A program made the translations under genes and the position numbers. Of a stretch of DNA of 64,000 bases, positions 1-64,000 are shown piece by piece. The stretch lies in the NCBI GenBank assembly GCA_963803805.1, contig CAWDOD010000011.1, forward strand, positions 96,001 through 160,000. The letters run 5' to 3'. The DNA is from an uncultured cyanobacterium (GTDB taxonomy: Bacteria; Cyanobacteriota; Cyanobacteriia; Cyanobacteriales; CAWCAG01). The notes under the pieces are model-generated. The model was not told the origin of the DNA and ran no database searches. It saw nothing but the letters and a program-made list of their open reading frames with translations. Each line of letters begins with the position of its first letter. Within the stretch, counting starts at the first letter, position 1.

Positions 1-2
1 AT

Positions 3-2798
3 CGCCAAACCCTCAAAGTTGGTTTCTTTGGCAGTACTCTAATTGGCTCCCAACCAGAATTAGTTAAGAGGTTTGTTAACCAAAGTTTAGGCAAGCTAAT
101 TCTCGGCTGTCTATTTGTTTTTTGTGGTTTTGTACCTTTACTATTTGCTTTAGTTAAAACGACAGAATCTCTCTATTTATCTTTCGGTGTTTTAACTTTT
201 GTCATTGGTATTTATACAATTTCTGGATCAGAATTAGCTCGCTTTTTGGTTTACCATCCCTCGCTATGGTCATTTCTCCATTATACTAGCTTTCATCTTA
301 TACCTTGCATTGTTATTGTCTTTTTTGAGCAGGTTTTCGGTTCGGGCTATAAAAATATTATTCGCAAATTATGGCAGATTCAGCTAGCTTATACAGCTTG
401 CGTATTAGTTTTAGCTAGTAGCGGTTTGGTGGCTTGGTATTATACTTTTTACCCAACGCAGATTTTGGGTATTGTTAGTGCCTTGGTTTTGATTTTTACA
501 GCTTTAAAAACCCAAGATAGAGACAGTATAGAAGTAAATTTATTTACCACTGGTTTCACAATATTTTTAATCACTGTTATTCATGATATTTTAAGCTATG
601 TTTTCTTGTCTTTCCCTTGGTATTTAACTATCTATCCTTGGGGAATGTTTGTTTTTATCATCTTCTTAGCCTTCATTTTAGAAAGACGTTTCACAGAGGC
701 AAAAAAACAACTACAAAAGTATGCTGTAGAAATGGAAGTAAAAAATACAGCTTTGCAGCGTTTAGACAAGCTTAAAGATGATTTCTTAGCTAACACTTCC
801 CACGAACTAAGAACACCCCTTAATGGCATTATTGGCCTAGCTGAATCTTTAGTAGATGGAGTAACAGGGAAACTTCCTAATCAAACTTTATTTAACCTCT
901 CACTAATTATTTCTAGTGGCAAAAGACTTACTCAACTAGTTAATGATTTACTTGATTTTTCTAGATTAAAACATCAAAACATTCAATTACAACTTAAAAA
1001 TATTGGTATGCGGGAGATCGCCGAAATAATATTAACAATTTCCCGCAGTTTGGTTGGAGACAAGGACATCAAGTTGATTAATAAAATTTCTCCTGATCTA
1101 CCCCTAGTTATTGCTGATGAAAATCGAGTTCAACAAATTCTTTTTAACTTAGTTGGTAATGCTATTAAGTTTACTGAATCTGGGACAGTAGAGATTAAAG
1201 CTAAAGTTACTGAGCAACATTTATCCATAGCTGTTACTGATACAGGTATTGGTATACCAGCTAATAAATTAAACCGTATCTTCCAGCCTTTTGAGCAAGC
1301 TAACGGCTCAATTTCTAGGCAGTATGGTGGTACAGGTTTAGGTTTAGCTGTAACTAAGCAATTAGTGGAACTTCACCAGGGTGAGATTAAAGTTAGATCA
1401 GTTTTAGGAGAAGGTTCTCGCTTTATTTTCACCCTTCCCCTAGCTACAGAAGTAGAAGAGAAAGATACTCCTCAAGATGAATTTGATAGTTCTCAAGACT
1501 TGTCTCCAATTAGTGGTTTAGTTGTTCATAATAATGAAGAAGACGCAATTGAATCAGAAATTATTGTTAAACCCAATCAAGGACAATTTAAAGTCTTAAT
1601 TGTTGATGACGAACAGGTTAATCGTCAAGTTCTAACCAATCATCTTTCTCTTCATAATTATGCAATTACTCAAGTTGTTAATGGGGAAGAAACCCTTGAT
1701 TTAATTAATCAAGGCTTCAAGCCAGATATCATTTTACTTGATGTTATGATGCCCAAAATTACTGGATACGAAGTATGCCAGCAAATTCGTCAAACTTACT
1801 CCGCAGCAGAGTTGCCAATTATTTTATTGACTGCTAAAAATCAAGTCTCTGATTTGGTAGAAGGCTTTTTATATGGGGCTAACGACTATATGGCTAAGCC
1901 TATTTCTAAAAATGAGTTATTAGCAAGAATGAAAACTCATATTCAGCTTGCAAAAATTAATGTTGCTACTAGTCGTTTTGTACCTCACGAGTTTTTGGAA
2001 TTTTTAGGTAAAGAGAGTATTTCTGATGTTAAATTAGGGGATCAAGTTCAGCAAGAGATGACTATTCTTTTTTCTGATATTCGTTCTTTTACCACTATCT
2101 CAGAAAGAATGTCTCCGAAAGAAAACTTTGACTTCCTCAATGCCTATTTAAGTAAAGTTGGGCCAGTTATTCGTAATCATCAAGGCTTTATTGATAAATA
2201 TATTGGCGATGCGATTATGGCCCTATTTCCTGAAAGCAGCGATGATGCTTTACAAGCAGCTATGGCGATGCAAAAACAGGTGGAGGTTTACAACGAAGAA
2301 AGTATTAGCAAAGGCTATCCTCGCATTAATATTGGCATCGGTTTACATTCTGGAACTTTGATGTTAGGAACTATTGGCGAACAAGAACGAATGGAAAGTA
2401 CAGTGATTTCTGATGCTGTTAATTTAGCTTCTCGCTTAGAAGGATTAACTAAGAGTTACGGCGCTAGTTTATTGGTTTCAGAACATACTATTTTCAACCT
2501 TGAAGAACCTGAAAAATATGCCAGCAGATTTTTAGGCAGGGTAAGGGTAAAAGGCAAAAGGGAACCAGTGGGGGTGTTTGAAATTTATGAAGCAGATCCT
2601 GAAGCTCTTAAGGAATTTAAAACTAAAACTCGTGCTAGTTTTGAACAAGCAGTTATTTTTTATTACCAAGAACAATTTGCTCAAGCTTGGTACGCTTTTA
2701 AGGAATTATTACAAGAAAACGTCCAAGATCGGGTTTTACAAGCCTACGTTAAGCGTTGTGAGAAAATTTTGCGCCACAAGGGGGAGGAAACTTTTTAA
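3..2798 (+). CDS. Membrane-bound hybrid sensor: multi-TM input, HisKA, HATPase, REC and class III adenylate cyclase (5' end lies outside window)
   Basis: Frame is open from position 3. H-box FLANTSHELRTPL, N-box NLVGNAIKFT, G-boxes DTGIGI and GGTGLGL, REC LLDVMMP, cyclase FSDIRSFT / DKYIGDA / DAVNLASRLE. Confidence 0.9.
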   Translation, partial: RQTLKVGFFGSTLIGSQPELVKRFVNQSLGKLILGCLFVFCGFVPLLFALVKTTESLYLSFGVLTFVIGIYTISGSELARFLVYHPSLWSFLHYTSFHLIPCIVIVFFEQVFGSGYKNIIRKLWQIQLAYTACVLVLASSGLVAWYYTFYPTQILGIVSALVLIFTALKTQDRDSIEVNLFTTGFTIFLITVIHDILSYVFLSFPWYLTIYPWGMFVFIIFLAFILERRFTEAKKQLQKYAVEMEVKNTALQRLDKLKDDFLANTSHELRTPLNGIIGLAESLVDGVTGKLPNQTLFNLSLIISSGKRLTQLVNDLLDFSRLKHQNIQLQLKNIGMREIAEIILTISRSLVGDKDIKLINKISPDLPLVIADENRVQQILFNLVGNAIKFTESGTVEIKAKVTEQHLSIAVTDTGIGIPANKLNRIFQPFEQANGSISRQYGGTGLGLAVTKQLVELHQGEIKVRSVLGEGSRFIFTLPLATEVEEKDTPQDEFDSSQDLSPISGLVVHNNEEDAIESEIIVKPNQGQFKVLIVDDEQVNRQVLTNHLSLHNYAITQVVNGEETLDLINQGFKPDIILLDVMMPKITGYEVCQQIRQTYSAAELPIILLTAKNQVSDLVEGFLYGANDYMAKPISKNELLARMKTHIQLAKINVATSRFVPHEFLEFLGKESISDVKLGDQVQQEMTILFSDIRSFTTISERMSPKENFDFLNAYLSKVGPVIRNHQGFIDKYIGDAIMALFPESSDDALQAAMAMQKQVEVYNEESISKGYPRINIGIGLHSGTLMLGTIGEQERMESTVISDAVNLASRLEGLTKSYGASLLVSEHTIFNLEEPEKYASRFLGRVRVKGKREPVGVFEIYEADPEALKEFKTKTRASFEQAVIFYYQEQFAQAWYAFKELLQENVQDRVLQAYVKRCEKILRHKGEETF

Positions 2799-2857
2799 GT
2801 AATTAAGTGGAAAACTAGCGAAAGGAGAAATATTAAGATTCCTTGTCTTAAGGGAAT

Positions 2858-2895
2858 TATGAAAAGATTATGAGATTATGAGATAATTATGAAAG
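2858..2895 (+). promoter_or_regulatory. ManR-type direct-repeat operator upstream of mntC
   Basis: TATGAAAAGATTATGAGAT-TATGAGAT-AAT-TATGAAAG. Four TATGA(A/G)A units resembling the known ManR site TATGAAAAGAATATGAGAA. Confidence 0.75.
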
Positions 2896-2925
2896 ACAGA
2901 ATTATTTGCATAAAATTTAGTCTTC

Positions 2926-3912
2926 ATGGCAAAACCTTTATTTTTAAAAGGGTGGATATTAATCTCTGGGATAGTTTTAACTTTGTGCTTAGCAGGTTGT
3001 AATGCTTCTAGGGAGATAACTTCTCCATCAACTGAGTCTGATCGTTCTGGAGTAGCTACAGATCAAGGCACAGATACTCAAGGAAAAAAGGAAGTAGTTA
3101 CTACCTTTACTATCCTTGCAGATATGGCTCGTAATGTAGCTGGAGATAAGCTACAAGTAGATTCTATCACTCGCATCGGAGCAGAAATTCACGGTTATGA
3201 ACCAACCCCTAGTGACATCATCAAAGCTGAAAATGCAGACTTGATTCTCTACAATGGTATGGATTTGGAGAGGTGGTTTGAACAGTTTTACAATAATTTA
3301 GATGATGTGCCTTCGGTACTTCTTACAGAAGGAATAGAAGCAATGCCCATTGCGGAAGGGCCTTATGAAGATAAGCCGAATCCTCATGCTTGGATGTCTC
3401 CACAAAACGCTTTAATCTATGTAGAAAATATTCGCAAGGCCTTTGTAGAAATTGATCCTGACAATGCAGCTACTTACAATGCTAATGCAGCAGCCTATAG
3501 TGAAAAGCTGAAGGACATTGACAAAAAACTGCAAAGAAATTTAGACCGTTTGCAGTCAAACCAGCGTTATTTAGTCAGTTGCGAGGGGGCATTTTCTTAC
3601 CTTGCCAGGGATTATGAACTCGAAGAGATTTATATGTGGCCTATTAACGCCGAACAACAGTCTACTCCAAAGCAGATTCAAGGGGTGATTGAAAAAGTTA
3701 AAGAGAATTCTATTCCTACAGTGTTCTGTGAAAGTACCGTTAGTAGTAAAAGCCAAGAAGAAGTTGCTAAGGAAACTGGGGCAAGGTTTGGAGGCAATCT
3801 TTATGTTGATTCTCTCTCTACTAAAGATGGCCCTGTACCCACTTTTCTCGACTTATTAGAATATGATGCCCAAACTATTACAAATGGGCTTTTGGTTAGT
3901 GATGCCTTGTGA
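2926..3912 (+). CDS. mntC: Mn ABC transporter substrate-binding lipoprotein
   Basis: Lipobox LAGC; AEIHGYEPTPSD, NPHAWMS, CEGAFSY and LYVDSL metal-ligand motifs. Confidence 0.9.
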   Translation: MAKPLFLKGWILISGIVLTLCLAGCNASREITSPSTESDRSGVATDQGTDTQGKKEVVTTFTILADMARNVAGDKLQVDSITRIGAEIHGYEPTPSDIIKAENADLILYNGMDLERWFEQFYNNLDDVPSVLLTEGIEAMPIAEGPYEDKPNPHAWMSPQNALIYVENIRKAFVEIDPDNAATYNANAAAYSEKLKDIDKKLQRNLDRLQSNQRYLVSCEGAFSYLARDYELEEIYMWPINAEQQSTPKQIQGVIEKVKENSIPTVFCESTVSSKSQEEVAKETGARFGGNLYVDSLSTKDGPVPTFLDLLEYDAQTITNGLLVSDAL

Positions 3913-3999
3913 TAATAGCAAACAGTGAGGGAGGGTTCTGTTAAATCTCTATTGTTATCTGCAATCTCTGACATCAGACTGATAAATCTTTAATGTTCA

Positions 4000-4785
4000 A
4001 TGTTTAATGTTAATGATATGACTCAAACTTTAGGAATAACTGTTAATAATCTTAGTATCACTTATAACAATGCCCGTCTTGCTCTTTATGATACTAGTTG
4101 CTATATTCAACCGGGTACAATTACTGGCTTAGTAGGACCTAATGGCGGTGGTAAATCCACTTTGTTTAAGGCCATTATGGGCTTTTTAGAACCTAATCAA
4201 GGGTGCATTAGAGTTGAGGGTTTGCCCATTGCTAAAGCACAGAAGAAACAAATGATGGCTTATGTTCCTCAAGCTGATGAGGTGGATTGGAACTTTCCGG
4301 TAAGTGTCTCAGATGTTGTGATGATGGGGCGCTACGGCTATATGAATATTTTACGCATTCCCCAAGTTAAGGATCGCCGTTTAGTACAAGAAAGTTTGGC
4401 ACGAGTAGGAATGACAGAGTTTCGTGATCGCCAAATTGGAGAACTTTCTGGGGGACAGAAGAAACGGGCTTTTTTAGCTAGGGCATTAGCCCAAGAAAGT
4501 AGGATTATGTTGTTAGATGAACCTTTTACTGGGGTAGATATCAACACCGAAAAAAGCATCATTGATTTATTGCTACAATTGCGAGATGCAGGACATACTA
4601 TTTTAGTTTCTACCCATGATTTGGCCTCAATTTCTACCTTTTGCGATCGCGTCATTTTGCTTAACCAAACTATCCTTGCTGCTGGTACAACAGAAGAAGT
4701 TTTTACTAAAGATAATTTAGCTATGACTTTCGGCGGTTTGCCTACAACCAGCATTAGGGATCGTCTTAAATGTCAAGAAGAATAG
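4000..4785 (+). CDS. mntA: Mn ABC transporter ATP-binding subunit (start may be 4018)
   Basis: Walker A GPNGGGKST, LSGGQKKR, LLDEP and STHDL; follows mntC. Confidence 0.88.
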   Translation: MFNVNDMTQTLGITVNNLSITYNNARLALYDTSCYIQPGTITGLVGPNGGGKSTLFKAIMGFLEPNQGCIRVEGLPIAKAQKKQMMAYVPQADEVDWNFPVSVSDVVMMGRYGYMNILRIPQVKDRRLVQESLARVGMTEFRDRQIGELSGGQKKRAFLARALAQESRIMLLDEPFTGVDINTEKSIIDLLLQLRDAGHTILVSTHDLASISTFCDRVILLNQTILAAGTTEEVFTKDNLAMTFGGLPTTSIRDRLKCQEE

Positions 4786-4845
4786 GGAAAGTTGAAATTA
4801 TTGAGTTACGACAATAAGATTATTTGATTGAATTGTAACTCTTTA

Positions 4846-4870
4846 AAAACTTGCTCTTTGAGCAAGTTTT
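4846..4870. terminator. Perfect 11-bp hairpin, probable bidirectional terminator between convergent genes
   Basis: AAAACTTGCTC-TTT-GAGCAAGTTTT. Confidence 0.6.
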
Positions 4871-4972
4871 GGTTCATTATTCACCATGTAAAATAATAAA
4901 TAAAGGTAATAATACATCACTTTTTAAGTAAGTGCAGTATGGTTAACTAATTATGAACATAGGCTGAAGAAA

Positions 4973-6124
4973 CTAACCCATAACCATTAATAATTTCTCA
5001 ATCTCTTCGGGTAAAGTGAAATAATGAACACAGGCGCGAATACAATCAGGATCGGCAATAGTTCTGAGTAGGAAACCTTGCTTTTCTAACTCTTGAACAA
5101 AGGTTTGATGAGATTTCCCCTCTGTGATCTCGAAAGAAACTAAACCTGCTTCGGGAGGGAAATTAGACAAACATCTTACTCCTTTTATTTTCCTTAAGCC
5201 TTCCCAAAGATACTTACTTAACTCACAGATTTTCTCATGACGTTTTTGAGGAGTTCCCCAAGTAGAATGAATGGCGATCGCCTCTTGTAAGCCAAGATAC
5301 TGAGGATAGGCAGAAGTTGCCACCTCATAACGCTGCCCATCGTTTTTCCAACCTGTGGGTTGTCCCTTTTGATCAACCTCTACCCCCCGCCAACCGATGA
5401 AGGTAGGAGCAAGGCTAGATTGAGTTTCTGGACGTACATACAGCCCTCCCACACCCTGGGGGCCACACAGCCATTTATGTCCTGTGAAGGCATAAAAATC
5501 TGCTTCTAACTCCGTTAAATTTAAGGGCAAACAACCCACAGATTGGGCAGCATCAACCAAAACCCTCACTGGTTTTTCCCCTGGATAGTTATGGCAAAGT
5601 TGAACAATTTCTTTCAAAGGTAAAACCTGCCCTGTATTCCATAACAAATGGCTTAATACCACTAAACGGGTTTTCGGAGTTAAATATTGGGCAATTAATT
5701 CTGTAGGATTACCTTCATTAAGGGTTGCCATGAGGGGAAAAACAACCATTTCCACCCCAAAACGGCGACAAATTTCTTGCACTGCTGCAATCACCCCAGG
5801 ATGTTCACAATCGCTAATCACAATGCCGTCCCCTGGTTGCCAATCTAAACCCCAAAGGGCAATATTACAACCTGCTGTCACATTTTCTGTTAAGGTAATT
5901 GCCTCTAGCGGTGAATTCAATTCAGTAGCGATCGCCTCTCTAGTTGCCGTAACTTGTTCTTTAATCCAACCATTAATCTTGATACCAAAAGGCCCTTCTT
6001 GATCGATATATTCATAGCCCCTGATAATTGTCCGAAAAGCGGTTTTAGGCAGGGGCCCCTGTCCCCCAAAATTAAAGTAAACTTTATTAGCAAGGGCAGG
6101 AAAGTTTTGTCGATATTGTTCCAT
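4973..6124 (-). CDS. L-cysteine/cystine lyase (C-DES-like, class V PLP enzyme)
   Basis: FPALANKVYFNFGGQG, VDAAQS, TGHKW (PLP Lys) and IRACVHYF. Start reassigned to ATG 6124 to avoid overlap with the pit-like gene. Confidence 0.85.
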   Translation of the reverse strand: MEQYRQNFPALANKVYFNFGGQGPLPKTAFRTIIRGYEYIDQEGPFGIKINGWIKEQVTATREAIATELNSPLEAITLTENVTAGCNIALWGLDWQPGDGIVISDCEHPGVIAAVQEICRRFGVEMVVFPLMATLNEGNPTELIAQYLTPKTRLVVLSHLLWNTGQVLPLKEIVQLCHNYPGEKPVRVLVDAAQSVGCLPLNLTELEADFYAFTGHKWLCGPQGVGGLYVRPETQSSLAPTFIGWRGVEVDQKGQPTGWKNDGQRYEVATSAYPQYLGLQEAIAIHSTWGTPQKRHEKICELSKYLWEGLRKIKGVRCLSNFPPEAGLVSFEITEGKSHQTFVQELEKQGFLLRTIADPDCIRACVHYFTLPEEIEKLLMVMG

Positions 6125-6230
6125 GAAAGAATAAGTAATAAGTGATAAGTAATTAACTAATAAACTAATAAGTAACAATATTATTGCAAAGGCGCTCTCT
6201 CCACCAGCCCCACTACCCCTACTTCCCCAG

Positions 6231-7472
6231 ATGCTCCCACTGCCACTCATCTTAACCATACTACTCGCCTTCTACGTCGCTTGGAACTTGGGGGCTAACG
6301 ATGTCGCTAATTCCATGGGAACCTCCGTTGGTTCCAAAGCCCTTACCTTAACCCAAGCCATTATCATTGCTGGGGTGCTAGAGTTTACTGGTGCAGTGCT
6401 TTTTGGTCAAAAAGTATCTGCTACCTTAGCTACAGAAGTAGCCAATCCTGAACTTTTTGCTGCAAACCCCCAAGTATTTTTAGTGGGGATGATTTCTGTG
6501 TTGATCGCCGTGGGAACCTGGCTGCAAATCGCCACTAGCAAAGGTTTACCCGTCGCCACATCCCATGCTGTAGTGGGTGCGATCGCCGGGTTTAGTTGGT
6601 TAGCTGTAGGAGTTGATGCTATAGCTTGGAGAAGCATTGGTATTATTAGCCTTGCTTGGGTTATTACCCCGGTGGTTAGTGGTATTGTTGCTGCTTTGTT
6701 CTACAGCATAATTAAGCAAGGCATATTAGATCACGATGATTCTTTAGCTGCCCTAGAAGAATGGATTCCTTGGTTGAGTGCCATTCTTCTAACAGTATTT
6801 GGTGTCATTGTTTTACCAAGTTTGTTCGATCAACCAATATTTACCTCCCTGCCATTACCAACCCATGATTTTTCTCTAGCAACAGGGGCGATCGCCGCAT
6901 TGGGGCTAAGTTTATTTAGCTGGGATAGTTTAGCTAAATTGCGAGTTCAAAAGCAGGACAACTTAGTAGAAAAGCAACTTGGTAAATTCCAGGTTTTAAG
7001 CGCCTGTTTCGTTGCCTTTGCCCATGGTTCCAACGATGTTGGCAATGCGATCGCCCCTTTAGCAGTGATCGCCTATATTTTTAAAACCAATACTGTTCCC
7101 ATCAACAACCTAGACGTACCGGAGTGGATTCTTATTCTAGGGGGCTTAGGCATCGTCGCCGGGTTAGCCATACAGGGTAAAAATGTCATTACTACCGTGG
7201 GTGAAGATATTATCCCTTTACAACCAAGTAGTGGGTTTTGCGCTGAGATTGCCACGGCTGCTACCATTTTAGTAGCTTCTCGCTTAGGTTTACCGGTATC
7301 TACTTCCCATGCCCTGGTAGGTGGTGTTGTTGGTATTGGTTTATTACAAAACTGGCGTAAAGTTCGTTTCCAAACTCTCAAATCTGTAGCTTTTGCTTGG
7401 TTGTTCACTCTTCCTTTTTCAGGTATTTTGGCAGCTATTTGCTTTGTAATTTTACGTTATTTCTTTTTATAA
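6231..7472 (+). CDS. PiT-family inorganic phosphate transporter
   Basis: Two signature repeats GANDVAN and HGSNDVGN; PVATSH and PVSTSH. Confidence 0.9.
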   Translation: MLPLPLILTILLAFYVAWNLGANDVANSMGTSVGSKALTLTQAIIIAGVLEFTGAVLFGQKVSATLATEVANPELFAANPQVFLVGMISVLIAVGTWLQIATSKGLPVATSHAVVGAIAGFSWLAVGVDAIAWRSIGIISLAWVITPVVSGIVAALFYSIIKQGILDHDDSLAALEEWIPWLSAILLTVFGVIVLPSLFDQPIFTSLPLPTHDFSLATGAIAALGLSLFSWDSLAKLRVQKQDNLVEKQLGKFQVLSACFVAFAHGSNDVGNAIAPLAVIAYIFKTNTVPINNLDVPEWILILGGLGIVAGLAIQGKNVITTVGEDIIPLQPSSGFCAEIATAATILVASRLGLPVSTSHALVGGVVGIGLLQNWRKVRFQTLKSVAFAWLFTLPFSGILAAICFVILRYFFL

Positions 7473-7563
7473 AATCTGGCATAAGTACAAATAAACCAAT
7501 TACTCTTTCCTATTCCCTCTTAAGAAACAACAGGGGAAGAAGAATAACCAGCTTTACAGCTTA

Positions 7564-8145
7564 TTAACAACACCATTGCTGAATAAACCAATCAATAACT
7601 AAACAAAGCTTTTCCTCTTGCGGTTCATAATACTTTTCGGTTGTAGCGAGGGGAAAAAAGTAACCGATTGAGTATAAAAACACTTCCAAATCCCGCTCTA
7701 AATCATCAATCTGGAAGACATATTTTTTCATACCTTCTTGTAATATTCCTAACACATTATTCCTTACCAACTTACCTTGTTCTTGCTGTAGTTTTGGTTG
7801 AAGTTGCATCACAGCCCTCGCCAATTCAGCAGAGTGAGATCCCCCTAGTCGTTCTTCTTGTACAGCCCGAAAGCGGTTGATTAGATAGTCCTTAAGTTTC
7901 TCGTCGGCAGGTTTGGATGAGTTTAAGATCCCCTCAGTAGCTGCTAAATGTTGTTGGGCATAAGCTTCAACAGTGGCAATGAGAATCTCGTTTTTATTCT
8001 TGAAGTATAGATACAAAGTCCCTACAGCAATACCAGCATCTTTGGCAATTTCTTTCATTGTCGTTTTCTGAACACCGTAGTGGTAAAGACGCTGTTTTGC
8101 TGCTTGCAAGATAGCTTCTCGCTTGGCGGCATCAAGTTTTTGCAT
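7564..8145 (-). CDS. TetR/AcrR-family regulator
   Basis: HTH segment TTMKEIAKDAGIAVGTLYLYFKNK; likely ATG 8145, just after the P450 stop. Confidence 0.9.
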   Translation of the reverse strand: MQKLDAAKREAILQAAKQRLYHYGVQKTTMKEIAKDAGIAVGTLYLYFKNKNEILIATVEAYAQQHLAATEGILNSSKPADEKLKDYLINRFRAVQEERLGGSHSAELARAVMQLQPKLQQEQGKLVRNNVLGILQEGMKKYVFQIDDLERDLEVFLYSIGYFFPLATTEKYYEPQEEKLCLVIDWFIQQWCC

Positions 8146-8152
8146 AGATTGG

Positions 8153-9069
8153 TTAAAGTTTTTTTCGCAGTTTAACTTTAATGCCATATTTCGGACGCAA
8201 AGTAAATCTGGGGTCTATTTCTATTGGTTGTTGAGGAACTAATTCTATGGCAAAACGTTGAGCGATCGCCGCGAGAATAATTGTTGCTTCCATGACAGCA
8301 AAGCTTTTACCAATACAGATATGTTCCCCTCCACCAAAAGGGAAGTAAGCAAACTTTGGCCTACTATTAACTTCATTAGGTAAAAAGCGCTCTGGATCAA
8401 ATTTATCTGGATTTGGCCAAAATTCAGGATGCCGGAAAATCAAACAATGGGCAATATTAAAAATTGTTCCTTTGGGAACGAAATAACCCTCAATCTCATC
8501 ATCCTCCCTTGCTATTCTGGGTTGTCCTAAACCGGGAGGATAAAGGCGCAAAGATTCATCAAAGACTCGCCGCTAATATCTAAGCTAAACAAAGTAAAAC
8601 TAACAATCTTTAAGGTCAATCGCATCATCTCAGCAGCAATATCTATAACTGTCTCATCAGGCTTTTCTGCCCATTCTTGCAGCAAAGATTCTGTGGAATT
8701 AACCATTGTCGAACTCAATTTAGCAATCTGCTTTTGATGGAAAGCCGGTTGCATTAAACGCCGATGCTGCAACCAAAATTCCCCTTCTGTGGTAAAAATC
8801 CCTTGACCAACTACTAAACTCATCGGCTTTTTAAAGACATCTGGCTTGCTGTATAGTTTCTGATGAGTAGAAAGTATATGTTCAGCATGGTTAGGATGGG
8901 CAGCTATGTAAAGAGTTAAACCAGGCATAGCCTGCAAGCGTACCAAGTCCCCATATTTTCGCCAAATACTGTTAAGGTATTCCAAAGGTTGATATTGAAA
9001 TTTTTGGGAAAGCTGAAATACTTGGTATCCTGATGGCCCTGGGGGTAATTGATGCTGAGTTTTTAACAT
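8153..9069 (-). pseudogene. Cytochrome P450 with internal deletion and frameshift
   Basis: N-part has PPGP and WLQHRRLMQPAF. It joins out of frame near 8565-8572 to a C-part with ESLRLYPP (ExxR), PERF and FGGGEHICIG. The I-helix region is absent. Confidence 0.85.
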
Positions 9070-9079
9070 AATGATTCAA

Positions 9080-9113
9080 AATGAATAATGAACAAAATAA
9101 TACATTATTCATT
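9080..9113. promoter_or_regulatory. Inverted repeat, candidate TetR operator of the P450-tetR operon
   Basis: AATGAATAATG-N12-CATTATTCATT, 10 bp upstream of the P450 ATG. Confidence 0.6.
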
Positions 9114-9276
9114 CTCGCAATATTATTATAAATTTTGCAACTGACAGGCGACCCAATTTAAACTCTGATTTGCAGATAATGTTTAGACAACTTGCCATTG
9201 TTATTAGGCATCATTGATAACTCATAACTCATAACTCATAACTGTAGGGCTTGCCCTTGTCGGAGACATCATTGAT

Positions 9277-10146
9277 ATGCAAGGTTTTTTAAACTTAAAT
9301 AAGCCTCCTGGCTTTACCTCCCACGACTGTGTTGCCAAGGTGCGGCGACTATTACAAACCAAAAAAGTTGGCCATGGCGGCACTTTAGATCCTGCGGCTA
9401 CAGGAGTATTGCCCATTGCAGTAGGTAAAGCAACCCGGTTATTGCAATTTCTGCCCCCAGAAAAAGCTTATCGGGCTAAAATCCGCTTGGGCTTACAGAC
9501 AGACACTGATGATCTTGAAGGAGAGGTTATTGCTACCCATTCTGCTTTGCACTTAACTTTAGCAGCAGTGGAAGCAGTTTTAGGACAATTCACTGGAGAA
9601 ATTGCCCAAATCCCCCCTACTTACAGTGCCATCAAACGTCAAGGAAAAAAGCTCTATGAGTTAGCTAGGAAGGGTGATAAAGTAGAGGTTGCACCCAGAA
9701 TGGTTGAAATTGACAAAATTGAAGTTTTAGCTTGGCAGCCGGGAGAAAAGCCAGAGTTAGAAGTTGCGATCACCTGTGGCCCTGGGACTTATATAAGGGC
9801 GATCGCCAGGGACTTAGGAAACTTACTTCAAGTTGGTGGTACTTTAGCTAACTTGGTACGAACACAGAGTTGTGGTTTACAGTTAGCACAAAGCGTAACT
9901 TTTGCAGAATTAGAAGCCGGAAATCAGCAGTTAATTCCTCCTGATGTAGCACTCAGACATTTACCCAAACTAACTTTATCAACCCCAAAAGCCCAGGGTT
10001 GGTGTCAGGGACAAAAGATTAGCTTAGAACCAGAGGAGCAGATAAATTTGAGTCCGTTTTATCGAGTTCATAGTCAACAGGGAGGCTTTTTAGGTATAGC
10101 AGAAATAATTGAGCATCAGCTTAAACCAAAAATCGTCTTCTCTTGA
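9277..10146 (+). CDS. truB: tRNA pseudouridine(55) synthase
   Basis: KVGHGGTLDP, PPTYSAIK and GTYIRAIARD motifs. Confidence 0.95.
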   Translation: MQGFLNLNKPPGFTSHDCVAKVRRLLQTKKVGHGGTLDPAATGVLPIAVGKATRLLQFLPPEKAYRAKIRLGLQTDTDDLEGEVIATHSALHLTLAAVEAVLGQFTGEIAQIPPTYSAIKRQGKKLYELARKGDKVEVAPRMVEIDKIEVLAWQPGEKPELEVAITCGPGTYIRAIARDLGNLLQVGGTLANLVRTQSCGLQLAQSVTFAELEAGNQQLIPPDVALRHLPKLTLSTPKAQGWCQGQKISLEPEEQINLSPFYRVHSQQGGFLGIAEIIEHQLKPKIVFS

Positions 10147-10269
10147 GCTTTTTGACCCAATGACTATTCTCTAGTCCCTTCTAAACTTAACTTGCTGCTA
10201 GCATAGTTTTACCTCTGGGTGAGAAAATAATTCCCTACCGCCTCTGCTTTTTTTGCTACCACAATCGCC

Positions 10270-11475
10270 ATGAGTTTAAATTGGATTACCCCTGCTAAAC
10301 GTGTTGCTGCCTTACCACCCTACGTTTTCGCCCGTCTGGATGAATTAAAAGCCCGGGCCAGAGAACAGGGTTTAGACTTGATAGATTTAGGTATGGGCAA
10401 CCCCGATGGTTCTCCCCCTCAACCAGTTATTGATGCGGCGATCGCCGCTTTACAAACACCAAGTAATCATGGCTATCCTCCTTTTGAAGGTACTGCCAGT
10501 TTCCGCCAGGCAATTACCTCTTGGTATAAGCGTTGCTACGACGTTAATCTTGATCCTGACGGAGAGGCTTTACCTTTAATTGGTTCTAAGGAAGGATTAA
10601 CTCACCTAGCCCTTGCTTATATTAATCCAGGAGATTTGGTTTTAGTTCCCAGTCCTGCTTATCCGGCCCATTTTCGTGGCCCTTTAATTGCTGGAGGGCG
10701 TTTACATCAACTCCTCCTTACTGAAGAAAATGATTGGTTAATTGACTTAGCTGCTATTCCTGATTCCATTGCTGAAGAAGCCAAAATTCTTTACTTCAAC
10801 TATCCCAGCAATCCTACCACTGCCACTGCACCAAGAGAGTTTTTTGAGGAGATGGTTGCTTTTGCCCGCCGCTACGAAATTCTTTTAGTTCATGATCTTT
10901 GTTATGCTGAGTTGGCCTTTGACGGTTATCAACCTACCAGTTTGTTAGAAATTCCTGGGGCTAAAGATATTGGTGTGGAGTTTCATACCCTTTCTAAAAC
11001 CTACAATATGGCAGGTTGGCGGGTTGGTTTTGTGGTGGGAAATAACCAGATTATTCAAGGGTTGCGGACTCTAAAAACTAACTTAGATTACGGTATCTTC
11101 GCGGCGATCCAAACTGCGGCCGAAACGGCTTTACAGTTACCGGATGTTTATATTAAAAAAGTACAAGAACGTTACAGTACTCGCCGGGATTTTGTGATTC
11201 AAGGTTTAGGGGAATTAGGCTGGCAAATTCCTAAATCTAAAGCAACTATGTATCTTTGGGTAAAAAGTCCTGTAGGAATTAGTTCTACCGATTTTGCTTT
11301 AAAAGTTTTACAGAATACTGGAGTAGTGGTAACTCCCGGTAATGCCTTCGGTGATGGGGGAGAAGGCTATGTCAGGATTAGTTTAATTGCTGATTGCGAT
11401 CGCTTGGGAGAAGCTATAAACCGCCTCAAGAAAGCAGGATTTCGTTACAGATTTGAGGAGGCGGTAGAAGCTTAA
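10270..11475 (+). CDS. PLP-dependent class I/II aminotransferase (aspartate/LL-DAP aminotransferase-like)
   Basis: DLGMGNPD, NYPSNPT, DLCY and SKTYNMAGWRVG motifs. Confidence 0.85.
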   Translation: MSLNWITPAKRVAALPPYVFARLDELKARAREQGLDLIDLGMGNPDGSPPQPVIDAAIAALQTPSNHGYPPFEGTASFRQAITSWYKRCYDVNLDPDGEALPLIGSKEGLTHLALAYINPGDLVLVPSPAYPAHFRGPLIAGGRLHQLLLTEENDWLIDLAAIPDSIAEEAKILYFNYPSNPTTATAPREFFEEMVAFARRYEILLVHDLCYAELAFDGYQPTSLLEIPGAKDIGVEFHTLSKTYNMAGWRVGFVVGNNQIIQGLRTLKTNLDYGIFAAIQTAAETALQLPDVYIKKVQERYSTRRDFVIQGLGELGWQIPKSKATMYLWVKSPVGISSTDFALKVLQNTGVVVTPGNAFGDGGEGYVRISLIADCDRLGEAINRLKKAGFRYRFEEAVEA

Positions 11476-11525
11476 GGTTTATTGTCAATCGATGGGTGAA
11501 GGTAAAGCTTTTTCTAGCTTCCTAC

Positions 11526-11756
11526 TTAACGGGATAGATTTTTGCTGTCGTAAGCATCCAAGCTATAGATAGGAACACGAACGGCATAATTTACTTCTTG
11601 TCCGGTGATAGATTTTGACAATTGTTCAAAACCAGAGGAGTTCCAGTTGCGGTTGTGGATAGGCTTAGACTGTTCTCCTCTGAAGTAAGCTTGAGTTCCT
11701 AAGACCGCAGCAGCAACCCAACCAATGACAAATAGTGCAGTTAAAATAGTTAGCAT
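11526..11756 (-). CDS. psb35: Photosystem II assembly protein Psb35-like, single TM
   Basis: GWVAAAVLGTQAYFRGEQSKPIH..NW matches the Psb35 family as recalled; AGGAG SD upstream. Confidence 0.7.
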   Translation of the reverse strand: MLTILTALFVIGWVAAAVLGTQAYFRGEQSKPIHNRNWNSSGFEQLSKSITGQEVNYAVRVPIYSLDAYDSKNLSR

Positions 11757-11791
11757 TAATTTTGCTCCTGAAAGCTTTTATTTTTTCTCTT

Positions 11792-11809
11792 AATGTAAAC
11801 TATTGTAAC
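11792..11809 (-). promoter_or_regulatory. HLR1 (RpaB-binding) motif
   Basis: Minus strand GTTACAAT-AG-TTTACATT matches (G/T)TTACA(T/A)(T/A)-N2-(G/T)TTACA(T/A)(T/A) exactly. Confidence 0.75.
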
Positions 11810-11848
11810 TAACATTTTAAGGTTTGTAAATAAGAGTTGACTTTTTTC

Positions 11849-13666
11849 TCATTTTCCTTTGCAAGCTTTTACTTGATCGTTAAAAATCCAGCCTCGGCTA
11901 CCGTCAACCATCTCAACTTGGACAAAGGCATTTTGAGTTTCTACTAAGGCAACTTCAGTACCCTTACTAAGGGTCTTTCCCGTATCTGCTTCCCTAGAAG
12001 GTTTGTCAAAAACCCTAGCAATACTCCCTCCTACCGGAGAAATCACTCGGCAATTTTCGGGAGTAATGGGTGAGTTTGTTTCCGAGTCAGTTTTCTGATC
12101 TGAAGTCTCTTCAAGGGAGGAAATAGACTGGCTAGGTTGATTACTAAACATTAAGTTCCATCCCAAAATACTACCAACTATAGCGATCGCCGCTACTGCC
12201 AAGCCAGTTGTTCCCCAAATCAGTAACTTGTTTTCAGGGGAATTAGCGGTGGGAAGTTGAGTAATTAAAGGTAATGGAGAAGAAACTGCAATGGTTTTAT
12301 CTTCTCTAACTGGAGTTTCCTGAGAGGGTGTTAAGGTGGTTGCTACGGCTTGAGGGGGTGTAATCTGTGGTGGTTCAACAGATTGTTCTTCTTGAACTGC
12401 ATCTAACTGCTTGAGACTAATTTCTGTGACCTGAAAATCCACCTGTCCTAACCGAAAAGTACTACCTTTATTGAGAGGCAATTCTCCTACAGGTAAAGAC
12501 TGTCCATTCACTATTAAAGGATTACTTTCCCTTAAGGAACGAATGAAAAAACTATCTTGCTGAGGCTGGACAAAAATTTCTGCATGGAGTCCTGAAACTG
12601 TAGCATCAGACAAAACCAAATCGCATAAACTAGGATTGCGCCCCAAACGGAAAGTGCCAGGAGTTTTACTAAGTTGCCCTTCTCGAATAACCTGCTTCTT
12701 GGGTTCTCCTGCCTCCACCCAACTGAGAGTTAACTCTTTTATATGGTTGTTATGGCTAGGCGGATCAACAACAGCAATAGGAACAGGATGAGAAGGTATG
12801 TAATCTCTGGCTATTTGTACTGTAGGCATATTGTGGGGGCTTGCTAACTGTTGAACTGCTTGTAAGGCCTCTAATGCCGTTTCATAGCGGTCTTTGAAGT
12901 GATAGCGTACCATCTTAGTTAATACGGCAGCCAAACCAGCACTTACTGGCACTAATTGTCGCCAAAGTAGTTCTCCTGTATGAGGATCTTCTGGTATTTG
13001 GTAAGGATGAACACCAGTTAGGGCTTGAATACCGATAGTCCCTAAAGAATAAATATCGCTGTTGGGGCGGGGACTACCTCTTCCTTGTTCAGTGGACATA
13101 TAACCAGGAGTACCTACGGTAACAGAAACACTTACTGAACCAGCTTCTAAAGCATTTGGGTTGCGTATTTGTTTAATTGCCCCAAAATCGATGAGAACTA
13201 ACTTACTGTTAGAAGCCCTGCGAATCAGGTTATCTGGTTTGATATCTCGATGAATAACTGATTGTCCGTGGATAAAAACGAGAATTTGCAGAATTTCTTG
13301 TAGTAACTCAATTACTTGACTCTCTGGCCACTGTTGTCCTGGTAATAATTCTTCATTCAGGGTATGTCCTTCAATATATTCTTGTGCTAAATAAAATTCT
13401 TGGTCTTCTTCAAAGTAAGCTAAAAGTCTGGGAATATGATGATATTCTCCCAGTTTCTCTAATATCTCTGCTTCTTTATGAAATAACTTTCTAGCAGTTT
13501 CTAAAATTTGAAAATCATTGCTAGCAGGTTTGAGATGTTTAAGTACACATTTAGGGTTACTCGGTCGGTGAGTATCTTCAACAATATAGGTTTTGCCAAA
13601 ACCTCCAGAACCGAGGGCTTGTAAAACTCTATAATGCCCAGCTAACAATTCACCTATCATATTCAA
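11849..13666 (-). CDS. Ser/Thr protein kinase with FHA domain, TM helix and C-terminal SH3-like domain (start 13666 TTG or 13660 ATG)
   Basis: GSGGFG, HRDIKPDN and DFG; FHA GRNP..VSGLHA..SN; hydrophobic TM; C-terminal GSRGWI. Confidence 0.85.
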   Translation of the reverse strand: MNMIGELLAGHYRVLQALGSGGFGKTYIVEDTHRPSNPKCVLKHLKPASNDFQILETARKLFHKEAEILEKLGEYHHIPRLLAYFEEDQEFYLAQEYIEGHTLNEELLPGQQWPESQVIELLQEILQILVFIHGQSVIHRDIKPDNLIRRASNSKLVLIDFGAIKQIRNPNALEAGSVSVSVTVGTPGYMSTEQGRGSPRPNSDIYSLGTIGIQALTGVHPYQIPEDPHTGELLWRQLVPVSAGLAAVLTKMVRYHFKDRYETALEALQAVQQLASPHNMPTVQIARDYIPSHPVPIAVVDPPSHNNHIKELTLSWVEAGEPKKQVIREGQLSKTPGTFRLGRNPSLCDLVLSDATVSGLHAEIFVQPQQDSFFIRSLRESNPLIVNGQSLPVGELPLNKGSTFRLGQVDFQVTEISLKQLDAVQEEQSVEPPQITPPQAVATTLTPSQETPVREDKTIAVSSPLPLITQLPTANSPENKLLIWGTTGLAVAAIAIVGSILGWNLMFSNQPSQSISSLEETSDQKTDSETNSPITPENCRVISPVGGSIARVFDKPSREADTGKTLSKGTEVALVETQNAFVQVEMVDGSRGWIFNDQVKACKGK

Positions 13667-14187
13667 TATTGCCTGGTATAAATAGTACCTACGGTAAGTT
13701 TATCTTGACAGATTTAGTAGATAAATAGGTAGATTTTTATACTAATATAATTTCTTGCTTCCTCTCCTAGTTTAGTTTATTAGGGAGTAGATTATTACGT
13801 TTTTTCGGAATAAAGTTTTTTCGACGAGAAAATAAAAATACATGGGTATTTAAGTATCTATAGCTATGCTCACTACCCTTGATTTGCCGATTTTCAACTA
13901 CTTAACTGAAGAACTTTACTTGCTATATATATATAGGTGATTATTTTAGATATCTTTTCAGAAAGACCTTTCTACAAAGTGACGAAGTTTTTACTTAAAT
14001 AATTAACTTACCTTAAGTAAGATTAATCTTCTAAAATTATTTTGAGCAGAGACAAAATTTATCTAAAAAGAACTTTTTAGCCACTTTTCTACTTTCTTGT
14101 CATTAAAAACACCATCAAAAATAAACTTATACAAAATAAACATATGCGAAAACGCGATCGCAAACACAGCCCTCCCATACTAAATAT

Positions 14188-14296
14188 AGAGGTTCAAATT
14201 GATCTGTTAGTTTATCTGACAGCAAGGAGACTTTCTGGTAGAACCAAATCACCCCCCATATCCTCCTCTTATACTCTTAAGAGGAGGATTTTTTTA
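14188..14296 (+). ncRNA. Candidate small RNA
   Basis: -10-like CATACT at 14176-14181, paired stems, a C-rich linker and a strong terminator, with no obvious protein gene to terminate. Confidence 0.4.
14260..14296 (+). terminator. Rho-independent terminator
   Basis: ATCCTCCTCTTA-tactct-TAAGAGGAGGAT followed by a T-run. Confidence 0.75.
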
Positions 14297-14603
14297 TTTC
14301 TTCTTAGCCTTCAACAATAACAAGCCGTACAATAAATAGTTGTGAGCAACATAGTAGGTTGGGTTAGACCTTAGACAGAACACAAATTAAGAAACAGTTC
14401 TTTTTGTGGTCATCCAACAATCCCACCCAAAAGAAGTTAAGCTGTTAAGCATTTCAATTAGCCATTAGCTATAGAATGGAGATTATCACGTTGTTCTAAA
14501 ACAAATTTAGCAACAATCAAATATAGACAAGTATTTTTAGCGGCTGTATCAGCTAGTAAATTCCAAAACAACCTCCCTACCAAACTAATCAGCAACTAAA
14601 ATT

Positions 14604-17600
14604 ATGTTTGTTGACTTTTTTATCAGAAGGCCTGTATTTACCACCGTTTGCTCCTTAATTATCATTTTGGTGGGGGCTGTTAGCATACCAACCTTACCCG
14701 TAGCCCAATATCCTGACATTAGCCCCAAACAAGTTAACGTTACTGCGAATTACAATGGTGCTGATGCACAAACCGTAGAAAATGCTGTCACCACAATTTT
14801 AGAGCGGCAAATTAACGGTGTGGAAGGGATGCGCTACATGACTTCCAGTAGTAGTAATAACGGCAGCAGCAATATTACTATTACCTTTGAACCAGGACGA
14901 GATCAAGATATTGCGGCAGTTGATGTCCAAAACCGCGTTTCTGTTGCTGAACCTCAACTGCCAGAAACCGTAAATCAAACAGGAGTAACAGTCAGTAAAC
15001 AATCTAGTAACATTCTGATGGGGTTTGGACTCTATACAGAAGAAGGGGAATACGATAACGTATTTTTGAGTAACTACGCCGACCTTTATATGGTGGATGC
15101 TCTCAAAAGAGTAAACGGTGTGGGCAATGTCCGGATTTTTGGGGAACGCAAATATGCTATGCGTCTGTGGTTAGATCCGCAACGTTTAGCCAGTCGTAAT
15201 TTAACAGGACAAGATGTAGTAAATGCCCTACGGGAACAAAATATTCAAGTGGGTGCAGGAAGCATTGGGCAGCAACCAGCACCGGAAGATCAGCAATTCC
15301 AGATTGATTTGCGGGCAGTTAGTCGTCTTACGGATGTTGCTGAGTTTGAAGATATTATTTTAGAAACAGGGGAAGATGGCAGTTTAGTCAAGCTTAAAGA
15401 TGTAGGGCGAGCAGAATTAGGAGCAGAAAACTATAGTACCTTCTTGCGCTTTCGTGGGAAAGAAGCAGTTGGTTTAGGGATTTACCAAGTTCCTGGTAGT
15501 AATGCTTTGGAAGTGGGACAGGCTGTTAAAGCAGAAATGAAACGCCTTGCTTTAGATTTTCCCCCAGGAATGCAGTATGACATTGGTTTTGATACCACTG
15601 CTTTTGTAGAAGAATCTTTAACTAGGGTGGTTTGGACACTCATACAAGCAGTCGGGTTAGTGGTTTTGGTGATTTTTATCTTTTTACAAGACTGGCGCAC
15701 CACCATTATTCCCGCCATCACTATTCCAATAGCTTTAATTGGTACTTTTGCTTTTGTTAAAGTTTTTAACTTCTCCATCAACAGCTTAACTTTATTCGGT
15801 CTTACCCTCGCCACAGGGATGGTGGTAGACGATGCCATTGTGGTAGTGGAGGATATTGCTAATAAAATTCAAAACCAAGGCATGAAACCTCGCCAAGCAG
15901 CTATGGCTTCCATGCACGAGTTAGTGGGGGCGGTAATTGCAACTTCCTTGGTGTTAATGGCTGTTTTTATCCCCGTCGCCTTTTTTCCTGGTACAACAGG
16001 GGCATTGTACCGTCAATTTGCTTTAACTATCGCCTTTGCCATCGCCCTTTCCACCTTCAATGCCCTTACCCTAACTCCTACCCTTGCCGGTTTATTATTA
16101 CGGCCTAAACCCAGGAGTAGGGGCTGGCTGGGGAGAATTTTCCATCAGTTTAATCGCTTCTTAGATTGGGTACAAAAACGCTATCGCCACATAATTGATG
16201 TTCTTACCCATTTCAAAACAATTGTGGTGCTAGTTTTTACTGTTTTTTTAGCCCTGACAGTTTGGTTTTATACTGTTGTCCCTTCTGCGTTCCTTCCTGA
16301 TGAAGATCAGGGTTACTTTATTACCATTATTCAAGGCCCAGAAGGAGTTTCTCTTAATTACACCAGCGATGTAATGCAGCAAATTGAAAAAGTGATTTTA
16401 CCCATAGATGAAGTCAAAGCTACCTTTGCTGTCGGTGGGTTTGGCTTTAGTGGTAGTACTGCTAATAGCGCCATCATTTTTACAACCCTCATACCTTGGG
16501 GAGAACGTACTGGGGCTGAACAATCAGCCCAGGCTATTATTAGTAAAGTTCAAGGTTCCATTGCTAACATCACTGAAGCAAGGATATTACCGGTTAATCC
16601 CCCAGCTATTCGTGGTTTAGGTAGTTTTGGAGGTTTCCAATTCCAACTCCAAGATCGTCGAGGCAATTCAGGTTTAGATGCCTTAATTGCTAATATGGGT
16701 AAGTTACTGGGGGCCGCTAACGAAAACCCCAATCTCCAAGCGGTGTTTAGTACCTATGCAGCCAACACTCCTCAACTACTCATTGATGTTAACCGCAATC
16801 TGGCTAAAGCTTTGGATGTGGATATTGACGATATCTTTAATACCCTACAAACCTATTTGGGTTCTCGCTATGTCAATGACTTCACCTTAGATCAGCGCAC
16901 TTATCGAGTTTATGTCCAAGCAGACCAACAATATCGCTCCAATCCTGAAGATATCAATCAACTCTACGTCCGTTCTAATCGTGATGAGATGATTCCTTTA
17001 AGTAATTTAGTCACTATCACACCGCAAACAGGAGCGCAAACCATTAACCACTATAACCTCTTTCGTTCCATAGAAATTAACGGTGGTGCGGCCCCCGGTA
17101 AAAGTTCTGGGGATGCCATCACAGCTATGAAACAAGTTGCTACTCAGGTTTTGCCCCCCGGTTTAGGTTATGAATGGTCTGGTACTTCCTTAGAAGAGAT
17201 TGAATCTGGTGGGCAAGCACCTATCATTTTTAGTTTAGGGCTAGTATTGGTTTTCCTCGTCCTAGCGGCTCAATACGAAAGCTATGTAGACCCGATTATT
17301 ATTATGCTATCAGTTCCCCTCGCTGTATTCGGAGCGCTTTTGGCACAATTTCTTCGGGGAATGCCTAACGATGTTTACTGTCAAATTGGTTTAGTAATGT
17401 TGATTGGTTTAGCTAGTAAAAACTCGATTTTAATTGTTGAGTTTGCTAACCAACTCAGGGAACAAGGCTCAAGCATTACCAAAGCAGCCGTAGAAGCAGC
17501 ACAACAGCGTCTACGTCCCATTCTCATGACAGCGATTTCTACCCTAAGTAGTATTTTCCCTTTAACCATCGCTAGCGGTGCAGGGGCCGCTAGCCGTCAA

Positions 17601-17792
17601 TCCCTTGGTACAGCAGTGTTTGGTGGTATGTTCGTAGCTACTTTCTTAAGCCTGTTCGTTGTCCCCATTATTTATATTGTCATCGAATCATTAAGCGATC
17701 GCTTCTTTAATTCCGAATCCCACCAACAAAAAGCTACTAAGAAGGAAAAGCCTAAGCCTAAACCAGAAATGACAGGAGTTTCAGGGAAGTAA
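14604..17792 (+). CDS. RND efflux permease (AcrB/HAE1 family)
   Basis: FFIRRPVF, PVAQYP, VDDAIVVVE and RLRPILMT motifs; 1062 aa. Confidence 0.95.
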   Translation: MFVDFFIRRPVFTTVCSLIIILVGAVSIPTLPVAQYPDISPKQVNVTANYNGADAQTVENAVTTILERQINGVEGMRYMTSSSSNNGSSNITITFEPGRDQDIAAVDVQNRVSVAEPQLPETVNQTGVTVSKQSSNILMGFGLYTEEGEYDNVFLSNYADLYMVDALKRVNGVGNVRIFGERKYAMRLWLDPQRLASRNLTGQDVVNALREQNIQVGAGSIGQQPAPEDQQFQIDLRAVSRLTDVAEFEDIILETGEDGSLVKLKDVGRAELGAENYSTFLRFRGKEAVGLGIYQVPGSNALEVGQAVKAEMKRLALDFPPGMQYDIGFDTTAFVEESLTRVVWTLIQAVGLVVLVIFIFLQDWRTTIIPAITIPIALIGTFAFVKVFNFSINSLTLFGLTLATGMVVDDAIVVVEDIANKIQNQGMKPRQAAMASMHELVGAVIATSLVLMAVFIPVAFFPGTTGALYRQFALTIAFAIALSTFNALTLTPTLAGLLLRPKPRSRGWLGRIFHQFNRFLDWVQKRYRHIIDVLTHFKTIVVLVFTVFLALTVWFYTVVPSAFLPDEDQGYFITIIQGPEGVSLNYTSDVMQQIEKVILPIDEVKATFAVGGFGFSGSTANSAIIFTTLIPWGERTGAEQSAQAIISKVQGSIANITEARILPVNPPAIRGLGSFGGFQFQLQDRRGNSGLDALIANMGKLLGAANENPNLQAVFSTYAANTPQLLIDVNRNLAKALDVDIDDIFNTLQTYLGSRYVNDFTLDQRTYRVYVQADQQYRSNPEDINQLYVRSNRDEMIPLSNLVTITPQTGAQTINHYNLFRSIEINGGAAPGKSSGDAITAMKQVATQVLPPGLGYEWSGTSLEEIESGGQAPIIFSLGLVLVFLVLAAQYESYVDPIIIMLSVPLAVFGALLAQFLRGMPNDVYCQIGLVMLIGLASKNSILIVEFANQLREQGSSITKAAVEAAQQRLRPILMTAISTLSSIFPLTIASGAGAASRQSLGTAVFGGMFVATFLSLFVVPIIYIVIESLSDRFFNSESHQQKATKKEKPKPKPEMTGVSGK

Positions 17793-17962
17793 TTTGGGAG
17801 ACGGGGAGATCAGGAGATGAGGATGTCAAGGAACAACATTAAATAAGTAAACGTCAATAAAGAGCTAGTAACTACTAGAGTTTTCATTAAAAACATTAGA
17901 ATTTAAGTGGACTTAATATCACTTTTGCTTTCGCCAAGAAATTTCAACTTTTGAACTGTTAT

Positions 17963-18490
17963 ATGAACAACCTGGTATTAAATTCCAAGCAAAAACTTTT
18001 CCGACCAACTATCATAGCCTCCCTAATCGCCTTAGCCGGGATAGGAAGTACTTTTTTGGTTGCTAAAGGGGCGATCGCCCAATCTTCTCCGCCAATTTTT
18101 GAAAATGTCATTATCGCTCCTGGATTTGATCCAGAAACCGTTAAAATCAGAGGTATTAGTGGTGGTCCAGTATCTGCTAGCAGTGTGGCTGGTAGATTAG
18201 AAACTGATACAGGGCCTTGTGTTGGCTTTATTGACGAACAACCAGATCATACTCTAACCCTAACTCAGTTCTTTAACTTCCTCAGTCTCCAAGTCAAAAG
18301 CTCTGGGGATACAACTTTAATTGTACAAGGGCCAGGAGGTAGTTGGTGTAACGACGATGCCACAGGGCAAAATCCTGGTATTTCCGGTCAATGGCTAGAA
18401 GGTATTTACAAAATTTGGATTGGTTCTTACAAAGATCAATCTGCTCAAGAAGTTGAGTATCATCCTTATGTTATTTATATTTCTGAGTAA
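17963..18490 (+). CDS. Secreted hypothetical protein
   Basis: Signal peptide ending AIA-Q; CVG..PDH, WCNDD and WIGS motifs. Confidence 0.7.
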   Translation: MNNLVLNSKQKLFRPTIIASLIALAGIGSTFLVAKGAIAQSSPPIFENVIIAPGFDPETVKIRGISGGPVSASSVAGRLETDTGPCVGFIDEQPDHTLTLTQFFNFLSLQVKSSGDTTLIVQGPGGSWCNDDATGQNPGISGQWLEGIYKIWIGSYKDQSAQEVEYHPYVIYISE

Positions 18491-18515
18491 TGAAAACAAT
18501 TAGCTATTAGCTACT

Positions 18516-19850
18516 TCAAACACTATCAGTAACACTACTAAATTTAAAAGCCTTAACCTTAACTCCCGGAACCACTGTATTACCAAAACGTTGCACCCGA
18601 CTAACAGCTTCTACATTGGCTAGCATTTCTGGCAAAAGCTGATTGAAGCGCAAATTCTTAATGGGATAGGCGATTTTACCATCCTCAATCCAAAATGTAC
18701 CATCGCGAGTCATTCCGGTAACTTCTAAGGTACGAGGATTAACATAACGCACATACCAGGCTCGATTAACAAAGATTCCTCTTTCTGTTTGGGCAATTAA
18801 GTCGGCGTTACTCTGGTTGGAACCCTCCATAACAATGGGATAAAGGCCTCCTGTGGGTTTTTGCCCCTTAAGTTGCCCCCAATAACGACTGTAACCTAGG
18901 GTTTTGGGGATACCATCTTGGATAATTGTTAAAGGATTATTGCTCAAACCATCTTGAAAAAAAGTACTTCCTTGAATCAAAGCATGGCAAGGATCTCGCT
19001 TTACCTGTACCAATGGACTAAATATTTGTTCCCCTAAGCGGTTGCCAGAACCATCTTTACCAGCCATGAATGAACGCCCCTCATCTGCTGCCCTAGCATC
19101 TAAGTTCCAAGTTACCCAAGGTAACAGAGAGGCGAATGCTGCCCCGTTGAAAACTACGGGATAGACTCCTGGAGAAATATCGCGGGGATGGCGGGAAGCT
19201 AAGGCCCTTTCTATAACCTCTTCGGTAATTTTCTCAATGGGTAAATTAGCAATGGCAAAGCTGGTATTATGTCCCCAACTAGAACCATCACCACTTTTAG
19301 CAGTGAAACTAAAATCTGCTTCTGTGGTGCGATCGCAAGCCCTTAATCCTTGAGAATTACCCACTGCTTTAATGTATGTATCACTGCTCAGGGTTCCAGA
19401 ACCCTTAACTCCCACTTTAGCGCTCATCGCACAAACTCGCTTCACCATTTTTCCCTTAGTTAAGGGAGAAAGAATTGCTGTTCTCTGATCAAAAGCAGGG
19501 GTACGGTTTTCGTAAGTTTGGGGAGGGAGTAACTCAACCCATTCCGGATCTTCCGGGGCAAATTGGGCTAAATCTTCAGAACGTTGAATCGCTTGGGAAA
19601 TCGCGGCTTCATCAAGTTCTGTGGTAGAAGCAGAAGCACTACACTTACCAAAATAACTAGTAATTTCTAAGGTGAAGCGATCCCGATTAATATTCTGGCT
19701 AATTTGATTTTCGCAAAAGCGACTGAGGGTAGATGCGTTCTGAGTTAACTTAACAAAAACACCTTCAGCTTGGGATTTTTTAATAGTTGTATCTATGAGG
19801 CTTAAAGCTTCATCTTTTCCTAAAAGTGTTGGGGCTAGGGCTATACTCAC
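18516..19850 (-). CDS. TldD/PmbA family protein (TldE-like)
   Basis: RFCENQISQN, PGVYPVVF and TGMTRDGTFWIEDG; no HExxH motif. Confidence 0.85.
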   Translation of the reverse strand: MSIALAPTLLGKDEALSLIDTTIKKSQAEGVFVKLTQNASTLSRFCENQISQNINRDRFTLEITSYFGKCSASASTTELDEAAISQAIQRSEDLAQFAPEDPEWVELLPPQTYENRTPAFDQRTAILSPLTKGKMVKRVCAMSAKVGVKGSGTLSSDTYIKAVGNSQGLRACDRTTEADFSFTAKSGDGSSWGHNTSFAIANLPIEKITEEVIERALASRHPRDISPGVYPVVFNGAAFASLLPWVTWNLDARAADEGRSFMAGKDGSGNRLGEQIFSPLVQVKRDPCHALIQGSTFFQDGLSNNPLTIIQDGIPKTLGYSRYWGQLKGQKPTGGLYPIVMEGSNQSNADLIAQTERGIFVNRAWYVRYVNPRTLEVTGMTRDGTFWIEDGKIAYPIKNLRFNQLLPEMLANVEAVSRVQRFGNTVVPGVKVKAFKFSSVTDSV

Positions 19851-20058
19851 TTTTCAATTCTCCCAAGTCTTGGAATTTGTCAGAACTTACGCACCAATTA
19901 AAATCTGTAAGGCAAGCATTGCCCAGCTTACAATATATTGGTTACACCATTAGCATATTAGCAATGACGAGAATTAAATGAAGAAGCTATTTGTCATTCC
20001 CCTGCTATTTTTAATAGCTTGCTTGTGTGCTGGTTTATAAGGAAGGAAAACTAATTAC

Positions 20059-21480
20059 TTACCTGACAACAGAATGAATCTTCAAAAAATTCGTTCCCTT
20101 CGCTTTTTGTACCGGAGAACCACCTAAAATCAGTAAAGTATCCCCCGATGCAGCTAATTTACGTTGCACTAAAAGCCCTTCAGCCAACTGAATAAAATCT
20201 TCAATCACATCCACCTGTTCCTCAACTAACAAAGGTTTCACTCCCCAAAATAGGTTCAAGCGGTGATAAATATTTTGATGGGGAGTAAAAGCAACCACCA
20301 AACTATTAGGACGTTCTGCTGCTGCTAGTCTGGCAGTATAACCTGTGGTAGTAAAAGCGGCGATGCAACGTAAATCAAGAACTTGATCAATGGTATTCAA
20401 AGCTTCGCTTAAAGCATGGGTAGTATCATTTTCTGCCGGGGGATGATTGGTGAATTGCGTATTTCTTTCTACTTCTTTAGCAATGCGTACCATCATTTTC
20501 ACTGCTTTAACGGGGTATTTCCCCACCGCAGATTCACCAGAAAGCATCACTGCATCAGTGCCATCAATAATAGCATTCGCAACATCATTAGCTTCAGCAC
20601 GGGTAGGATTAGGATTGTGCATCATACTCTCTAGCATTTGCGTAGCAGTAATCACAGGAATACCTTTTTGGTTGCACATCTTAATCATTTGCTTTTGCAA
20701 CATTGGCACTTTTTCCGGTTTCATTTCCACCCCCAAGTCTCCCCTTGCCACCATTAAGCCGTCGCACTCCTCAACAATGCTAGCTAAATTGTTAATAGCT
20801 TGAGGTTTTTCAATTTTGGCGATGACAGGTATATCTACACCCTTAACAGCGAGAATTTTTTTCAAAATCTGAATATCTTCTGCCTTACGAACAAAACTCA
20901 AAGAAATCCAATCTACCCCTTGGGATAAACCAAATTCTAAATCTTGTTTATCTTTATCTGTTAAGGAAGGCAAGCGTAGATTTAAACTTGGTAAGTTAAC
21001 TCCTTTACGACTTTTAAGAGTACCTCCTTCAATTACCCGGCATTGCACGGCTTCCCCAATGATTTTTTCTATTTTTAACTCTAAAAGTCCATCATCTAAA
21101 AGAATCTGCGCCCCAACTTCCGCTTCTTCTGCTAAAAAAGGATAATCAATAGCAACAGTATTTTCTTGATCTATAAAGTTAGAAAGAGGAACTAAAGTAA
21201 CTAAATTTTCTTCCTCCAACTCTATTTCCCCGGCTGGCAAATTGCCAACCCGAATTTTTGGTCCTTGTAAATCTTGAAGAATAGTGACCACAGTATCAAG
21301 TTCTGCTGATACTGAACGTAACAAAGAAATAGTTTTAGCATGGTTTTCATAGCTACCATGGGAGAAATTCAAACGAGCTACACTCATACCAGCTTCGATT
21401 AACTGTTTAATAACTTGTCTAGAGTTGCTAGCAGGGCCAATGGTAGCAACGATTTTGGTACGGTGAGTTAAAGGTTTCAT
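20059..21480 (-). CDS. pyk: Pyruvate kinase
   Basis: [34 protein letters not shown] and MLSGESA; ATG 21480. Confidence 0.95.
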
Positions 21481-21701
21481 GGTTACTCTAAATAAATTTG
21501 CCATTACTAATCCCTTGGTCAGTTAAGCATTTAACTAAAATTAATATTGTATTGAGAAAAACCTTCGGCCAAGAGAATAACCTGATGGTGTTTGAAAAAG
21601 GAAGTAAATCCGTAGAAACCCTCTTTTCTACAGTGAAGAAAAATTGCTATAAAAGGTTTATATTCTATTTGTATAAAAAACTTTTTCTTAATAAAACTTT
21701 C

Positions 21702-22478
21702 ATGAAGATTATTAAACAAACTACTCAGCAATTAAAGATAAGTGATTCGATTTCCTCTCTATTATTTGACTTATTATGGGGGGCAGCATTCAGTAGCTTA
21801 CCCTTGGTGATGGGGTGGCTGACAATGAACAACTCTGGAGTAACTAACCTCAATTGTCAACGTGTCCAGTCAGCGCAAGTAAACTGCCACCTAACAAGTT
21901 CCAAATTAATGGGCTTAACCACCGCAGAAAATCGCGTTTTAAGCGGAGTAAAAGGGACAGTTCTAGAAGCAAAAGGTCGTGAAAACAAACAAGAAGAAAG
22001 TAAGTTTTTTTTAGTCGCAGACCAAGGTAAAGTTCCTGTAAAAATTGAACAGATTGATGCCAGCAAAGTTAATAGTTTAATCGCTAGTCATCAAAAAGGG
22101 CTTTTGAAAATAAAACATGACGATCGCCTTTTCTTAGTAGCCTTTTTCCCCTTAGCGGCAATTTTTGTGGCTATTAATTTACAGCATCTTCTGACTCTAA
22201 AAATTTATTCTTGTAATTTTGATTTTACTTCAAGGAAATTAATATTTCAGGGTCAAAACTTGATTAGTAAAGACTATCAAGAATATGCTCTAGAAGATAT
22301 ACTCAACATCACATTAACAAGAGAGATAGATTCTAGAGGAGACAACTTATATCAAGCAAAATTAATTTTAGCAACAGGGGATAGCTTACCTTTATCTTCT
22401 CCAAGTATTGACTCTATTAATGCTCAAGAAATTGTCGATCAAGTGAGCAACTTTCTCAAACCTTTAAGGGATATTTGA
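21702..22478 (+). CDS. Hypothetical two-TM membrane protein
   Basis: Two hydrophobic segments flank a Cys-pair loop; likely ATG 21702. Confidence 0.65.
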   Translation: MKIIKQTTQQLKISDSISSLLFDLLWGAAFSSLPLVMGWLTMNNSGVTNLNCQRVQSAQVNCHLTSSKLMGLTTAENRVLSGVKGTVLEAKGRENKQEESKFFLVADQGKVPVKIEQIDASKVNSLIASHQKGLLKIKHDDRLFLVAFFPLAAIFVAINLQHLLTLKIYSCNFDFTSRKLIFQGQNLISKDYQEYALEDILNITLTREIDSRGDNLYQAKLILATGDSLPLSSPSIDSINAQEIVDQVSNFLKPLRDI

Positions 22479-22523
22479 TAAATTTACCCTAGTATTAGTA
22501 GCTTGTAAAAAATCTGATTCAGA

Positions 22524-23693
22524 ATGAAAACAAAAGTAATCGGCTTAATAAGTGGTACTTCCGTAGATGGAATTGATGCTGCTTTAGTAGAAATCTCTGG
22601 CTTAGATTTAGACATTGAAGTTGAGTTATTAGCAGGAGAAACCTACCCCTATCCAACTAGCTTAAGGGAACAGATTCTCACAGTATGTGCTGGAAAAAAG
22701 CTGTCTGTAGAAGAGTTGGCAACCTTAGATGACGAAATTGCCACTCAATTTGCCCAAGCAGCCCAAAAGATTCAAGGTAAGGGCCAAACTGCTGACTTAA
22801 TTGGTTCCCACGGGCAAACAATCTTCCACCGCCCCCCCAACAGAGAACAAGCTACCCTTGGTTACAGCTTACAAATTGGTAGGGGAAGTGTAATTGCTAA
22901 TTTTACAGGCATCCCCACCGTTAGCAACTTCCGAGTAGCAGACATCGCTGCGGGGGGAGAAGGTGCGCCTCTTGTCTCTAAGGTAGATGCCTGTTTGTTA
23001 AGTCATCAAGCCCAGTATAGATGCGTTCAGAACTTGGGAGGCATTGGCAATGTAACCTACCTGCCAGCCCGTCAGGAACCTAACTGGCTTGAGCAAGTTT
23101 GTGGTTGGGATACAGGGCCAGGTAATGCTTTATTGGATCTAGCAGTACAAAGGTTGACTAAAGGCGCTCAAAGTTACGATGATGATGGTAGTTGGGCCGC
23201 TAGAGGGCAACCTTGTCAAGAGTTAGTTGACAATTGGTTACAAGCAGAGTTCTTTCGACAACCCCCTCCTAAATCTACAGGGAGAGAACTATTCAGCCCC
23301 ACTTACCTAGAAAAATGTTGGCAAGATGCCCAAGCTAAACAGTTAAGTGATGAAGATTGGTTAGCTACCTTAACCGAACTAACAGTCGCTTCTGTAGTTC
23401 ACAGCTATCAAAACTTTCTTCCTAAAATGCCAGAGGAGATCTTACTTTGTGGAGGAGGTTCTCGCAATAGCTATCTCAAGAATCGCCTAGCCAATCAATT
23501 AAAACCTGCTGCTGTCTCAACTACTGAAGAAGCAGGAATAAACACGGATTTCAAAGAAGCGATCGCCTTTGCTGTCTTGGCTTACTGGCGCTCTCAAAAC
23601 TCCTTTCCGGGTAATTTACCCAAGGTTACGGGGGCTAATCAACCGATGTTGTTGGGGGAAATCCATCTTCCTCTCTTCTCCCAAGTGTTATAA
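22524..23693 (+). CDS. anmK: Anhydro-N-acetylmuramic acid kinase
   Basis: [36 protein letters not shown] and KSTGRE motifs. Confidence 0.95.
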
Positions 23694-23838
23694 GCTCACA
23701 AAGAGTAATCTATCCCTGAAGAAAGTGTAGTTATACTTGAACATACTAGAACTTTTTTTCTCTCCCTTATTGACCAGGGATGGTTAAACTGGTTTTTAGA
23801 AACGGTAGTACAAAGATCGTCAATAATGGATACAAGCT

Positions 23839-24282
23839 GTGGGTCACACCTTTTTAATGGAGCCAGGACGATGGACACTCCAGGGAAATTGGCTGGAGAC
23901 TGAAGGAATGCCAATTATGGTCAAAGGTAGAACAATAGTTGCTTGGGGTCAGGATAACTGGTTCACCATGGTAACAAAATTAGTTTTTCCTGATACTGAT
24001 CGCTCTGGCATCTCTTTTCAATATCGAGGACGTTTGGATCGAGGAGCAAGACAATATACCTATGTGCTGCAACAAAGTCTTTTAGGTCGTATTGAAGGGG
24101 AAGGTTGGATTTGTCCTGAATCTGTGGTACAGCGTTATTGGGTATTAAATGACAATAAGAGGCGTAGTGGCTTTGAGACTTTTTATCGACTTAATAACAA
24201 TAGCTATCATCTCACCAGTAGTATTTTAGTAGGTCACAGTCTAAGTAGCACCATGGAAGCTACCCTAGAAAGACAGACCTAA
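23839..24282 (+). CDS. Hypothetical beta-rich protein upstream of a kinase
   Basis: 147-aa ORF with a GTG start, co-oriented with its neighbours. Confidence 0.7.
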   Translation: MGHTFLMEPGRWTLQGNWLETEGMPIMVKGRTIVAWGQDNWFTMVTKLVFPDTDRSGISFQYRGRLDRGARQYTYVLQQSLLGRIEGEGWICPESVVQRYWVLNDNKRRSGFETFYRLNNNSYHLTSSILVGHSLSSTMEATLERQT

Positions 24283-24355
24283 AAAGTTCTCAGGTTTCAC
24301 TCGCAACTTCATTCTTACCTCTTGTCCCTGTGACATTGCGATCGGAGTTTAATTT

Positions 24356-25852
24356 ATGACTAAAGACCCCAATCAAGGTCGCCGACTATCTAACCGCTAT
24401 CAACTCATTGAGATGGTAGGTAAAGGGGCTATGGGTCGAGTTTACCTGGCAGAGGACAATTTGCTTGGTGGTGTGACTGTTGCGGTTAAATTTCTCTCCC
24501 ACGCTTTGTTGAACAAGAAAATGAAAGAACGCTTCTTAAGAGAAGCAAAAATCTCTGCTTTGTTGGCAGAAAAAACTATTCATATTGTTCGTGTGCGGGA
24601 TTATGGGGTTGATGAAGACGAAATTCCTTTCTATGTTATGGAATTTTTGCAAGGAGACAGTTTAAGCGAACTAATCAAGGCTCAACCCTTCACCCTGCCA
24701 AGGTTTTTAAAATTAGCACGACAAATGTGTTTAGGTTTACAGCCTGCTCACCAAGGAATTCTTTTTGATAAAGAACAAGTAACAATCATTCATAGAGATA
24801 TTAAACCTAGCAACGTTTTAGTGATTCAAGATAGTACTTTAGGAGAACTAGTCAAGATTCTCGATTTTGGTATCGCTAAGCTAATCCAATCTGGTGGGGC
24901 CCAAACTCAATCCTTTATGGGTACTTTAGCTTATTGTTCCCCCGAACAAATGGAAGGCAAGGAACTAGATAATCGTTCTGATATCTATAGTTTGGGGGTA
25001 ATGATGTATGAAATGTTAACTGGGGATATGCCCATTATCCCAGAAACCCATAGCTTCGGTGGTTGGTACAAAGCCCATCACCGTAACCCCCCAAAACCTT
25101 TTAAAGCTGAGGTAAAAATCCCCCCTGTGTTGGGGGAATTGATCCTAAGTTGCTTAGCAAAAGACCCTAGAAAGCGTCCCCAAACCGTAGAAGATATTTT
25201 AAAAGCCCTAGAACCTTTAGAAAAACGCTTCAGCAACAATCTTAAACTCGGTCAGCGCATTGATGCTACCTTATCTGGGGTCAAAATCGAGACTCCCCTC
25301 TCACCAGAAGATATCTGTTTACGTACCACTTGGCCAGAAGATAAGCCCAACAAAAAAATAGTTTTTCCCCGTCTCATTCGCACAGAGTCTGAAGTGTTAG
25401 TGACTCTTTGGGTTATGTTGGAACAGCAGGATATTAATAATCGCCTCTTTAGTACTCGCTACAATCAATTTCTCTGTTTAATGGCTCCTCATCCCATGTT
25501 GCTATGGATTAGTGTTCTTTATAACCACAACTATGGCCCTCGTTGGTTGCGCTGCTACCTCGATCTTAAAACAGCTAACGGTCAGAAAATAGCTCGTTTA
25601 TTGGGTAAAGTAGGCTACTATCGCATCCTCTTTTTTGCTTTAGAAGACTACCAACGCTGTAAGAGTGTGATGAAATTCACCATTGACCCCAACCAATGCC
25701 AAAGGTTAATTGATTGGGCTAATGCCAGTCATACCGTAAGATCCGCAGCACAACCTAATATTAGTAGACAGGCTTTGCAAAAAGAGTTTGAGAGACTTAA
25801 ACCAAAGATACAGCTTAAGCTAGAATCTATTCAAACTAATCCTAATCTTTGA
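24356..25852 (+). CDS. Soluble Ser/Thr protein kinase (possibly SpkA-like)
   Basis: GKGAMG, VAVK, HRDIKPSN, DFG and CSPEQ; uncharacterised C-terminal domain; no TM. Confidence 0.88.
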   Translation: MTKDPNQGRRLSNRYQLIEMVGKGAMGRVYLAEDNLLGGVTVAVKFLSHALLNKKMKERFLREAKISALLAEKTIHIVRVRDYGVDEDEIPFYVMEFLQGDSLSELIKAQPFTLPRFLKLARQMCLGLQPAHQGILFDKEQVTIIHRDIKPSNVLVIQDSTLGELVKILDFGIAKLIQSGGAQTQSFMGTLAYCSPEQMEGKELDNRSDIYSLGVMMYEMLTGDMPIIPETHSFGGWYKAHHRNPPKPFKAEVKIPPVLGELILSCLAKDPRKRPQTVEDILKALEPLEKRFSNNLKLGQRIDATLSGVKIETPLSPEDICLRTTWPEDKPNKKIVFPRLIRTESEVLVTLWVMLEQQDINNRLFSTRYNQFLCLMAPHPMLLWISVLYNHNYGPRWLRCYLDLKTANGQKIARLLGKVGYYRILFFALEDYQRCKSVMKFTIDPNQCQRLIDWANASHTVRSAAQPNISRQALQKEFERLKPKIQLKLESIQTNPNL

Positions 25853-25930
25853 GGTAATGGCTAATTGCTAGTTGCTAGTTGCTAGTTGCTCAGTGATAAA
25901 TGTTTAATAATAAATGATAAATGAAATGGT

Positions 25931-28264
25931 ATGACTGTTGATAAAGTACGTAAAGTTCGTAAATATCGTACCAAAAGAATTGTTGGGGGGAAGCGTCGCG
26001 GAGTTCCCCCTTGGGCTGTAAAGTTCGGAGTTGCCATGACCCTATTAACAACCGTAGGTATTATGGTTGGGGGGGCTTGGTTAAGTTTGATGCTGATTAT
26101 TAATCCTGATTCTGTAGTTTGGCTAAATCGCTACTTACCAGAATGGACGCGCATTCCTTTAGATGTTTCTAACCCTCCTCAAACCTTGGCAGAAATTAAG
26201 CTAGAAGCTAGGGAAGCACAATTACGCTTGGGAGAGGCTTTTAAGTTGGATTCAGAAGTACTTTTTCCTTTATGGCGTAAGCAAGTTAATTGCCAAACCA
26301 ACTGTGAGAAAATTGTTGAATTGAGGGTTTATCAACCTGTCGAGGGAACGAAGAAAGAAGCACAAAAATATCGCTTAGTGAGGGCATTAGATGTACCGAA
26401 AGTAGAAGAAATTGCGGCGATCGCACCTTTGAGAGAATTAGAAAAAGAAGGTTTTGCTACCACTCGTTCCTTACCTTTTCGCCAGCTTAGTGAGTTACCG
26501 GATTCTCCTCCTTCGGGGGTTTGGCTTAACCTAAGCGGAGAATTTGTCCGCACGGATACTAAGCTGCTTTATGGTTATATTTTCCACTATAACCCCAACT
26601 CCATGCACCTTAGCCCCCTGATGGAATGGTCAACTACTACAGGCAAAATTCCCCAATGGCAAGAAGTGACAGGGGGAAATGAAAGTACCCAGGAATTATT
26701 AATCAATCAAAGCGTTGGCTTAGAACCAAAATTTAAGGTCTTTCACCTTAAACCTCGTAACTTTGCCCCTGATCCCATTAGTTTAGAAGAAATTTCTTTG
26801 CGGGAACCGGCTATTGATAAGCCAGCATTGAAAAAAGAATATCAGCAGGTTTTTGCCTTAAGTAGCGATGGTTTATGGTCACCTGCTTTAAAAAGGTTCC
26901 AAACTTTAAAAGATAAAGCCACCCCAGAAGAATGGAATCCCCAAGCCCAAGAACAATTAGATGTGATTGCTTTACACGCCAAAATCACTAAAGAACAGTG
27001 CGAAAAACCTTGGGCTAGTCCTAGCCAACAAATTTTAGCTTGCTTAATTGATGGCCGTTTAAAAGATTCTTTGGATTTGTTTCAAGTTTCCCTGAATGAA
27101 ACCACTGCCCCAGAAATTACTACTCTCCTCAAAACTGATTCAGGAAGACTCTGGAAGCGGGTACAAGCGGCCTTAGAGGTTAATCCTCAAGATTTTGAAG
27201 CGAAGGCTTGGGGGGCGCTAATTTTGGCTAGTCAACAGGATAGAAAACGGGCGATTTCTTGGCTAGAAGAGTTACCCCAAAATCAGCCAGAAACCTTAGC
27301 AAAAATTAAAATTATCCTTGACCAATTAGATAATGTTGCTATCTCCGTCAAGAATACCCCTATGGTTAGCTTAACAGCTAGCAGAATTATTGGTTTGGCT
27401 CAAAGGGTAGAAAGTATTGACTCTCAAGCCTGGCTACCCTATCCTGATCCAGTACTTCTGCCTTTAGAAGGACAGCAGGTTTGGTATCAAATTCAAGTTT
27501 CTACCTTTAACAATGGCAGTGGTTGGCAAAAACCACCTTTTTCCAACCTGCAACCGCCCCAAGGTAACTCAGGAAGGGAGTTGGCCAAGCAATTGGGTTT
27601 GGAGATAGATTCTAGTATTGAGATTGCTGCTTGGACTCAAGGAGGTCAAAGACAGTCTATCTTAGGAGCAGTTAAAGCAGTGCAGTTTAATGGAGGAGTG
27701 CTTAAGTTGCTGGCGGTGGGAGACAATCTTGCTAACCTCAATCCAGGAACCATCAGTCCTAACCGTCGTCCCTTTGCCCATAGCGTTTCTGCTTTAAACT
27801 GGTTAGAACCTGGTTCTGTTAGTCTAGCGGATCTTCATCAAATGCAACCAGAGTGGGTAGCTAAGTTGCTTCCTGCTATTTGGCGAGATTTGCAAGCTAG
27901 TGGTAAAGTTGCCTCTGGAGAAGCCCCCAAGGTGGCAGAATTGTTATCTCAAATTGGCCACTGGTCTATTCGCCCCGTAGATTTAACTGGAAATGACCAG
28001 CCAGAAGCAATTTTAACTTTATACGAAGAAGCTTCAGGAAATCTCAATAATTTAGCAACCTCTCCTGATGCCGCGAAAAAGCCCCGTACCATGATTATTT
28101 CCGATGGGGGGAGGGTTATTTATAGCGAGTTCACCAAAAATCAAGGTAATTCTTGGCTGGCGATCGCCGATTTAGGAGAAAAAGGCAGTTCCGGGTTAGT
28201 TGTTGATAATGGTAAAGATTATTTTCTTAAACGTTGGTCTGCAAATACTCAGGGGTTTGAGTAG
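25931..28264 (+). CDS. Large membrane-anchored hypothetical protein
   Basis: Basic N-terminus, one TM, helical middle part, and a DLTGNDQPE Ca-loop-like motif near the C-terminus. Confidence 0.75.
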   Translation: MTVDKVRKVRKYRTKRIVGGKRRGVPPWAVKFGVAMTLLTTVGIMVGGAWLSLMLIINPDSVVWLNRYLPEWTRIPLDVSNPPQTLAEIKLEAREAQLRLGEAFKLDSEVLFPLWRKQVNCQTNCEKIVELRVYQPVEGTKKEAQKYRLVRALDVPKVEEIAAIAPLRELEKEGFATTRSLPFRQLSELPDSPPSGVWLNLSGEFVRTDTKLLYGYIFHYNPNSMHLSPLMEWSTTTGKIPQWQEVTGGNESTQELLINQSVGLEPKFKVFHLKPRNFAPDPISLEEISLREPAIDKPALKKEYQQVFALSSDGLWSPALKRFQTLKDKATPEEWNPQAQEQLDVIALHAKITKEQCEKPWASPSQQILACLIDGRLKDSLDLFQVSLNETTAPEITTLLKTDSGRLWKRVQAALEVNPQDFEAKAWGALILASQQDRKRAISWLEELPQNQPETLAKIKIILDQLDNVAISVKNTPMVSLTASRIIGLAQRVESIDSQAWLPYPDPVLLPLEGQQVWYQIQVSTFNNGSGWQKPPFSNLQPPQGNSGRELAKQLGLEIDSSIEIAAWTQGGQRQSILGAVKAVQFNGGVLKLLAVGDNLANLNPGTISPNRRPFAHSVSALNWLEPGSVSLADLHQMQPEWVAKLLPAIWRDLQASGKVASGEAPKVAELLSQIGHWSIRPVDLTGNDQPEAILTLYEEASGNLNNLATSPDAAKKPRTMIISDGGRVIYSEFTKNQGNSWLAIADLGEKGSSGLVVDNGKDYFLKRWSANTQGFE

Positions 28265-28302
28265 AATTAAGGCAAGGGAAAATATAACTCAGGGAAATAA
28301 TC

Positions 28303-28548
28303 TTGGCGATTAAACCACAAAATAAAAAGGTTATTGATTCTGATACAAAGTTTGCTTTATTGGTTTTTGGGATTCCTATTGCTGGTCTAATTTACTGTGG
28401 CTTAGGTATCACAGCGATGGTTTCTTTTCCTTTCCTGAGACAACACGCTCTAATTTCCGGCGGACTCTTTATTTTTACTCCCTTTAGTGTTGCTGCTTCG
28501 ATTTGGATTAGGGCTTCGGCGAAAGCTTATAGGAAGACGGGAAAGTAA
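28303..28548 (+). CDS. Small two-TM hypothetical protein
   Basis: 81 aa with two hydrophobic helices; TTG start. Confidence 0.6.
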   Translation: MAIKPQNKKVIDSDTKFALLVFGIPIAGLIYCGLGITAMVSFPFLRQHALISGGLFIFTPFSVAASIWIRASAKAYRKTGK

Positions 28549-28595
28549 TAAGTGATAAGTAATAAGTAATACCATTAGCTACTAGCAATTAGCCA

Positions 28596-29288
28596 CTAGC
28601 CTTGAACAACAAGATAACTAAGCCTATCAATTTTTCCTCCCACAGCTACCGCACCGAAATAATCTTTTCCTAATTGAATATCTTCCAAAAACCAACCAGG
28701 CATATTAATTAATTTTGCTGGTTCTTTTGGTAGCAAAGAAACTTCTACTTCCTCTAAACCTCCTCCTAAACCTTCTCCTGTTGCTTTTAAATAAGCTTCT
28801 TTGCGAGTCCAAGCACGAAAGAAAGCTTGCTTTTGTTCTTGCGGTGGTAAACTTTTGATAATATCTTGTTCCCTCGGTGAAAAGAAACGTTGGGCAATTT
28901 TTTCTACAGGTTTTGTTGCCTTAAATTCTTCAACATCAATGCCCACAGGAAGGTTTTTGGTTATGGCATAAAGAGCTAAATCCCCAGAATGGGAGAGGTT
29001 AAAATGCAGTTGTTCCCCTTTTAAATATGGTTTACCTCGCTCTCCATAACTGAATTGTAGTTGCTTTGGTTCAATGTCTAAATAAGCACCAAGGATTTTT
29101 CTCAACATTCCCCGACAAGCAGTAAAGCGGAAAGAATCTTTAGGGAAATGAAAGCGTTTTGCCTTTTGTTGTTCTTCTGGGCAAAGTAGTTGAGATAATT
29201 CTGGTATCTGATCTGAAAATTGATTTAGCCAAAAACGCCAAATGTGAAGATTGTTATCAGGTAAGACCAATTTACTAGCAAGCTGCAT
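28596..29288 (-). CDS. Sfp/HetI-type 4'-phosphopantetheinyl transferase
   Basis: GKP, FNLSHS, VGIDVE and WTRKEAYLKATGEG motifs; ATG 29288. Confidence 0.92.
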   Translation of the reverse strand: MQLASKLVLPDNNLHIWRFWLNQFSDQIPELSQLLCPEEQQKAKRFHFPKDSFRFTACRGMLRKILGAYLDIEPKQLQFSYGERGKPYLKGEQLHFNLSHSGDLALYAITKNLPVGIDVEEFKATKPVEKIAQRFFSPREQDIIKSLPPQEQKQAFFRAWTRKEAYLKATGEGLGGGLEEVEVSLLPKEPAKLINMPGWFLEDIQLGKDYFGAVAVGGKIDRLSYLVVQG

Positions 29289-29596
29289 TTTAAGGTTGTA
29301 TGGCAATTCTAGGGTGAGATTTGAACAAAGAGTTAAATGTTTTAGGGAAATTAGGGAATAGTCAACAGGGAAAAAATAACGCAATTACACCTCAAATTAG
29401 TTGGGATTTTCTGTTGATAGGCGATCGCAGATTAACAGACATGAGAAAAGTTCTCACTTCCTCTACTCCTTTTCCCTATAAATAACCTATGTTCCTAAAG
29501 TGAAGTTGGTATAATGTACACAAATTTCTGCTGTGATGCTAGCTAATTTAGCTCAAAAAGTTTGCTAAGCTGATAATTCTTTATGCCTGAGCGGTT

Positions 29597-30154
29597 ATGA
29601 CCCAGACTATCACCAAAACCCCAACCTTAGAAGAATTTTTACAACGAGAAGAAACTAAACCAGCTTCGGAGTTTATTAATGGTCAAATTATTCAAAAATC
29701 TATGCCACAAGGAGAACATAGTCGTTTGCAGTATAAAATTTGTACTGCTGTCAACAATATAACTGAACCCGCTAAAATCGCTTTGGCTTTTCCTGAGTTG
29801 CGTTGTACTTTGGGTAATCAATCTATTGTTCCCGATGCAACGGTATTTCGCTGGTCAAGAATTCCCCGTACTGCTTCTGGAAAAATTGCTAATCGTTTTG
29901 AGATTCATCCTGATTGGTCAATAGAAATTTTATCCCCAGGTCAAAATTTTTCTAAGGTGTTGGGTAAACTTTTGCACTGTTCTATTCAAGGTACAGAGTT
30001 GGGTTGGTTAGTTAACTCAACAGAAGAGAGTATTTTGGTTGTACATCCTCAACAAAGGGTGCAGTTGTTACAAGGAAATGAGGTTTTACCTGTATTGAAT
30101 GGGGTGGAGTTAGAGTTAAAGGTTGAGGACGTTTTTGCTTGGTTACAAATTTAG
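29597..30154 (+). CDS. Uma2-family (DUF820) endonuclease-like protein
   Basis: TLEEFL..ETKPASEFING, PELRC, VPD and PDWSIEILSP motifs. Confidence 0.88.
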   Translation: MTQTITKTPTLEEFLQREETKPASEFINGQIIQKSMPQGEHSRLQYKICTAVNNITEPAKIALAFPELRCTLGNQSIVPDATVFRWSRIPRTASGKIANRFEIHPDWSIEILSPGQNFSKVLGKLLHCSIQGTELGWLVNSTEESILVVHPQQRVQLLQGNEVLPVLNGVELELKVEDVFAWLQI

Positions 30155-30264
30155 TTCTAGAGAACTCCAATAAATAAAATAGCCTCACCAAGTATACTAT
30201 TTTAGTAACTAGCCATTAGCCATTCTGAAAACGCTTTTTAAAAGGCATTTTTAACTCTTTTAAG

Positions 30265-30393
30265 TTATTGATTAAAAACCGTCTGTCTTGGTTGGGGATA
30301 GTAGGGATTTTTAGAAACTCCTCCTTTGCTAGTATCTTCCTCTTCTTCGGTAATTTCTTCAGTAACAATCCAGATTGTTTCTGGTTCTGACAT
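30265..30393 (-). pseudogene. Truncated remnant resembling the N-terminus of a Pepco-domain protein
   Basis: Reads MSEPETIWIVTEEITEEEEDTSKGG...NQ*, followed by a degraded frame with further stops. Confidence 0.4.
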
Positions 30394-30495
30394 AGTATTT
30401 AACTAGGAATGTGGATATTTTTATTGTAAAGGGATGGAGGGAAGGGAGAAGATAAGCAAGTCTAAATTGAGTATCAAAAAAAAATTGCCAATACA

Positions 30496-30577
30496 GGACT
30501 TACGCAGCTACACCATATATAGATTCAAAGGTGCGTTACGCTAACACACCCTGCCAATAGAGGCTTTGCGTAAGTCC
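30496..30577. repeat. Short dispersed/MITE-like element with 11-bp terminal inverted repeats
   Basis: GGACTTACGCA ... TGCGTAAGTCC, with internal hairpin GGTGCGTTA-cgc-TAACACACC. Confidence 0.65.
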
Positions 30578-30885
30578 CACAATATTTTTTATATCAGCAT
30601 CAGCTTGAAATCTAACTTGAGCCATCATACTTTCTGCGAAGACTTTAACAGACATAGATTTAATATGAAATAGTTTAAATATCTTGTCGCTACAGTTCCA
30701 CATTAGTTAACTTAGGGGAGATTAGGGAAAAATAAATTTAGAACTTGTGAAAAATTAAGGGAGTTTATTTTTTTGATGAAGATTGAATAAAGTGCAGACA
30801 AGCTTTTCAAGCCTGTGACACAATTGTGGAGGATACCAAACCTCCCCAGCCAATCCACCGAAGTTTACCTTTAATTCTGGGAGTC

Positions 30886-32736
30886 ATGAAGATGACCGAA
30901 AGCCCTACAAATTCGACAGTTAGGGAAGACCAACAACCTGCTACAATAGTAGAGTTATTGCGCAATAAAGCAGCTCAGCAAGGCGACCAGCTAGCCTATA
31001 CATTTTTAATCGATGGTAAAAGAGAAGGGGACTGTGTAACCTATTCCCAACTCGATGCCCAAGCTAGAGCGATCGCCGCTTATCTGCAAAAGAATCAAGT
31101 TAAAGGAGAACGGGCGCTCCTCCTTTATCCTCAAGGTATTGAGGTGGTAGCTGCTTTTTGTGGCTGTCTCTATGCTGGGGTCATTGCTATCCCCGTCCCT
31201 CCCCCAGAATCTGGGCGTATGAAGCGCACTTTACCGAGATTAAGGTCAATTGTCAAAGATGCCCGCGCTTCTCTTGTTTTGACCACAGAAAGGATTTTGG
31301 AAACCATTGTTAATGTTCAGGAGGAGTTTCCTGAATTTGAGACAATGGAATGGATCGACACAGAAAAAATTGACTATCAGTTAGGGGAGAAATGGCAAGA
31401 TCCTCAAATAGATAAAGAGGCGATCGCCTATCTCCAATATACTTCTGGTTCTACTTCCACTCCCAAAGGGGTAATGCTCACCCACGGTAACTTAGTCTTC
31501 CACTGCGGCAACCTACAAAAAGCCTGTGGTTACGACGATAGTAGCATTACGGTTACTTGGATGCCCTATTTCCATGATTATGGGTTGGTAGAAGGGTTGA
31601 TGGTTCCTTTATTTAATGGAACTCCTTGTTACATCATGTCCCCCTTCGCCTTTGTGAAGCGTCCTTTGCGGTGGTTGCAAAGTATTAGTAAGTATAAGGC
31701 TACCCATAGCCAAGCCCCCAACTTTGCCTATGACCTTTCAGTACGCAAAATCAAACCGAAACAACTAGAAACTTTAGATTTGAGTTGTTGGGAAGCAGCA
31801 GGAAACGCGGCGGAACCCATTAACCCCAAGGTTATGGAAAATTTTTACCAAACCTTCGCCCCAACTGGTTTTCGCTGGAATGCCTTTGCCCCTGCCTATG
31901 GTTTAGCCGAAGCAACCTTGTTAGTTTCTACTAAACCTAAATTAACAGAACCTGTCATTGGTTACTTTGACTCTCAAGCCTTGGAACGGGATAAAATTAT
32001 TCCCGTTAATCAAGAGGGGGAAGGGGTGAGAACTATTGCTAGTTGTGGTCAGTTGGTTTGCGAAACTCAAGTAGCTATTGTTAATCCTGATACGAAGAAG
32101 CGCTGCGCCCCCGATGAGGTGGGGGAAATTTGGGTATCTGACAAGAGTGTTACCCAAGGTTATTGGGAACGCCCAGAGGCGACAGCAGAAAATTTTAATG
32201 CTTACATTGCTGATAGCAACGAAGGGCCCTTTTTAAGGACGGGGGATTTAGGTTTTCTCCAAGAAGGGGAACTTTATATTAACGGTCGTATTAAAGATTT
32301 AATTATTATCCACGGCACAAACCATTATCCCCAGGATATTGAGTGGACGGTACAACAACTACATCCCGAACTTCGCCCTGATTATGGTGCAGCCTTTTCT
32401 ATCTTGGTGAGGGGGGAAGAAAAATTAGTGGTTGTTCAAGAAATAGAACGTCGTGCCAAAGAAATTGACCCCGAAGCAATGTTACCGGAAATTAAGCAAG
32501 CGATCGCCGAAGAACATGAATTGCAAGTTCATGCTTTGGTGTTAGCAAAACCAGGAAACATTCTTAAAACCTCTAGCGGCAAAATCCAACGCCGCGCCTG
32601 CAAAGCAAGTTTTTTGGCAGGGGAACTGGGAGTTATTGCTGACTGGAGTGAAAATCCCCAAATTACCGCGAAATTTCGTGACCTCGAAGGAGAAGTAGAA
32701 TCTTTAGCCGCTAGCTTGAAAACCACTAAATCCTAG
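30886..32736 (+). CDS. Fatty acyl-AMP ligase (FAAL)
   Basis: YLQYTSGSTSTPKGV, WMPYFHDYGL, YGLAEATL, RTGDLG, NHYPQDIE and KTSSGKIQR motifs. Confidence 0.92.
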   Translation: MKMTESPTNSTVREDQQPATIVELLRNKAAQQGDQLAYTFLIDGKREGDCVTYSQLDAQARAIAAYLQKNQVKGERALLLYPQGIEVVAAFCGCLYAGVIAIPVPPPESGRMKRTLPRLRSIVKDARASLVLTTERILETIVNVQEEFPEFETMEWIDTEKIDYQLGEKWQDPQIDKEAIAYLQYTSGSTSTPKGVMLTHGNLVFHCGNLQKACGYDDSSITVTWMPYFHDYGLVEGLMVPLFNGTPCYIMSPFAFVKRPLRWLQSISKYKATHSQAPNFAYDLSVRKIKPKQLETLDLSCWEAAGNAAEPINPKVMENFYQTFAPTGFRWNAFAPAYGLAEATLLVSTKPKLTEPVIGYFDSQALERDKIIPVNQEGEGVRTIASCGQLVCETQVAIVNPDTKKRCAPDEVGEIWVSDKSVTQGYWERPEATAENFNAYIADSNEGPFLRTGDLGFLQEGELYINGRIKDLIIIHGTNHYPQDIEWTVQQLHPELRPDYGAAFSILVRGEEKLVVVQEIERRAKEIDPEAMLPEIKQAIAEEHELQVHALVLAKPGNILKTSSGKIQRRACKASFLAGELGVIADWSENPQITAKFRDLEGEVESLAASLKTTKS

Positions 32737-32765
32737 TAGAAACATTCCGTCGGAACGTCTCTACT
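32734..32765. repeat. REP-like palindrome between FAAL and the dehydrogenase
   Basis: TAGTAGAAACATTCC-gtc-GGAACGTCTCTACT. Confidence 0.6.
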
Positions 32766-32785
32766 AGAAAAAGGAGAATATATTA

Positions 32786-34594
32786 ATGCATCCCTTAAAA
32801 CAATATTGGGTCGCAGAAACCTTAGAAAAAGACTTAGGCGCACCCTCAAACCCTAACAGTAAAGTTTCTTGGCAACGTACTGCTGAGTTGGACGAAAAAG
32901 AAGAGTTTCCCCAAGCAGAAATTGACTGGCTTTATAACCAGAAGTTGCAACATTACTACATTCCTAGTGAATGTGGCGGTGAATTCACCAACTTTGAAGA
33001 ATTTGTCGCTTTTGTGCGAGTTCTTTCTCGCCGGGATCAAAACGTAGCGATCGCCTTTACCACCATGTTTTGGTCTTATTTATGCTGGATGGCAGGAACC
33101 CCAGAACAGAAAAAGAAACTGGCTAGTCTCATGAAAGATGAGAACGAAACCATGTGTCTGGCTTATTCAGAAAAGGAACATGGTAGCGACTTAGTAGGGG
33201 GAGAAACCACAGCTACAAAGGTTCCTGGCGGTTACTTACTCAACGGGGAAAAATGGCCCATTAACCGCGCCACCCGTTCCGGTACAACTTTTGTAATTGC
33301 CCAAACCGACCCAGAAGGGGGAAGCAGAAGCCTTTCTCTATTCATGGTGGATAAGCGGGAATTAGACAAGTCTCAATATTACAACCTACCCAAAATTCCC
33401 TGCCACGGTATCAAAGCCGCAGATATGAGTGGTATTGGTTTCACAGATTGTTTCATCCCGGAGAGTACCCTGTTAGGGGAAGAAGGGCAAGGTTTAGAAT
33501 TAGGTCTAAAAGGCTTCCAAATCACCCGTACCCTCTGTGCTGCCTTTTCCCAAGGGGCCGCAGATACCACAGTGCGTACCACCTTGAAACTTGCTTTAAA
33601 TAGAATAGTTTATGGTAAAACAGTCTTTGACCTCCCTTTCCCCCGCCGCATCTTAGTAAACGCTTTCCTCGATATATTAATTTGCGATTGCGAAGTAATT
33701 GCCTCAGCTAGAGGTTTCAGTATCATTCCCCAACAATTTAGTGTTTGGGCTTCGGTGGTTAAATATTTCGTTCCCATTACCTTAGAAAATATGATTAACG
33801 GCCTTTCTTCGGTATTAGGGGCGCGTTTCTATTTTCGGGATGAACACGACTCTGGAGTTTTCCAAAAAATGCTCCGGGATAACTCTATTATTAGCATTTT
33901 TGATGGTAGTGGCTTGGTTAACCTCCATGCCTTAATTTTACAATTTCGTCAAATTGCTAAACACCGTAGCCGCCTTAACGAAAAGAAGAAACAAGCCTTG
34001 GCATCCCGTCTGGAGAAAATCTTCACCCTTAACCAAGAAGTTCCCCACTTTGACGGCAGCAAACTAGAAATTTTTGGTCGTGGTGCAGATGATGCCATGC
34101 AGGGTTTAGAACTATCCCTGGCTAAGTTAAAGGAGTTGAAAAATAATCCTGATGTTAGCCAACAGGTACTTAAGTATATCCTCCAACTGAGCAATAAACT
34201 AAGTGCAGAAGTCAACCAGATGCACGAAAATTTTGCTAACTCAAGCTTTGAATTTGGTCATGATCAAACTCCGGAGTCCTTTGAATTAGCCAAAAAGTAC
34301 TGTGCTTTACACGCTGCTAGTTGTTGCATCCATATGTGGGTTTATAACCGCACCAACTTAGAACCATTCTTTGCCCAAGGAGAATGGTTAGTTTTAGCCC
34401 TTAACAAGCTACTAAAACCCTATCATCCTAACGAAGAGTTGATTTTGCCGGATTATGGAGAAAACTTAGCTCAAGAACTAGTTAAACTTTATAACCAAGA
34501 CAAACTCTTTTCCATTGTTCCTTTCCAATTAGCACAAACCCAATCTCAGGAGAATAAAAAAGATGCAAGTTCAGAACTACAACTCCAAGCCTAG
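32786..34594 (+). CDS. Acyl-CoA/acyl-ACP dehydrogenase family protein
   Basis: LAYSEKEHGSD, LNGEKWPIN and IFDGS motifs; AAGGAG SD. Confidence 0.9.
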   Translation: MHPLKQYWVAETLEKDLGAPSNPNSKVSWQRTAELDEKEEFPQAEIDWLYNQKLQHYYIPSECGGEFTNFEEFVAFVRVLSRRDQNVAIAFTTMFWSYLCWMAGTPEQKKKLASLMKDENETMCLAYSEKEHGSDLVGGETTATKVPGGYLLNGEKWPINRATRSGTTFVIAQTDPEGGSRSLSLFMVDKRELDKSQYYNLPKIPCHGIKAADMSGIGFTDCFIPESTLLGEEGQGLELGLKGFQITRTLCAAFSQGAADTTVRTTLKLALNRIVYGKTVFDLPFPRRILVNAFLDILICDCEVIASARGFSIIPQQFSVWASVVKYFVPITLENMINGLSSVLGARFYFRDEHDSGVFQKMLRDNSIISIFDGSGLVNLHALILQFRQIAKHRSRLNEKKKQALASRLEKIFTLNQEVPHFDGSKLEIFGRGADDAMQGLELSLAKLKELKNNPDVSQQVLKYILQLSNKLSAEVNQMHENFANSSFEFGHDQTPESFELAKKYCALHAASCCIHMWVYNRTNLEPFFAQGEWLVLALNKLLKPYHPNEELILPDYGENLAQELVKLYNQDKLFSIVPFQLAQTQSQENKKDASSELQLQA

Positions 34595-34880
34595 TGAACA
34601 AGCTACAGGGGAGAATTCCCCCACAGAAGCGATTCAAAGCTGGTTAGTGGCGCAATTAGCCGAGGAATTATCCTTAGACCCCAACTCTATTAAAGTTAGC
34701 GAACCCTTGACCCGTTATGGTTTAGACTCAATTGATGCTGTAACTTTGGTGGGTGATTTAGAAGACTGGTTAGATTTAGAGTTACCTTCTACTTTATTCT
34801 GGGATCACCCCACGATCGAAAAATCTGCCCAGTTTCTCGTTTCTGAGTTTGATGTGGCAGAAGCGTTGGAAGAGGCCTAA
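34563..34880 (+). CDS. Acyl carrier protein
   Basis: YGLDSIDAV phosphopantetheine Ser and DHPTI; AGGAG SD inside the upstream gene. Confidence 0.92.
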   Translation: MQVQNYNSKPSEQATGENSPTEAIQSWLVAQLAEELSLDPNSIKVSEPLTRYGLDSIDAVTLVGDLEDWLDLELPSTLFWDHPTIEKSAQFLVSEFDVAEALEEA

Positions 34881-34992
34881 GTTATCTCATCTAAGTTATG
34901 CCCTTTTGGGGAGATGGGGAGATGGGGAAACAAGATAATATCTTTTGCCCTTTACCCTTTATCTGTAAAACCCTGTTCCCCCTTCCTTCTAA

Positions 34993-35027
34993 CCACTAGC
35001 CACTAGCCACTAGCCATTAGCAATTAG
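34993..35027 (+). repeat. Heptamer tandem repeat (CCACTAG/CCATTAG; STRR-like)
   Basis: Five units. The same family occurs near 25856, 28573, 30209, 37466 and 38818 in either orientation. Confidence 0.8.
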
Positions 35028-35039
35028 CATCAAAATAAA

Positions 35040-36515
35040 TTGAACTTTTCAGACTTTTCATTTTGGTGGGTGCTGCTACTCTACAGCATTCCGTTTTTAA
35101 TCATTCGCACTATTGGCAAGTCCATTAACCGTTGGTTGCCGGAATTTGACCGCATTGGTTTAATGGTCTTGTCTTTGACGTTGTTTTTAAATGCTTCTTT
35201 TAAAAGCTTCGCTGTCTTCCTGTTTGAGATTATTTTTAATTACTTAATGGTGCGGTTAATGCTGCGCCAAAAAGGAACTTCAGCCAAACTGTTGGCCACT
35301 TTGGTGATTGTTTTTGATATTGCTATTTTGGCTTATTTTAAATATTTAACTTTTTTTGTTGAAGATGTAATCGGTTTAGGCATACCTGGTGGCATCTCAG
35401 AAAATTGGCAAGCAGGCTTTCCTTTACCCGTATTTAATCAAATTCCCCCTGGAGTTTCCTTCTATACCTTCCAAATGGTATCTTTTGTGGTGGAATCCCT
35501 GAAGCAAACCAAAAGGAAACGCCAGCCTAAACCCATTGCTTTTATTGATTACGTTAACTTTGTGGCCTTTTTTCCTCAAATTGTTGCTGGTCCTATTGAA
35601 CGGCGTTCAGATTTATTTCCCCAACTCCAAAAATTTGAATTTCAATTTAAGGCAGATAATATTGAAGCGGGACTGCGTTGGTTTTCCCTAGGACTATTTA
35701 TGAAAATGGTTCTGGCGGATAATCTTTTCCCTTTCATTGATATAGAACAAGCAACCAATCCTTGGTTAGTGTGGTTGTATGCTTTCCTCTTTACCCTGAG
35801 AATTTACTTTGATTTTGCCGGTTATAGTTTCATGGCTTTGGGTATTGCTAGGACTATGGGGGTACAACTAACTATCAACTTTCTCTCTCCCTATACTTCC
35901 ACCAGTATTCAAGAATTTTGGCGACGGTGGCATATCACCTTAAGTACTTGGTTTCGGGATTATGTCTTTATTCCTTTGATGGGGACTAACAAAAAGTGGG
36001 CCACTTCCTATCTTTTCATAACCTTCACCCTGTCTGGTTTCTGGCACGGTGCAGCTTGGAATTTTATTATTTGGGGAGCATACCACGGGGCTTTATTGCT
36101 TCTGTTGCGTTATGCTGGGCGGCCTTTCCAACGCTTGGTGGGGCAACCTGGCGGAGGTTCGCAGTTTTTCTCTTGGGCTTTAACTTTTGGGTCAGTAATT
36201 TTGGGTTGCTTATTCTTTATGGAAACGAATATTAGCCGCTTAGTTACCAAACTACAAACTATTATTAATCCCACAGCTTATTCCTGGGGTAACTTAACTG
36301 GGGCTTTTAGCGATTTTACCGTTAATGAAATAGCTGCTCTTAGTTTAACCTTGGGGCTAAGTTTGGGTTGGTTACTAATTGAACATATTGAAGTTTGGCA
36401 AAAACGCCCCGAATACGAACTACTCCGAAACCCTTGGGTATCCCCTTTGCTGCTAGGTTTAACCTTTTTATTAGCAGCTAATCAACCTTCTGAATTTATT
36501 TACTTTGAATTCTAA
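35040..36515 (+). CDS. MBOAT O-acyltransferase (AlgI/DltB-like) #1
   Basis: GVSFYTFQ, FFPQIVAGPI, DFAGYS, FWRRWHITLS, catalytic SGFWHG; C-terminus FIYFEF. Confidence 0.92.
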   Translation: MNFSDFSFWWVLLLYSIPFLIIRTIGKSINRWLPEFDRIGLMVLSLTLFLNASFKSFAVFLFEIIFNYLMVRLMLRQKGTSAKLLATLVIVFDIAILAYFKYLTFFVEDVIGLGIPGGISENWQAGFPLPVFNQIPPGVSFYTFQMVSFVVESLKQTKRKRQPKPIAFIDYVNFVAFFPQIVAGPIERRSDLFPQLQKFEFQFKADNIEAGLRWFSLGLFMKMVLADNLFPFIDIEQATNPWLVWLYAFLFTLRIYFDFAGYSFMALGIARTMGVQLTINFLSPYTSTSIQEFWRRWHITLSTWFRDYVFIPLMGTNKKWATSYLFITFTLSGFWHGAAWNFIIWGAYHGALLLLLRYAGRPFQRLVGQPGGGSQFFSWALTFGSVILGCLFFMETNISRLVTKLQTIINPTAYSWGNLTGAFSDFTVNEIAALSLTLGLSLGWLLIEHIEVWQKRPEYELLRNPWVSPLLLGLTFLLAANQPSEFIYFEF

Positions 36516-37444
36516 TGTCGAAACCTTTAAACCTACTGAAATGGTTCGCTGCGGCTGGTTTAGCTTGGGGTCTTGGTTGCGTTTATAACGTTTACTATGG
36601 CGGCGAGTTAAGTTGGTTGCGGATTATGTATCAAGAGAAAGTCGCCTTAGCCAAAAAGATCGAAGCCCCAAGAAGATTAATTATTACCGGGGGTTCAGGG
36701 GCCCATTACACAATTAATTCTGAGTTGTTGGAAAAAGAGTTAGGCATACCTGTAATTAACCTGGGTATAGATGGTCCTGTGGGATTAGATGTAATTCTAC
36801 CCAGTGTTCTTAAGCAAGTGCAACCAGGGGATGTCGTCCTATTAATTCCTGAATATTTAGTTCTCCTCGATGAAGATGGTTTAGGGGAACGTTCCGGCCC
36901 TTTTGTTTTGGCTACCGGACAGGTTGGTATAGGAGATATTCCCCCGAAACAGTTGGCCCAGGATATTTGGATGTTAGGCATTCCTAGCTTAAGGGCCTTG
37001 ACAAAATCAACTTTTGACCTCTTCCAAGAAGGTAGATTGACAGGTTACTATTCTGACCCCATTACCGAACGAGGAGATCCCACAGTAATTAAAGAAAGGA
37101 CAGGGGAATGGTGGAAATTAAAAATTCAAGACCCCATCTCACCCCACTCTGTTAAACGCATCAAAAAGTTTCGCGAAGAATTAGAAGCTAAGGAGGCAAA
37201 TTTAGTTATTTCTTTGCCTTGGGTTTATGCGGAAAAAGACAAAAATACTCTCAAAAATGTCAAAAAAACTGCCCAAGAAATGGAGAAAATTGCCCCTCTA
37301 ATTTATGATCCCAAAAATTACAATATCCAAAGCGATTCGGATCTCTTCGCCGACACCCACTACCATCTCAAATTAGATTCCATGAAAATGCGATCGCGCC
37401 AAATTGCTGAAGAAATTGAACCGATTTTGGAAGAATTAGAGTGA
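36515..37444 (+). CDS. Membrane-anchored SGNH/DltD-like acyltransferase partner
   Basis: N-terminal TM; ITGGSG (block I Ser), INLGIDG and DTHYH. TAATG stop/start overlap with the MBOAT. Confidence 0.7.
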   Translation: MSKPLNLLKWFAAAGLAWGLGCVYNVYYGGELSWLRIMYQEKVALAKKIEAPRRLIITGGSGAHYTINSELLEKELGIPVINLGIDGPVGLDVILPSVLKQVQPGDVVLLIPEYLVLLDEDGLGERSGPFVLATGQVGIGDIPPKQLAQDIWMLGIPSLRALTKSTFDLFQEGRLTGYYSDPITERGDPTVIKERTGEWWKLKIQDPISPHSVKRIKKFREELEAKEANLVISLPWVYAEKDKNTLKNVKKTAQEMEKIAPLIYDPKNYNIQSDSDLFADTHYHLKLDSMKMRSRQIAEEIEPILEELE

Positions 37445-37571
37445 TTGTTAATTGTTAATTGCTATTGGCTAATGGCTAATGGCTAGTTGCTGGTTGTCAG
37501 AGGGAACAGAGAAGAGAATAGGCAATAGTATTGTTCTTTACTTATTACCCATCACCTTCCTTGAAAAGTAA

Positions 37572-38771
37572 ATGTCAGATCAAACCAATCTTCCTAATAC
37601 AACAACTCCTATCAAAATCTGCATCCTGGGAGGTGGTTTTGGTGGGCTTTATACGGCTTTATATTTGCAGTCTTTTAAAGGGATTAATTCTTCTCGCTAT
37701 CAAGTTACGTTAGTTGATCAAAATGACCATCTTCTCTTTACTCCCTTGCTTTATGAAGTGATTACTGATGAGTTACAAACTTGGGAAATTGCCCCTACTT
37801 ATAAAAAGTTGTTGAATCATACAAAGGTAAGAATTATTCAGGATCGAGTTGTTGCTTTAGATTTAGAAAGTCGTTCAGTAAAACTACAACAAGGACAACT
37901 TACCTATGATTATTTAGTTCTTGCTTTAGGGAATAAGAATCGTTTTGCAGGAGTTCCGGGGGCGAAAGAACATAGTTTAACTTTCCGTAGCTTAAAAGAT
38001 ACTTTACGTTTGAAAGAAAGGCTTGGGGAATTGGCAAAATCGGCAAGGGAAACTATTCATGTAGTAATTATTGGTGGTGGCCCGAGTGGAGTAGAATTAG
38101 GGACAAAAATAGCTGACTTTTTGGGTAGAAGGGGAGAGATACGCTTAATAGAAAGGGGGACTCAAATTCTCAAAGCTTATACCCCAGCAACCCAACGTAG
38201 CGGTAAGGAAGCTTTGGAAAAAAGAGGAGTGAGGATAAGTTTTGAAACTAGTGTTGAGAGGGTTGAACCGGATCAAGTTACTTTAATCCAAAAAGGAGAA
38301 ACTTTTGCTATTCCGGTAGATTTAGTGTTGTGGAGTGCAGGTACAAAAACTCAGGAATTAATTGCTAATTTAACTTGCCAACATAATGAACAAGGACAAG
38401 TAATTACTTTACCTACTCTACAAATCCCCGAATATCCTGAAGTACTTGCTTTAGGAGATTTAGCAGAAGTTAAAAACCCTAATGGTAAATTAGTCCCCGC
38501 AACGGCACAAGCCGCTTATCAACAAGCAAGTCAAGCAGCTAAAAATTTGAGGGCTAGTTTGGCAAATAAACCTTTAAAACGCTTTCGTTATTTGCATTTA
38601 GGAGAAATGATTACTTTAGGGGTTAATGATGCAGCAGTTTCAAGTTTCGGTATCAATTTAAAAGGTTCCCTAGCTGCTTTGGTAAGAAGAATTGTTTATC
38701 TTCAACGCTTACCAACTTTTTCTCATCGTTGGAAAGTTCTTAAGGGCTGGTTGGGGCTAAGTAATAAGTAA
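37572..38771 (+). CDS. Type II NAD(P)H dehydrogenase, NdbB/demethylphylloquinone reductase-like
   Basis: ICILGGGFGGLYTAL, LQTWEIAP, GGGPSGVE and PATAQAAYQQ motifs. Confidence 0.8.
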   Translation: MSDQTNLPNTTTPIKICILGGGFGGLYTALYLQSFKGINSSRYQVTLVDQNDHLLFTPLLYEVITDELQTWEIAPTYKKLLNHTKVRIIQDRVVALDLESRSVKLQQGQLTYDYLVLALGNKNRFAGVPGAKEHSLTFRSLKDTLRLKERLGELAKSARETIHVVIIGGGPSGVELGTKIADFLGRRGEIRLIERGTQILKAYTPATQRSGKEALEKRGVRISFETSVERVEPDQVTLIQKGETFAIPVDLVLWSAGTKTQELIANLTCQHNEQGQVITLPTLQIPEYPEVLALGDLAEVKNPNGKLVPATAQAAYQQASQAAKNLRASLANKPLKRFRYLHLGEMITLGVNDAAVSSFGINLKGSLAALVRRIVYLQRLPTFSHRWKVLKGWLGLSNK

Positions 38772-38857
38772 TAAGTAAAGGGAATAATGATTTATGTCAG
38801 CAGTTAGATATTAACAACTAGCCATTAGCAACTAGCCATTAGCCATTAGCAAAAACT

Positions 38858-40744
38858 ATGAAAGAAAAACCTAAAAATATCTGGGCATCTAAATTTTCAC
38901 AAGTATTTGGTTTCGACTTGCGATCGCTGGCTGCTTTTCGTGTTGGTTTGGCATTAGTTATTTTAGCAGATTTGTTTACCCGTTTAGGGGATTTAACTGC
39001 CCATTATACCGATTTAGGTGTTTTACCTCGTTCTGCTTTGGAAGGGGGCATTCTTAAGCCTTGGTATTGGTCAATTCATTTGATTAGTGGGCAACCTGTA
39101 GTACAGTTTCTGATATTTTTAACCGCTATTTTAGTTACTTTGTGCCTATTAGTTGGTTATCGTACTAGGTTAGCTACTATTGCTTGTTGGGCTTTAATTG
39201 TTTCTATGCACAACCGCAATCCTGCCTTGATTTTTGCTGCGGATGATGTGTTGCGGGCTATTTTATTTTGGGCGATGTTTCTACCTTTAGGATCAGCCTA
39301 TTCATTAGATAGTGCTTTTAATAATTCCCCGAAACCTTTACCGAAACGAGTGGTTTCTGGGGCAACTATTGCTTTATTGGTACAACAATGTTTTATTTAT
39401 ATTTTTTCTGCTGCTTTTAAAACCCAAAGTCCTACTTGGTTCCCCGATTATACCGCAGTTTATTATGCCTTGAGTTTTGATCAATATGTCACTCATATAG
39501 GACGTTTTTTACTTAATTTTCCTCCCTTGTTATCCATATCTACAGCTATTACTTTAGTTTTAGAGTGGATTGGGCCATTGTTTTTATTAATACCAAATAA
39601 CCTGGTTCGTTTATTCACCGTACTAACTTTTATTGGCTTACACGCTGGCTTTGGTTTAACTTTAAATATTGGCATTTTTCCTTTCCTGAGTATTGCTACT
39701 TGGTTAGTATTTTTGCCTTCTTCTTTTTGGGATGGTTTAGCCAGGAAGTTTGCAACTCAGGAAAGGCAGGGTTTGCGAATTTATTATGATGCTGATTGCG
39801 GTTTTTGTAAGAAAGTAGTTTATATTCTGCGTACCCTCCTTATCTTGCCGGGAACACCCCTTTTATTGGCACAGGATGACCAGTCTATTTATGAAGATAT
39901 GCAGAGAATTAATTCTTGGGTTGTGGTGGATGCTAAGGGAAATCGCTATTATAAATTTGGTGCTATTGCCTATGTAGTTAGTATTTCTCCTATCTTTTTT
40001 CCTTTAGCCAAAATTTTACGCTGGCAACCGATTATGAAGGTAGGAAATAGGTTCTATGAAACCATTGCTAATAATCGCCGCAAAGCAGGATTTTTTACCA
40101 AACCTTTTAAGTTTCGCCCCCTTACAGTTCGTCCTTCTTTACTCCTTAATATTGTTACCTCTCTACTATTGATTTTAACCTTTCTTTGGAATCTACGCAG
40201 CTTTACCAACCATTTTGCTTTCCTCGATAATAAAAGCAAAACTTTTACAGCTTTGCGACGAGTTACTAATAGCAGAACCCTACAAAGAATCGATCCTTTA
40301 AGTCGTATCAGCAGATTAGACCAATCCTGGAGTATTTTTGCTCCTAGTCCCCCGAAAGATGATGGTTGGCACGTCATGCCAGGGAAACTTAAAAATGGGG
40401 AAGAGGTAGATGTTTTTCAAAATGGTGATCCAATAAATTGGAAAAAACCAACCTTAAATAAGCGCAATTCCCTCTATAAAAATATGCAATGGCGTACTTA
40501 TTTTATCAACCTTAATCGTAATATTGGTAAGAAGCTTTACCCTCACTACGGTAAGTATGTTTGTCAAAACTGGAATCAACACCATCAAGGAGAGGAAGTA
40601 TTAGAGAGTTTTGAAGTTTATTTCGTGGCAGAAGAAACAGCCGAACCAGGAAAAAAACAGAATCTAGAACGTAAAAAAGTCGGCGAATATTCTTGTTCGC
40701 AGCAAGATAAGGAAGTAAGGAAAGAAGGGCAAGAATCGGAGTAA
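38858..40744 (+). CDS. HTTM (vitamin K-dependent carboxylase-like) membrane protein with inserted DCC1-like CxxC domain
   Basis: DLRSLAAFR, LVGYRTR, YSLD, IYIFSAAFK, YYDADCGFC and LDQSWSIFAP motifs. Confidence 0.8.
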   Translation: MKEKPKNIWASKFSQVFGFDLRSLAAFRVGLALVILADLFTRLGDLTAHYTDLGVLPRSALEGGILKPWYWSIHLISGQPVVQFLIFLTAILVTLCLLVGYRTRLATIACWALIVSMHNRNPALIFAADDVLRAILFWAMFLPLGSAYSLDSAFNNSPKPLPKRVVSGATIALLVQQCFIYIFSAAFKTQSPTWFPDYTAVYYALSFDQYVTHIGRFLLNFPPLLSISTAITLVLEWIGPLFLLIPNNLVRLFTVLTFIGLHAGFGLTLNIGIFPFLSIATWLVFLPSSFWDGLARKFATQERQGLRIYYDADCGFCKKVVYILRTLLILPGTPLLLAQDDQSIYEDMQRINSWVVVDAKGNRYYKFGAIAYVVSISPIFFPLAKILRWQPIMKVGNRFYETIANNRRKAGFFTKPFKFRPLTVRPSLLLNIVTSLLLILTFLWNLRSFTNHFAFLDNKSKTFTALRRVTNSRTLQRIDPLSRISRLDQSWSIFAPSPPKDDGWHVMPGKLKNGEEVDVFQNGDPINWKKPTLNKRNSLYKNMQWRTYFINLNRNIGKKLYPHYGKYVCQNWNQHHQGEEVLESFEVYFVAEETAEPGKKQNLERKKVGEYSCSQQDKEVRKEGQESE

Positions 40745-40805
40745 GAGATTAATGGTTTGACAAGCAAAAATCGTTTATTACCTATTACCTATTACCTAAT
40801 CAGCC

Positions 40806-42293
40806 ATGCTTTTCAATTCCTACGTTTTCATCTTCATCTTCCTACCCATAACCTTAATTGGCTTTTTTAGCTTAACAAGGTTTAAATTTACCAAATTAGC
40901 AACAGTTTGGTTAACAGTTAGTTCCTTTATTTTCTACGGTTATTGGAACCCTCTCTACCTACCTTTACTCATTCTTTCTGTTGTCTTTAACCATCAAATG
41001 GGGGCGCAAATTGGTAAACTTATTGCCCAAAATAATCAGAAGCAGGCAAAGGTATTTCTTTGGGTAGGAATCATCATCAACTTATTAAGTATTGGCTATT
41101 ATAAATATGCCAATTTCTTCTTCACTTCCCTTAATGATACTTTTGGTAGCAATTTCACTATTTACCGGATAATTTTACCTTTAGGTATATCCTTCTATAC
41201 TTTTACCCAGATTGCCTATCTTGTTGATGCCTATCGAGGAGAAACCGATAAATTAAACTATGACCTTTTAACCTATAGTTTATTTGTTTCTTTTTTCCCT
41301 CAACTAATTGCAGGACCAATTCTGCGCCACGATGAACTTATTCCCCAATTCCGTAAATTAAAAAACTTCGTTTTTTCTCATAAAAACTTTGCTCTAGGTT
41401 TAGTCTTATTTAGTTTAGGGTTATGTAAAAAAGTTCTCATAGCAGATAGTGTTTCTCCTTGGGTAGCTGATATTTTTGCAAATGCTACTGAGGTTAACTT
41501 TATAGAAGCCTGGGTGGGTGCATTAAGTTATACCTTACAACTTTATTTTGATTTCTCCGGCTACTCTGATATGGCTATTGGTTTAGGATTGATGTTTAAT
41601 ATCAACTTACCAATTAACTTTAATTCTCCTTACAAAGCGACTTCTATTAGTGATTTTTGGCGACGGTGGCATATTACTTTATCTAATTTTTTGAGGGACT
41701 ATCTCTACATTCCTTTAGGAGGAAGTCGCAAAGGGGAAATACGTCGCTACTCTAATTTGATTACCACTATGTTATTAGGAGGATTGTGGCATGGTGCAGG
41801 TTGGCCTTTTGTTATTTGGGGAGGTATTCATGGACTTTATTTATCTATCAACCATGCTTGGCGCAAATATGCCTTTCCTTTACCAAAAATAGTTGCTTGG
41901 TTTATAACTTTTACAAGTGTGGTTTTTAGTTGGGTACTATTTCGTGCTGTCACTTTAAGAGATGGCATAGAGATATTAACAGCGATGGTTGGCTTGAAAG
42001 GTATAGTTGTTCCTGGAGAAGCGACGGGTAAATTAGGTTTTCTAACGAATTTTGGTATTCAACTACAGTCATGGAATAATATTACCTACCTACCAGAAAC
42101 TAACGATAGCAAAATCATCACCTTAGCAGTTCTTTTGGGATTAGTACTAGCGGTTGCTTTATTACCAAATACGCAACAAATTCTCCAAAAGCTAAAACCT
42201 ACTTGGTGGTGGGCTGTTAGCATTGGTTTGTTAACTAGCTATTGTTTACTATCCCTTAACCGTGTTTCTGAGTTCCTTTATTTCCAATTTTAA
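40806..42293 (+). CDS. MBOAT O-acyltransferase (AlgI/PatA-like) #2
   Basis: MLFNS, LPLGISFYTFTQ, FWRRWHITLS and GGLWHGA; C-terminus FLYFQF. Confidence 0.92.
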   Translation: MLFNSYVFIFIFLPITLIGFFSLTRFKFTKLATVWLTVSSFIFYGYWNPLYLPLLILSVVFNHQMGAQIGKLIAQNNQKQAKVFLWVGIIINLLSIGYYKYANFFFTSLNDTFGSNFTIYRIILPLGISFYTFTQIAYLVDAYRGETDKLNYDLLTYSLFVSFFPQLIAGPILRHDELIPQFRKLKNFVFSHKNFALGLVLFSLGLCKKVLIADSVSPWVADIFANATEVNFIEAWVGALSYTLQLYFDFSGYSDMAIGLGLMFNINLPINFNSPYKATSISDFWRRWHITLSNFLRDYLYIPLGGSRKGEIRRYSNLITTMLLGGLWHGAGWPFVIWGGIHGLYLSINHAWRKYAFPLPKIVAWFITFTSVVFSWVLFRAVTLRDGIEILTAMVGLKGIVVPGEATGKLGFLTNFGIQLQSWNNITYLPETNDSKIITLAVLLGLVLAVALLPNTQQILQKLKPTWWWAVSIGLLTSYCLLSLNRVSEFLYFQF

Positions 42294-42320
42294 ATCCGTT
42301 GCCTAATGAAGTAATGAATA

Positions 42321-43517
42321 ATGAAAACTTTCCCTGAAAAACCCGAGGTTGCTAAAACCAAAAAGATAAAACAGCGTCGAAAGAAACAGTATCGACATTT
42401 TACTCTTTTCCTTTTAGTTATTATTTTTCTACCAACTCTTACTGTTGGCCTATTTAATTGGCGGATTGATCCCTATGGCATTTTTAATAGTCCAGAAATT
42501 AAAGGTTTTAATCAAGCCAAACCAGAGAAGCTTAAAAATACAAGATTATTTAAAGCTGTGGCAATTACTAATCTCAAACCTATTACTATATTCCTTGGTT
42601 CTTCTCGCACAGACTACGGTTTAGAACCCAACCATCCTGCTTTAAAACAACCAGCTTATAATTTAGGTTTAGGGGCAGCAAGTCCCTACGAACTTCTCGC
42701 TTATTTAAAACACGCTATCTATAACCAAGAAAATATTGAACAAATTGTAATTGGTTTAGATGAGTTTATGTTTAATGCTAACAATGAAGCTAGCCCAGAT
42801 TTTTCCGAAGCCCGTTTAGAAACCAAAAATATTACTCTTCTTGATACTATCAACACCACATTTTCTCTAGATGCAATTGCGGCGAGTCAAGAAACTATTG
42901 AAGCTAGCAAAACTAATCCTAATTATGTTACCCATAGCCCAAAAGGTCAGTTACAGCTAAGATTGATTGATCGTGATAAATCGGCAACAGATTACCGCTT
43001 TAATACGAGTATTGGTTTTTATTTCAAGTCCTTTCCGCAAGATTATCAATTATCTCAAAAGCACTTGGATAACCTGAAAAAGATTGTCAAATTAGCCAAA
43101 GAAAATGATATAGCTATTAAAGCTTTCATTTCTCCTGCCCATGCCACTCGCTATGAAACAATTCGCGTTGCGGGGCATTGGCAAGAATACGAAGAAATGA
43201 AGCGACAATTAGTGAAGATTTTGCCAGTTTGGGATTTTTCTGGTTATAACAGTATCACCATAGAACCGATTAGCGAAGAGATTAAAAATTATATTGATGA
43301 TTCCCATTATCAAGAAGAAGTTGGTAATTTAGTTCTCAATCGTCTATTCAACTATGAAGTAGAAAAAGTACCAGAAGATTTTGGTGTTCTCGTTACATCC
43401 CAAAATATAGAATCCCATTTAGCTAAGATTCGTTCTCAACAAGCAATTTGGGAAGAGAATAATCCTGAAGAAGTAGAAATGGTGAAAGAGATTCAAAATA
43501 ACCTTGCTAATCGCTAA
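42321..43517 (+). CDS. Membrane-anchored SGNH-like protein (AlgJ/DltD-type partner)
   Basis: TM followed by IDPYG; LGSSR, YNLGLG and DDSHY motifs. Confidence 0.7.
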   Translation: MKTFPEKPEVAKTKKIKQRRKKQYRHFTLFLLVIIFLPTLTVGLFNWRIDPYGIFNSPEIKGFNQAKPEKLKNTRLFKAVAITNLKPITIFLGSSRTDYGLEPNHPALKQPAYNLGLGAASPYELLAYLKHAIYNQENIEQIVIGLDEFMFNANNEASPDFSEARLETKNITLLDTINTTFSLDAIAASQETIEASKTNPNYVTHSPKGQLQLRLIDRDKSATDYRFNTSIGFYFKSFPQDYQLSQKHLDNLKKIVKLAKENDIAIKAFISPAHATRYETIRVAGHWQEYEEMKRQLVKILPVWDFSGYNSITIEPISEEIKNYIDDSHYQEEVGNLVLNRLFNYEVEKVPEDFGVLVTSQNIESHLAKIRSQQAIWEENNPEEVEMVKEIQNNLANR

Positions 43518-43635
43518 TTGCTATATGTAAGGGCTGGTTTGAGTGGAAACTATGATTTCAACATCAAATAAAATAAACTCGCCCCAGTCACCTAGTTGAA
43601 CAAAAATCCCATTTTCTATTTTTAAAAACTCCGGA

Positions 43636-44901
43636 GTGGTTTTTATATTTGTTAGTCAACAGGGATATATAATAACTAATCAACAAACCTCAAACCTTGT
43701 CAACTTGCTTCTACCTTCCCCTTCAGGTTCTTTCCAAATCAATCTTGTCTCTACTTCTAAAAAGAAACTTTCCCTAATTTTACCTACCTATAATGAAAGC
43801 AAAAATCTTCAGTTCGTTATTTCCCAGCTAATTAGTTTATTAGACAGTAAGTTACCAGAAAACTACGAACTCATTGTCGTTGACGATGATAGCCCTGACA
43901 AAACCTGGAAAATTGCTCAATCTTTGCTGCCGAAATATTCTCAACTCAAAGTAATTCGCCGTCAGGGAGAAAAGGGACTTTCTACTGCGGTAATTCGTGG
44001 TTGGCAAGCATCCCAAGGAGACATATTGGGGGTTATAGATGCTGATTTACAACATCCCCCAGAGATCCTGGTTTCGATGGTAAACACTATTGAAGAAGGA
44101 AGAGATTTAGTAATTGCTAGTCGCCATATAGAAGGAGGAGGTGTCAGCGACTGGAGTTTTGGGAGAAGATTTTTGTCTCGCGGCGCACAAACCATTGGCT
44201 TAGTAATTTTACCAGAAGTTGTTGGTAAAGTATCTGATCCCATGAGTGGCTATTTTTTGGTGAAGAGAGAGGCGATCGCTCAGCAAAAATTAAACCCGCG
44301 AGGTTATAAGATTCTCATTGAAGTGTTAGCCCGTTGCCATATTAGTAAAATAGCTGAAGTAGGCTATATTTTTCAAGAACGTCAAGCAGGTGAGAGTAAA
44401 GTAACCTACCAACAATATTTAGACTACCTCGTACATTTAATTGTTTTACGCCTCTATTTATGGCAAGTTAATCGCTTTATACGCTTCGGTTTAGTGGGTT
44501 TAACTGGTGTATTTGTAGATATGAGTATACTTTACCTATTAAGCGATCCTCACACCTTAGCTTGGGGGCTAACTCGTAGCAAAATTATTGCTGGGGAAGT
44601 AGCAATTATCAACAATTTCTTGTGGAATGATGCTTGGACATTTGCAGATATTGCTATCAAACAAATAGGTTGGCAACAACGTTTGAAACGCCTCTTGAAA
44701 TTCAACCTGATTTGCTTGCTAGGCTTATTTCTTAATGTCGTAATCCTCAACCTCTTATTCAACTACTTAGGTTTCAACAACTTCTCGACTGGCAGATATA
44801 TAGCTAACCTCATAGCAATAGCTATCGTTACTGGGTGGAATTTTTGGCTTAATCTTAAATTGAGTTGGCGAGTAACCCAGGTAAATAGCAAGAAAACTTA
44901 G
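43636..44901 (+). CDS. GT2 polyprenyl-phosphate glycosyltransferase fused to a GtrA domain (start uncertain)
   Basis: PTYNE, VDDDSPD, DADLQHPP and SDPMSG; C-terminal four-TM GtrA segment (RFGLVG..NNFLWN). Confidence 0.85.
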   Translation: MVFIFVSQQGYIITNQQTSNLVNLLLPSPSGSFQINLVSTSKKKLSLILPTYNESKNLQFVISQLISLLDSKLPENYELIVVDDDSPDKTWKIAQSLLPKYSQLKVIRRQGEKGLSTAVIRGWQASQGDILGVIDADLQHPPEILVSMVNTIEEGRDLVIASRHIEGGGVSDWSFGRRFLSRGAQTIGLVILPEVVGKVSDPMSGYFLVKREAIAQQKLNPRGYKILIEVLARCHISKIAEVGYIFQERQAGESKVTYQQYLDYLVHLIVLRLYLWQVNRFIRFGLVGLTGVFVDMSILYLLSDPHTLAWGLTRSKIIAGEVAIINNFLWNDAWTFADIAIKQIGWQQRLKRLLKFNLICLLGLFLNVVILNLLFNYLGFNNFSTGRYIANLIAIAIVTGWNFWLNLKLSWRVTQVNSKKT

Positions 44902-45044
44902 CTAGAGAGGAACTCTAAAAGTAAATCAAACGATCACAATTTCATCATAAAATATGAACTGCCAACCATACACAAATTACGAAAATGACGATAAACAAAA
45001 TTTTGCATTGTATATCTAACTTTCTCTACTTTCAGTTTTAAGCA

Positions 45045-46215
45045 ATGAAAAAAACTTTTCGCCAATATCGTCAATATAGTCTAATTTTTTTCACTAGTGT
45101 TTGCATCCCTCTATTTGGTGTAGGTTTATTTAATATTATTATTAATCCCTACGATGTATTTAGCTCTTCTGATATTCCTGGTATTAATCACGCTAAAGTC
45201 AATCAAGATAATAATGATAGGCTATCAAAAGCCACAGATATTACTCGTATTAAACCCATAACTATATTATTAGGTTCTTCTCGTACTAAACAAGGTTTAA
45301 ATCCGAGATCATCCTCAAATAGCAAAGCAGAAACCGACTTATAACTTGGCAATTAATGGCCCCAATATGTATGAGGTTAAACGCTACTTAGAACACGCTA
45401 TTGCTAATCAAGAAAACTTACAAACAGTCGTCCTTGGTGTGGACTTTTTTATGTTCAACGCCAATCTAGCAAATCAGCCTGGCTTTTCAGAAGCCAGATT
45501 AGGTAAACGCCATCTCATTGTGCAAGATTTTATTAATATTGTCTTTTCTATAGATGCTTTTAATGCTAGCAAAGAAACATTATTAGAAAGTAGAAAAGAA
45601 GCATATAAAAATGACAATTATGGAGAAAATGGCTTTCAACCCAATCGCAAAGCTGATGATGGCGAAACAAAATGGCGATTTGAACAATCTATCAAGCTTT
45701 ATTTTGAGTTACATTCTGATTATGATTTTTCCTCAGCATATTTTGCGAGTTTCCAAGAAGCAGTTAAGCTTTGTCAAGAAAATAACATTGATTTAAAAGT
45801 TTTCATTTCTCCAGCCCATGCTACCCAGTGGGAAGCTATTAGAACAACAGGACATTGGCAAGTATTTGAGGAGTGGAAAAAGAAATTGGTTGCAGTTGCG
45901 CCAGTGTGGGATTTTTCTGGTTATAACTCAATTACGACAGAACATATCAAAGCTAAAATGAATAATTATTCTGATAACTCTCACTATAACAAAGCCATTG
46001 GAGATTTAATATTAAATCGTATTTTGAGCTATCAAGAAACAGAAGTACCTGAAGACTTTGGTGTCTTATTAACCTCCGAAAATATTGATTCTCACTTAGA
46101 AAAAATTCGTACCGATAGGGAAAATTGGGTAAAGAATAATCCAGAAGAATTCAAATTGGTACAAAGAATTAAACACCAACAAGAAGCGGCAGAAAATCCT
46201 CAAAGAGATAAGTAA
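45045..46215 (+). pseudogene. SGNH-like paralog of 42321..43517, +1 frameshift near 45305 (or sequencing error)
   Basis: Removing one base from AATCCGAGATCAT restores GLNPDHPQ..TYNLAING, colinear with the paralog's GLEPNHP..AYNLGLG. Confidence 0.8.
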
Positions 46216-46347
46216 TTAAGTTGAAAATCGACAGAGTGAGCTGTTACATATTTAAAGTAGGTTTTATTAAGTTTACCTAATTTCCCACAAATTATTGACT
46301 ATTGCCTTCCCCTAGTAACCAACTCTTTATATCTAAAAACCTGCTCA

Positions 46348-47031
46348 TTACTTCCTACCATACCAATCCCTTAACTTACTAGGGGAAACTCCCAAAAAGT
46401 AACCTATAATTGCAACTTGATTAATTAAAGTCGTCTTGAAAACTCCCAACTTTAACCAACGTCTTCCTGAAGTAATTACCTTAGCAGGGACAATATTTAC
46501 TTTCCCTAACTTCCTCAACTGACGCATCAATTCAAAATCTTCCATAATTGGTAAATTAGGAAAACCGCCTACTTCTTGAAACACAGAAGCTTTGAGGAAA
46601 ATAGCCTGATCTCCGTAGGGCATACCCAAAAATTGCGATCGCAGGTTAGCCATCTTTTCTACTAACCTAACCCCAAGCTGATCAGCATCAATTCCGAGTT
46701 GAAAAGCCCCGGCAATAGTATATGGTTTTGCCAGGGCAGAATTTACTAAATCTTTGTAACCATAAGGTAAATAACTATCTCCGTGTAGAAATAGCAAAAT
46801 ATCTCCTTTCGCTATTGCTGCACCAACATTCATTTGCACTGCCCTACCAGGGGAAGAAATAATAACCTCAACTCCCATAGCTTGAGCTAGCTTTACCGTA
46901 GCATCTTCACTGCCTCCATCCACTACAATAACCTCAATTCCTGCTGCTTCTTTTACCCTATCAACTGTTCTTTCAATCGCTGCTGCTTCATTTAAAACAG
47001 GAATAATTACTGAGATTTGGGCAACAGTCAT
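46348..47031 (-). CDS. GT2 glycosyltransferase, TIGR04283-like
   Basis: ISVIIPVLNE, GRAVQMN, FLHGD, PYGDQAIF and SGRRW motifs; ATG 47031. Confidence 0.85.
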   Translation of the reverse strand: MTVAQISVIIPVLNEAAAIERTVDRVKEAAGIEVIVVDGGSEDATVKLAQAMGVEVIISSPGRAVQMNVGAAIAKGDILLFLHGDSYLPYGYKDLVNSALAKPYTIAGAFQLGIDADQLGVRLVEKMANLRSQFLGMPYGDQAIFLKASVFQEVGGFPNLPIMEDFELMRQLRKLGKVNIVPAKVITSGRRWLKLGVFKTTLINQVAIIGYFLGVSPSKLRDWYGRK

Positions 47032-47067
47032 AATTAAGTAATAGCTAATAAACAATGGGTAATATGG

Positions 47068-47194
47068 TAAGCCGTTAGGCATTTAATTGACTTATTAGGT
47101 TTGATGGGGAGATAGGGAGATAGGGAGATGGGGGGAGGGTTTTAGGGCTTATTTCCTAGTTGAGTAATACACAGTTTAAATGCACATCAGCTTA
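47068..47194. mobile_element. Degenerate MITE-like element
   Basis: Ends TAAGCCGTTAGGCATTTAA / TTAAATGCACATCAGCTTA are 15/19 inverted matches, enclosing GGGAGAT repeats. Similar half-sites occur at 14438 and 46238. Confidence 0.45.
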
Positions 47195-47327
47195 ATAGGT
47201 TAATAATATTTTCTCTATTATTATATTATGTAGGTTATAACTTCTTCCTTTTAAAAAACACTTACTGAAACCCTGTAAAGTTTTAACTTACTAGATGCGA
47301 GAAGGCTTACGCCAATAACTTTCAATA

Positions 47328-48212
47328 ATGCCTGATATTAATAAACTTCTCAAACAACTTGCTAGTCAAGAAGAAGCATTACAAAACACTCAATTTCTGG
47401 CCCCTTGTGTAGCTGGTGGTTCTCTACGTACCTCTGTTGCTAAGATAATCTACACCTTTACTCCTCAGCCCCAAAACTTTACTGGCTGGGGAATTTTCCA
47501 GGCTGTTAACCCTCAAATTGCCAAATTACTTGCAGAAGCTAGCTTACCCCAAATAACCTCTTACTTAGAATTACTACCTCCATTACGCCTGCGCCTTGCC
47601 TATCAAATAAAGCAACAAACTTGGCTAGCTTATCCCATTAACGAATCAGATATGCAACAGCGTTTCGCTAAAGCCAAACCCATAGTGGTACATTTGGTAG
47701 ATCAAGGAGGGCAATTTGAAGCCATCACTGCCCGTCTCCAAGGTTCCTATTGTTGGTTTGAAACTATAGATCGTCGTGCCAAGCCGCAACCCACAGAAAC
47801 CTTAGCTACGTATTTACAACAGGAAACCTGCCCTGAAGAAATAAAATTCCCTGGCTTAACCCCAGAAATGCTTACAACTTACCAATTAGCCTGGGGAAAA
47901 ACAAAAAACGCCCTAATCCAAAAACAACACCGCCAGCAAGTGCAGGGAAAGGCACTAAAGCAATCATCACCTCAAAACTCAGAACTTAGGTTGCAACAAG
48001 CCTTACAACAGGGAGGAGGTGAATTGAGAACATACCGCGATCGCACTGATTTTTGGCAAGTAGAATGGATAACCACAGATGGGCAACTCCACACCTCCGC
48101 AATATCTAAAGAGGATCTTACCGTAGTTAGCGCTGGAATTTGCCTGAGTGGACGCGATCACGATTTTGATCTCCAATCCTTAGTTGGGGTTATAGAACAG
48201 GAGTATGATTAA
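47328..48212 (+). CDS. Hypothetical protein
   Basis: 294-aa ORF with motif-like segments FLAPC, GWGIF and SAGICLSGRDHDFDLQSLVGV. Confidence 0.75.
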   Translation: MPDINKLLKQLASQEEALQNTQFLAPCVAGGSLRTSVAKIIYTFTPQPQNFTGWGIFQAVNPQIAKLLAEASLPQITSYLELLPPLRLRLAYQIKQQTWLAYPINESDMQQRFAKAKPIVVHLVDQGGQFEAITARLQGSYCWFETIDRRAKPQPTETLATYLQQETCPEEIKFPGLTPEMLTTYQLAWGKTKNALIQKQHRQQVQGKALKQSSPQNSELRLQQALQQGGGELRTYRDRTDFWQVEWITTDGQLHTSAISKEDLTVVSAGICLSGRDHDFDLQSLVGVIEQEYD

Positions 48213-48417
48213 ATTCAGATGATTCAATGGAAAACTTTGACTTTAATTTACCGAAATAGCCAAGAAGAAAGCGTAGGATTATAAGAACAGGGAGCAGGGA
48301 GCAGGAAAGAGCTACTGATAACTATTCAGCTTGCCGTTGCCGTTAGGCATCATTGATAACTGATAACTGATAAGACAGGGCATGAAGTAGATAGTTTAAA
48401 TCTGGTTAAAAGTAATT

Positions 48418-49476
48418 ATGAACAAACCTGTCATTATTTGTATAGATGACGAACCTACCGTACTTGAAAGTCTCAAAATAGAGCTAAAAAAAGCTCTAGG
48501 GGATGCTTATATAATCGAAGCCACAGAAGGGGGAGAAGAAGCTTTAGAACTGTTTAAAGAACTAATGGAAGATGAATATGAAGTAGCCTTAGTTCTATCT
48601 GATTATATTATGCCCGATATCAAAGGAGACGAACTTTTAAAACGTATTCATACCATTTCTCCCCAAACCCTGAAAATCATGCTTACAGGGCAAGCTGACT
48701 TAGAAGCAGTAAGTAATGCTATTAAGTATGCAAAGCTATACCGTTATATTGCTAAACCTTGGCAACCTGAAGATTTAAAAATTACCGTTTTAGAAGCAGT
48801 TCATAGCTATCTTCAAGATAAAAAACTCACTGAACAAAATACTAAGCTGCAACAAATGAACCAGCAGTTAGAAGAACTAAACCTTCATCAAGCAGCTTTA
48901 ATTAGGGAACGTACCTCTGAATTAGAGAAAGCCAATCAAGAATTACATCGCCTCGCTAATCTAGACGGTTTAACCAAAATAGCCAACCGCCGCTGTTTCG
49001 ATCAATATCTTACTCAAGAATGGCAAAGATTAGCTAAAATGCAACAACCTTTATCAATTATTTTTGCTGATATAGATTCTTTTAAAAGCTACAATGATCA
49101 ATACGGGCATCAAGCAGGGGATGACTGTCTGCGGGCTGTTTCCCAAGCCATGAGTTCTACACTCACTAAAGGTTTAGTGGCGCGGTATGGAGGAGAAGAA
49201 TTTGCCTTCGTCTTACCTAATACAGAAACCACAGAAGCTGTGCAAACGGCGATCGCCATTCAATCAGCCATCCAACAACTAAAAATTGCCCATCAACCTT
49301 CAACTGCTGTAAAGGAATATTTAACCCTAAGTTTAGGTATTGCCACAACTATCCCTCAACAGGAATGCTTGCCATCAACCCTAACCACTCAAGCAGATAT
49401 TGCTCTTTACAAAGCAAAAAAACAAGGTCGTAATAGATACTGTATTAACAAAGCAGGATCATCACAGGAAGCATGA
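48418..49476 (+). CDS. REC-GGDEF diguanylate cyclase, copy 1
   Basis: IDDE, SDYIMP and KPW; D.LT..ANRR, YGHQAGD and RYGGEEF. Confidence 0.92.
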   Translation: MNKPVIICIDDEPTVLESLKIELKKALGDAYIIEATEGGEEALELFKELMEDEYEVALVLSDYIMPDIKGDELLKRIHTISPQTLKIMLTGQADLEAVSNAIKYAKLYRYIAKPWQPEDLKITVLEAVHSYLQDKKLTEQNTKLQQMNQQLEELNLHQAALIRERTSELEKANQELHRLANLDGLTKIANRRCFDQYLTQEWQRLAKMQQPLSIIFADIDSFKSYNDQYGHQAGDDCLRAVSQAMSSTLTKGLVARYGGEEFAFVLPNTETTEAVQTAIAIQSAIQQLKIAHQPSTAVKEYLTLSLGIATTIPQQECLPSTLTTQADIALYKAKKQGRNRYCINKAGSSQEA

Positions 49477-49783
49477 CAATGATTTCTGCTCAGAAAAAGG
49501 GAATCTTTTAGACAGTATTACTGGTAACACCATGACTATACCTAGCAAGAATACACTGTAGAAACTTCAAAATACCTAACCAATGCTGCAACCTTAAGCT
49601 ATCTTTCCCAAATTTGCCATAACAAATAGTCAAGTATGATACCTTATTGGATAGTCACAAAACAATAGCCAAATTAAAGTATCAATGATATCTTTAGCCC
49701 ATTACTAAACTTAATTTTGGTTATAAACCTCAGTAGCATTCTACCGATATTCTAACTGCCCTTTCCTTTATTTTTCCCTTGTC

Positions 49784-49972
49784 ATGTCCCAAGCAGCAAC
49801 TTTAGAGATGGAGAATGAAGTGGCGGTACTACACAAGCTAGAAACACTCCTTTCTAGAAAATCCCAGCATAATTATCTCTATGAATTTACTGAAAGTGTA
49901 GTTGAACTCTTGGAGATTATAAAGGAGCTTAAAAAGCTAGTTCACAAACGCCTTGGAATCAAAAGGATTTAA
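49784..49972 (+). CDS. 62-aa ORF resembling the N-terminal half of a receiver domain
   Basis: 15/40 ungapped identities to the REC N-half of 48418..49476. Confidence 0.45.
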   Translation: MSQAATLEMENEVAVLHKLETLLSRKSQHNYLYEFTESVVELLEIIKELKKLVHKRLGIKRI

Positions 49973-50003
49973 TTAAAATTATTAAGTCTGCTGTAGCTGC
50001 CCT

Positions 50004-51062
50004 ATGAATAAACCTGTAATTATCTGTGTTGACGACGAACAAACTATCCTTGACAGCCTAGAAATAGAGCTGTCAAGGGTTTTAGGGAATGATTACCTAA
50101 TTGAAACAGCAGGTGGGGGAAAAGAAGCTTTAGAGCTGTTTTCTGACTTACTCGAAGAAGATTATGAAGTTGCTCTAGTAATGTCCGATTATATTATGCC
50201 GGATATTAAAGGGGACGAACTTTTAAAACGCATCCATACCATGTCGCCCCAAACCTTGAAAATCATGCTTACAGGGCAAGCAGATGTCGAAGCAGTGGGT
50301 AATGCCCTCAGAAATGCTAAATTGTATCGTTATATATCCAAACCTTGGCAATCAGAAGACTTAAAAATAACTACAATTGAAGCCATACATAGCTATCTCC
50401 AAGATAAAAAGTTAGCTGAACAAAACGAAAAGTTGAAACACCTTAATAAACAACTAGAAAACTTAATTAGCGACCAAGCAGAATTGATTTCTCAACGCAC
50501 CTCTGAACTAGAACAAGCCAACCAGAAGTTACATCGCCTTGCTACTTTGGATAGTTTAACCCAGATTGCTAACCGCCGTCAGTTTGACCAATATTTAGCT
50601 AGAGAATGGCAAAGGTTAATCCGAACTCAACAACCCTTATCATTAATTTTAGGGGATGTAGATTTTTTTAAAAAATACAATGATGAGTATGGTCATCAAG
50701 CAGGAGATGAATGTCTCCATACTATTGCTCAAGCCCTAGAAAAGGTTGTTGAGACTAATTCTCCTTCCCCGTATCTCGTAGCCCGTTATGGTGGTGAAGA
50801 GTTTGTCATCGTGTTGCCGGAAACAGAATATGAAGGGGCAGCCAAAATAGCTGTGGAGATTCAGTTTGCCCTACAAGAACTTAAAATTCTGCACCGTACC
50901 TCAGATGTTAGTGATTATGTCACTATTAGTATGGGCATTTCTTTGATTTTTCCCCAGATAAAGAAGTCTCCTTTAATGCTAACTAATCTTGCTGATAATG
51001 CCCTTTACGAGGCTAAAAAACAAGGGCGCGATCGTTACTGTGTTTATGCTGTACCTAGGTGA
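50004..51062 (+). CDS. REC-GGDEF diguanylate cyclase, copy 2
   Basis: Same architecture and length (352 aa) as copy 1; RYGGEEF. Confidence 0.92.
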   Translation: MNKPVIICVDDEQTILDSLEIELSRVLGNDYLIETAGGGKEALELFSDLLEEDYEVALVMSDYIMPDIKGDELLKRIHTMSPQTLKIMLTGQADVEAVGNALRNAKLYRYISKPWQSEDLKITTIEAIHSYLQDKKLAEQNEKLKHLNKQLENLISDQAELISQRTSELEQANQKLHRLATLDSLTQIANRRQFDQYLAREWQRLIRTQQPLSLILGDVDFFKKYNDEYGHQAGDECLHTIAQALEKVVETNSPSPYLVARYGGEEFVIVLPETEYEGAAKIAVEIQFALQELKILHRTSDVSDYVTISMGISLIFPQIKKSPLMLTNLADNALYEAKKQGRDRYCVYAVPR

Positions 51063-51153
51063 TAGGGAAGTAATAAGTAATAAGTGAAGAATTTGCTGTT
51101 GCCTAATTGAAAAGTAGGGTGGGGAAATGGGGAGCTAGGGAGATGGGGAAAGC

Positions 51154-51555
51154 TTACGTTTTTTGATGTTTGACGGTGATGACTGTATGTACGTTGCCTC
51201 TGGGAGTGAAATCTCCTTTCACTATTGCTTCTAGGGGATCACAAGCAGCTACAAAGTCGTCTAAAATTTGGTTAACTGCTTCTTCGTGGGGAATATAGCG
51301 ATCGCGATAACTGTTGATATAAAGTTTAAGAGATTTTAATTCTACCACCTTCCCATCAGGAACGTATTTAAGATAAATAGTAGCAAAGTCAGGATAGCCA
51401 GAAAAGGGACATTTACAAGTAAACTCAGGTAAAGTGATGTCAATGTCGTAACGCCGCCCTAAGCGAGGATTAGGAAAAGTAATTAACTTTCCTTGGGCAA
51501 TTTCCCTTTCACCATATTTAAGATCTTTTTCTTTTTCTTCTTGTTTTTGGCTCAT
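51154..51555 (-). CDS. queF: 7-cyano-7-deazaguanine (preQ0) reductase
   Basis: PEFTCKCPFSGYPDFA, VELKSLKLY, HEE and PRG motifs. Confidence 0.95.
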   Translation of the reverse strand: MSQKQEEKEKDLKYGEREIAQGKLITFPNPRLGRRYDIDITLPEFTCKCPFSGYPDFATIYLKYVPDGKVVELKSLKLYINSYRDRYIPHEEAVNQILDDFVAACDPLEAIVKGDFTPRGNVHTVITVKHQKT

Positions 51556-51749
51556 AATTCAAAATTTATTTTTATCAATTTTCATTTAACCTGTGCTGTT
51601 ACCTCAAGGATCATTGATAACAGATGGGCAACCCAGTTTAAAACCTGATTTGTCAATCATACTTGGAAAACAACTCCCCCCCTACAATTGATAACTGTTT
51701 GGCTTGCAGTCGTCGCTAGACATCATTGATAATTGAAAAACTGATTTCT

Positions 51750-52658
51750 ATGGCACATAACCATCACCACGAACATCAACCAGCTAACTATAACCGCGCT
51801 TTTATTATTGGTACTATTCTGAATATTGCTTTTGTAGTTATTGAAGCTTTGTTTGGTATTTTTACTCAATCTTTAGCTTTACTCGCCGATGCCGGTCATA
51901 ACCTTAGTGATGTGTTCGGTTTACTGCTTGCTTGGGGAGCAAGCTGGTTAACTCAACAACAACCCACCCAACGCTACACCTATGGATGGCGACGTTCTTC
52001 AATTTTAGCAGCTTTATTCAATGCAATTATCCTCCTGGTAGCCATGGGAGGGATTACTTGGGAAGCCATCAGCCGTTTTTCCCAACCAAGTCCTGTACCT
52101 GCTTTAACTATTATTATTGTTGCTTTAGTAGGAGTTGCTATTAATACGGCTACCGCCCTTTTATTCTTTTCTGGCCGCAAGGAAGATTTGAATATTCGCG
52201 GTGCATTCTTACACATGGGTGCTGATGCTTTAATATCTTTTGGGGTTGTCTTAGCTGGGTTAGGTATTATGCTTACAGGCTGGTTGTGGTTTGATGCAGT
52301 AACTAGCTTAATTATCGTCGTTGCGGTAGTAGTGGGAACCTGGCAGCTATTGATGGACTCTATTAAACTAGCCCTAGATGCTGTACCTCAAGGTATTGAA
52401 CCGCAAGCTGTACGAACTTATCTATCTGAACTTCCTGGAGTAACTCAAATTCATGACCTTCACATTTGGGCTATGAGTACTACACAAACTGCCTTAACAG
52501 CACATTTAGTAATGCCGAAGGGTTATCCAGGGGATGTTTTTTTAACTCAAACCTGTGGGGAATTAAAAAAACATTTCGGAATTGATCATGCCACTCTGCA
52601 AATAGAAACAGGAGATCCTAATTATCCCTGTAATTTAGCTCCAGATCATAAAATTTGA
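51750..52658 (+). CDS. Cation diffusion facilitator (CzcD/ZitB-like)
   Basis: His-rich N-terminus; SLALLADAGHNLSD, FLHMGAD and HDLHIW motifs. Confidence 0.92.
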   Translation: MAHNHHHEHQPANYNRAFIIGTILNIAFVVIEALFGIFTQSLALLADAGHNLSDVFGLLLAWGASWLTQQQPTQRYTYGWRRSSILAALFNAIILLVAMGGITWEAISRFSQPSPVPALTIIIVALVGVAINTATALLFFSGRKEDLNIRGAFLHMGADALISFGVVLAGLGIMLTGWLWFDAVTSLIIVVAVVVGTWQLLMDSIKLALDAVPQGIEPQAVRTYLSELPGVTQIHDLHIWAMSTTQTALTAHLVMPKGYPGDVFLTQTCGELKKHFGIDHATLQIETGDPNYPCNLAPDHKI

Positions 52659-52681
52659 ATATTTGAATTAAGGATATTTTA

Positions 52682-53815
52682 ATGAAACTAAAACTAATTT
52701 TATTTTTAACCGCAGCTATTTATTTACCAGTGCAGTTACTAACTAAAGTACCTGCTTTGGCTGCACAAACTGAAGTCATAAAGCAAGATTCTTCAGAGTT
52801 ACTCCTTGCCCATTATAATCCTGCCATACTTGAGGCCTTAAACCAAGCGATTAAAGAAGATCCTGATAATGCTGACGCTTATAAAAATCGCGGTTTGCTT
52901 CACCTTCATGTGGAAGATTATGAAAAGGCGATCGCTGATTTTAATCAGTTTATTCGTCTTAAACCTCAAGAAGCTGAAGGCTATAACTTACGGGGAACAG
53001 CTCATTTTTGGACTAATGAATTTAAAGGAGCTTTAGAAGATTTCAACCAAGCTCTTGAACTTGATGATCAATTAGCTTTTACCTATTTTAATCGTGGCTA
53101 TGTAGAAAGAAAATTGGGTAACAGAGAAGCTGCGATCGCCGATTTTAAGAGGGGAGCTTCTTTAGCCAAAGAACAAGGGGAAATAGAAGCTTATCAACAG
53201 GCATTACAGATAATTACTGAACTCGAACAAGCGCCACAAATGAGTGCTGAGGAATTTATTGAGCGGGGAATTATCAAAAGTCAAGAAGGAGATTCTTTAG
53301 AAGCGGTTAATGATTTTGATTCAGCCTTAGCCCTAAATCCTGAACTGGTAGAAGCTTACTCTAATCGAGGACTTGCTAAAGTACAATTAGGGGATTATGA
53401 AGGAGCAATGATGGATTTTAATCAAGCTTTAACCCTAGATCCTAATAATGCTAACGCCTACAATCGGCGCGGTAATACTTTTGCTACCTTTGGGGAGCTT
53501 ACTAAAGCAATGGCGGATTTTAATCAAGCTTTAGCCCTAGATCCTAACCATGCCGACGCTTATTACAATCGTGGTTTAATTCGCACCGAATTAGGAGAAT
53601 ATCAAGAGGCGATCGCCGATTATGATCAGGCGATTAAACTTAACTCTTCTTTAGCTGAAGCCTATGGCAACCGGGGGCTTATTTATTATGAAAAAGGAGA
53701 AACCCAAAAAGCTTTAGCTGACTTAAAACAAGCAGCACAACTATTTCAAGAACAAGAAAATATAGTTGCTTACCGTAAGACTATTTATAACATTCAAATG
53801 ATAGAAGAAGAGTGA
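52682..53815 (+). CDS. Secreted TPR repeat protein
   Basis: Signal peptide; repeated AYxNRG...AIADFNQAL units in two blocks. Confidence 0.9.
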   Translation: MKLKLILFLTAAIYLPVQLLTKVPALAAQTEVIKQDSSELLLAHYNPAILEALNQAIKEDPDNADAYKNRGLLHLHVEDYEKAIADFNQFIRLKPQEAEGYNLRGTAHFWTNEFKGALEDFNQALELDDQLAFTYFNRGYVERKLGNREAAIADFKRGASLAKEQGEIEAYQQALQIITELEQAPQMSAEEFIERGIIKSQEGDSLEAVNDFDSALALNPELVEAYSNRGLAKVQLGDYEGAMMDFNQALTLDPNNANAYNRRGNTFATFGELTKAMADFNQALALDPNHADAYYNRGLIRTELGEYQEAIADYDQAIKLNSSLAEAYGNRGLIYYEKGETQKALADLKQAAQLFQEQENIVAYRKTIYNIQMIEEE

Positions 53816-53854
53816 GGGGAAATGGGGAGAATGGTAAAGATCAAAGGATATTCT

Positions 53855-53886
53855 TTACCTATTACCTATTACCTATTACCTATTAC
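53855..53886 (+). repeat. Heptamer tandem repeat (TTACCTA)n
   Basis: About 4.5 units between convergent genes; the same unit occurs near 40778. Confidence 0.8.
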
Positions 53887-53890
53887 TTAA

Positions 53891-54643
53891 TTAATAGGGC
53901 AGCCGTTCCCCATTCCAAGAGAAAAATTCACCGCTATCTTTTAGGCTGAGATTCTCGATTACATCGAGTAATTGAGTTACAGTTTGTTCTACTAGAAACA
54001 ACTTTTCTGGGGGAACATTTTTTTGGAATGGTTGAGAAAGCTGGGTATCTGTTGTACCAGGATGCAATACAGCTACTATGGTGTTGGGGCTTTTACGACT
54101 ATATTCAATGGCGGTAGTGCGCATAAACATATTCAAAGCTGCTTTAGAGGCGCGATAGCCATACCAACCACCTAAGCGATTATCACTAATGCTGCCAATT
54201 TTAGCAGAAATGGTTGCTAACACATTGCGATCACCATGACGCAACAAAGGGAGAATCTGCTTTGCTAACAGCACAGCACCAATACTATTAACTTGGAAAT
54301 AACGTAAAAGATACTCCTGGTTAAGCTGCTTTAAGCTTTTTTCTGGTTGTAATTCCCCTTCATGCAGAATTCCTACGCAGTTAACAACTAAATGTAATTT
54401 ATCTACCTCACTGCGGATCTTCTCAACTCCTACAATAATTTGCGACTCATCTGTAACATCCATCCCCAAACAAACTAACTTAGCGGGATACTTATTTTGT
54501 AGTGTAAGTAACTTGGTAGCTGTTTCTTGGCGGCAGTAAGTTGCAAAAATTTTTCCTTGTTCTTTATTTTGAAGTAGTTTTCTGACAAAACCTAGACCAA
54601 TACCTCGACTAGCCCCCACAATAAGTGAAGATGTATATTTCAT
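53891..54643 (-). CDS. SDR oxidoreductase (CsgA/C-factor-like)
   Basis: GASRGIG, GGWYGYRASK and LHPGTTDT motifs. Confidence 0.9.
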   Translation of the reverse strand: MKYTSSLIVGASRGIGLGFVRKLLQNKEQGKIFATYCRQETATKLLTLQNKYPAKLVCLGMDVTDESQIIVGVEKIRSEVDKLHLVVNCVGILHEGELQPEKSLKQLNQEYLLRYFQVNSIGAVLLAKQILPLLRHGDRNVLATISAKIGSISDNRLGGWYGYRASKAALNMFMRTTAIEYSRKSPNTIVAVLHPGTTDTQLSQPFQKNVPPEKLFLVEQTVTQLLDVIENLSLKDSGEFFSWNGERLPY

Positions 54644-54679
54644 CTCAAATTTGCCAAACTATTTATCAACATAATTGCC

Positions 54680-55138
54680 ATGTCCAAAACTGTAGCCGAT
54701 GTTATGACCCCAGATCCAATTACAGTAAAACCCCAAACTTCTCTAGGGGAGGCCATTAAGATTTTGGCCGAAAAGCGCATTAGTGGTTTATTGGTGGTGG
54801 ATGAAGAGGAAAAAATCTTAGGTATTCTTTCAGAAACTGACTTGATGTGGCAAGAATCAGGAATAGATCCCCCACCATATATCACATTTCTTGATAGTAT
54901 CATTTATCTCAAAAATCCTACTCGTTACGATAAAGATATCCACAAAGCTTTAGGTCAAACGGCGGGGGAAGTAATGAGTGAAAAACCCCTTACCATTGAA
55001 GCCACTCAACCTTTGCGGGAAGCGGCTAAGTTAATGCACAACGAAGAAGTGAGGCGCTTACCCGTGGTTAATGATGCCGGGAAGTTAGTTGGCATCATTA
55101 CCCAAGGGGATATTATTCGCTCTATGGCAGCTAGTTAA
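54680..55138 (+). CDS. CBS-pair protein
   Basis: VADVMT..GILSETD and RRLPVV..GIITQGD. Confidence 0.9.
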   Translation: MSKTVADVMTPDPITVKPQTSLGEAIKILAEKRISGLLVVDEEEKILGILSETDLMWQESGIDPPPYITFLDSIIYLKNPTRYDKDIHKALGQTAGEVMSEKPLTIEATQPLREAAKLMHNEEVRRLPVVNDAGKLVGIITQGDIIRSMAAS

Positions 55139-55152
55139 GGTAATTCAAAGCT

Positions 55153-55659
55153 CTAATTCTCTTCAGGGCGAGGGCCTCTGGGGCGATCTTCACTCCTGCG
55201 CTGTTCCTTCAACTGTGTTAGTTGGGAACGTTGTTCGGGGGTTAAAACTTCGTTAACCTTAAGCATAGCTTCAAAACGGCGATCGCTAAGTTGTTGGTGC
55301 AAATTCTGCATTTGTTGATGCTGTTGTCGTAGCTGTTCAGCAGAAGCACCATTAGCCATCAGGGTTTCCATTTCTTCTTTAGCTGCCTTCATTTGCTCTC
55401 GCAAATCTTGGCTACCTTCTTTTGACTCTTGATGAATCGCCTTGATACGTTCTGATTGTTCAGCAGTTAAATTAAGTTCTTGTAACCAAGGGGGTCCATT
55501 TTCCGAACCTCTACCTGATTTTTCACCTCTAGGGCTTTGGGCAACTAGTTGTGAAGATTCAGCCTCAGAACTGTGTAATTCTGGATGAATAGCAGCAAAG
55601 GCAGTCATAGGAACAATTAAGCCACCTAATGCGATGATAGAAAAAGCTCGCCAGTTCAT
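55153..55659 (-). CDS. Spy/CpxP-family periplasmic chaperone
   Basis: Signal peptide; LTAEQ and LTPEQ (LTxxQ) motifs. Confidence 0.88.
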   Translation of the reverse strand: MNWRAFSIIALGGLIVPMTAFAAIHPELHSSEAESSQLVAQSPRGEKSGRGSENGPPWLQELNLTAEQSERIKAIHQESKEGSQDLREQMKAAKEEMETLMANGASAEQLRQQHQQMQNLHQQLSDRRFEAMLKVNEVLTPEQRSQLTQLKEQRRSEDRPRGPRPEEN

Positions 55660-55873
55660 AGTTCAGTCTTTCCTAATTTGATTGAATGTGTGTGAGGTAC
55701 GATTAATTCAATTCTAGGAAATAACTTCTCTAACTGACCTGGATCAAACCTCCCAAATTGATTGTAACTAAAGTACTATTTTGACTCTGGTACTTTTGGC
55801 CTAGATGACAAGTTTGCACGAAACAGGCCAACAAACAATACAATAACTGAGGTTCTTCATCACTGCCTGGGGC

Positions 55874-57181
55874 ATGGTTGCTTTGATTTTAGCGATCGCA
55901 TTACTAATTTTTACCTTGATTCTGGTTCTATGGCAACCGAAGGGTTTGGGTATAGGCTGGAGTACTTTACTGGGGGCATTTCTGGCATTAGTAACAGGGA
56001 TTATTAAGTGGGGAGATGTTGTAGTTGCTTGGGAATTATTAGGTAATTCCTTCCTTACCCTCATAGCTGTTAGCATTATTTGTTTAATCCTTGATGAGGC
56101 TGGTTTTTTCAGCTTGCTAGCCCGTCCTATCGCTTTGTTAGGATTGGGCTTAGGTTGGTGGCTATTTTGTCTTATGGCTTTAGTTGCTGCGGTGGCAACA
56201 GCCCTGTTTACCAACTATGGCAGTATTTTAATTTGGACACCAGTTGTCATGGAAACCATGCTGGTATTGGGTTTTCGCCCCAAACCTACCTTAGCCTACG
56301 TTCTTGCTACCGGTTTTATTGCCGATGCTGCAAGTTTAGCTTTGCCTTTCAGTAACTTAGTTAATCTTTTTGCTATCGACTCTTTTCAAGTACCTTTGGT
56401 TCGCTATGCCATAATCATGGTTCCCATCCATTTCGTCGCCTTAACCATTAGTTTTGGGGTGCTGTGGTTCTACTTTAATTTGCTAATTCCCCCTACCTAT
56501 GAACTTGCCCAAACAAACCCCGCTTCAACAGTTATTCGTGATCCTTTAGTTTGTCGTTGGGGTTTGATGATTCTCGGTTGGCTATTACTTGGTTACTTCG
56601 TTCCCCATTTAACCTGGTTAATCGCTTGGTTAGCTGTCTTATTCCTCTTTACCTTAGCAGGACGTTGGTTTTATCCTGGACGTGGGATTTTATCCTCAAA
56701 GAAGTTATTCCAGCAAATACCTTGGCAAGCTATCTTCTTCACCACAGGAATGTATTTCCTGGTTATTGGTTTAGGCAATGCAGGGTTAATTCCTTTACTC
56801 AGCCAACTTTTTTCGCAATTCTCTGGCTGGGGCATCACCTTAGCTAGTATGGGAACAGGATTCACCGCCGCCCTACTTTCAAGCTTAAGTAACAATTTAC
56901 CCGTTGCGATCATTAACAACCTCGCCTTACAACAAGCCACTGCTGATCAAAGTGCGATCGCCGAAGCGATGCTATACGCTAACCTCATCGGCAGTAATTT
57001 GGGGGCAAAGTTAATCCCCTGGGGCAGTCTTTCTACTTTGTTGTGGTTAGATATCTTACGTCGCAAAGGTTTAAACCTTTTCTGGGGACATTATTGCCGC
57101 ATTCATATCGCCTTAACCATACCAGTACTATTGATTTGTTTTTTGATCCTTTCCCTTTGGCTTCCCTGGTTAGTAGTTTGA
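55874..57181 (+). CDS. ArsB/NhaD-family transporter
   Basis: WQPKGLGIGWS, LDEAGFF, SNLVN, NNLP and GSLSTLLW motifs. Confidence 0.8.
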   Translation: MVALILAIALLIFTLILVLWQPKGLGIGWSTLLGAFLALVTGIIKWGDVVVAWELLGNSFLTLIAVSIICLILDEAGFFSLLARPIALLGLGLGWWLFCLMALVAAVATALFTNYGSILIWTPVVMETMLVLGFRPKPTLAYVLATGFIADAASLALPFSNLVNLFAIDSFQVPLVRYAIIMVPIHFVALTISFGVLWFYFNLLIPPTYELAQTNPASTVIRDPLVCRWGLMILGWLLLGYFVPHLTWLIAWLAVLFLFTLAGRWFYPGRGILSSKKLFQQIPWQAIFFTTGMYFLVIGLGNAGLIPLLSQLFSQFSGWGITLASMGTGFTAALLSSLSNNLPVAIINNLALQQATADQSAIAEAMLYANLIGSNLGAKLIPWGSLSTLLWLDILRRKGLNLFWGHYCRIHIALTIPVLLICFLILSLWLPWLVV

Positions 57182-57234
57182 TACCATTTATCATTGAACA
57201 CTATATTCTTTATTTATTACTTTCCCTCTAATTT

Positions 57235-60200
57235 TCAAGCCTGAGTCATGCTTTCCATTAATATCTCCCCAGCCAACAATTTTTTAGCCGCATTGAGTAA
57301 AGTTGCTTCTACATAGGGTTTAGTGAAATAGCCCTTTGCACCTCGTTCTGCGGCTATTTTACGATGCTTTTGCGCCCCGCGAGAAGTTAGCATCGCCACA
57401 GGGAGTTTACTTAATTCCTCATCTTGTTGAAGATGAGCAAGTAAATCTAAACCATTCATCCTGGGCATTTCAATATCGCAAAAAGCCAGGTCGCACATTA
57501 ACCCATCTTGCAGTTTTTCCCAAGCTTCTTGACCATCCCTAGCTTGTTCAACACTATAACCAGCTTTAAGGAAAGTTTCTGAAAGTAGTTCCCGCACCAC
57601 AATAGAGTCATCAATAATTAATACCAAAGGTTCTTCTTGGCTAATTGTTTCTATGGATGCTGGTTTTTCTGGTTGTATTATGGCTTCTTCTACAGCTTGG
57701 GGTTCCTCAACACGGCTAACGCGAGTACTACCTTCAAGTAAGACTTCTCCTTGCATCATCCTCTGGGCCCCATCAAGGAGATTCTCTTCTAAATAGGGTT
57801 TGGTAAAGTAACCATTTGCCCCTAACTCAGCCGCCGCCTCTTTGTGTCTTGCTGCACCACGGGAGGTAAGCATGGCGATGGGTAAGTTTTTGAGTTGTTC
57901 ATCTTTTTGTAAGCGACCCAATAACTCTAAGCCATTCATTCTGGGCATTTCAATATCACAGAAAACAATATTGCAAGGCAGTCCGGAACGCAGTTTTTCC
58001 CAAGCTTCTTGCCCATCCCTAGCTTGTTCAACGCGATAGCCAGCTTTATTAAAAGTAATGGAAAGAAGTTCTCTTACGGTAATGGAGTCGTCTACTATCA
58101 ATACCATGGGTTCGCTTTGAGCCATTTCTAGGCTTGATTTCGCCGGAATACTGTTTTCTTGCCAAGTACCACCAGAGTTGCTGCGACCATGGAATAGATC
58201 CATTAATTCCAATACGTCGGCGATGGGCATGACTATACCATCTCCTAATACTGTAGCCCCAGCAATACCTAATGGTTTGGGTACAGGGCCTGCTAGTTGT
58301 TTGATTACAATTTCTTGTTCTTCCAAAACTTGGTCTACTTCAATAGCAATGAAGTTACCTGCACTACGTAAGACAAGAATAGAAATCAATTTATCTTGTC
58401 TCTTACCGCGATACATTTTCCTTCTTCCCAAGTAGCGATTATAGGTTAACAACTCGGTGATGGGCTTGAAAAGTAGTAGGCTATCTCGCCAATGAATAAA
58501 GGTTTCTCCTTGGGCATTGGTTTGTACTTGGTTAGCTGAGACATCAACTACATCTTCAACTCCATCCATAGGGAAGGCAATACTGGTATTCTCAACTCGA
58601 CAACAAAGTGCTGGGGAAATGCTTAGGTTCAAAGGTAGGCGAATGGTGAAGGTGGTTCCTTTGCCTAAATCTGAGTCGATAGCAACAGTACCGCGAATTT
58701 CCATAATACTGTTACGTACCACATCCATACCAACACCCCGCCCTGCAAAGTCGTCAGCTTTTTCGTTAGTGCTGAAACCGGGTTGGAATAGTAGGCTATA
58801 AACTTCTTGGTCGGAGAACTGTTGCGCTTCTACTGAAGAGATTAAACCTTTTTCTACGGCTTTGCGTCTGACCACATCTACAGGAATCCCCCCCCCATCA
58901 TCAGCAACGGTGATAATAGTTTGGTTGCCTTGGTGAAAAGCGGAAACTGTTATTTTTCCTTTCGGGGGCTTCCCTGCTTTCAGGCGCACTTCAGCAGGCT
59001 CAATGCCGTGGTAGAGAGCATTATTAACTAGGTGAGTGAGGGGGTCAGAAAGATGTTCTAAAATCATCTTATCAATGAGAGTTTCTCGCCCTTCTAGCTG
59101 GATTTCGGCTTGTTTGTTTAACTCTTGGGAAACTCGCTTAACAGCAATAGGTAAGCGGCTGGCAGTTCTGTCAAAGGGAACCATGCGGGCTTTGGTTAAA
59201 CCTTCTTGCATTTGACCTGTGACATGACGCAGATTTCTGGCTACTTGGTCAACTTCTTCTACAATTATGCCAATATCAGAAGCTGATTCTCTGACCCTAA
59301 CCACTAGTTCGATCATTTCTTGGGAAAGTAAGTGGAAGCCAGAGAAGCGGTCCATTTCTAGGGGATCATAACTTTGATCTCCAGATTCACCATTTCTACT
59401 AGGCCCTACGTCTATACCTACTGTGCCTCGGTTATGTCTTTGACGGCTGGCTAAGAGGGAGCTTTCTAGGAGTGATCGCTCGTATAAGTCCTGCATTCTC
59501 GACCCGACATCGCTTAAGTTACCTGCCTGTTGCAAAAGGTTATCTAAAGACTGACGCAGCATTTCTTGGTCTTTTTCTAAGCCGTTACGGTTAACGACTA
59601 GTTCCCCCATGAGGTTAATGAGGTTGTCGAGTTGTTTGACTGGAACTTTGAGGGTTTGCTCGAAAATACTGACTTTCTTTTGGGAATTTCCAGGGCTAGG
59701 ACGCTGCTGTCCTGAACGAGGTACGACACTGGGTGTTCCTCCCACCTGGCTTTCAATATCCTTAAGCAAGTCCTCTAGGTCGCCAAATTCGTCTTCTGAG
59801 TTGTTGCTATTGGGTTGAGGAGGGTTAGGTGAACTGGAGAGTTGAATATTTTGCTCTTGAGGTAAATCAGTGCCAACTGAGTTATGGAGGAAATTCTCTA
59901 ACTGCTCAAAAGTCCTAACCCCATTTAATTCAGCTAAGACTTTGGCTGTTGAGTCTTCTTGGATTAAGGCTTCTAATTCTTGAAAGGATGGGTAGTATTC
60001 TAAGGTTTCTTCTGTTGCTGACTCAAAAGAAGTTTCTGCTGTTTCAGGGACAGAATCCTCTTCATCCCAGTCAAAAAGAGATTCCAAGGATGCAGATTCT
60101 TCTATTTCTGTATCTATTTCTAGGTCTTGAGAATCATCTAATAGGGCATCTAAGTCATCTAAAGATACTTCTTCAGAAGATTGTAGATTGTTACTAGGGC

Positions 60201-60321
60201 TATCTTCTTCTAGGAAACTAAAATCAAGACTTAAATCATCGTCTTCCAGGTTTTCCAAAGATGTATCTAGCTCAAGGTTAAACTCTTCTTCCGCATTTTC
60301 TTTTGAATCATTAGAGATCAA
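57235..60321 (-). CDS. PilL/CheA-like kinase, C-terminal part (dimerisation, HATPase, CheW, REC, REC)
   Basis: LDNLINLMGELVV, HLVNNALYHG, DDGGGI and GRGVGMDVV; two FCDIEMP receiver domains. Confidence 0.85.
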   Translation of the reverse strand: MISNDSKENAEEEFNLELDTSLENLEDDDLSLDFSFLEEDSPSNNLQSSEEVSLDDLDALLDDSQDLEIDTEIEESASLESLFDWDEEDSVPETAETSFESATEETLEYYPSFQELEALIQEDSTAKVLAELNGVRTFEQLENFLHNSVGTDLPQEQNIQLSSSPNPPQPNSNNSEDEFGDLEDLLKDIESQVGGTPSVVPRSGQQRPSPGNSQKKVSIFEQTLKVPVKQLDNLINLMGELVVNRNGLEKDQEMLRQSLDNLLQQAGNLSDVGSRMQDLYERSLLESSLLASRQRHNRGTVGIDVGPSRNGESGDQSYDPLEMDRFSGFHLLSQEMIELVVRVRESASDIGIIVEEVDQVARNLRHVTGQMQEGLTKARMVPFDRTASRLPIAVKRVSQELNKQAEIQLEGRETLIDKMILEHLSDPLTHLVNNALYHGIEPAEVRLKAGKPPKGKITVSAFHQGNQTIITVADDGGGIPVDVVRRKAVEKGLISSVEAQQFSDQEVYSLLFQPGFSTNEKADDFAGRGVGMDVVRNSIMEIRGTVAIDSDLGKGTTFTIRLPLNLSISPALCCRVENTSIAFPMDGVEDVVDVSANQVQTNAQGETFIHWRDSLLLFKPITELLTYNRYLGRRKMYRGKRQDKLISILVLRSAGNFIAIEVDQVLEEQEIVIKQLAGPVPKPLGIAGATVLGDGIVMPIADVLELMDLFHGRSNSGGTWQENSIPAKSSLEMAQSEPMVLIVDDSITVRELLSITFNKAGYRVEQARDGQEAWEKLRSGLPCNIVFCDIEMPRMNGLELLGRLQKDEQLKNLPIAMLTSRGAARHKEAAAELGANGYFTKPYLEENLLDGAQRMMQGEVLLEGSTRVSRVEEPQAVEEAIIQPEKPASIETISQEEPLVLIIDDSIVVRELLSETFLKAGYSVEQARDGQEAWEKLQDGLMCDLAFCDIEMPRMNGLDLLAHLQQDEELSKLPVAMLTSRGAQKHRKIAAERGAKGYFTKPYVEATLLNAAKKLLAGEILMESMTQA

Positions 60322-62671
60322 GGCTCAATTCTTCTAAGGAACTATTGGTATCAAAACTAAAATCATCTTCTGAAGTACTATTCAACTCAGAAGATTGGTC
60401 GCTCAAATCCAAAGTATCTACGGTGAAATCTTCTTCAAAAACTTCCGTACTATTAATCTCCGCTAACTCCTCCCCATCTATATCTTGCTCTGGGGCATCG
60501 AGATTAAAAGAGAAATTATGATCTTCTCTAGGCTCTGAAAATGTATTATCCAGTTCAGAAGACTCGCGAGCTATTTCTTCTTCAAATAAATCATTTAGCT
60601 CTGTAAAATCAGAATCTTCTTGGGAATCAGCAAAAGCATCTAGATCAAAGGATTCTATGGCTGATATAGAAGATAAGTTGGTTTCGACTTCTGAAGAAGT
60701 TGCTGTTTGGGTATTTTCTGAGTCTAACAACTCACCAAAACCTAAAGCCCCAGTAGGTATATCATCGTTTCCCCAATCTGACCACTCTTGGGAATCATCT
60801 GAGCCAATAGCGAGGAGATCATCGAAGTTTTCTAATTCTCCCGATGAAGGCAACTCATCATCTAGAGACAGTTCTACTGAAGAGTCGGAACTAATGTCTA
60901 AAAGGTCATCAAAATCTTCTGCTTCATCAGTACTTGTCAATGGGGAGTTTGTTTCCTCGCCTAGTTCAGGTTCTACAAACTCATTTAAACTATCTGAATC
61001 TTGCTCTGGTTGTATACCAAAATCTTCATTTTCTGCATCGAAAGAAGATATTTCAGGCTCTAAGAAATCATCAAAGTTATTGGCATTTTCTTCTTCGCTA
61101 TCTAGAGCAAATAAGTCACCGAAGGCGGCTGTTTCTTCTAAAGCTAAAGAGTCACTATCTTCTTCGTTAGTGAAAGCCGTATCTATATCTAATACTTCCT
61201 CGTTGGCGTTGCTAATTTGTGTTTCACTTTCATCTAATTCAAATAAAGTATCTAAGTTGTCGAAAGTATCTGTTTGTTCTTCTTCATTTAACTCTTGTTC
61301 AACCGTACCTGAGATACCTTCTTCTTCGATATCTGCAAACAAAGCATTCAAATCATCTCCAGGATCTTCTTCCTCAGTTTCAGTAAAAGAGAATGCTGAT
61401 TCATCTAAACTTGTTGTTGCCGTTTCTTCAGTTGCAAAAGAAAAATCTTCAGTGTCTGAGTCTGAAGCAAAACTGCTACTAGAATTGAGATCAGCAACTT
61501 CGTCTAATCTTTCTGAAGGATCTACTTTACCGTTAGTTGTGGTTAAAGAGCTAGAAGTTGAGATTTCTTCAAAATCATCTTCAAAAAGATTAACTAAATT
61601 TTCAGCGCTGGAAATATCATCTTCTTCATCCAGATCGAGGAAAAGCTCATCAAAATCTCTTTCTTGTTCCTCCTCTTCTTCAAAGGAAGTCTCTTGAGAA
61701 CCAAATTCCCCACCAGAAGTTTCTCTTTCTATCACTTCTTCTACTTGCCAAGTATTTTCTAAATCAGGGGCTTCTTTTTCTTCAAATAAGTCGGCGAGGC
61801 TATTAATGGCTGCCATACCTACTTCTGGAGCGCGATTAGGGGTTTTGGATTGTTCTACTGGCAATAATACTTGTAGTTGCTCAGTGATAGTAATTTCTTG
61901 GCTCGAACCCGCTACAATCTTTTCCCTTGCTTGCTTAATTTCTTTGATAATTACACCAGCACAACTACGGTAGGAATTTTCGGCATTCGCGATCGCCTTT
62001 TTGCTTGCTTCTAGCAAGAGAACCCAAGGGGCAAGATCTCTTTCCTGACCTAAATCTGCCAAATCTTGACAATATTCTTGCCATTTTTGACGATTCTCCG
62101 CAGAGTCTGGCTGTTTATAGAGTCTCAGCATCTCTTTTAAGCACAGGAGGACTTGCTTATGAAAGTGCTGATCTACGGTTTGTTGATTTTGCTGGTGTCT
62201 AGAGGCCATAGGGGCTATTTCTCCATCTTCGGCTACTGTAGCTTTTGGAGCGGCGATTAGATTATTGAGATGATCTTCTAGCTGCTTAAATACTGGCTCA
62301 ACTTTAGACAAGGCATTTTGAGCAACTTCTGGAGTTAAGCCCTTTTGACTAGATAGTTCTTCGATGAGTTCTTGTAGAGTGATGAATAAACTCAGAAAAT
62401 AGGCTTCTAGTTTTTGATCTGGTGTGAAGGAAGAGTCCTGAAAGATTTTGAAGTAGTCTTCTAGACGATGGGAAATAGTCTGAATACTAGTCAATCCTAA
62501 CATTGCTGCTCCTCCCTTAATTGAATGAGCAGCCCTGAATAACTCGTCTACTATTTCTGTGTTTTGCAAAGTTGCAGCTAAATTCAGCAAACCACTTTCT
62601 ATGGTTTGGAGATGCTCTTGGGACTCCAATATGAAGTAATGTGTTATTTTCTTATGTTGTTCAGGCTGCAT
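60311..62671 (-). CDS. PilL/CheA-like kinase, N-terminal part (Hpt plus long acidic linker); out of frame with the C-part
   Basis: LFRAAHSIKGGAAM Hpt motif; D/E-rich low-complexity region; stop at 60311-60313. Confidence 0.85.
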   Translation of the reverse strand: MQPEQHKKITHYFILESQEHLQTIESGLLNLAATLQNTEIVDELFRAAHSIKGGAAMLGLTSIQTISHRLEDYFKIFQDSSFTPDQKLEAYFLSLFITLQELIEELSSQKGLTPEVAQNALSKVEPVFKQLEDHLNNLIAAPKATVAEDGEIAPMASRHQQNQQTVDQHFHKQVLLCLKEMLRLYKQPDSAENRQKWQEYCQDLADLGQERDLAPWVLLLEASKKAIANAENSYRSCAGVIIKEIKQAREKIVAGSSQEITITEQLQVLLPVEQSKTPNRAPEVGMAAINSLADLFEEKEAPDLENTWQVEEVIERETSGGEFGSQETSFEEEEEQERDFDELFLDLDEEDDISSAENLVNLFEDDFEEISTSSSLTTTNGKVDPSERLDEVADLNSSSSFASDSDTEDFSFATEETATTSLDESAFSFTETEEEDPGDDLNALFADIEEEGISGTVEQELNEEEQTDTFDNLDTLFELDESETQISNANEEVLDIDTAFTNEEDSDSLALEETAAFGDLFALDSEEENANNFDDFLEPEISSFDAENEDFGIQPEQDSDSLNEFVEPELGEETNSPLTSTDEAEDFDDLLDISSDSSVELSLDDELPSSGELENFDDLLAIGSDDSQEWSDWGNDDIPTGALGFGELLDSENTQTATSSEVETNLSSISAIESFDLDAFADSQEDSDFTELNDLFEEEIARESSELDNTFSEPREDHNFSFNLDAPEQDIDGEELAEINSTEVFEEDFTVDTLDLSDQSSELNSTSEDDFSFDTNSSLEELSLDL

Positions 62672-63054
62672 AACCGCCCCTTCTCCCTTTAAGAGCAAAT
62701 AGTTTGCTGAATATCGAGTTTTTTTAGTGACCGTAGTAAAACGATAAGATGATTTACGTTCTTTAGTTGACCTTAAGCCTAACTATTTATCAGCTTAGAT
62801 TCAATTACTCATGGCAGAAATTTCTCATAACTGACCATTTTAAATTATTATTTCGCCCAGAAGTAATTATGGTAGTATTGATGGGATTATTCACTCTCAA
62901 GTATAAATTACCTGCAATCTGGGGTTAGCTTAAATCTCCTGACCACCGAAGTAATTCAAGAGACTTTGATAACAATAAGGTTATTGAAACTTCTAAGTAA
63001 CAGCTTTACCCCATCTCAGGTGTTGCTAATACTCAAGGTTCGAGTTTAAGAAAA

Positions 63055-63324
63055 ATGAAGCTAAAACTTAATTCATTTCCCCATCTGATTCCTGGTGCAG
63101 TTTCGGATCTGTTTGCCCAGGCTAGTGGCTCTAAGCGTATCACCAAAGCTGACCGCTATGGCTTAATGGCAGCTATTTTAGCTGATTCTTTGAGTGAAGA
63201 AGAAAGAGCTTCTATCGATAGGCTAATCCGTTCTACTCGTCGAGGTAGAGTTAAGGTTGTTAATGATGTTTCTGCCATAGGGAACTCTGCTTCAGCAAGA
63301 GTAGGACGCAGGGAGATGGAGTGA
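63055..63324 (+). CDS. Small hypothetical protein of a type recurrent in cyanobacteria
   Basis: ITKADRYGLMAAIL..LSEEERASIDRL motif. Confidence 0.7.
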   Translation: MKLKLNSFPHLIPGAVSDLFAQASGSKRITKADRYGLMAAILADSLSEEERASIDRLIRSTRRGRVKVVNDVSAIGNSASARVGRREME

Positions 63325-63328
63325 GAAT

Positions 63329-64000
63329 TTAGTTTTCTACTCGATAACCAAACTCAGTTAAACGCATCCTTGATTGTCGCCATTTGGGTTGGATTTTAAC
63401 AAACAATTCTAAATAAACTTTGCCAGTAATCAGCTTTTGGATTTGCTGTCTGGCTGCTGAACCAATTTGTTTAAGCATACTTCCTTGCTTACCAATTAAA
63501 ATCCCTTTTTGGGAACTGCGTTCGACATGAATGATGGCAAAAACACGGGTTAATTGAGGTTGTTCTTCTACTTTCTCAATAACTATAGCTACAGAGTGAG
63601 GAATTTCTTGGCGAGTTAGCAATAGGATTTGTTCGCGAATTAATTCCCCCATAATAAATCTTTCTGGTTGGTCGGTAACTAAGTCAGGAGGATAATAATA
63701 AGGCCCAGGTTCTAAATAATCAACCAATAGTTTTTGTAGTTCTTTTAATCCTGCTCCTGTTAAGGCAGAAAATTTAGTTAAGGGAATATTTTTTTCTTTA
63801 GCTAACTGGCTATAACTACCATCAAGTAGTTGGCTGTCATGAGATTGGAGGTCTGTTTTATTTAAACCTAAAATAACCGGAGTTTCGGTTTTTTCTAACA
63901 GTTCAAAAATGAAGCGATCGCCCCCTCCTGCTTCTACAGAACTATCAACTAAAAATAGAATTAAATCTACTGAATTTATGGCTACTTGAGCATTTTTTAC
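63329..64000 (-). CDS. era: GTPase Era (5' part lies outside window)
   Basis: Frame is open to the window end; LNKTD, FSALTG, REQILLLTRQEIPHS and the KH segment QKGILIGKQG. Confidence 0.95.
   Translation of the reverse strand, partial: VKNAQVAINSVDLILFLVDSSVEAGGGDRFIFELLEKTETPVILGLNKTDLQSHDSQLLDGSYSQLAKEKNIPLTKFSALTGAGLKELQKLLVDYLEPGPYYYPPDLVTDQPERFIMGELIREQILLLTRQEIPHSVAIVIEKVEEQPQLTRVFAIIHVERSSQKGILIGKQGSMLKQIGSAARQQIQKLITGKVYLELFVKIQPKWRQSRMRLTEFGYRVEN

Follow-up and report, generated by a model that had tools for sequence, protein, structure and literature searches.

A group of cyanobacterial genes appears to encode a relay that moves a fatty-acyl group out to the cell envelope. [quoted passage not shown] The chances that this is correct are, in our judgment, somewhat better than even. 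Given the conserved gene order, the lack of a megasynthase, the MBOAT motifs, and the SGNH fold, a Dlt-like relay that carries fatty-acyl groups is the best reading. What the analysis itself shows is the identity of the domains and folds, the motifs with their conservation, and the synteny.

Gene string and its order across cyanobacteria

The whole stretch of DNA that was analysed, here called the window, is 64 kb long. Five genes in the ORF list, FAAL, ACAD-like, ACP, MBOAT1, and S309, occupy its positions 30826-37444, all on the + strand. These genes and their neighbors are as follows.

28596..29384, - strand: HetI-like PPTase, Sfp/HetI type (Pfam ACPS 3.9e-23, AASDHPPT_N)
30826..32736, + strand: FAAL, fatty acyl-AMP ligase (AMP-binding 4.3e-68, FAAL models)
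32786..34594, + strand: ACAD-fold flavoprotein, presumed acyl-ACP dehydrogenase (three ACAD Pfam domains)
34563..34880, + strand: ACP, stand-alone acyl carrier protein (PP-binding 4.1e-16)
35040..36515, + strand: MBOAT1, DltB-like membrane-bound O-acyltransferase (Pfam MBOAT 1.4e-29)
36515..37444, + strand: S309, 309 aa, presumed acyl-Tyr-to-acceptor transferase (SGNH fold in AlphaFold model)
37572..38771, + strand: NDH-2-like flavoprotein, presumed quinone reductase (Pyr_redox_2 7.3e-47)
38858..40744, + strand: GGCX-like HTTM/DCC1 fusion (Pfam DCC1-like 6.5e-9; GGCX Foldseek matches)
40806..42293, + strand: MBOAT2, second DltB/AlgI-like MBOAT (Pfam MBOAT 6.5e-34)
42321..43517, + strand: D398, presumed SGNH/DltD-like partner of MBOAT2 (GSSR and DDSH motifs)
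43636..44901, + strand: GT2 and GtrA fusion, polyprenol-phosphate sugar synthase type (Glycos_transf_2 7.2e-33, GtrA_DPMS_TM 2.6e-22)
45045..46215, + strand: split D398 paralogue, 99-aa N-terminal piece and 289-aa rest (translations; weak DUF1574 match)

The ACAD-like and ACP genes share 32 nt, with the ATG of ACP at 34563. A gap of 159 nt lies between ACP and MBOAT1, and the MBOAT1 stop and S309 ATG have one base in common (TAATG, 36513-36517). The original prediction had given these ORF positions, both overlaps, and the divergent PPTase, and all are real in the ORF list and the sequence. It had also reported no PKS/NRPS module in the window, which a domain scan of 46 of its ORFs confirmed. 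In the split paralogue, the 99-aa ORF corresponds to the D398 N-terminus and the 289-aa ORF to the remainder; second D398-type copies are intact in other loci.

Synteny was explored in 80 related loci, all 80 of which are cyanobacterial or MAGs. Denominators vary by gene. ACP is immediately adjacent upstream of MBOAT1 in 52/54 loci, and ACAD (50/52) and FAAL (43/45) are also found upstream. The five-gene order is thus conserved across cyanobacteria, as had been predicted, and an arrangement seen in dozens of cyanobacterial genomes is far beyond chance. In 57/76 loci the gene next upstream of S309 is MBOAT1, never on the opposite strand, and the stop/start geometry of the pair recurs in 23/59 (2-nt gap in tblastn match coordinates). 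A PPTase is upstream in 14 of the 53 related loci with room and is divergent in 12 of these 14. Downstream, MBOAT2 is present in 21/55 loci and D398 in 19/52. Orthologues of the GT2-GtrA fusion, with 60-62% identity, are located 0.2-7 kb downstream of the HTTM gene in L011, L012, and L040.

As first drawn, the five-gene unit was too small, since the HTTM/DCC1 and NDH-2-like genes are more constant beside S309 than the MBOAT. The HTTM/DCC1 fusion, its most constant neighbor, is downstream of S309 in 56/59 loci. The NDH-2-like flavoprotein is downstream in 46/65 loci, and 45 of these have it on the same strand.

Some loci have other arrangements. In L009 and L058, MBOAT1 has no donor block upstream. 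The S309 loci without an adjacent MBOAT1 form one clade (18 rows), in which S309 keeps HTTM. Such loci occur in Rippkaea PCC 8801, Crocosphaera Alani8, and Cyanothece UBA12306, and MBOAT1 orthologues (65-67% identity) are found elsewhere in these three genomes. Thus, these are split clusters, not systems that lack an MBOAT.

Donor proteins and MBOATs

The PPTase scores 236.6 bits against the NCBIfam HetI model, below its cut-off of 370. The product of 30826..32736 is, on strong sequence evidence, a FAAL. Its best NCBIfam matches are FAAL models (PRK05850, 460 bits; FadD32, 455 bits), all below curated cut-offs, and its PDB matches are the FAAL of a polyketide synthase (7r7e, E 5.7e-166), 3kxw, and FadD32.

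The ACAD-like protein has an ACAD fold at residues ~30-380, followed by a C-terminal extension of ~220 aa with no Pfam match. Its profile matches butyryl- and medium-chain acyl-CoA dehydrogenases (5ol2, E 9e-33). Asp373, kept in 54/54 ACAD-like sequences, aligns with the catalytic Glu (YEG motif) of these enzymes. The MbtN model barely matches (18.8 bits; cut-off 700). Because of this score and the Asp in place of Glu, 2,3-desaturation is not established, and the desaturated acyl group of the original prediction was only inferred. Ser56 of ACP sits in GLDSI, which is found in 39/40 orthologues, with GVDSI in 1. Among NCBIfam models, the one for the Pks13 N-terminal ACP comes closest, and the PDB matches are 2n98, 4hkg, Asl1650, and the Pks13 ACP. 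NCBIfam pairs the Pks13 N-terminal ACP with the FAAL FadD32.

Against the DltB model TIGR04091, MBOAT1 scores 182.6 bits, below the cut-off of 375, and MBOAT2 scores 154.9 bits. The sequence matches of MBOAT1 in the PDB are DltB only (6bug, 8jem; E 1.9e-25). The His motifs WxRWH and GFWHG occur in every one of 58 MBOAT1 orthologues. MBOAT1 ends in F486-I-Y488-F-E-F491, an FXYXXF acyl-shuttle motif, and MBOAT2 ends in FLYFQF (Tyr492), which is terminal in 23/23 orthologues. The accessible part of PMC12148441 describes PatA as auto-acylating the Tyr of FXYXXF, with its SGNH partner PatB taking the acyl-Tyr peptide as donor. In the Dlt system, the same motif is carried by DltX (PMC12148441, same part).

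S309, the putative redox module, and alternative readings

No family in Pfam or NCBIfam matches S309 above noise. A PDB profile search gave nothing relevant and no sequence-level link to DltD, PatB, or AlgX. Its AlphaFold (AF2) model (pLDDT 88.4) shows a long helix near the N-terminus (7-27), followed by an alpha/beta domain. Foldseek matches in the PDB include SGNH hydrolases (1deo, E 5.7e-5), DltD (6pfx, E 4.2e-4), and PatB (7tlv, E 2.5e-3), with modest query-normalised TM-scores of 0.33-0.43. GGSGAH, with Ser61 as the putative nucleophile, is present in 74/79 S309 orthologues, and two of the other five have GGSGAN and retain the Ser. A second motif, ADTH[YH]H, occurs in 78/79; the one exception is a masked sequence. 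The model places Ser61 after strand 55-59, where a helix starts, and a conserved D-x-H before the last helix; SGNH blocks I and V are expected to come in this order. The SGNH label of the fifth gene therefore stands for the fold, with no sequence model behind it. The wider family has 3739 50%-identity clusters at E<=1e-3, and weak sub-threshold ALGX matches occur in 3/95 distant members. D398 has a weak DUF1574 match (1.3e-4, below cut-off); in its orthologues G93, S95, R96, and H329 are invariant and D326 is near-invariant. Profile-profile alignment by hhalign links D398 only weakly to S309 (probability 14.5%, E 0.0019), pairing GSS with GGS and NLGL with NLGI.

The relay could possibly end on something other than a polymer. 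S309 could be a hydrolase that frees a modified fatty acid beyond the cytoplasmic membrane to act as a signal or surfactant. Alternatively, it could acylate a small lipid or glycolipid and not EPS, LPS, or peptidoglycan. Most S309 Foldseek matches are esterases or lipases (rhamnogalacturonan acetylesterase, TesA, PAF acetylhydrolase), and no polysaccharide synthase or exporter is conserved across the loci. In addition, MloH, given in the accessible text of bioRxiv 10.64898/2026.08.19.745780 as the HTTM fold's one bacterial member with an assigned function, works on a small-molecule intermediate. However, the known MBOAT-SGNH pairs in the accessible part of PMC12148441 are all transferases on envelope polymers. 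The GT2-GtrA glycosyltransferase and second MBOAT pair in the same string, as well as the sugar aminotransferase and GT2 genes beside S309 in two scanned split loci, point to glycoconjugate modification. A non-polymer end is rather unlikely.

Two side-by-side functions are a still more doubtful possibility. MBOAT1/S309 and MBOAT2/D398 would be acetyl-CoA polymer O-acetyltransferases of the PatAB/AlgIJ kind, and FAAL-ACAD-ACP would make an (unsaturated) acyl-ACP starter for a lipopeptide, polyketide, or lipid elsewhere. The MBOATs with a fused FXYXXF that are covered in the accessible part of PMC12148441 use acyl-CoA without a carrier protein, so MBOAT1 could use acetyl-CoA while the FAAL-ACAD-ACP set serves something else. 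MBOAT2/D398 has no donor genes of its own in the same string, FAAL with a free-standing ACP is a standard lipopeptide initiation set (PMC9113097, accessible part), and the 159-nt spacer separates ACP from MBOAT1. Against this, ACP directly precedes MBOAT1 in 52/54 loci, across several cyanobacterial families, and on a cluster split the donor block goes with MBOAT1 (ACAD-ACP-MBOAT1 are still together in L051). An ACP that serves a megasynthase had been named as one case against the original prediction. No PKS/NRPS was found within 10 kb in any locus examined, among 5 scanned of the 7 ORFs of >=800 aa in the 80 loci, or in the window.

Besides an HTTM membrane domain (Pfam HTTM 26.5 bits, cut-off 27.7; also LMF1), the HTTM/DCC1 protein contains a DCC1 thiol-disulfide oxidoreductase domain as an insert, another long helix, and a domain at the C-terminus. 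The DCC1 motif is D311-x-x-C314-x-x-C317, with D..C.FC in 67/67 orthologues. There is no sequence-level PDB match. The top 16 Foldseek PDB matches of its AF2 model (pLDDT 82.2) are all human GGCX (best E 2.3e-5, TM 0.40, ~600 columns), and the fusion appears to be a relative of this vitamin K-dependent carboxylase. The NDH-2-like flavoprotein scores 140 bits against TIGR03169, below cut-off. It is improbable that S309 is mainly an HTTM/DCC1/NDH-2 component, with MBOAT1 delivering the acyl group directly to the acceptor or via another SGNH protein. In favor of this reading, S309 has HTTM after it more constantly than MBOAT1 before it and stays with HTTM in the split clade, and Firmicute HTTM+DCC1 proteins are predicted to pair with a single-N-terminal-TM protein (DUF5819; bioRxiv 10.64898/2026.08.19.745780, accessible text). 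Against it, MBOAT1 and S309 overlap at stop and start, the predicted SGNH fold fits precisely the partner that an MBOAT with FXYXXF requires (PMC12148441, accessible part), and the cyanobacterial HTTM protein has its own C-terminal helix and domain within a model that aligns with GGCX.

Proposed relay and comparison with known systems

For the favored carrier-fed relay, all of the chemistry is inferred, and so are the length of the acyl chain, the topology, the acceptor, and what the redox module does. Ser56 of ACP would be primed by the HetI-like PPTase. FAAL would adenylate a fatty acid and load it on holo-ACP. The ACAD-like flavoprotein, with Asp373 as base, may then alter the tethered chain, the simplest product being a 2-enoyl form. 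MBOAT1 would take the acyl group from ACP at the cytoplasmic face, and its conserved His would transfer it onto its own Tyr488 in the C-terminal FIYFEF shuttle at the outer face. The acyl group could then pass to Ser61 of S309, whose N-terminal helix is taken as a membrane anchor, and on to the acceptor, for which the original prediction had put forward EPS, sheath, LPS, or a glycoprotein as candidates. The NDH-2-like and HTTM/DCC1 proteins may be a conserved quinone-redox module for the same product or acceptor, and the GT2-GtrA fusion could possibly supply a periplasmic sugar donor. Counted against the relay are the more constant place of S309 by the HTTM gene (56/59) than by MBOAT1 (57/76), the loci with MBOAT1 and no donor block (L009, L058), and the use of acyl-CoA by fused-FXYXXF MBOATs. 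The lack of a sequence link from S309 to DltD, PatB, or AlgX, the modest TM-scores, and the Asp of the ACAD-like protein are also counted.

The original prediction knew of no characterised cyanobacterial example, and literature searches likewise found no description of the cluster. Its Dlt-like relay with a fatty-acyl cargo holds in the gene order, the His and FXYXXF motifs, and the SGNH fold, but not as a member of the Dlt family. Membership was rejected, as DltA and a separate DltX are missing, nothing matches the DltD family, and the DltB model score is below cut-off. The cluster has a carrier-protein donor in common with Dlt, whereas its cargo would be fatty acyl. The fused FXYXXF shuttle of MBOAT1 is as in PatA/AlgI. 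Since FIYF[ED]F is C-terminal in 58/58 MBOAT1 orthologues, the cluster appears to join a Dlt-style carrier donor to a fused shuttle of the PatA/AlgI style, with fatty acyl as the cargo.

Genes of the region

The genes around FAAL and S309 (the 309-aa product of the fifth gene) appear to encode a fatty-acyl relay of the MBOAT-SGNH kind, which draws on a carrier protein and has its acyl-tyrosine shuttle fused, together with a conserved quinone/thiol redox module centred on a GGCX-like enzyme. This reading is given a little better than an even chance.

Genes from the PPTase to the split D398 paralogue
From 28596, minus strand: PPTase gene (ORF list), first of the 28596-37444 stretch
29597-30154: Uma2 nuclease-like gene (ORF list), between the divergent PPTase and FAAL
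30826-32736, plus strand: FAAL; best NCBIfam models PRK05850, FadD32 and PRK12476 at 434-460 bits, all below the curated equivalog cut-offs
32786-34594, plus strand: ACAD-fold protein, 602 aa; ACAD domains (Pfam/NCBIfam) stop near residue 380
34563-34880, plus strand: ACP, a 105-aa PP-binding carrier; nearest model the Pks13 N-terminal ACP
35040-36515, plus strand: MBOAT1; sole NCBIfam match DltB, 182.6 bits against a cut-off of 375
36515-37444, plus strand: S309; no Pfam or NCBIfam family
37572-38771: NDH-2-like Pyr_redox_2 flavoprotein (Pfam/NCBIfam)
38858-40744: HTTM/DCC1 fusion, with HTTM, a DCC1 thiol-disulfide domain, a further long helix and a 180-aa domain; HTTM at 26.5 bits (cut-off 27.7), with a match to LMF1 as well
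40806-42293: MBOAT2, starting 61 nt after the HTTM gene
42321-43517: D398, presumed SGNH/DltD-like partner of MBOAT2; GSSR and DDSH motifs, weak DUF1574 match
43636-44901: GT2-GtrA fusion of the polyprenol-phosphate sugar synthase type, after D398
45045-46215: split paralogue of D398, after the GT2-GtrA fusion

A 32-nt overlap joins ACAD to ACP, and the MBOAT1 stop and S309 start have one base in common (TAATG). No PKS or NRPS domains were found in the 46 window ORFs scanned. The original prediction had described five co-oriented genes with these overlaps, a divergent PPTase and no PKS/NRPS, and it was borne out in every particular. The Uma2-family gene (29597-30154) encodes a putative restriction endonuclease-like protein. 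It looks inserted, because PPTase-bearing related loci have the PPTase nearer to FAAL.

The 159-nt spacer between ACP and MBOAT1 contains, just before the MBOAT1 start (34985-35030), the near-identical heptamers ccactag, ccattag and caattag. They may be a regulatory element or one of the short tandem repeats of cyanobacteria. A promoter/terminator scan of 28000-47500 returned fewer sites than were found in shuffles and was uninformative, and Rfam and tRNA scans of the window gave no matches. Downstream, ORFs of 99 aa and 289 aa at 45045-46215 jointly cover the full length of D398; judged by sequence, this stretch is a D398 paralogue that a stop or frameshift has interrupted near 45344. Other loci, such as L030 and L048, have an intact second copy of D398 at the same place. 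Just downstream of this envelope-modification gene string is a tandem pair (48418-51062) of paralogous response-regulator-GGDEF diguanylate cyclases, 48418-49476 and 50004-51062, each of 352 aa. In another part of the window, a 180-aa ORF on the minus strand (8527-9069) matches just positions 1-162 of the 462-position cytochrome P450 profile. It is followed in another frame by a 132-aa ORF (8153-8551), which a TetR regulator (7564-8187) adjoins. The stretch 8153-9069 is probably a disrupted P450 gene.

Putative donor block, acyl-shuttle motif and S309

Against PDB sequences, FAAL matched the structure of a cyanobacterial-type PKS loading FAAL (E 5.7e-166), and Legionella and mycobacterial FAALs were also recovered, the range extending to 1e-96. 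The FAAL models scored 460, 455 and 434 bits. Among the long-chain-fatty-acid--CoA ligase models, PRK07768 reached 310 bits and the rest at most 170; every one of these scores is below the curated cut-off. In similarity the ligase is thus closer to characterised FAALs than to acyl-CoA synthetases. The ACP resembles stand-alone ACPs as well as the Pks13 N-terminal ACP. The GLDSI motif (Ser56) is present in 39/40 orthologues and is GVDSI in the remaining one.

The third enzyme, a presumed acyl-ACP dehydrogenase, was originally likened to MbtN. It does not match the MbtN equivalog, whose model NF037942 gives 18.8 bits (cut-off 700); the ACAD fold domains themselves are present. Residues 31-380 align in profile with butyryl- and medium-chain acyl-CoA dehydrogenases, and F-D-G is found at the site of the YEG catalytic Glu, with Asp in 54/54 sequences. 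Nitroalkane oxidase, another enzyme of the ACAD fold, uses an Asp base, and activity of the ACAD-like protein is therefore plausible by analogy. Its 220-aa C-terminal extension matched no credible Pfam family at E<=1​0.

MBOAT1 matched only DltB among PDB sequences (6bug, 8jem; E 1.9e-25), and the alignment with 6bug spans the WxRWH and GFWHG motifs. When the invariant catalytic His was tested, both motifs were found in 58/58 MBOAT1 orthologues. The last six residues are F-I-Y-F-[E/D]-F in all 58/58, and MBOAT2 orthologues end in F-L-Y-F-Q-F (23/23). FXYXXF is described as an "acyl shuttle" motif in the available passages of PMC12148441. According to those passages, DltB moves D-Ala from DltC to the Tyr of FXYXXF on the microprotein DltX, PatA undergoes acetyl-CoA-driven auto-acetylation of the Tyr in its own C-terminal motif, and the SGNH partner PatB acetylates the acceptor from an acetyl-Tyr hexapeptide. 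The same passages divide MBOAT-SGNH systems into two classes: Dlt, with a carrier donor and a separate DltX, and the others, with acyl-CoA and a fused shuttle (PMC12148441). As read from its genes, the cyanobacterial system is a combination of the fused motif of the acyl-CoA class and the ligase/carrier donor of the Dlt class. A rival view is that MBOAT1 simply uses acetyl-CoA. The chief argument for it is that same fused motif alongside a carrier donor; the acetate-moving systems with a fused motif have no carrier or ligase.

The fatty-acyl relay would also need an SGNH partner, and S309 was labelled SGNH in the original prediction. The label is supported by the modelled fold, whereas no sequence model could have yielded it: a PDB sequence-profile search with S309 returned nothing relevant, and neither S309 nor D398 has a DltD match in Pfam or NCBIfam or a sequence match in PDB. 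An AlphaFold2 model built on the S309 alignment A1 (mean pLDDT 88.4) shows a long helix at the N-terminus (7-27), another helix and an alpha/beta domain. Foldseek against PDB placed it with SGNH hydrolases at probability 1.00, including DltD and PatB. Rhamnogalacturonan acetylesterase was matched at E 5.7e-5, Enterococcus DltD at E 4.2e-4 (TMq 0.41) and PatB at E 2.5e-3, and TesA and PAF acetylhydrolase were also among the matches. The TM-scores are modest (TMq 0.33-0.43).

Invariant positions in A1 (n=15) are G60-S61-G62-A63-H64, N82, G84, G87 and D280-T281-H282-x-H284. In the model, Ser61 lies at the strand-to-helix turn past strand 55-59, and D-T-H stands directly ahead of the last helix. 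GGSGAH with its Ser is present in 74/79 orthologues and D-T-H in 78/79. The GGSGAH pattern is missing from second copies in Coleofasciculus (L049, L053, L054, L063, L069). Two of these (L049, L054) read GGSGAN, with Asn for His64 and the Ser unchanged, so the family can do without His64. A tandem second S309 (9751-10662), with 41% identity to the window S309, directly follows the first in Coleofasciculus sp. LEGE 07092 (L002).

S309 is thus predicted to be an SGNH-fold protein with an N-terminal helix, belonging to an unnamed family. A word-indexed search returned 421 relatives at E<=1e-3. The 120 matches listed had 57-100% identity; all named ones were cyanobacterial, mostly "hypothetical protein". 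In an exhaustive HMM search, 3739 clusters at 50% identity passed E<=1e-3 and 1291 passed 1e-10. Among 95 near-full-length distant members, taken from 150 listed of the 3739, 92 have no Pfam family and three have sub-threshold matches to the AlgX SGNH-like domain. In an Atlas comparison made with the stored homologue P0045, standing in for the window S309, look-alike clusters were found in Verrucomicrobiota and Chloroflexota. The family is large and reaches beyond the cyanobacteria. The relation to the D398 family is suggestive only: hhalign gave a weak match (probability 14.5%, E 0.0019) with the Ser and Gly blocks aligned. A PDB sequence-profile search with D398 returned nothing relevant.

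Gene order and a putative redox module

A genome search baited with A1 confirmed 145 places, and the best 80 were used, all in cyanobacteria or nameless MAGs. Neighbours in these best 80 of 145 were counted by tblastn with the window proteins, only at loci with flank enough to judge. MBOAT1 lies directly upstream of S309 in 57/76 loci. Also upstream, and always on the same strand, are ACP (53/74), ACAD (51/71) and FAAL (46/64). The PPTase is upstream in 14/53, divergent in 12. Downstream of S309 are the NDH-2-like gene (46/65), HTTM/DCC1 (56/59), MBOAT2 (21/55) and D398 (19/52). The original prediction had named conservation of gene order as a test, and the order holds: where MBOAT1 is present among the best 80 of 145 places, ACP is upstream in 52/54, ACAD in 50/52 and FAAL in 43/45. 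Two exceptions, L009 and L058, have unrelated genes upstream of MBOAT1. The hit coordinates of MBOAT1 and S309 leave a 2-nt gap, as a TAATG overlap yields, in 23/59 loci.

The ACP had been expected to feed no megasynthase, and nothing seen within 10 kb contradicts this. Just seven stop-free frames of >=800 aa occur across the 80 loci. The five scanned encode an ABC transporter, a ClpB-like ATPase, a GAF histidine kinase, a serralysin-like protein and an MmeI-type enzyme, with no PKS or NRPS among them; the two further frames have the same size and position as the GAF histidine kinase.

About 18 loci, from Crocosphaera/Cyanothece-type genomes or second copies in Coleofasciculus, have HTTM after S309 but lack MBOAT1 and the donor genes on the upstream side. 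A quick maximum-likelihood IQ-TREE of 80 S309 sequences groups 16 of the MBOAT1-less loci with two undecidable ones in one starred clade (SH-aLRT 96), and L003 and L010 form a separate pair. One member of the clade, L051, has ACAD-ACP-MBOAT1-NDH2 right beside S309, inverted. An MBOAT1 search found orthologues of 65-67% identity in Rippkaea orientalis PCC 8801, two Crocosphaera and Cyanothece sp. UBA12306, and in Crocosphaera sp. Alani8 the MBOAT1 orthologue and S309 are on different contigs. The MBOAT1-less loci are read as split clusters because of these orthologues elsewhere and the inverted neighbour in L051. On the same grounds, the idea of an S309 acting with no MBOAT at all in Crocosphaera-type loci is rejected.

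In rearranged loci S309 stays with the HTTM gene and not with MBOAT1. Two split loci were scanned, and a divergent trio was found upstream of S309 (L027, 6274-9941; L049, 6270-9770): a DegT-type sugar aminotransferase and two Pfam-less proteins of about 610 aa and 150 aa, with a GT2 also present in L049. The layout of the trio is similar to that of an Arn-like set for aminosugar modification and may be a clue to the acceptor. A glycoconjugate target is weakly indicated by the window gene string and by these sugar-modifying genes beside split loci.

The module downstream of S309, the NDH-2-like gene and HTTM/DCC1, did not figure in the original prediction. The motif D311-x-x-C314-x-x-C317 is present in 67/67 HTTM/DCC1 orthologues. 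[quoted passage not shown] An HTTM domain with a GGCX-like fold is thus predicted. A PDB profile search gave no sequence-level match to GGCX, no VKOR was found, and the C-terminal domain of HTTM/DCC1 has no credible Pfam family at E<=10. Lys188 is the sole invariant Lys in the HTTM part; the catalytic residues of human GGCX are Lys218, Asp263 and Asn290 (PMC13486548). In giant viruses, modules that combine VKOR with a GGCX-like epoxidase and a desaturase have been proposed to remodel lipids (PMC13486548). Available passages of bioRxiv 10.64898/2026.08.19.745780 predict that Firmicute HTTM+DCC1 proteins pair with DUF5819, one-transmembrane-helix proteins, and cite MloH, an enzyme of malonomycin biosynthesis, as a vitamin K-dependent carboxylase from bacteria. 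Neither these passages nor those of PMC13486548 link such a module to an MBOAT relay.

It is possible that the NDH-2-like enzyme supplies quinol and that the DCC1 domain recycles the oxidised cofactor. Cyanobacterial NdbB has a quinone-reducing role, and Ginalski et al. reportedly put forward an argument from DCC/HTTM fusion. An extended reading makes FAAL-ACAD-ACP-MBOAT-S309-NDH2-HTTM/DCC1 one machine, and it is considered improbable. The acyl-tyrosine shuttle would export a fatty-acyl group; this group or its acceptor would be carboxylated, epoxidised or otherwise oxidised on the outer face by the quinol-dependent GGCX-like enzyme, whose cofactor the NDH-2-like flavoprotein and the built-in DCC1 would recycle. 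If true, this would be a "vitamin K cycle" of bacteria, run on phylloquinone or menaquinone that the cell itself makes and dedicated to cell-envelope lipidation. A complex prediction for HTTM/DCC1 (alignment A2) with S309 (A1), run without controls, scored 0.00 and 0.00 and points neither way. A role for HTTM/DCC1 as an LMF1-like disulfide maturation factor for a lipase-like S309 is rejected, as 78/79 S309 orthologues have no cysteine.

Significance and relation to known systems

Literature searches outside subscription-only journals turned up no paper that connects either a FAAL or an ACP to an MBOAT-SGNH pair other than Dlt, describes cyanobacterial HTTM proteins, or links a GGCX-like module to an MBOAT-SGNH relay. 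A term search of the 2025 FAAL review PMC11837247 gave no description of such a system either, and a phylum-wide EPS survey put cyanobacterial AlgI/MBOAT homologues aside without analysis (PMC4594306).

If the fatty-acyl relay is real, it would be a third MBOAT-SGNH design, with a carrier-protein donor, a fused shuttle and long-chain cargo. Diderms would then have a means, unrelated to Lnt/Lgt and the lipid A acyltransferases, of acylating extracytoplasmic targets with fatty acids, and this would bear on cyanobacterial sheaths, EPS, LPS and surface hydrophobicity. It would also be the first functional context for the unnamed SGNH-like S309 family, of at least 3739 sequence clusters, and for bacterial GGCX-like HTTM/DCC1 proteins.

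Among known systems, the eukaryotic MBOAT protein lipidators Porcupine, HHAT and GOAT likewise move a medium- or long-chain acyl group across a membrane onto an extracytoplasmic acceptor. They differ in using acyl-CoA and in having no SGNH partner, acyl-Tyr shuttle or carrier protein. The HTTM/DCC1 model matches only GGCX in PDB, and the parts needed for a GGCX quinol/epoxide cycle, a thiol-disulfide domain and a putative quinone reductase, are present; the differences are the missing sequence match, the VKOR that was not found and the inserted DCC1 domain.

Cassettes of FAAL, ACP and acyl-ACP dehydrogenase include MbtM/MbtL/MbtN (mycobactin) and LipA/LipD/LipB (friulimicin), which have the same three enzyme types per operon as found here. 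FadD32 with Pks13 is comparable in that the best NCBIfam model of the ACP is the Pks13 N-terminal ACP. In all of these the chain goes to a cytoplasmic NRPS, PKS or acyltransferase, whereas none was found here, and the ACAD differs from those of the Mbt and Lip cassettes in its Asp for the catalytic Glu and its 220-aa extension.

PatA/PatB (peptidoglycan), AlgI/AlgJ/AlgX (alginate) and WssH/WssI (cellulose) share with this system a fused C-terminal FXYXXF, a partner of SGNH fold (a predicted one in S309) encoded next and diderm hosts, as described in the available passages of PMC12148441. They move acetate with no carrier or ligase, whereas here FAAL-ACAD-ACP accompanies MBOAT1 in 52/54 loci.

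In Dlt (DltA, DltC, DltB, DltX, DltD), as is proposed here, a carrier protein is charged by an adenylating enzyme. The acyl group then passes across the membrane to the FXYXXF Tyr by way of a DltB-like MBOAT, and an SGNH-fold protein that has an N-terminal helix carries out the last step. Dlt belongs to Gram-positive bacteria, and the present host is a diderm cyanobacterium without teichoic acids. The cargo here would be a fatty acid, FAAL takes the place of DltA, an ACAD-like enzyme is extra, the shuttle motif is fused to the MBOAT rather than carried by a DltX microprotein, and no sequence match ties S309 to the DltD family. On the ligase, the DltA model PRK04813 reaches 106.7 bits (cut-off 476), far under the FAAL models, and the DltB model TIGR04091 scores 154.9 bits on MBOAT2, beside the 182.6 of MBOAT1 (cut-off 375). 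The original idea of a Dlt-like relay is therefore kept for its mode of action, which in the best reading would be that of Dlt and PatAB, and given up for membership in Dlt, for which DltA, a DltB equivalog, DltX and DltD are lacking. The system is called a new variant mainly because a fused shuttle motif is joined to a ligase-plus-carrier donor.
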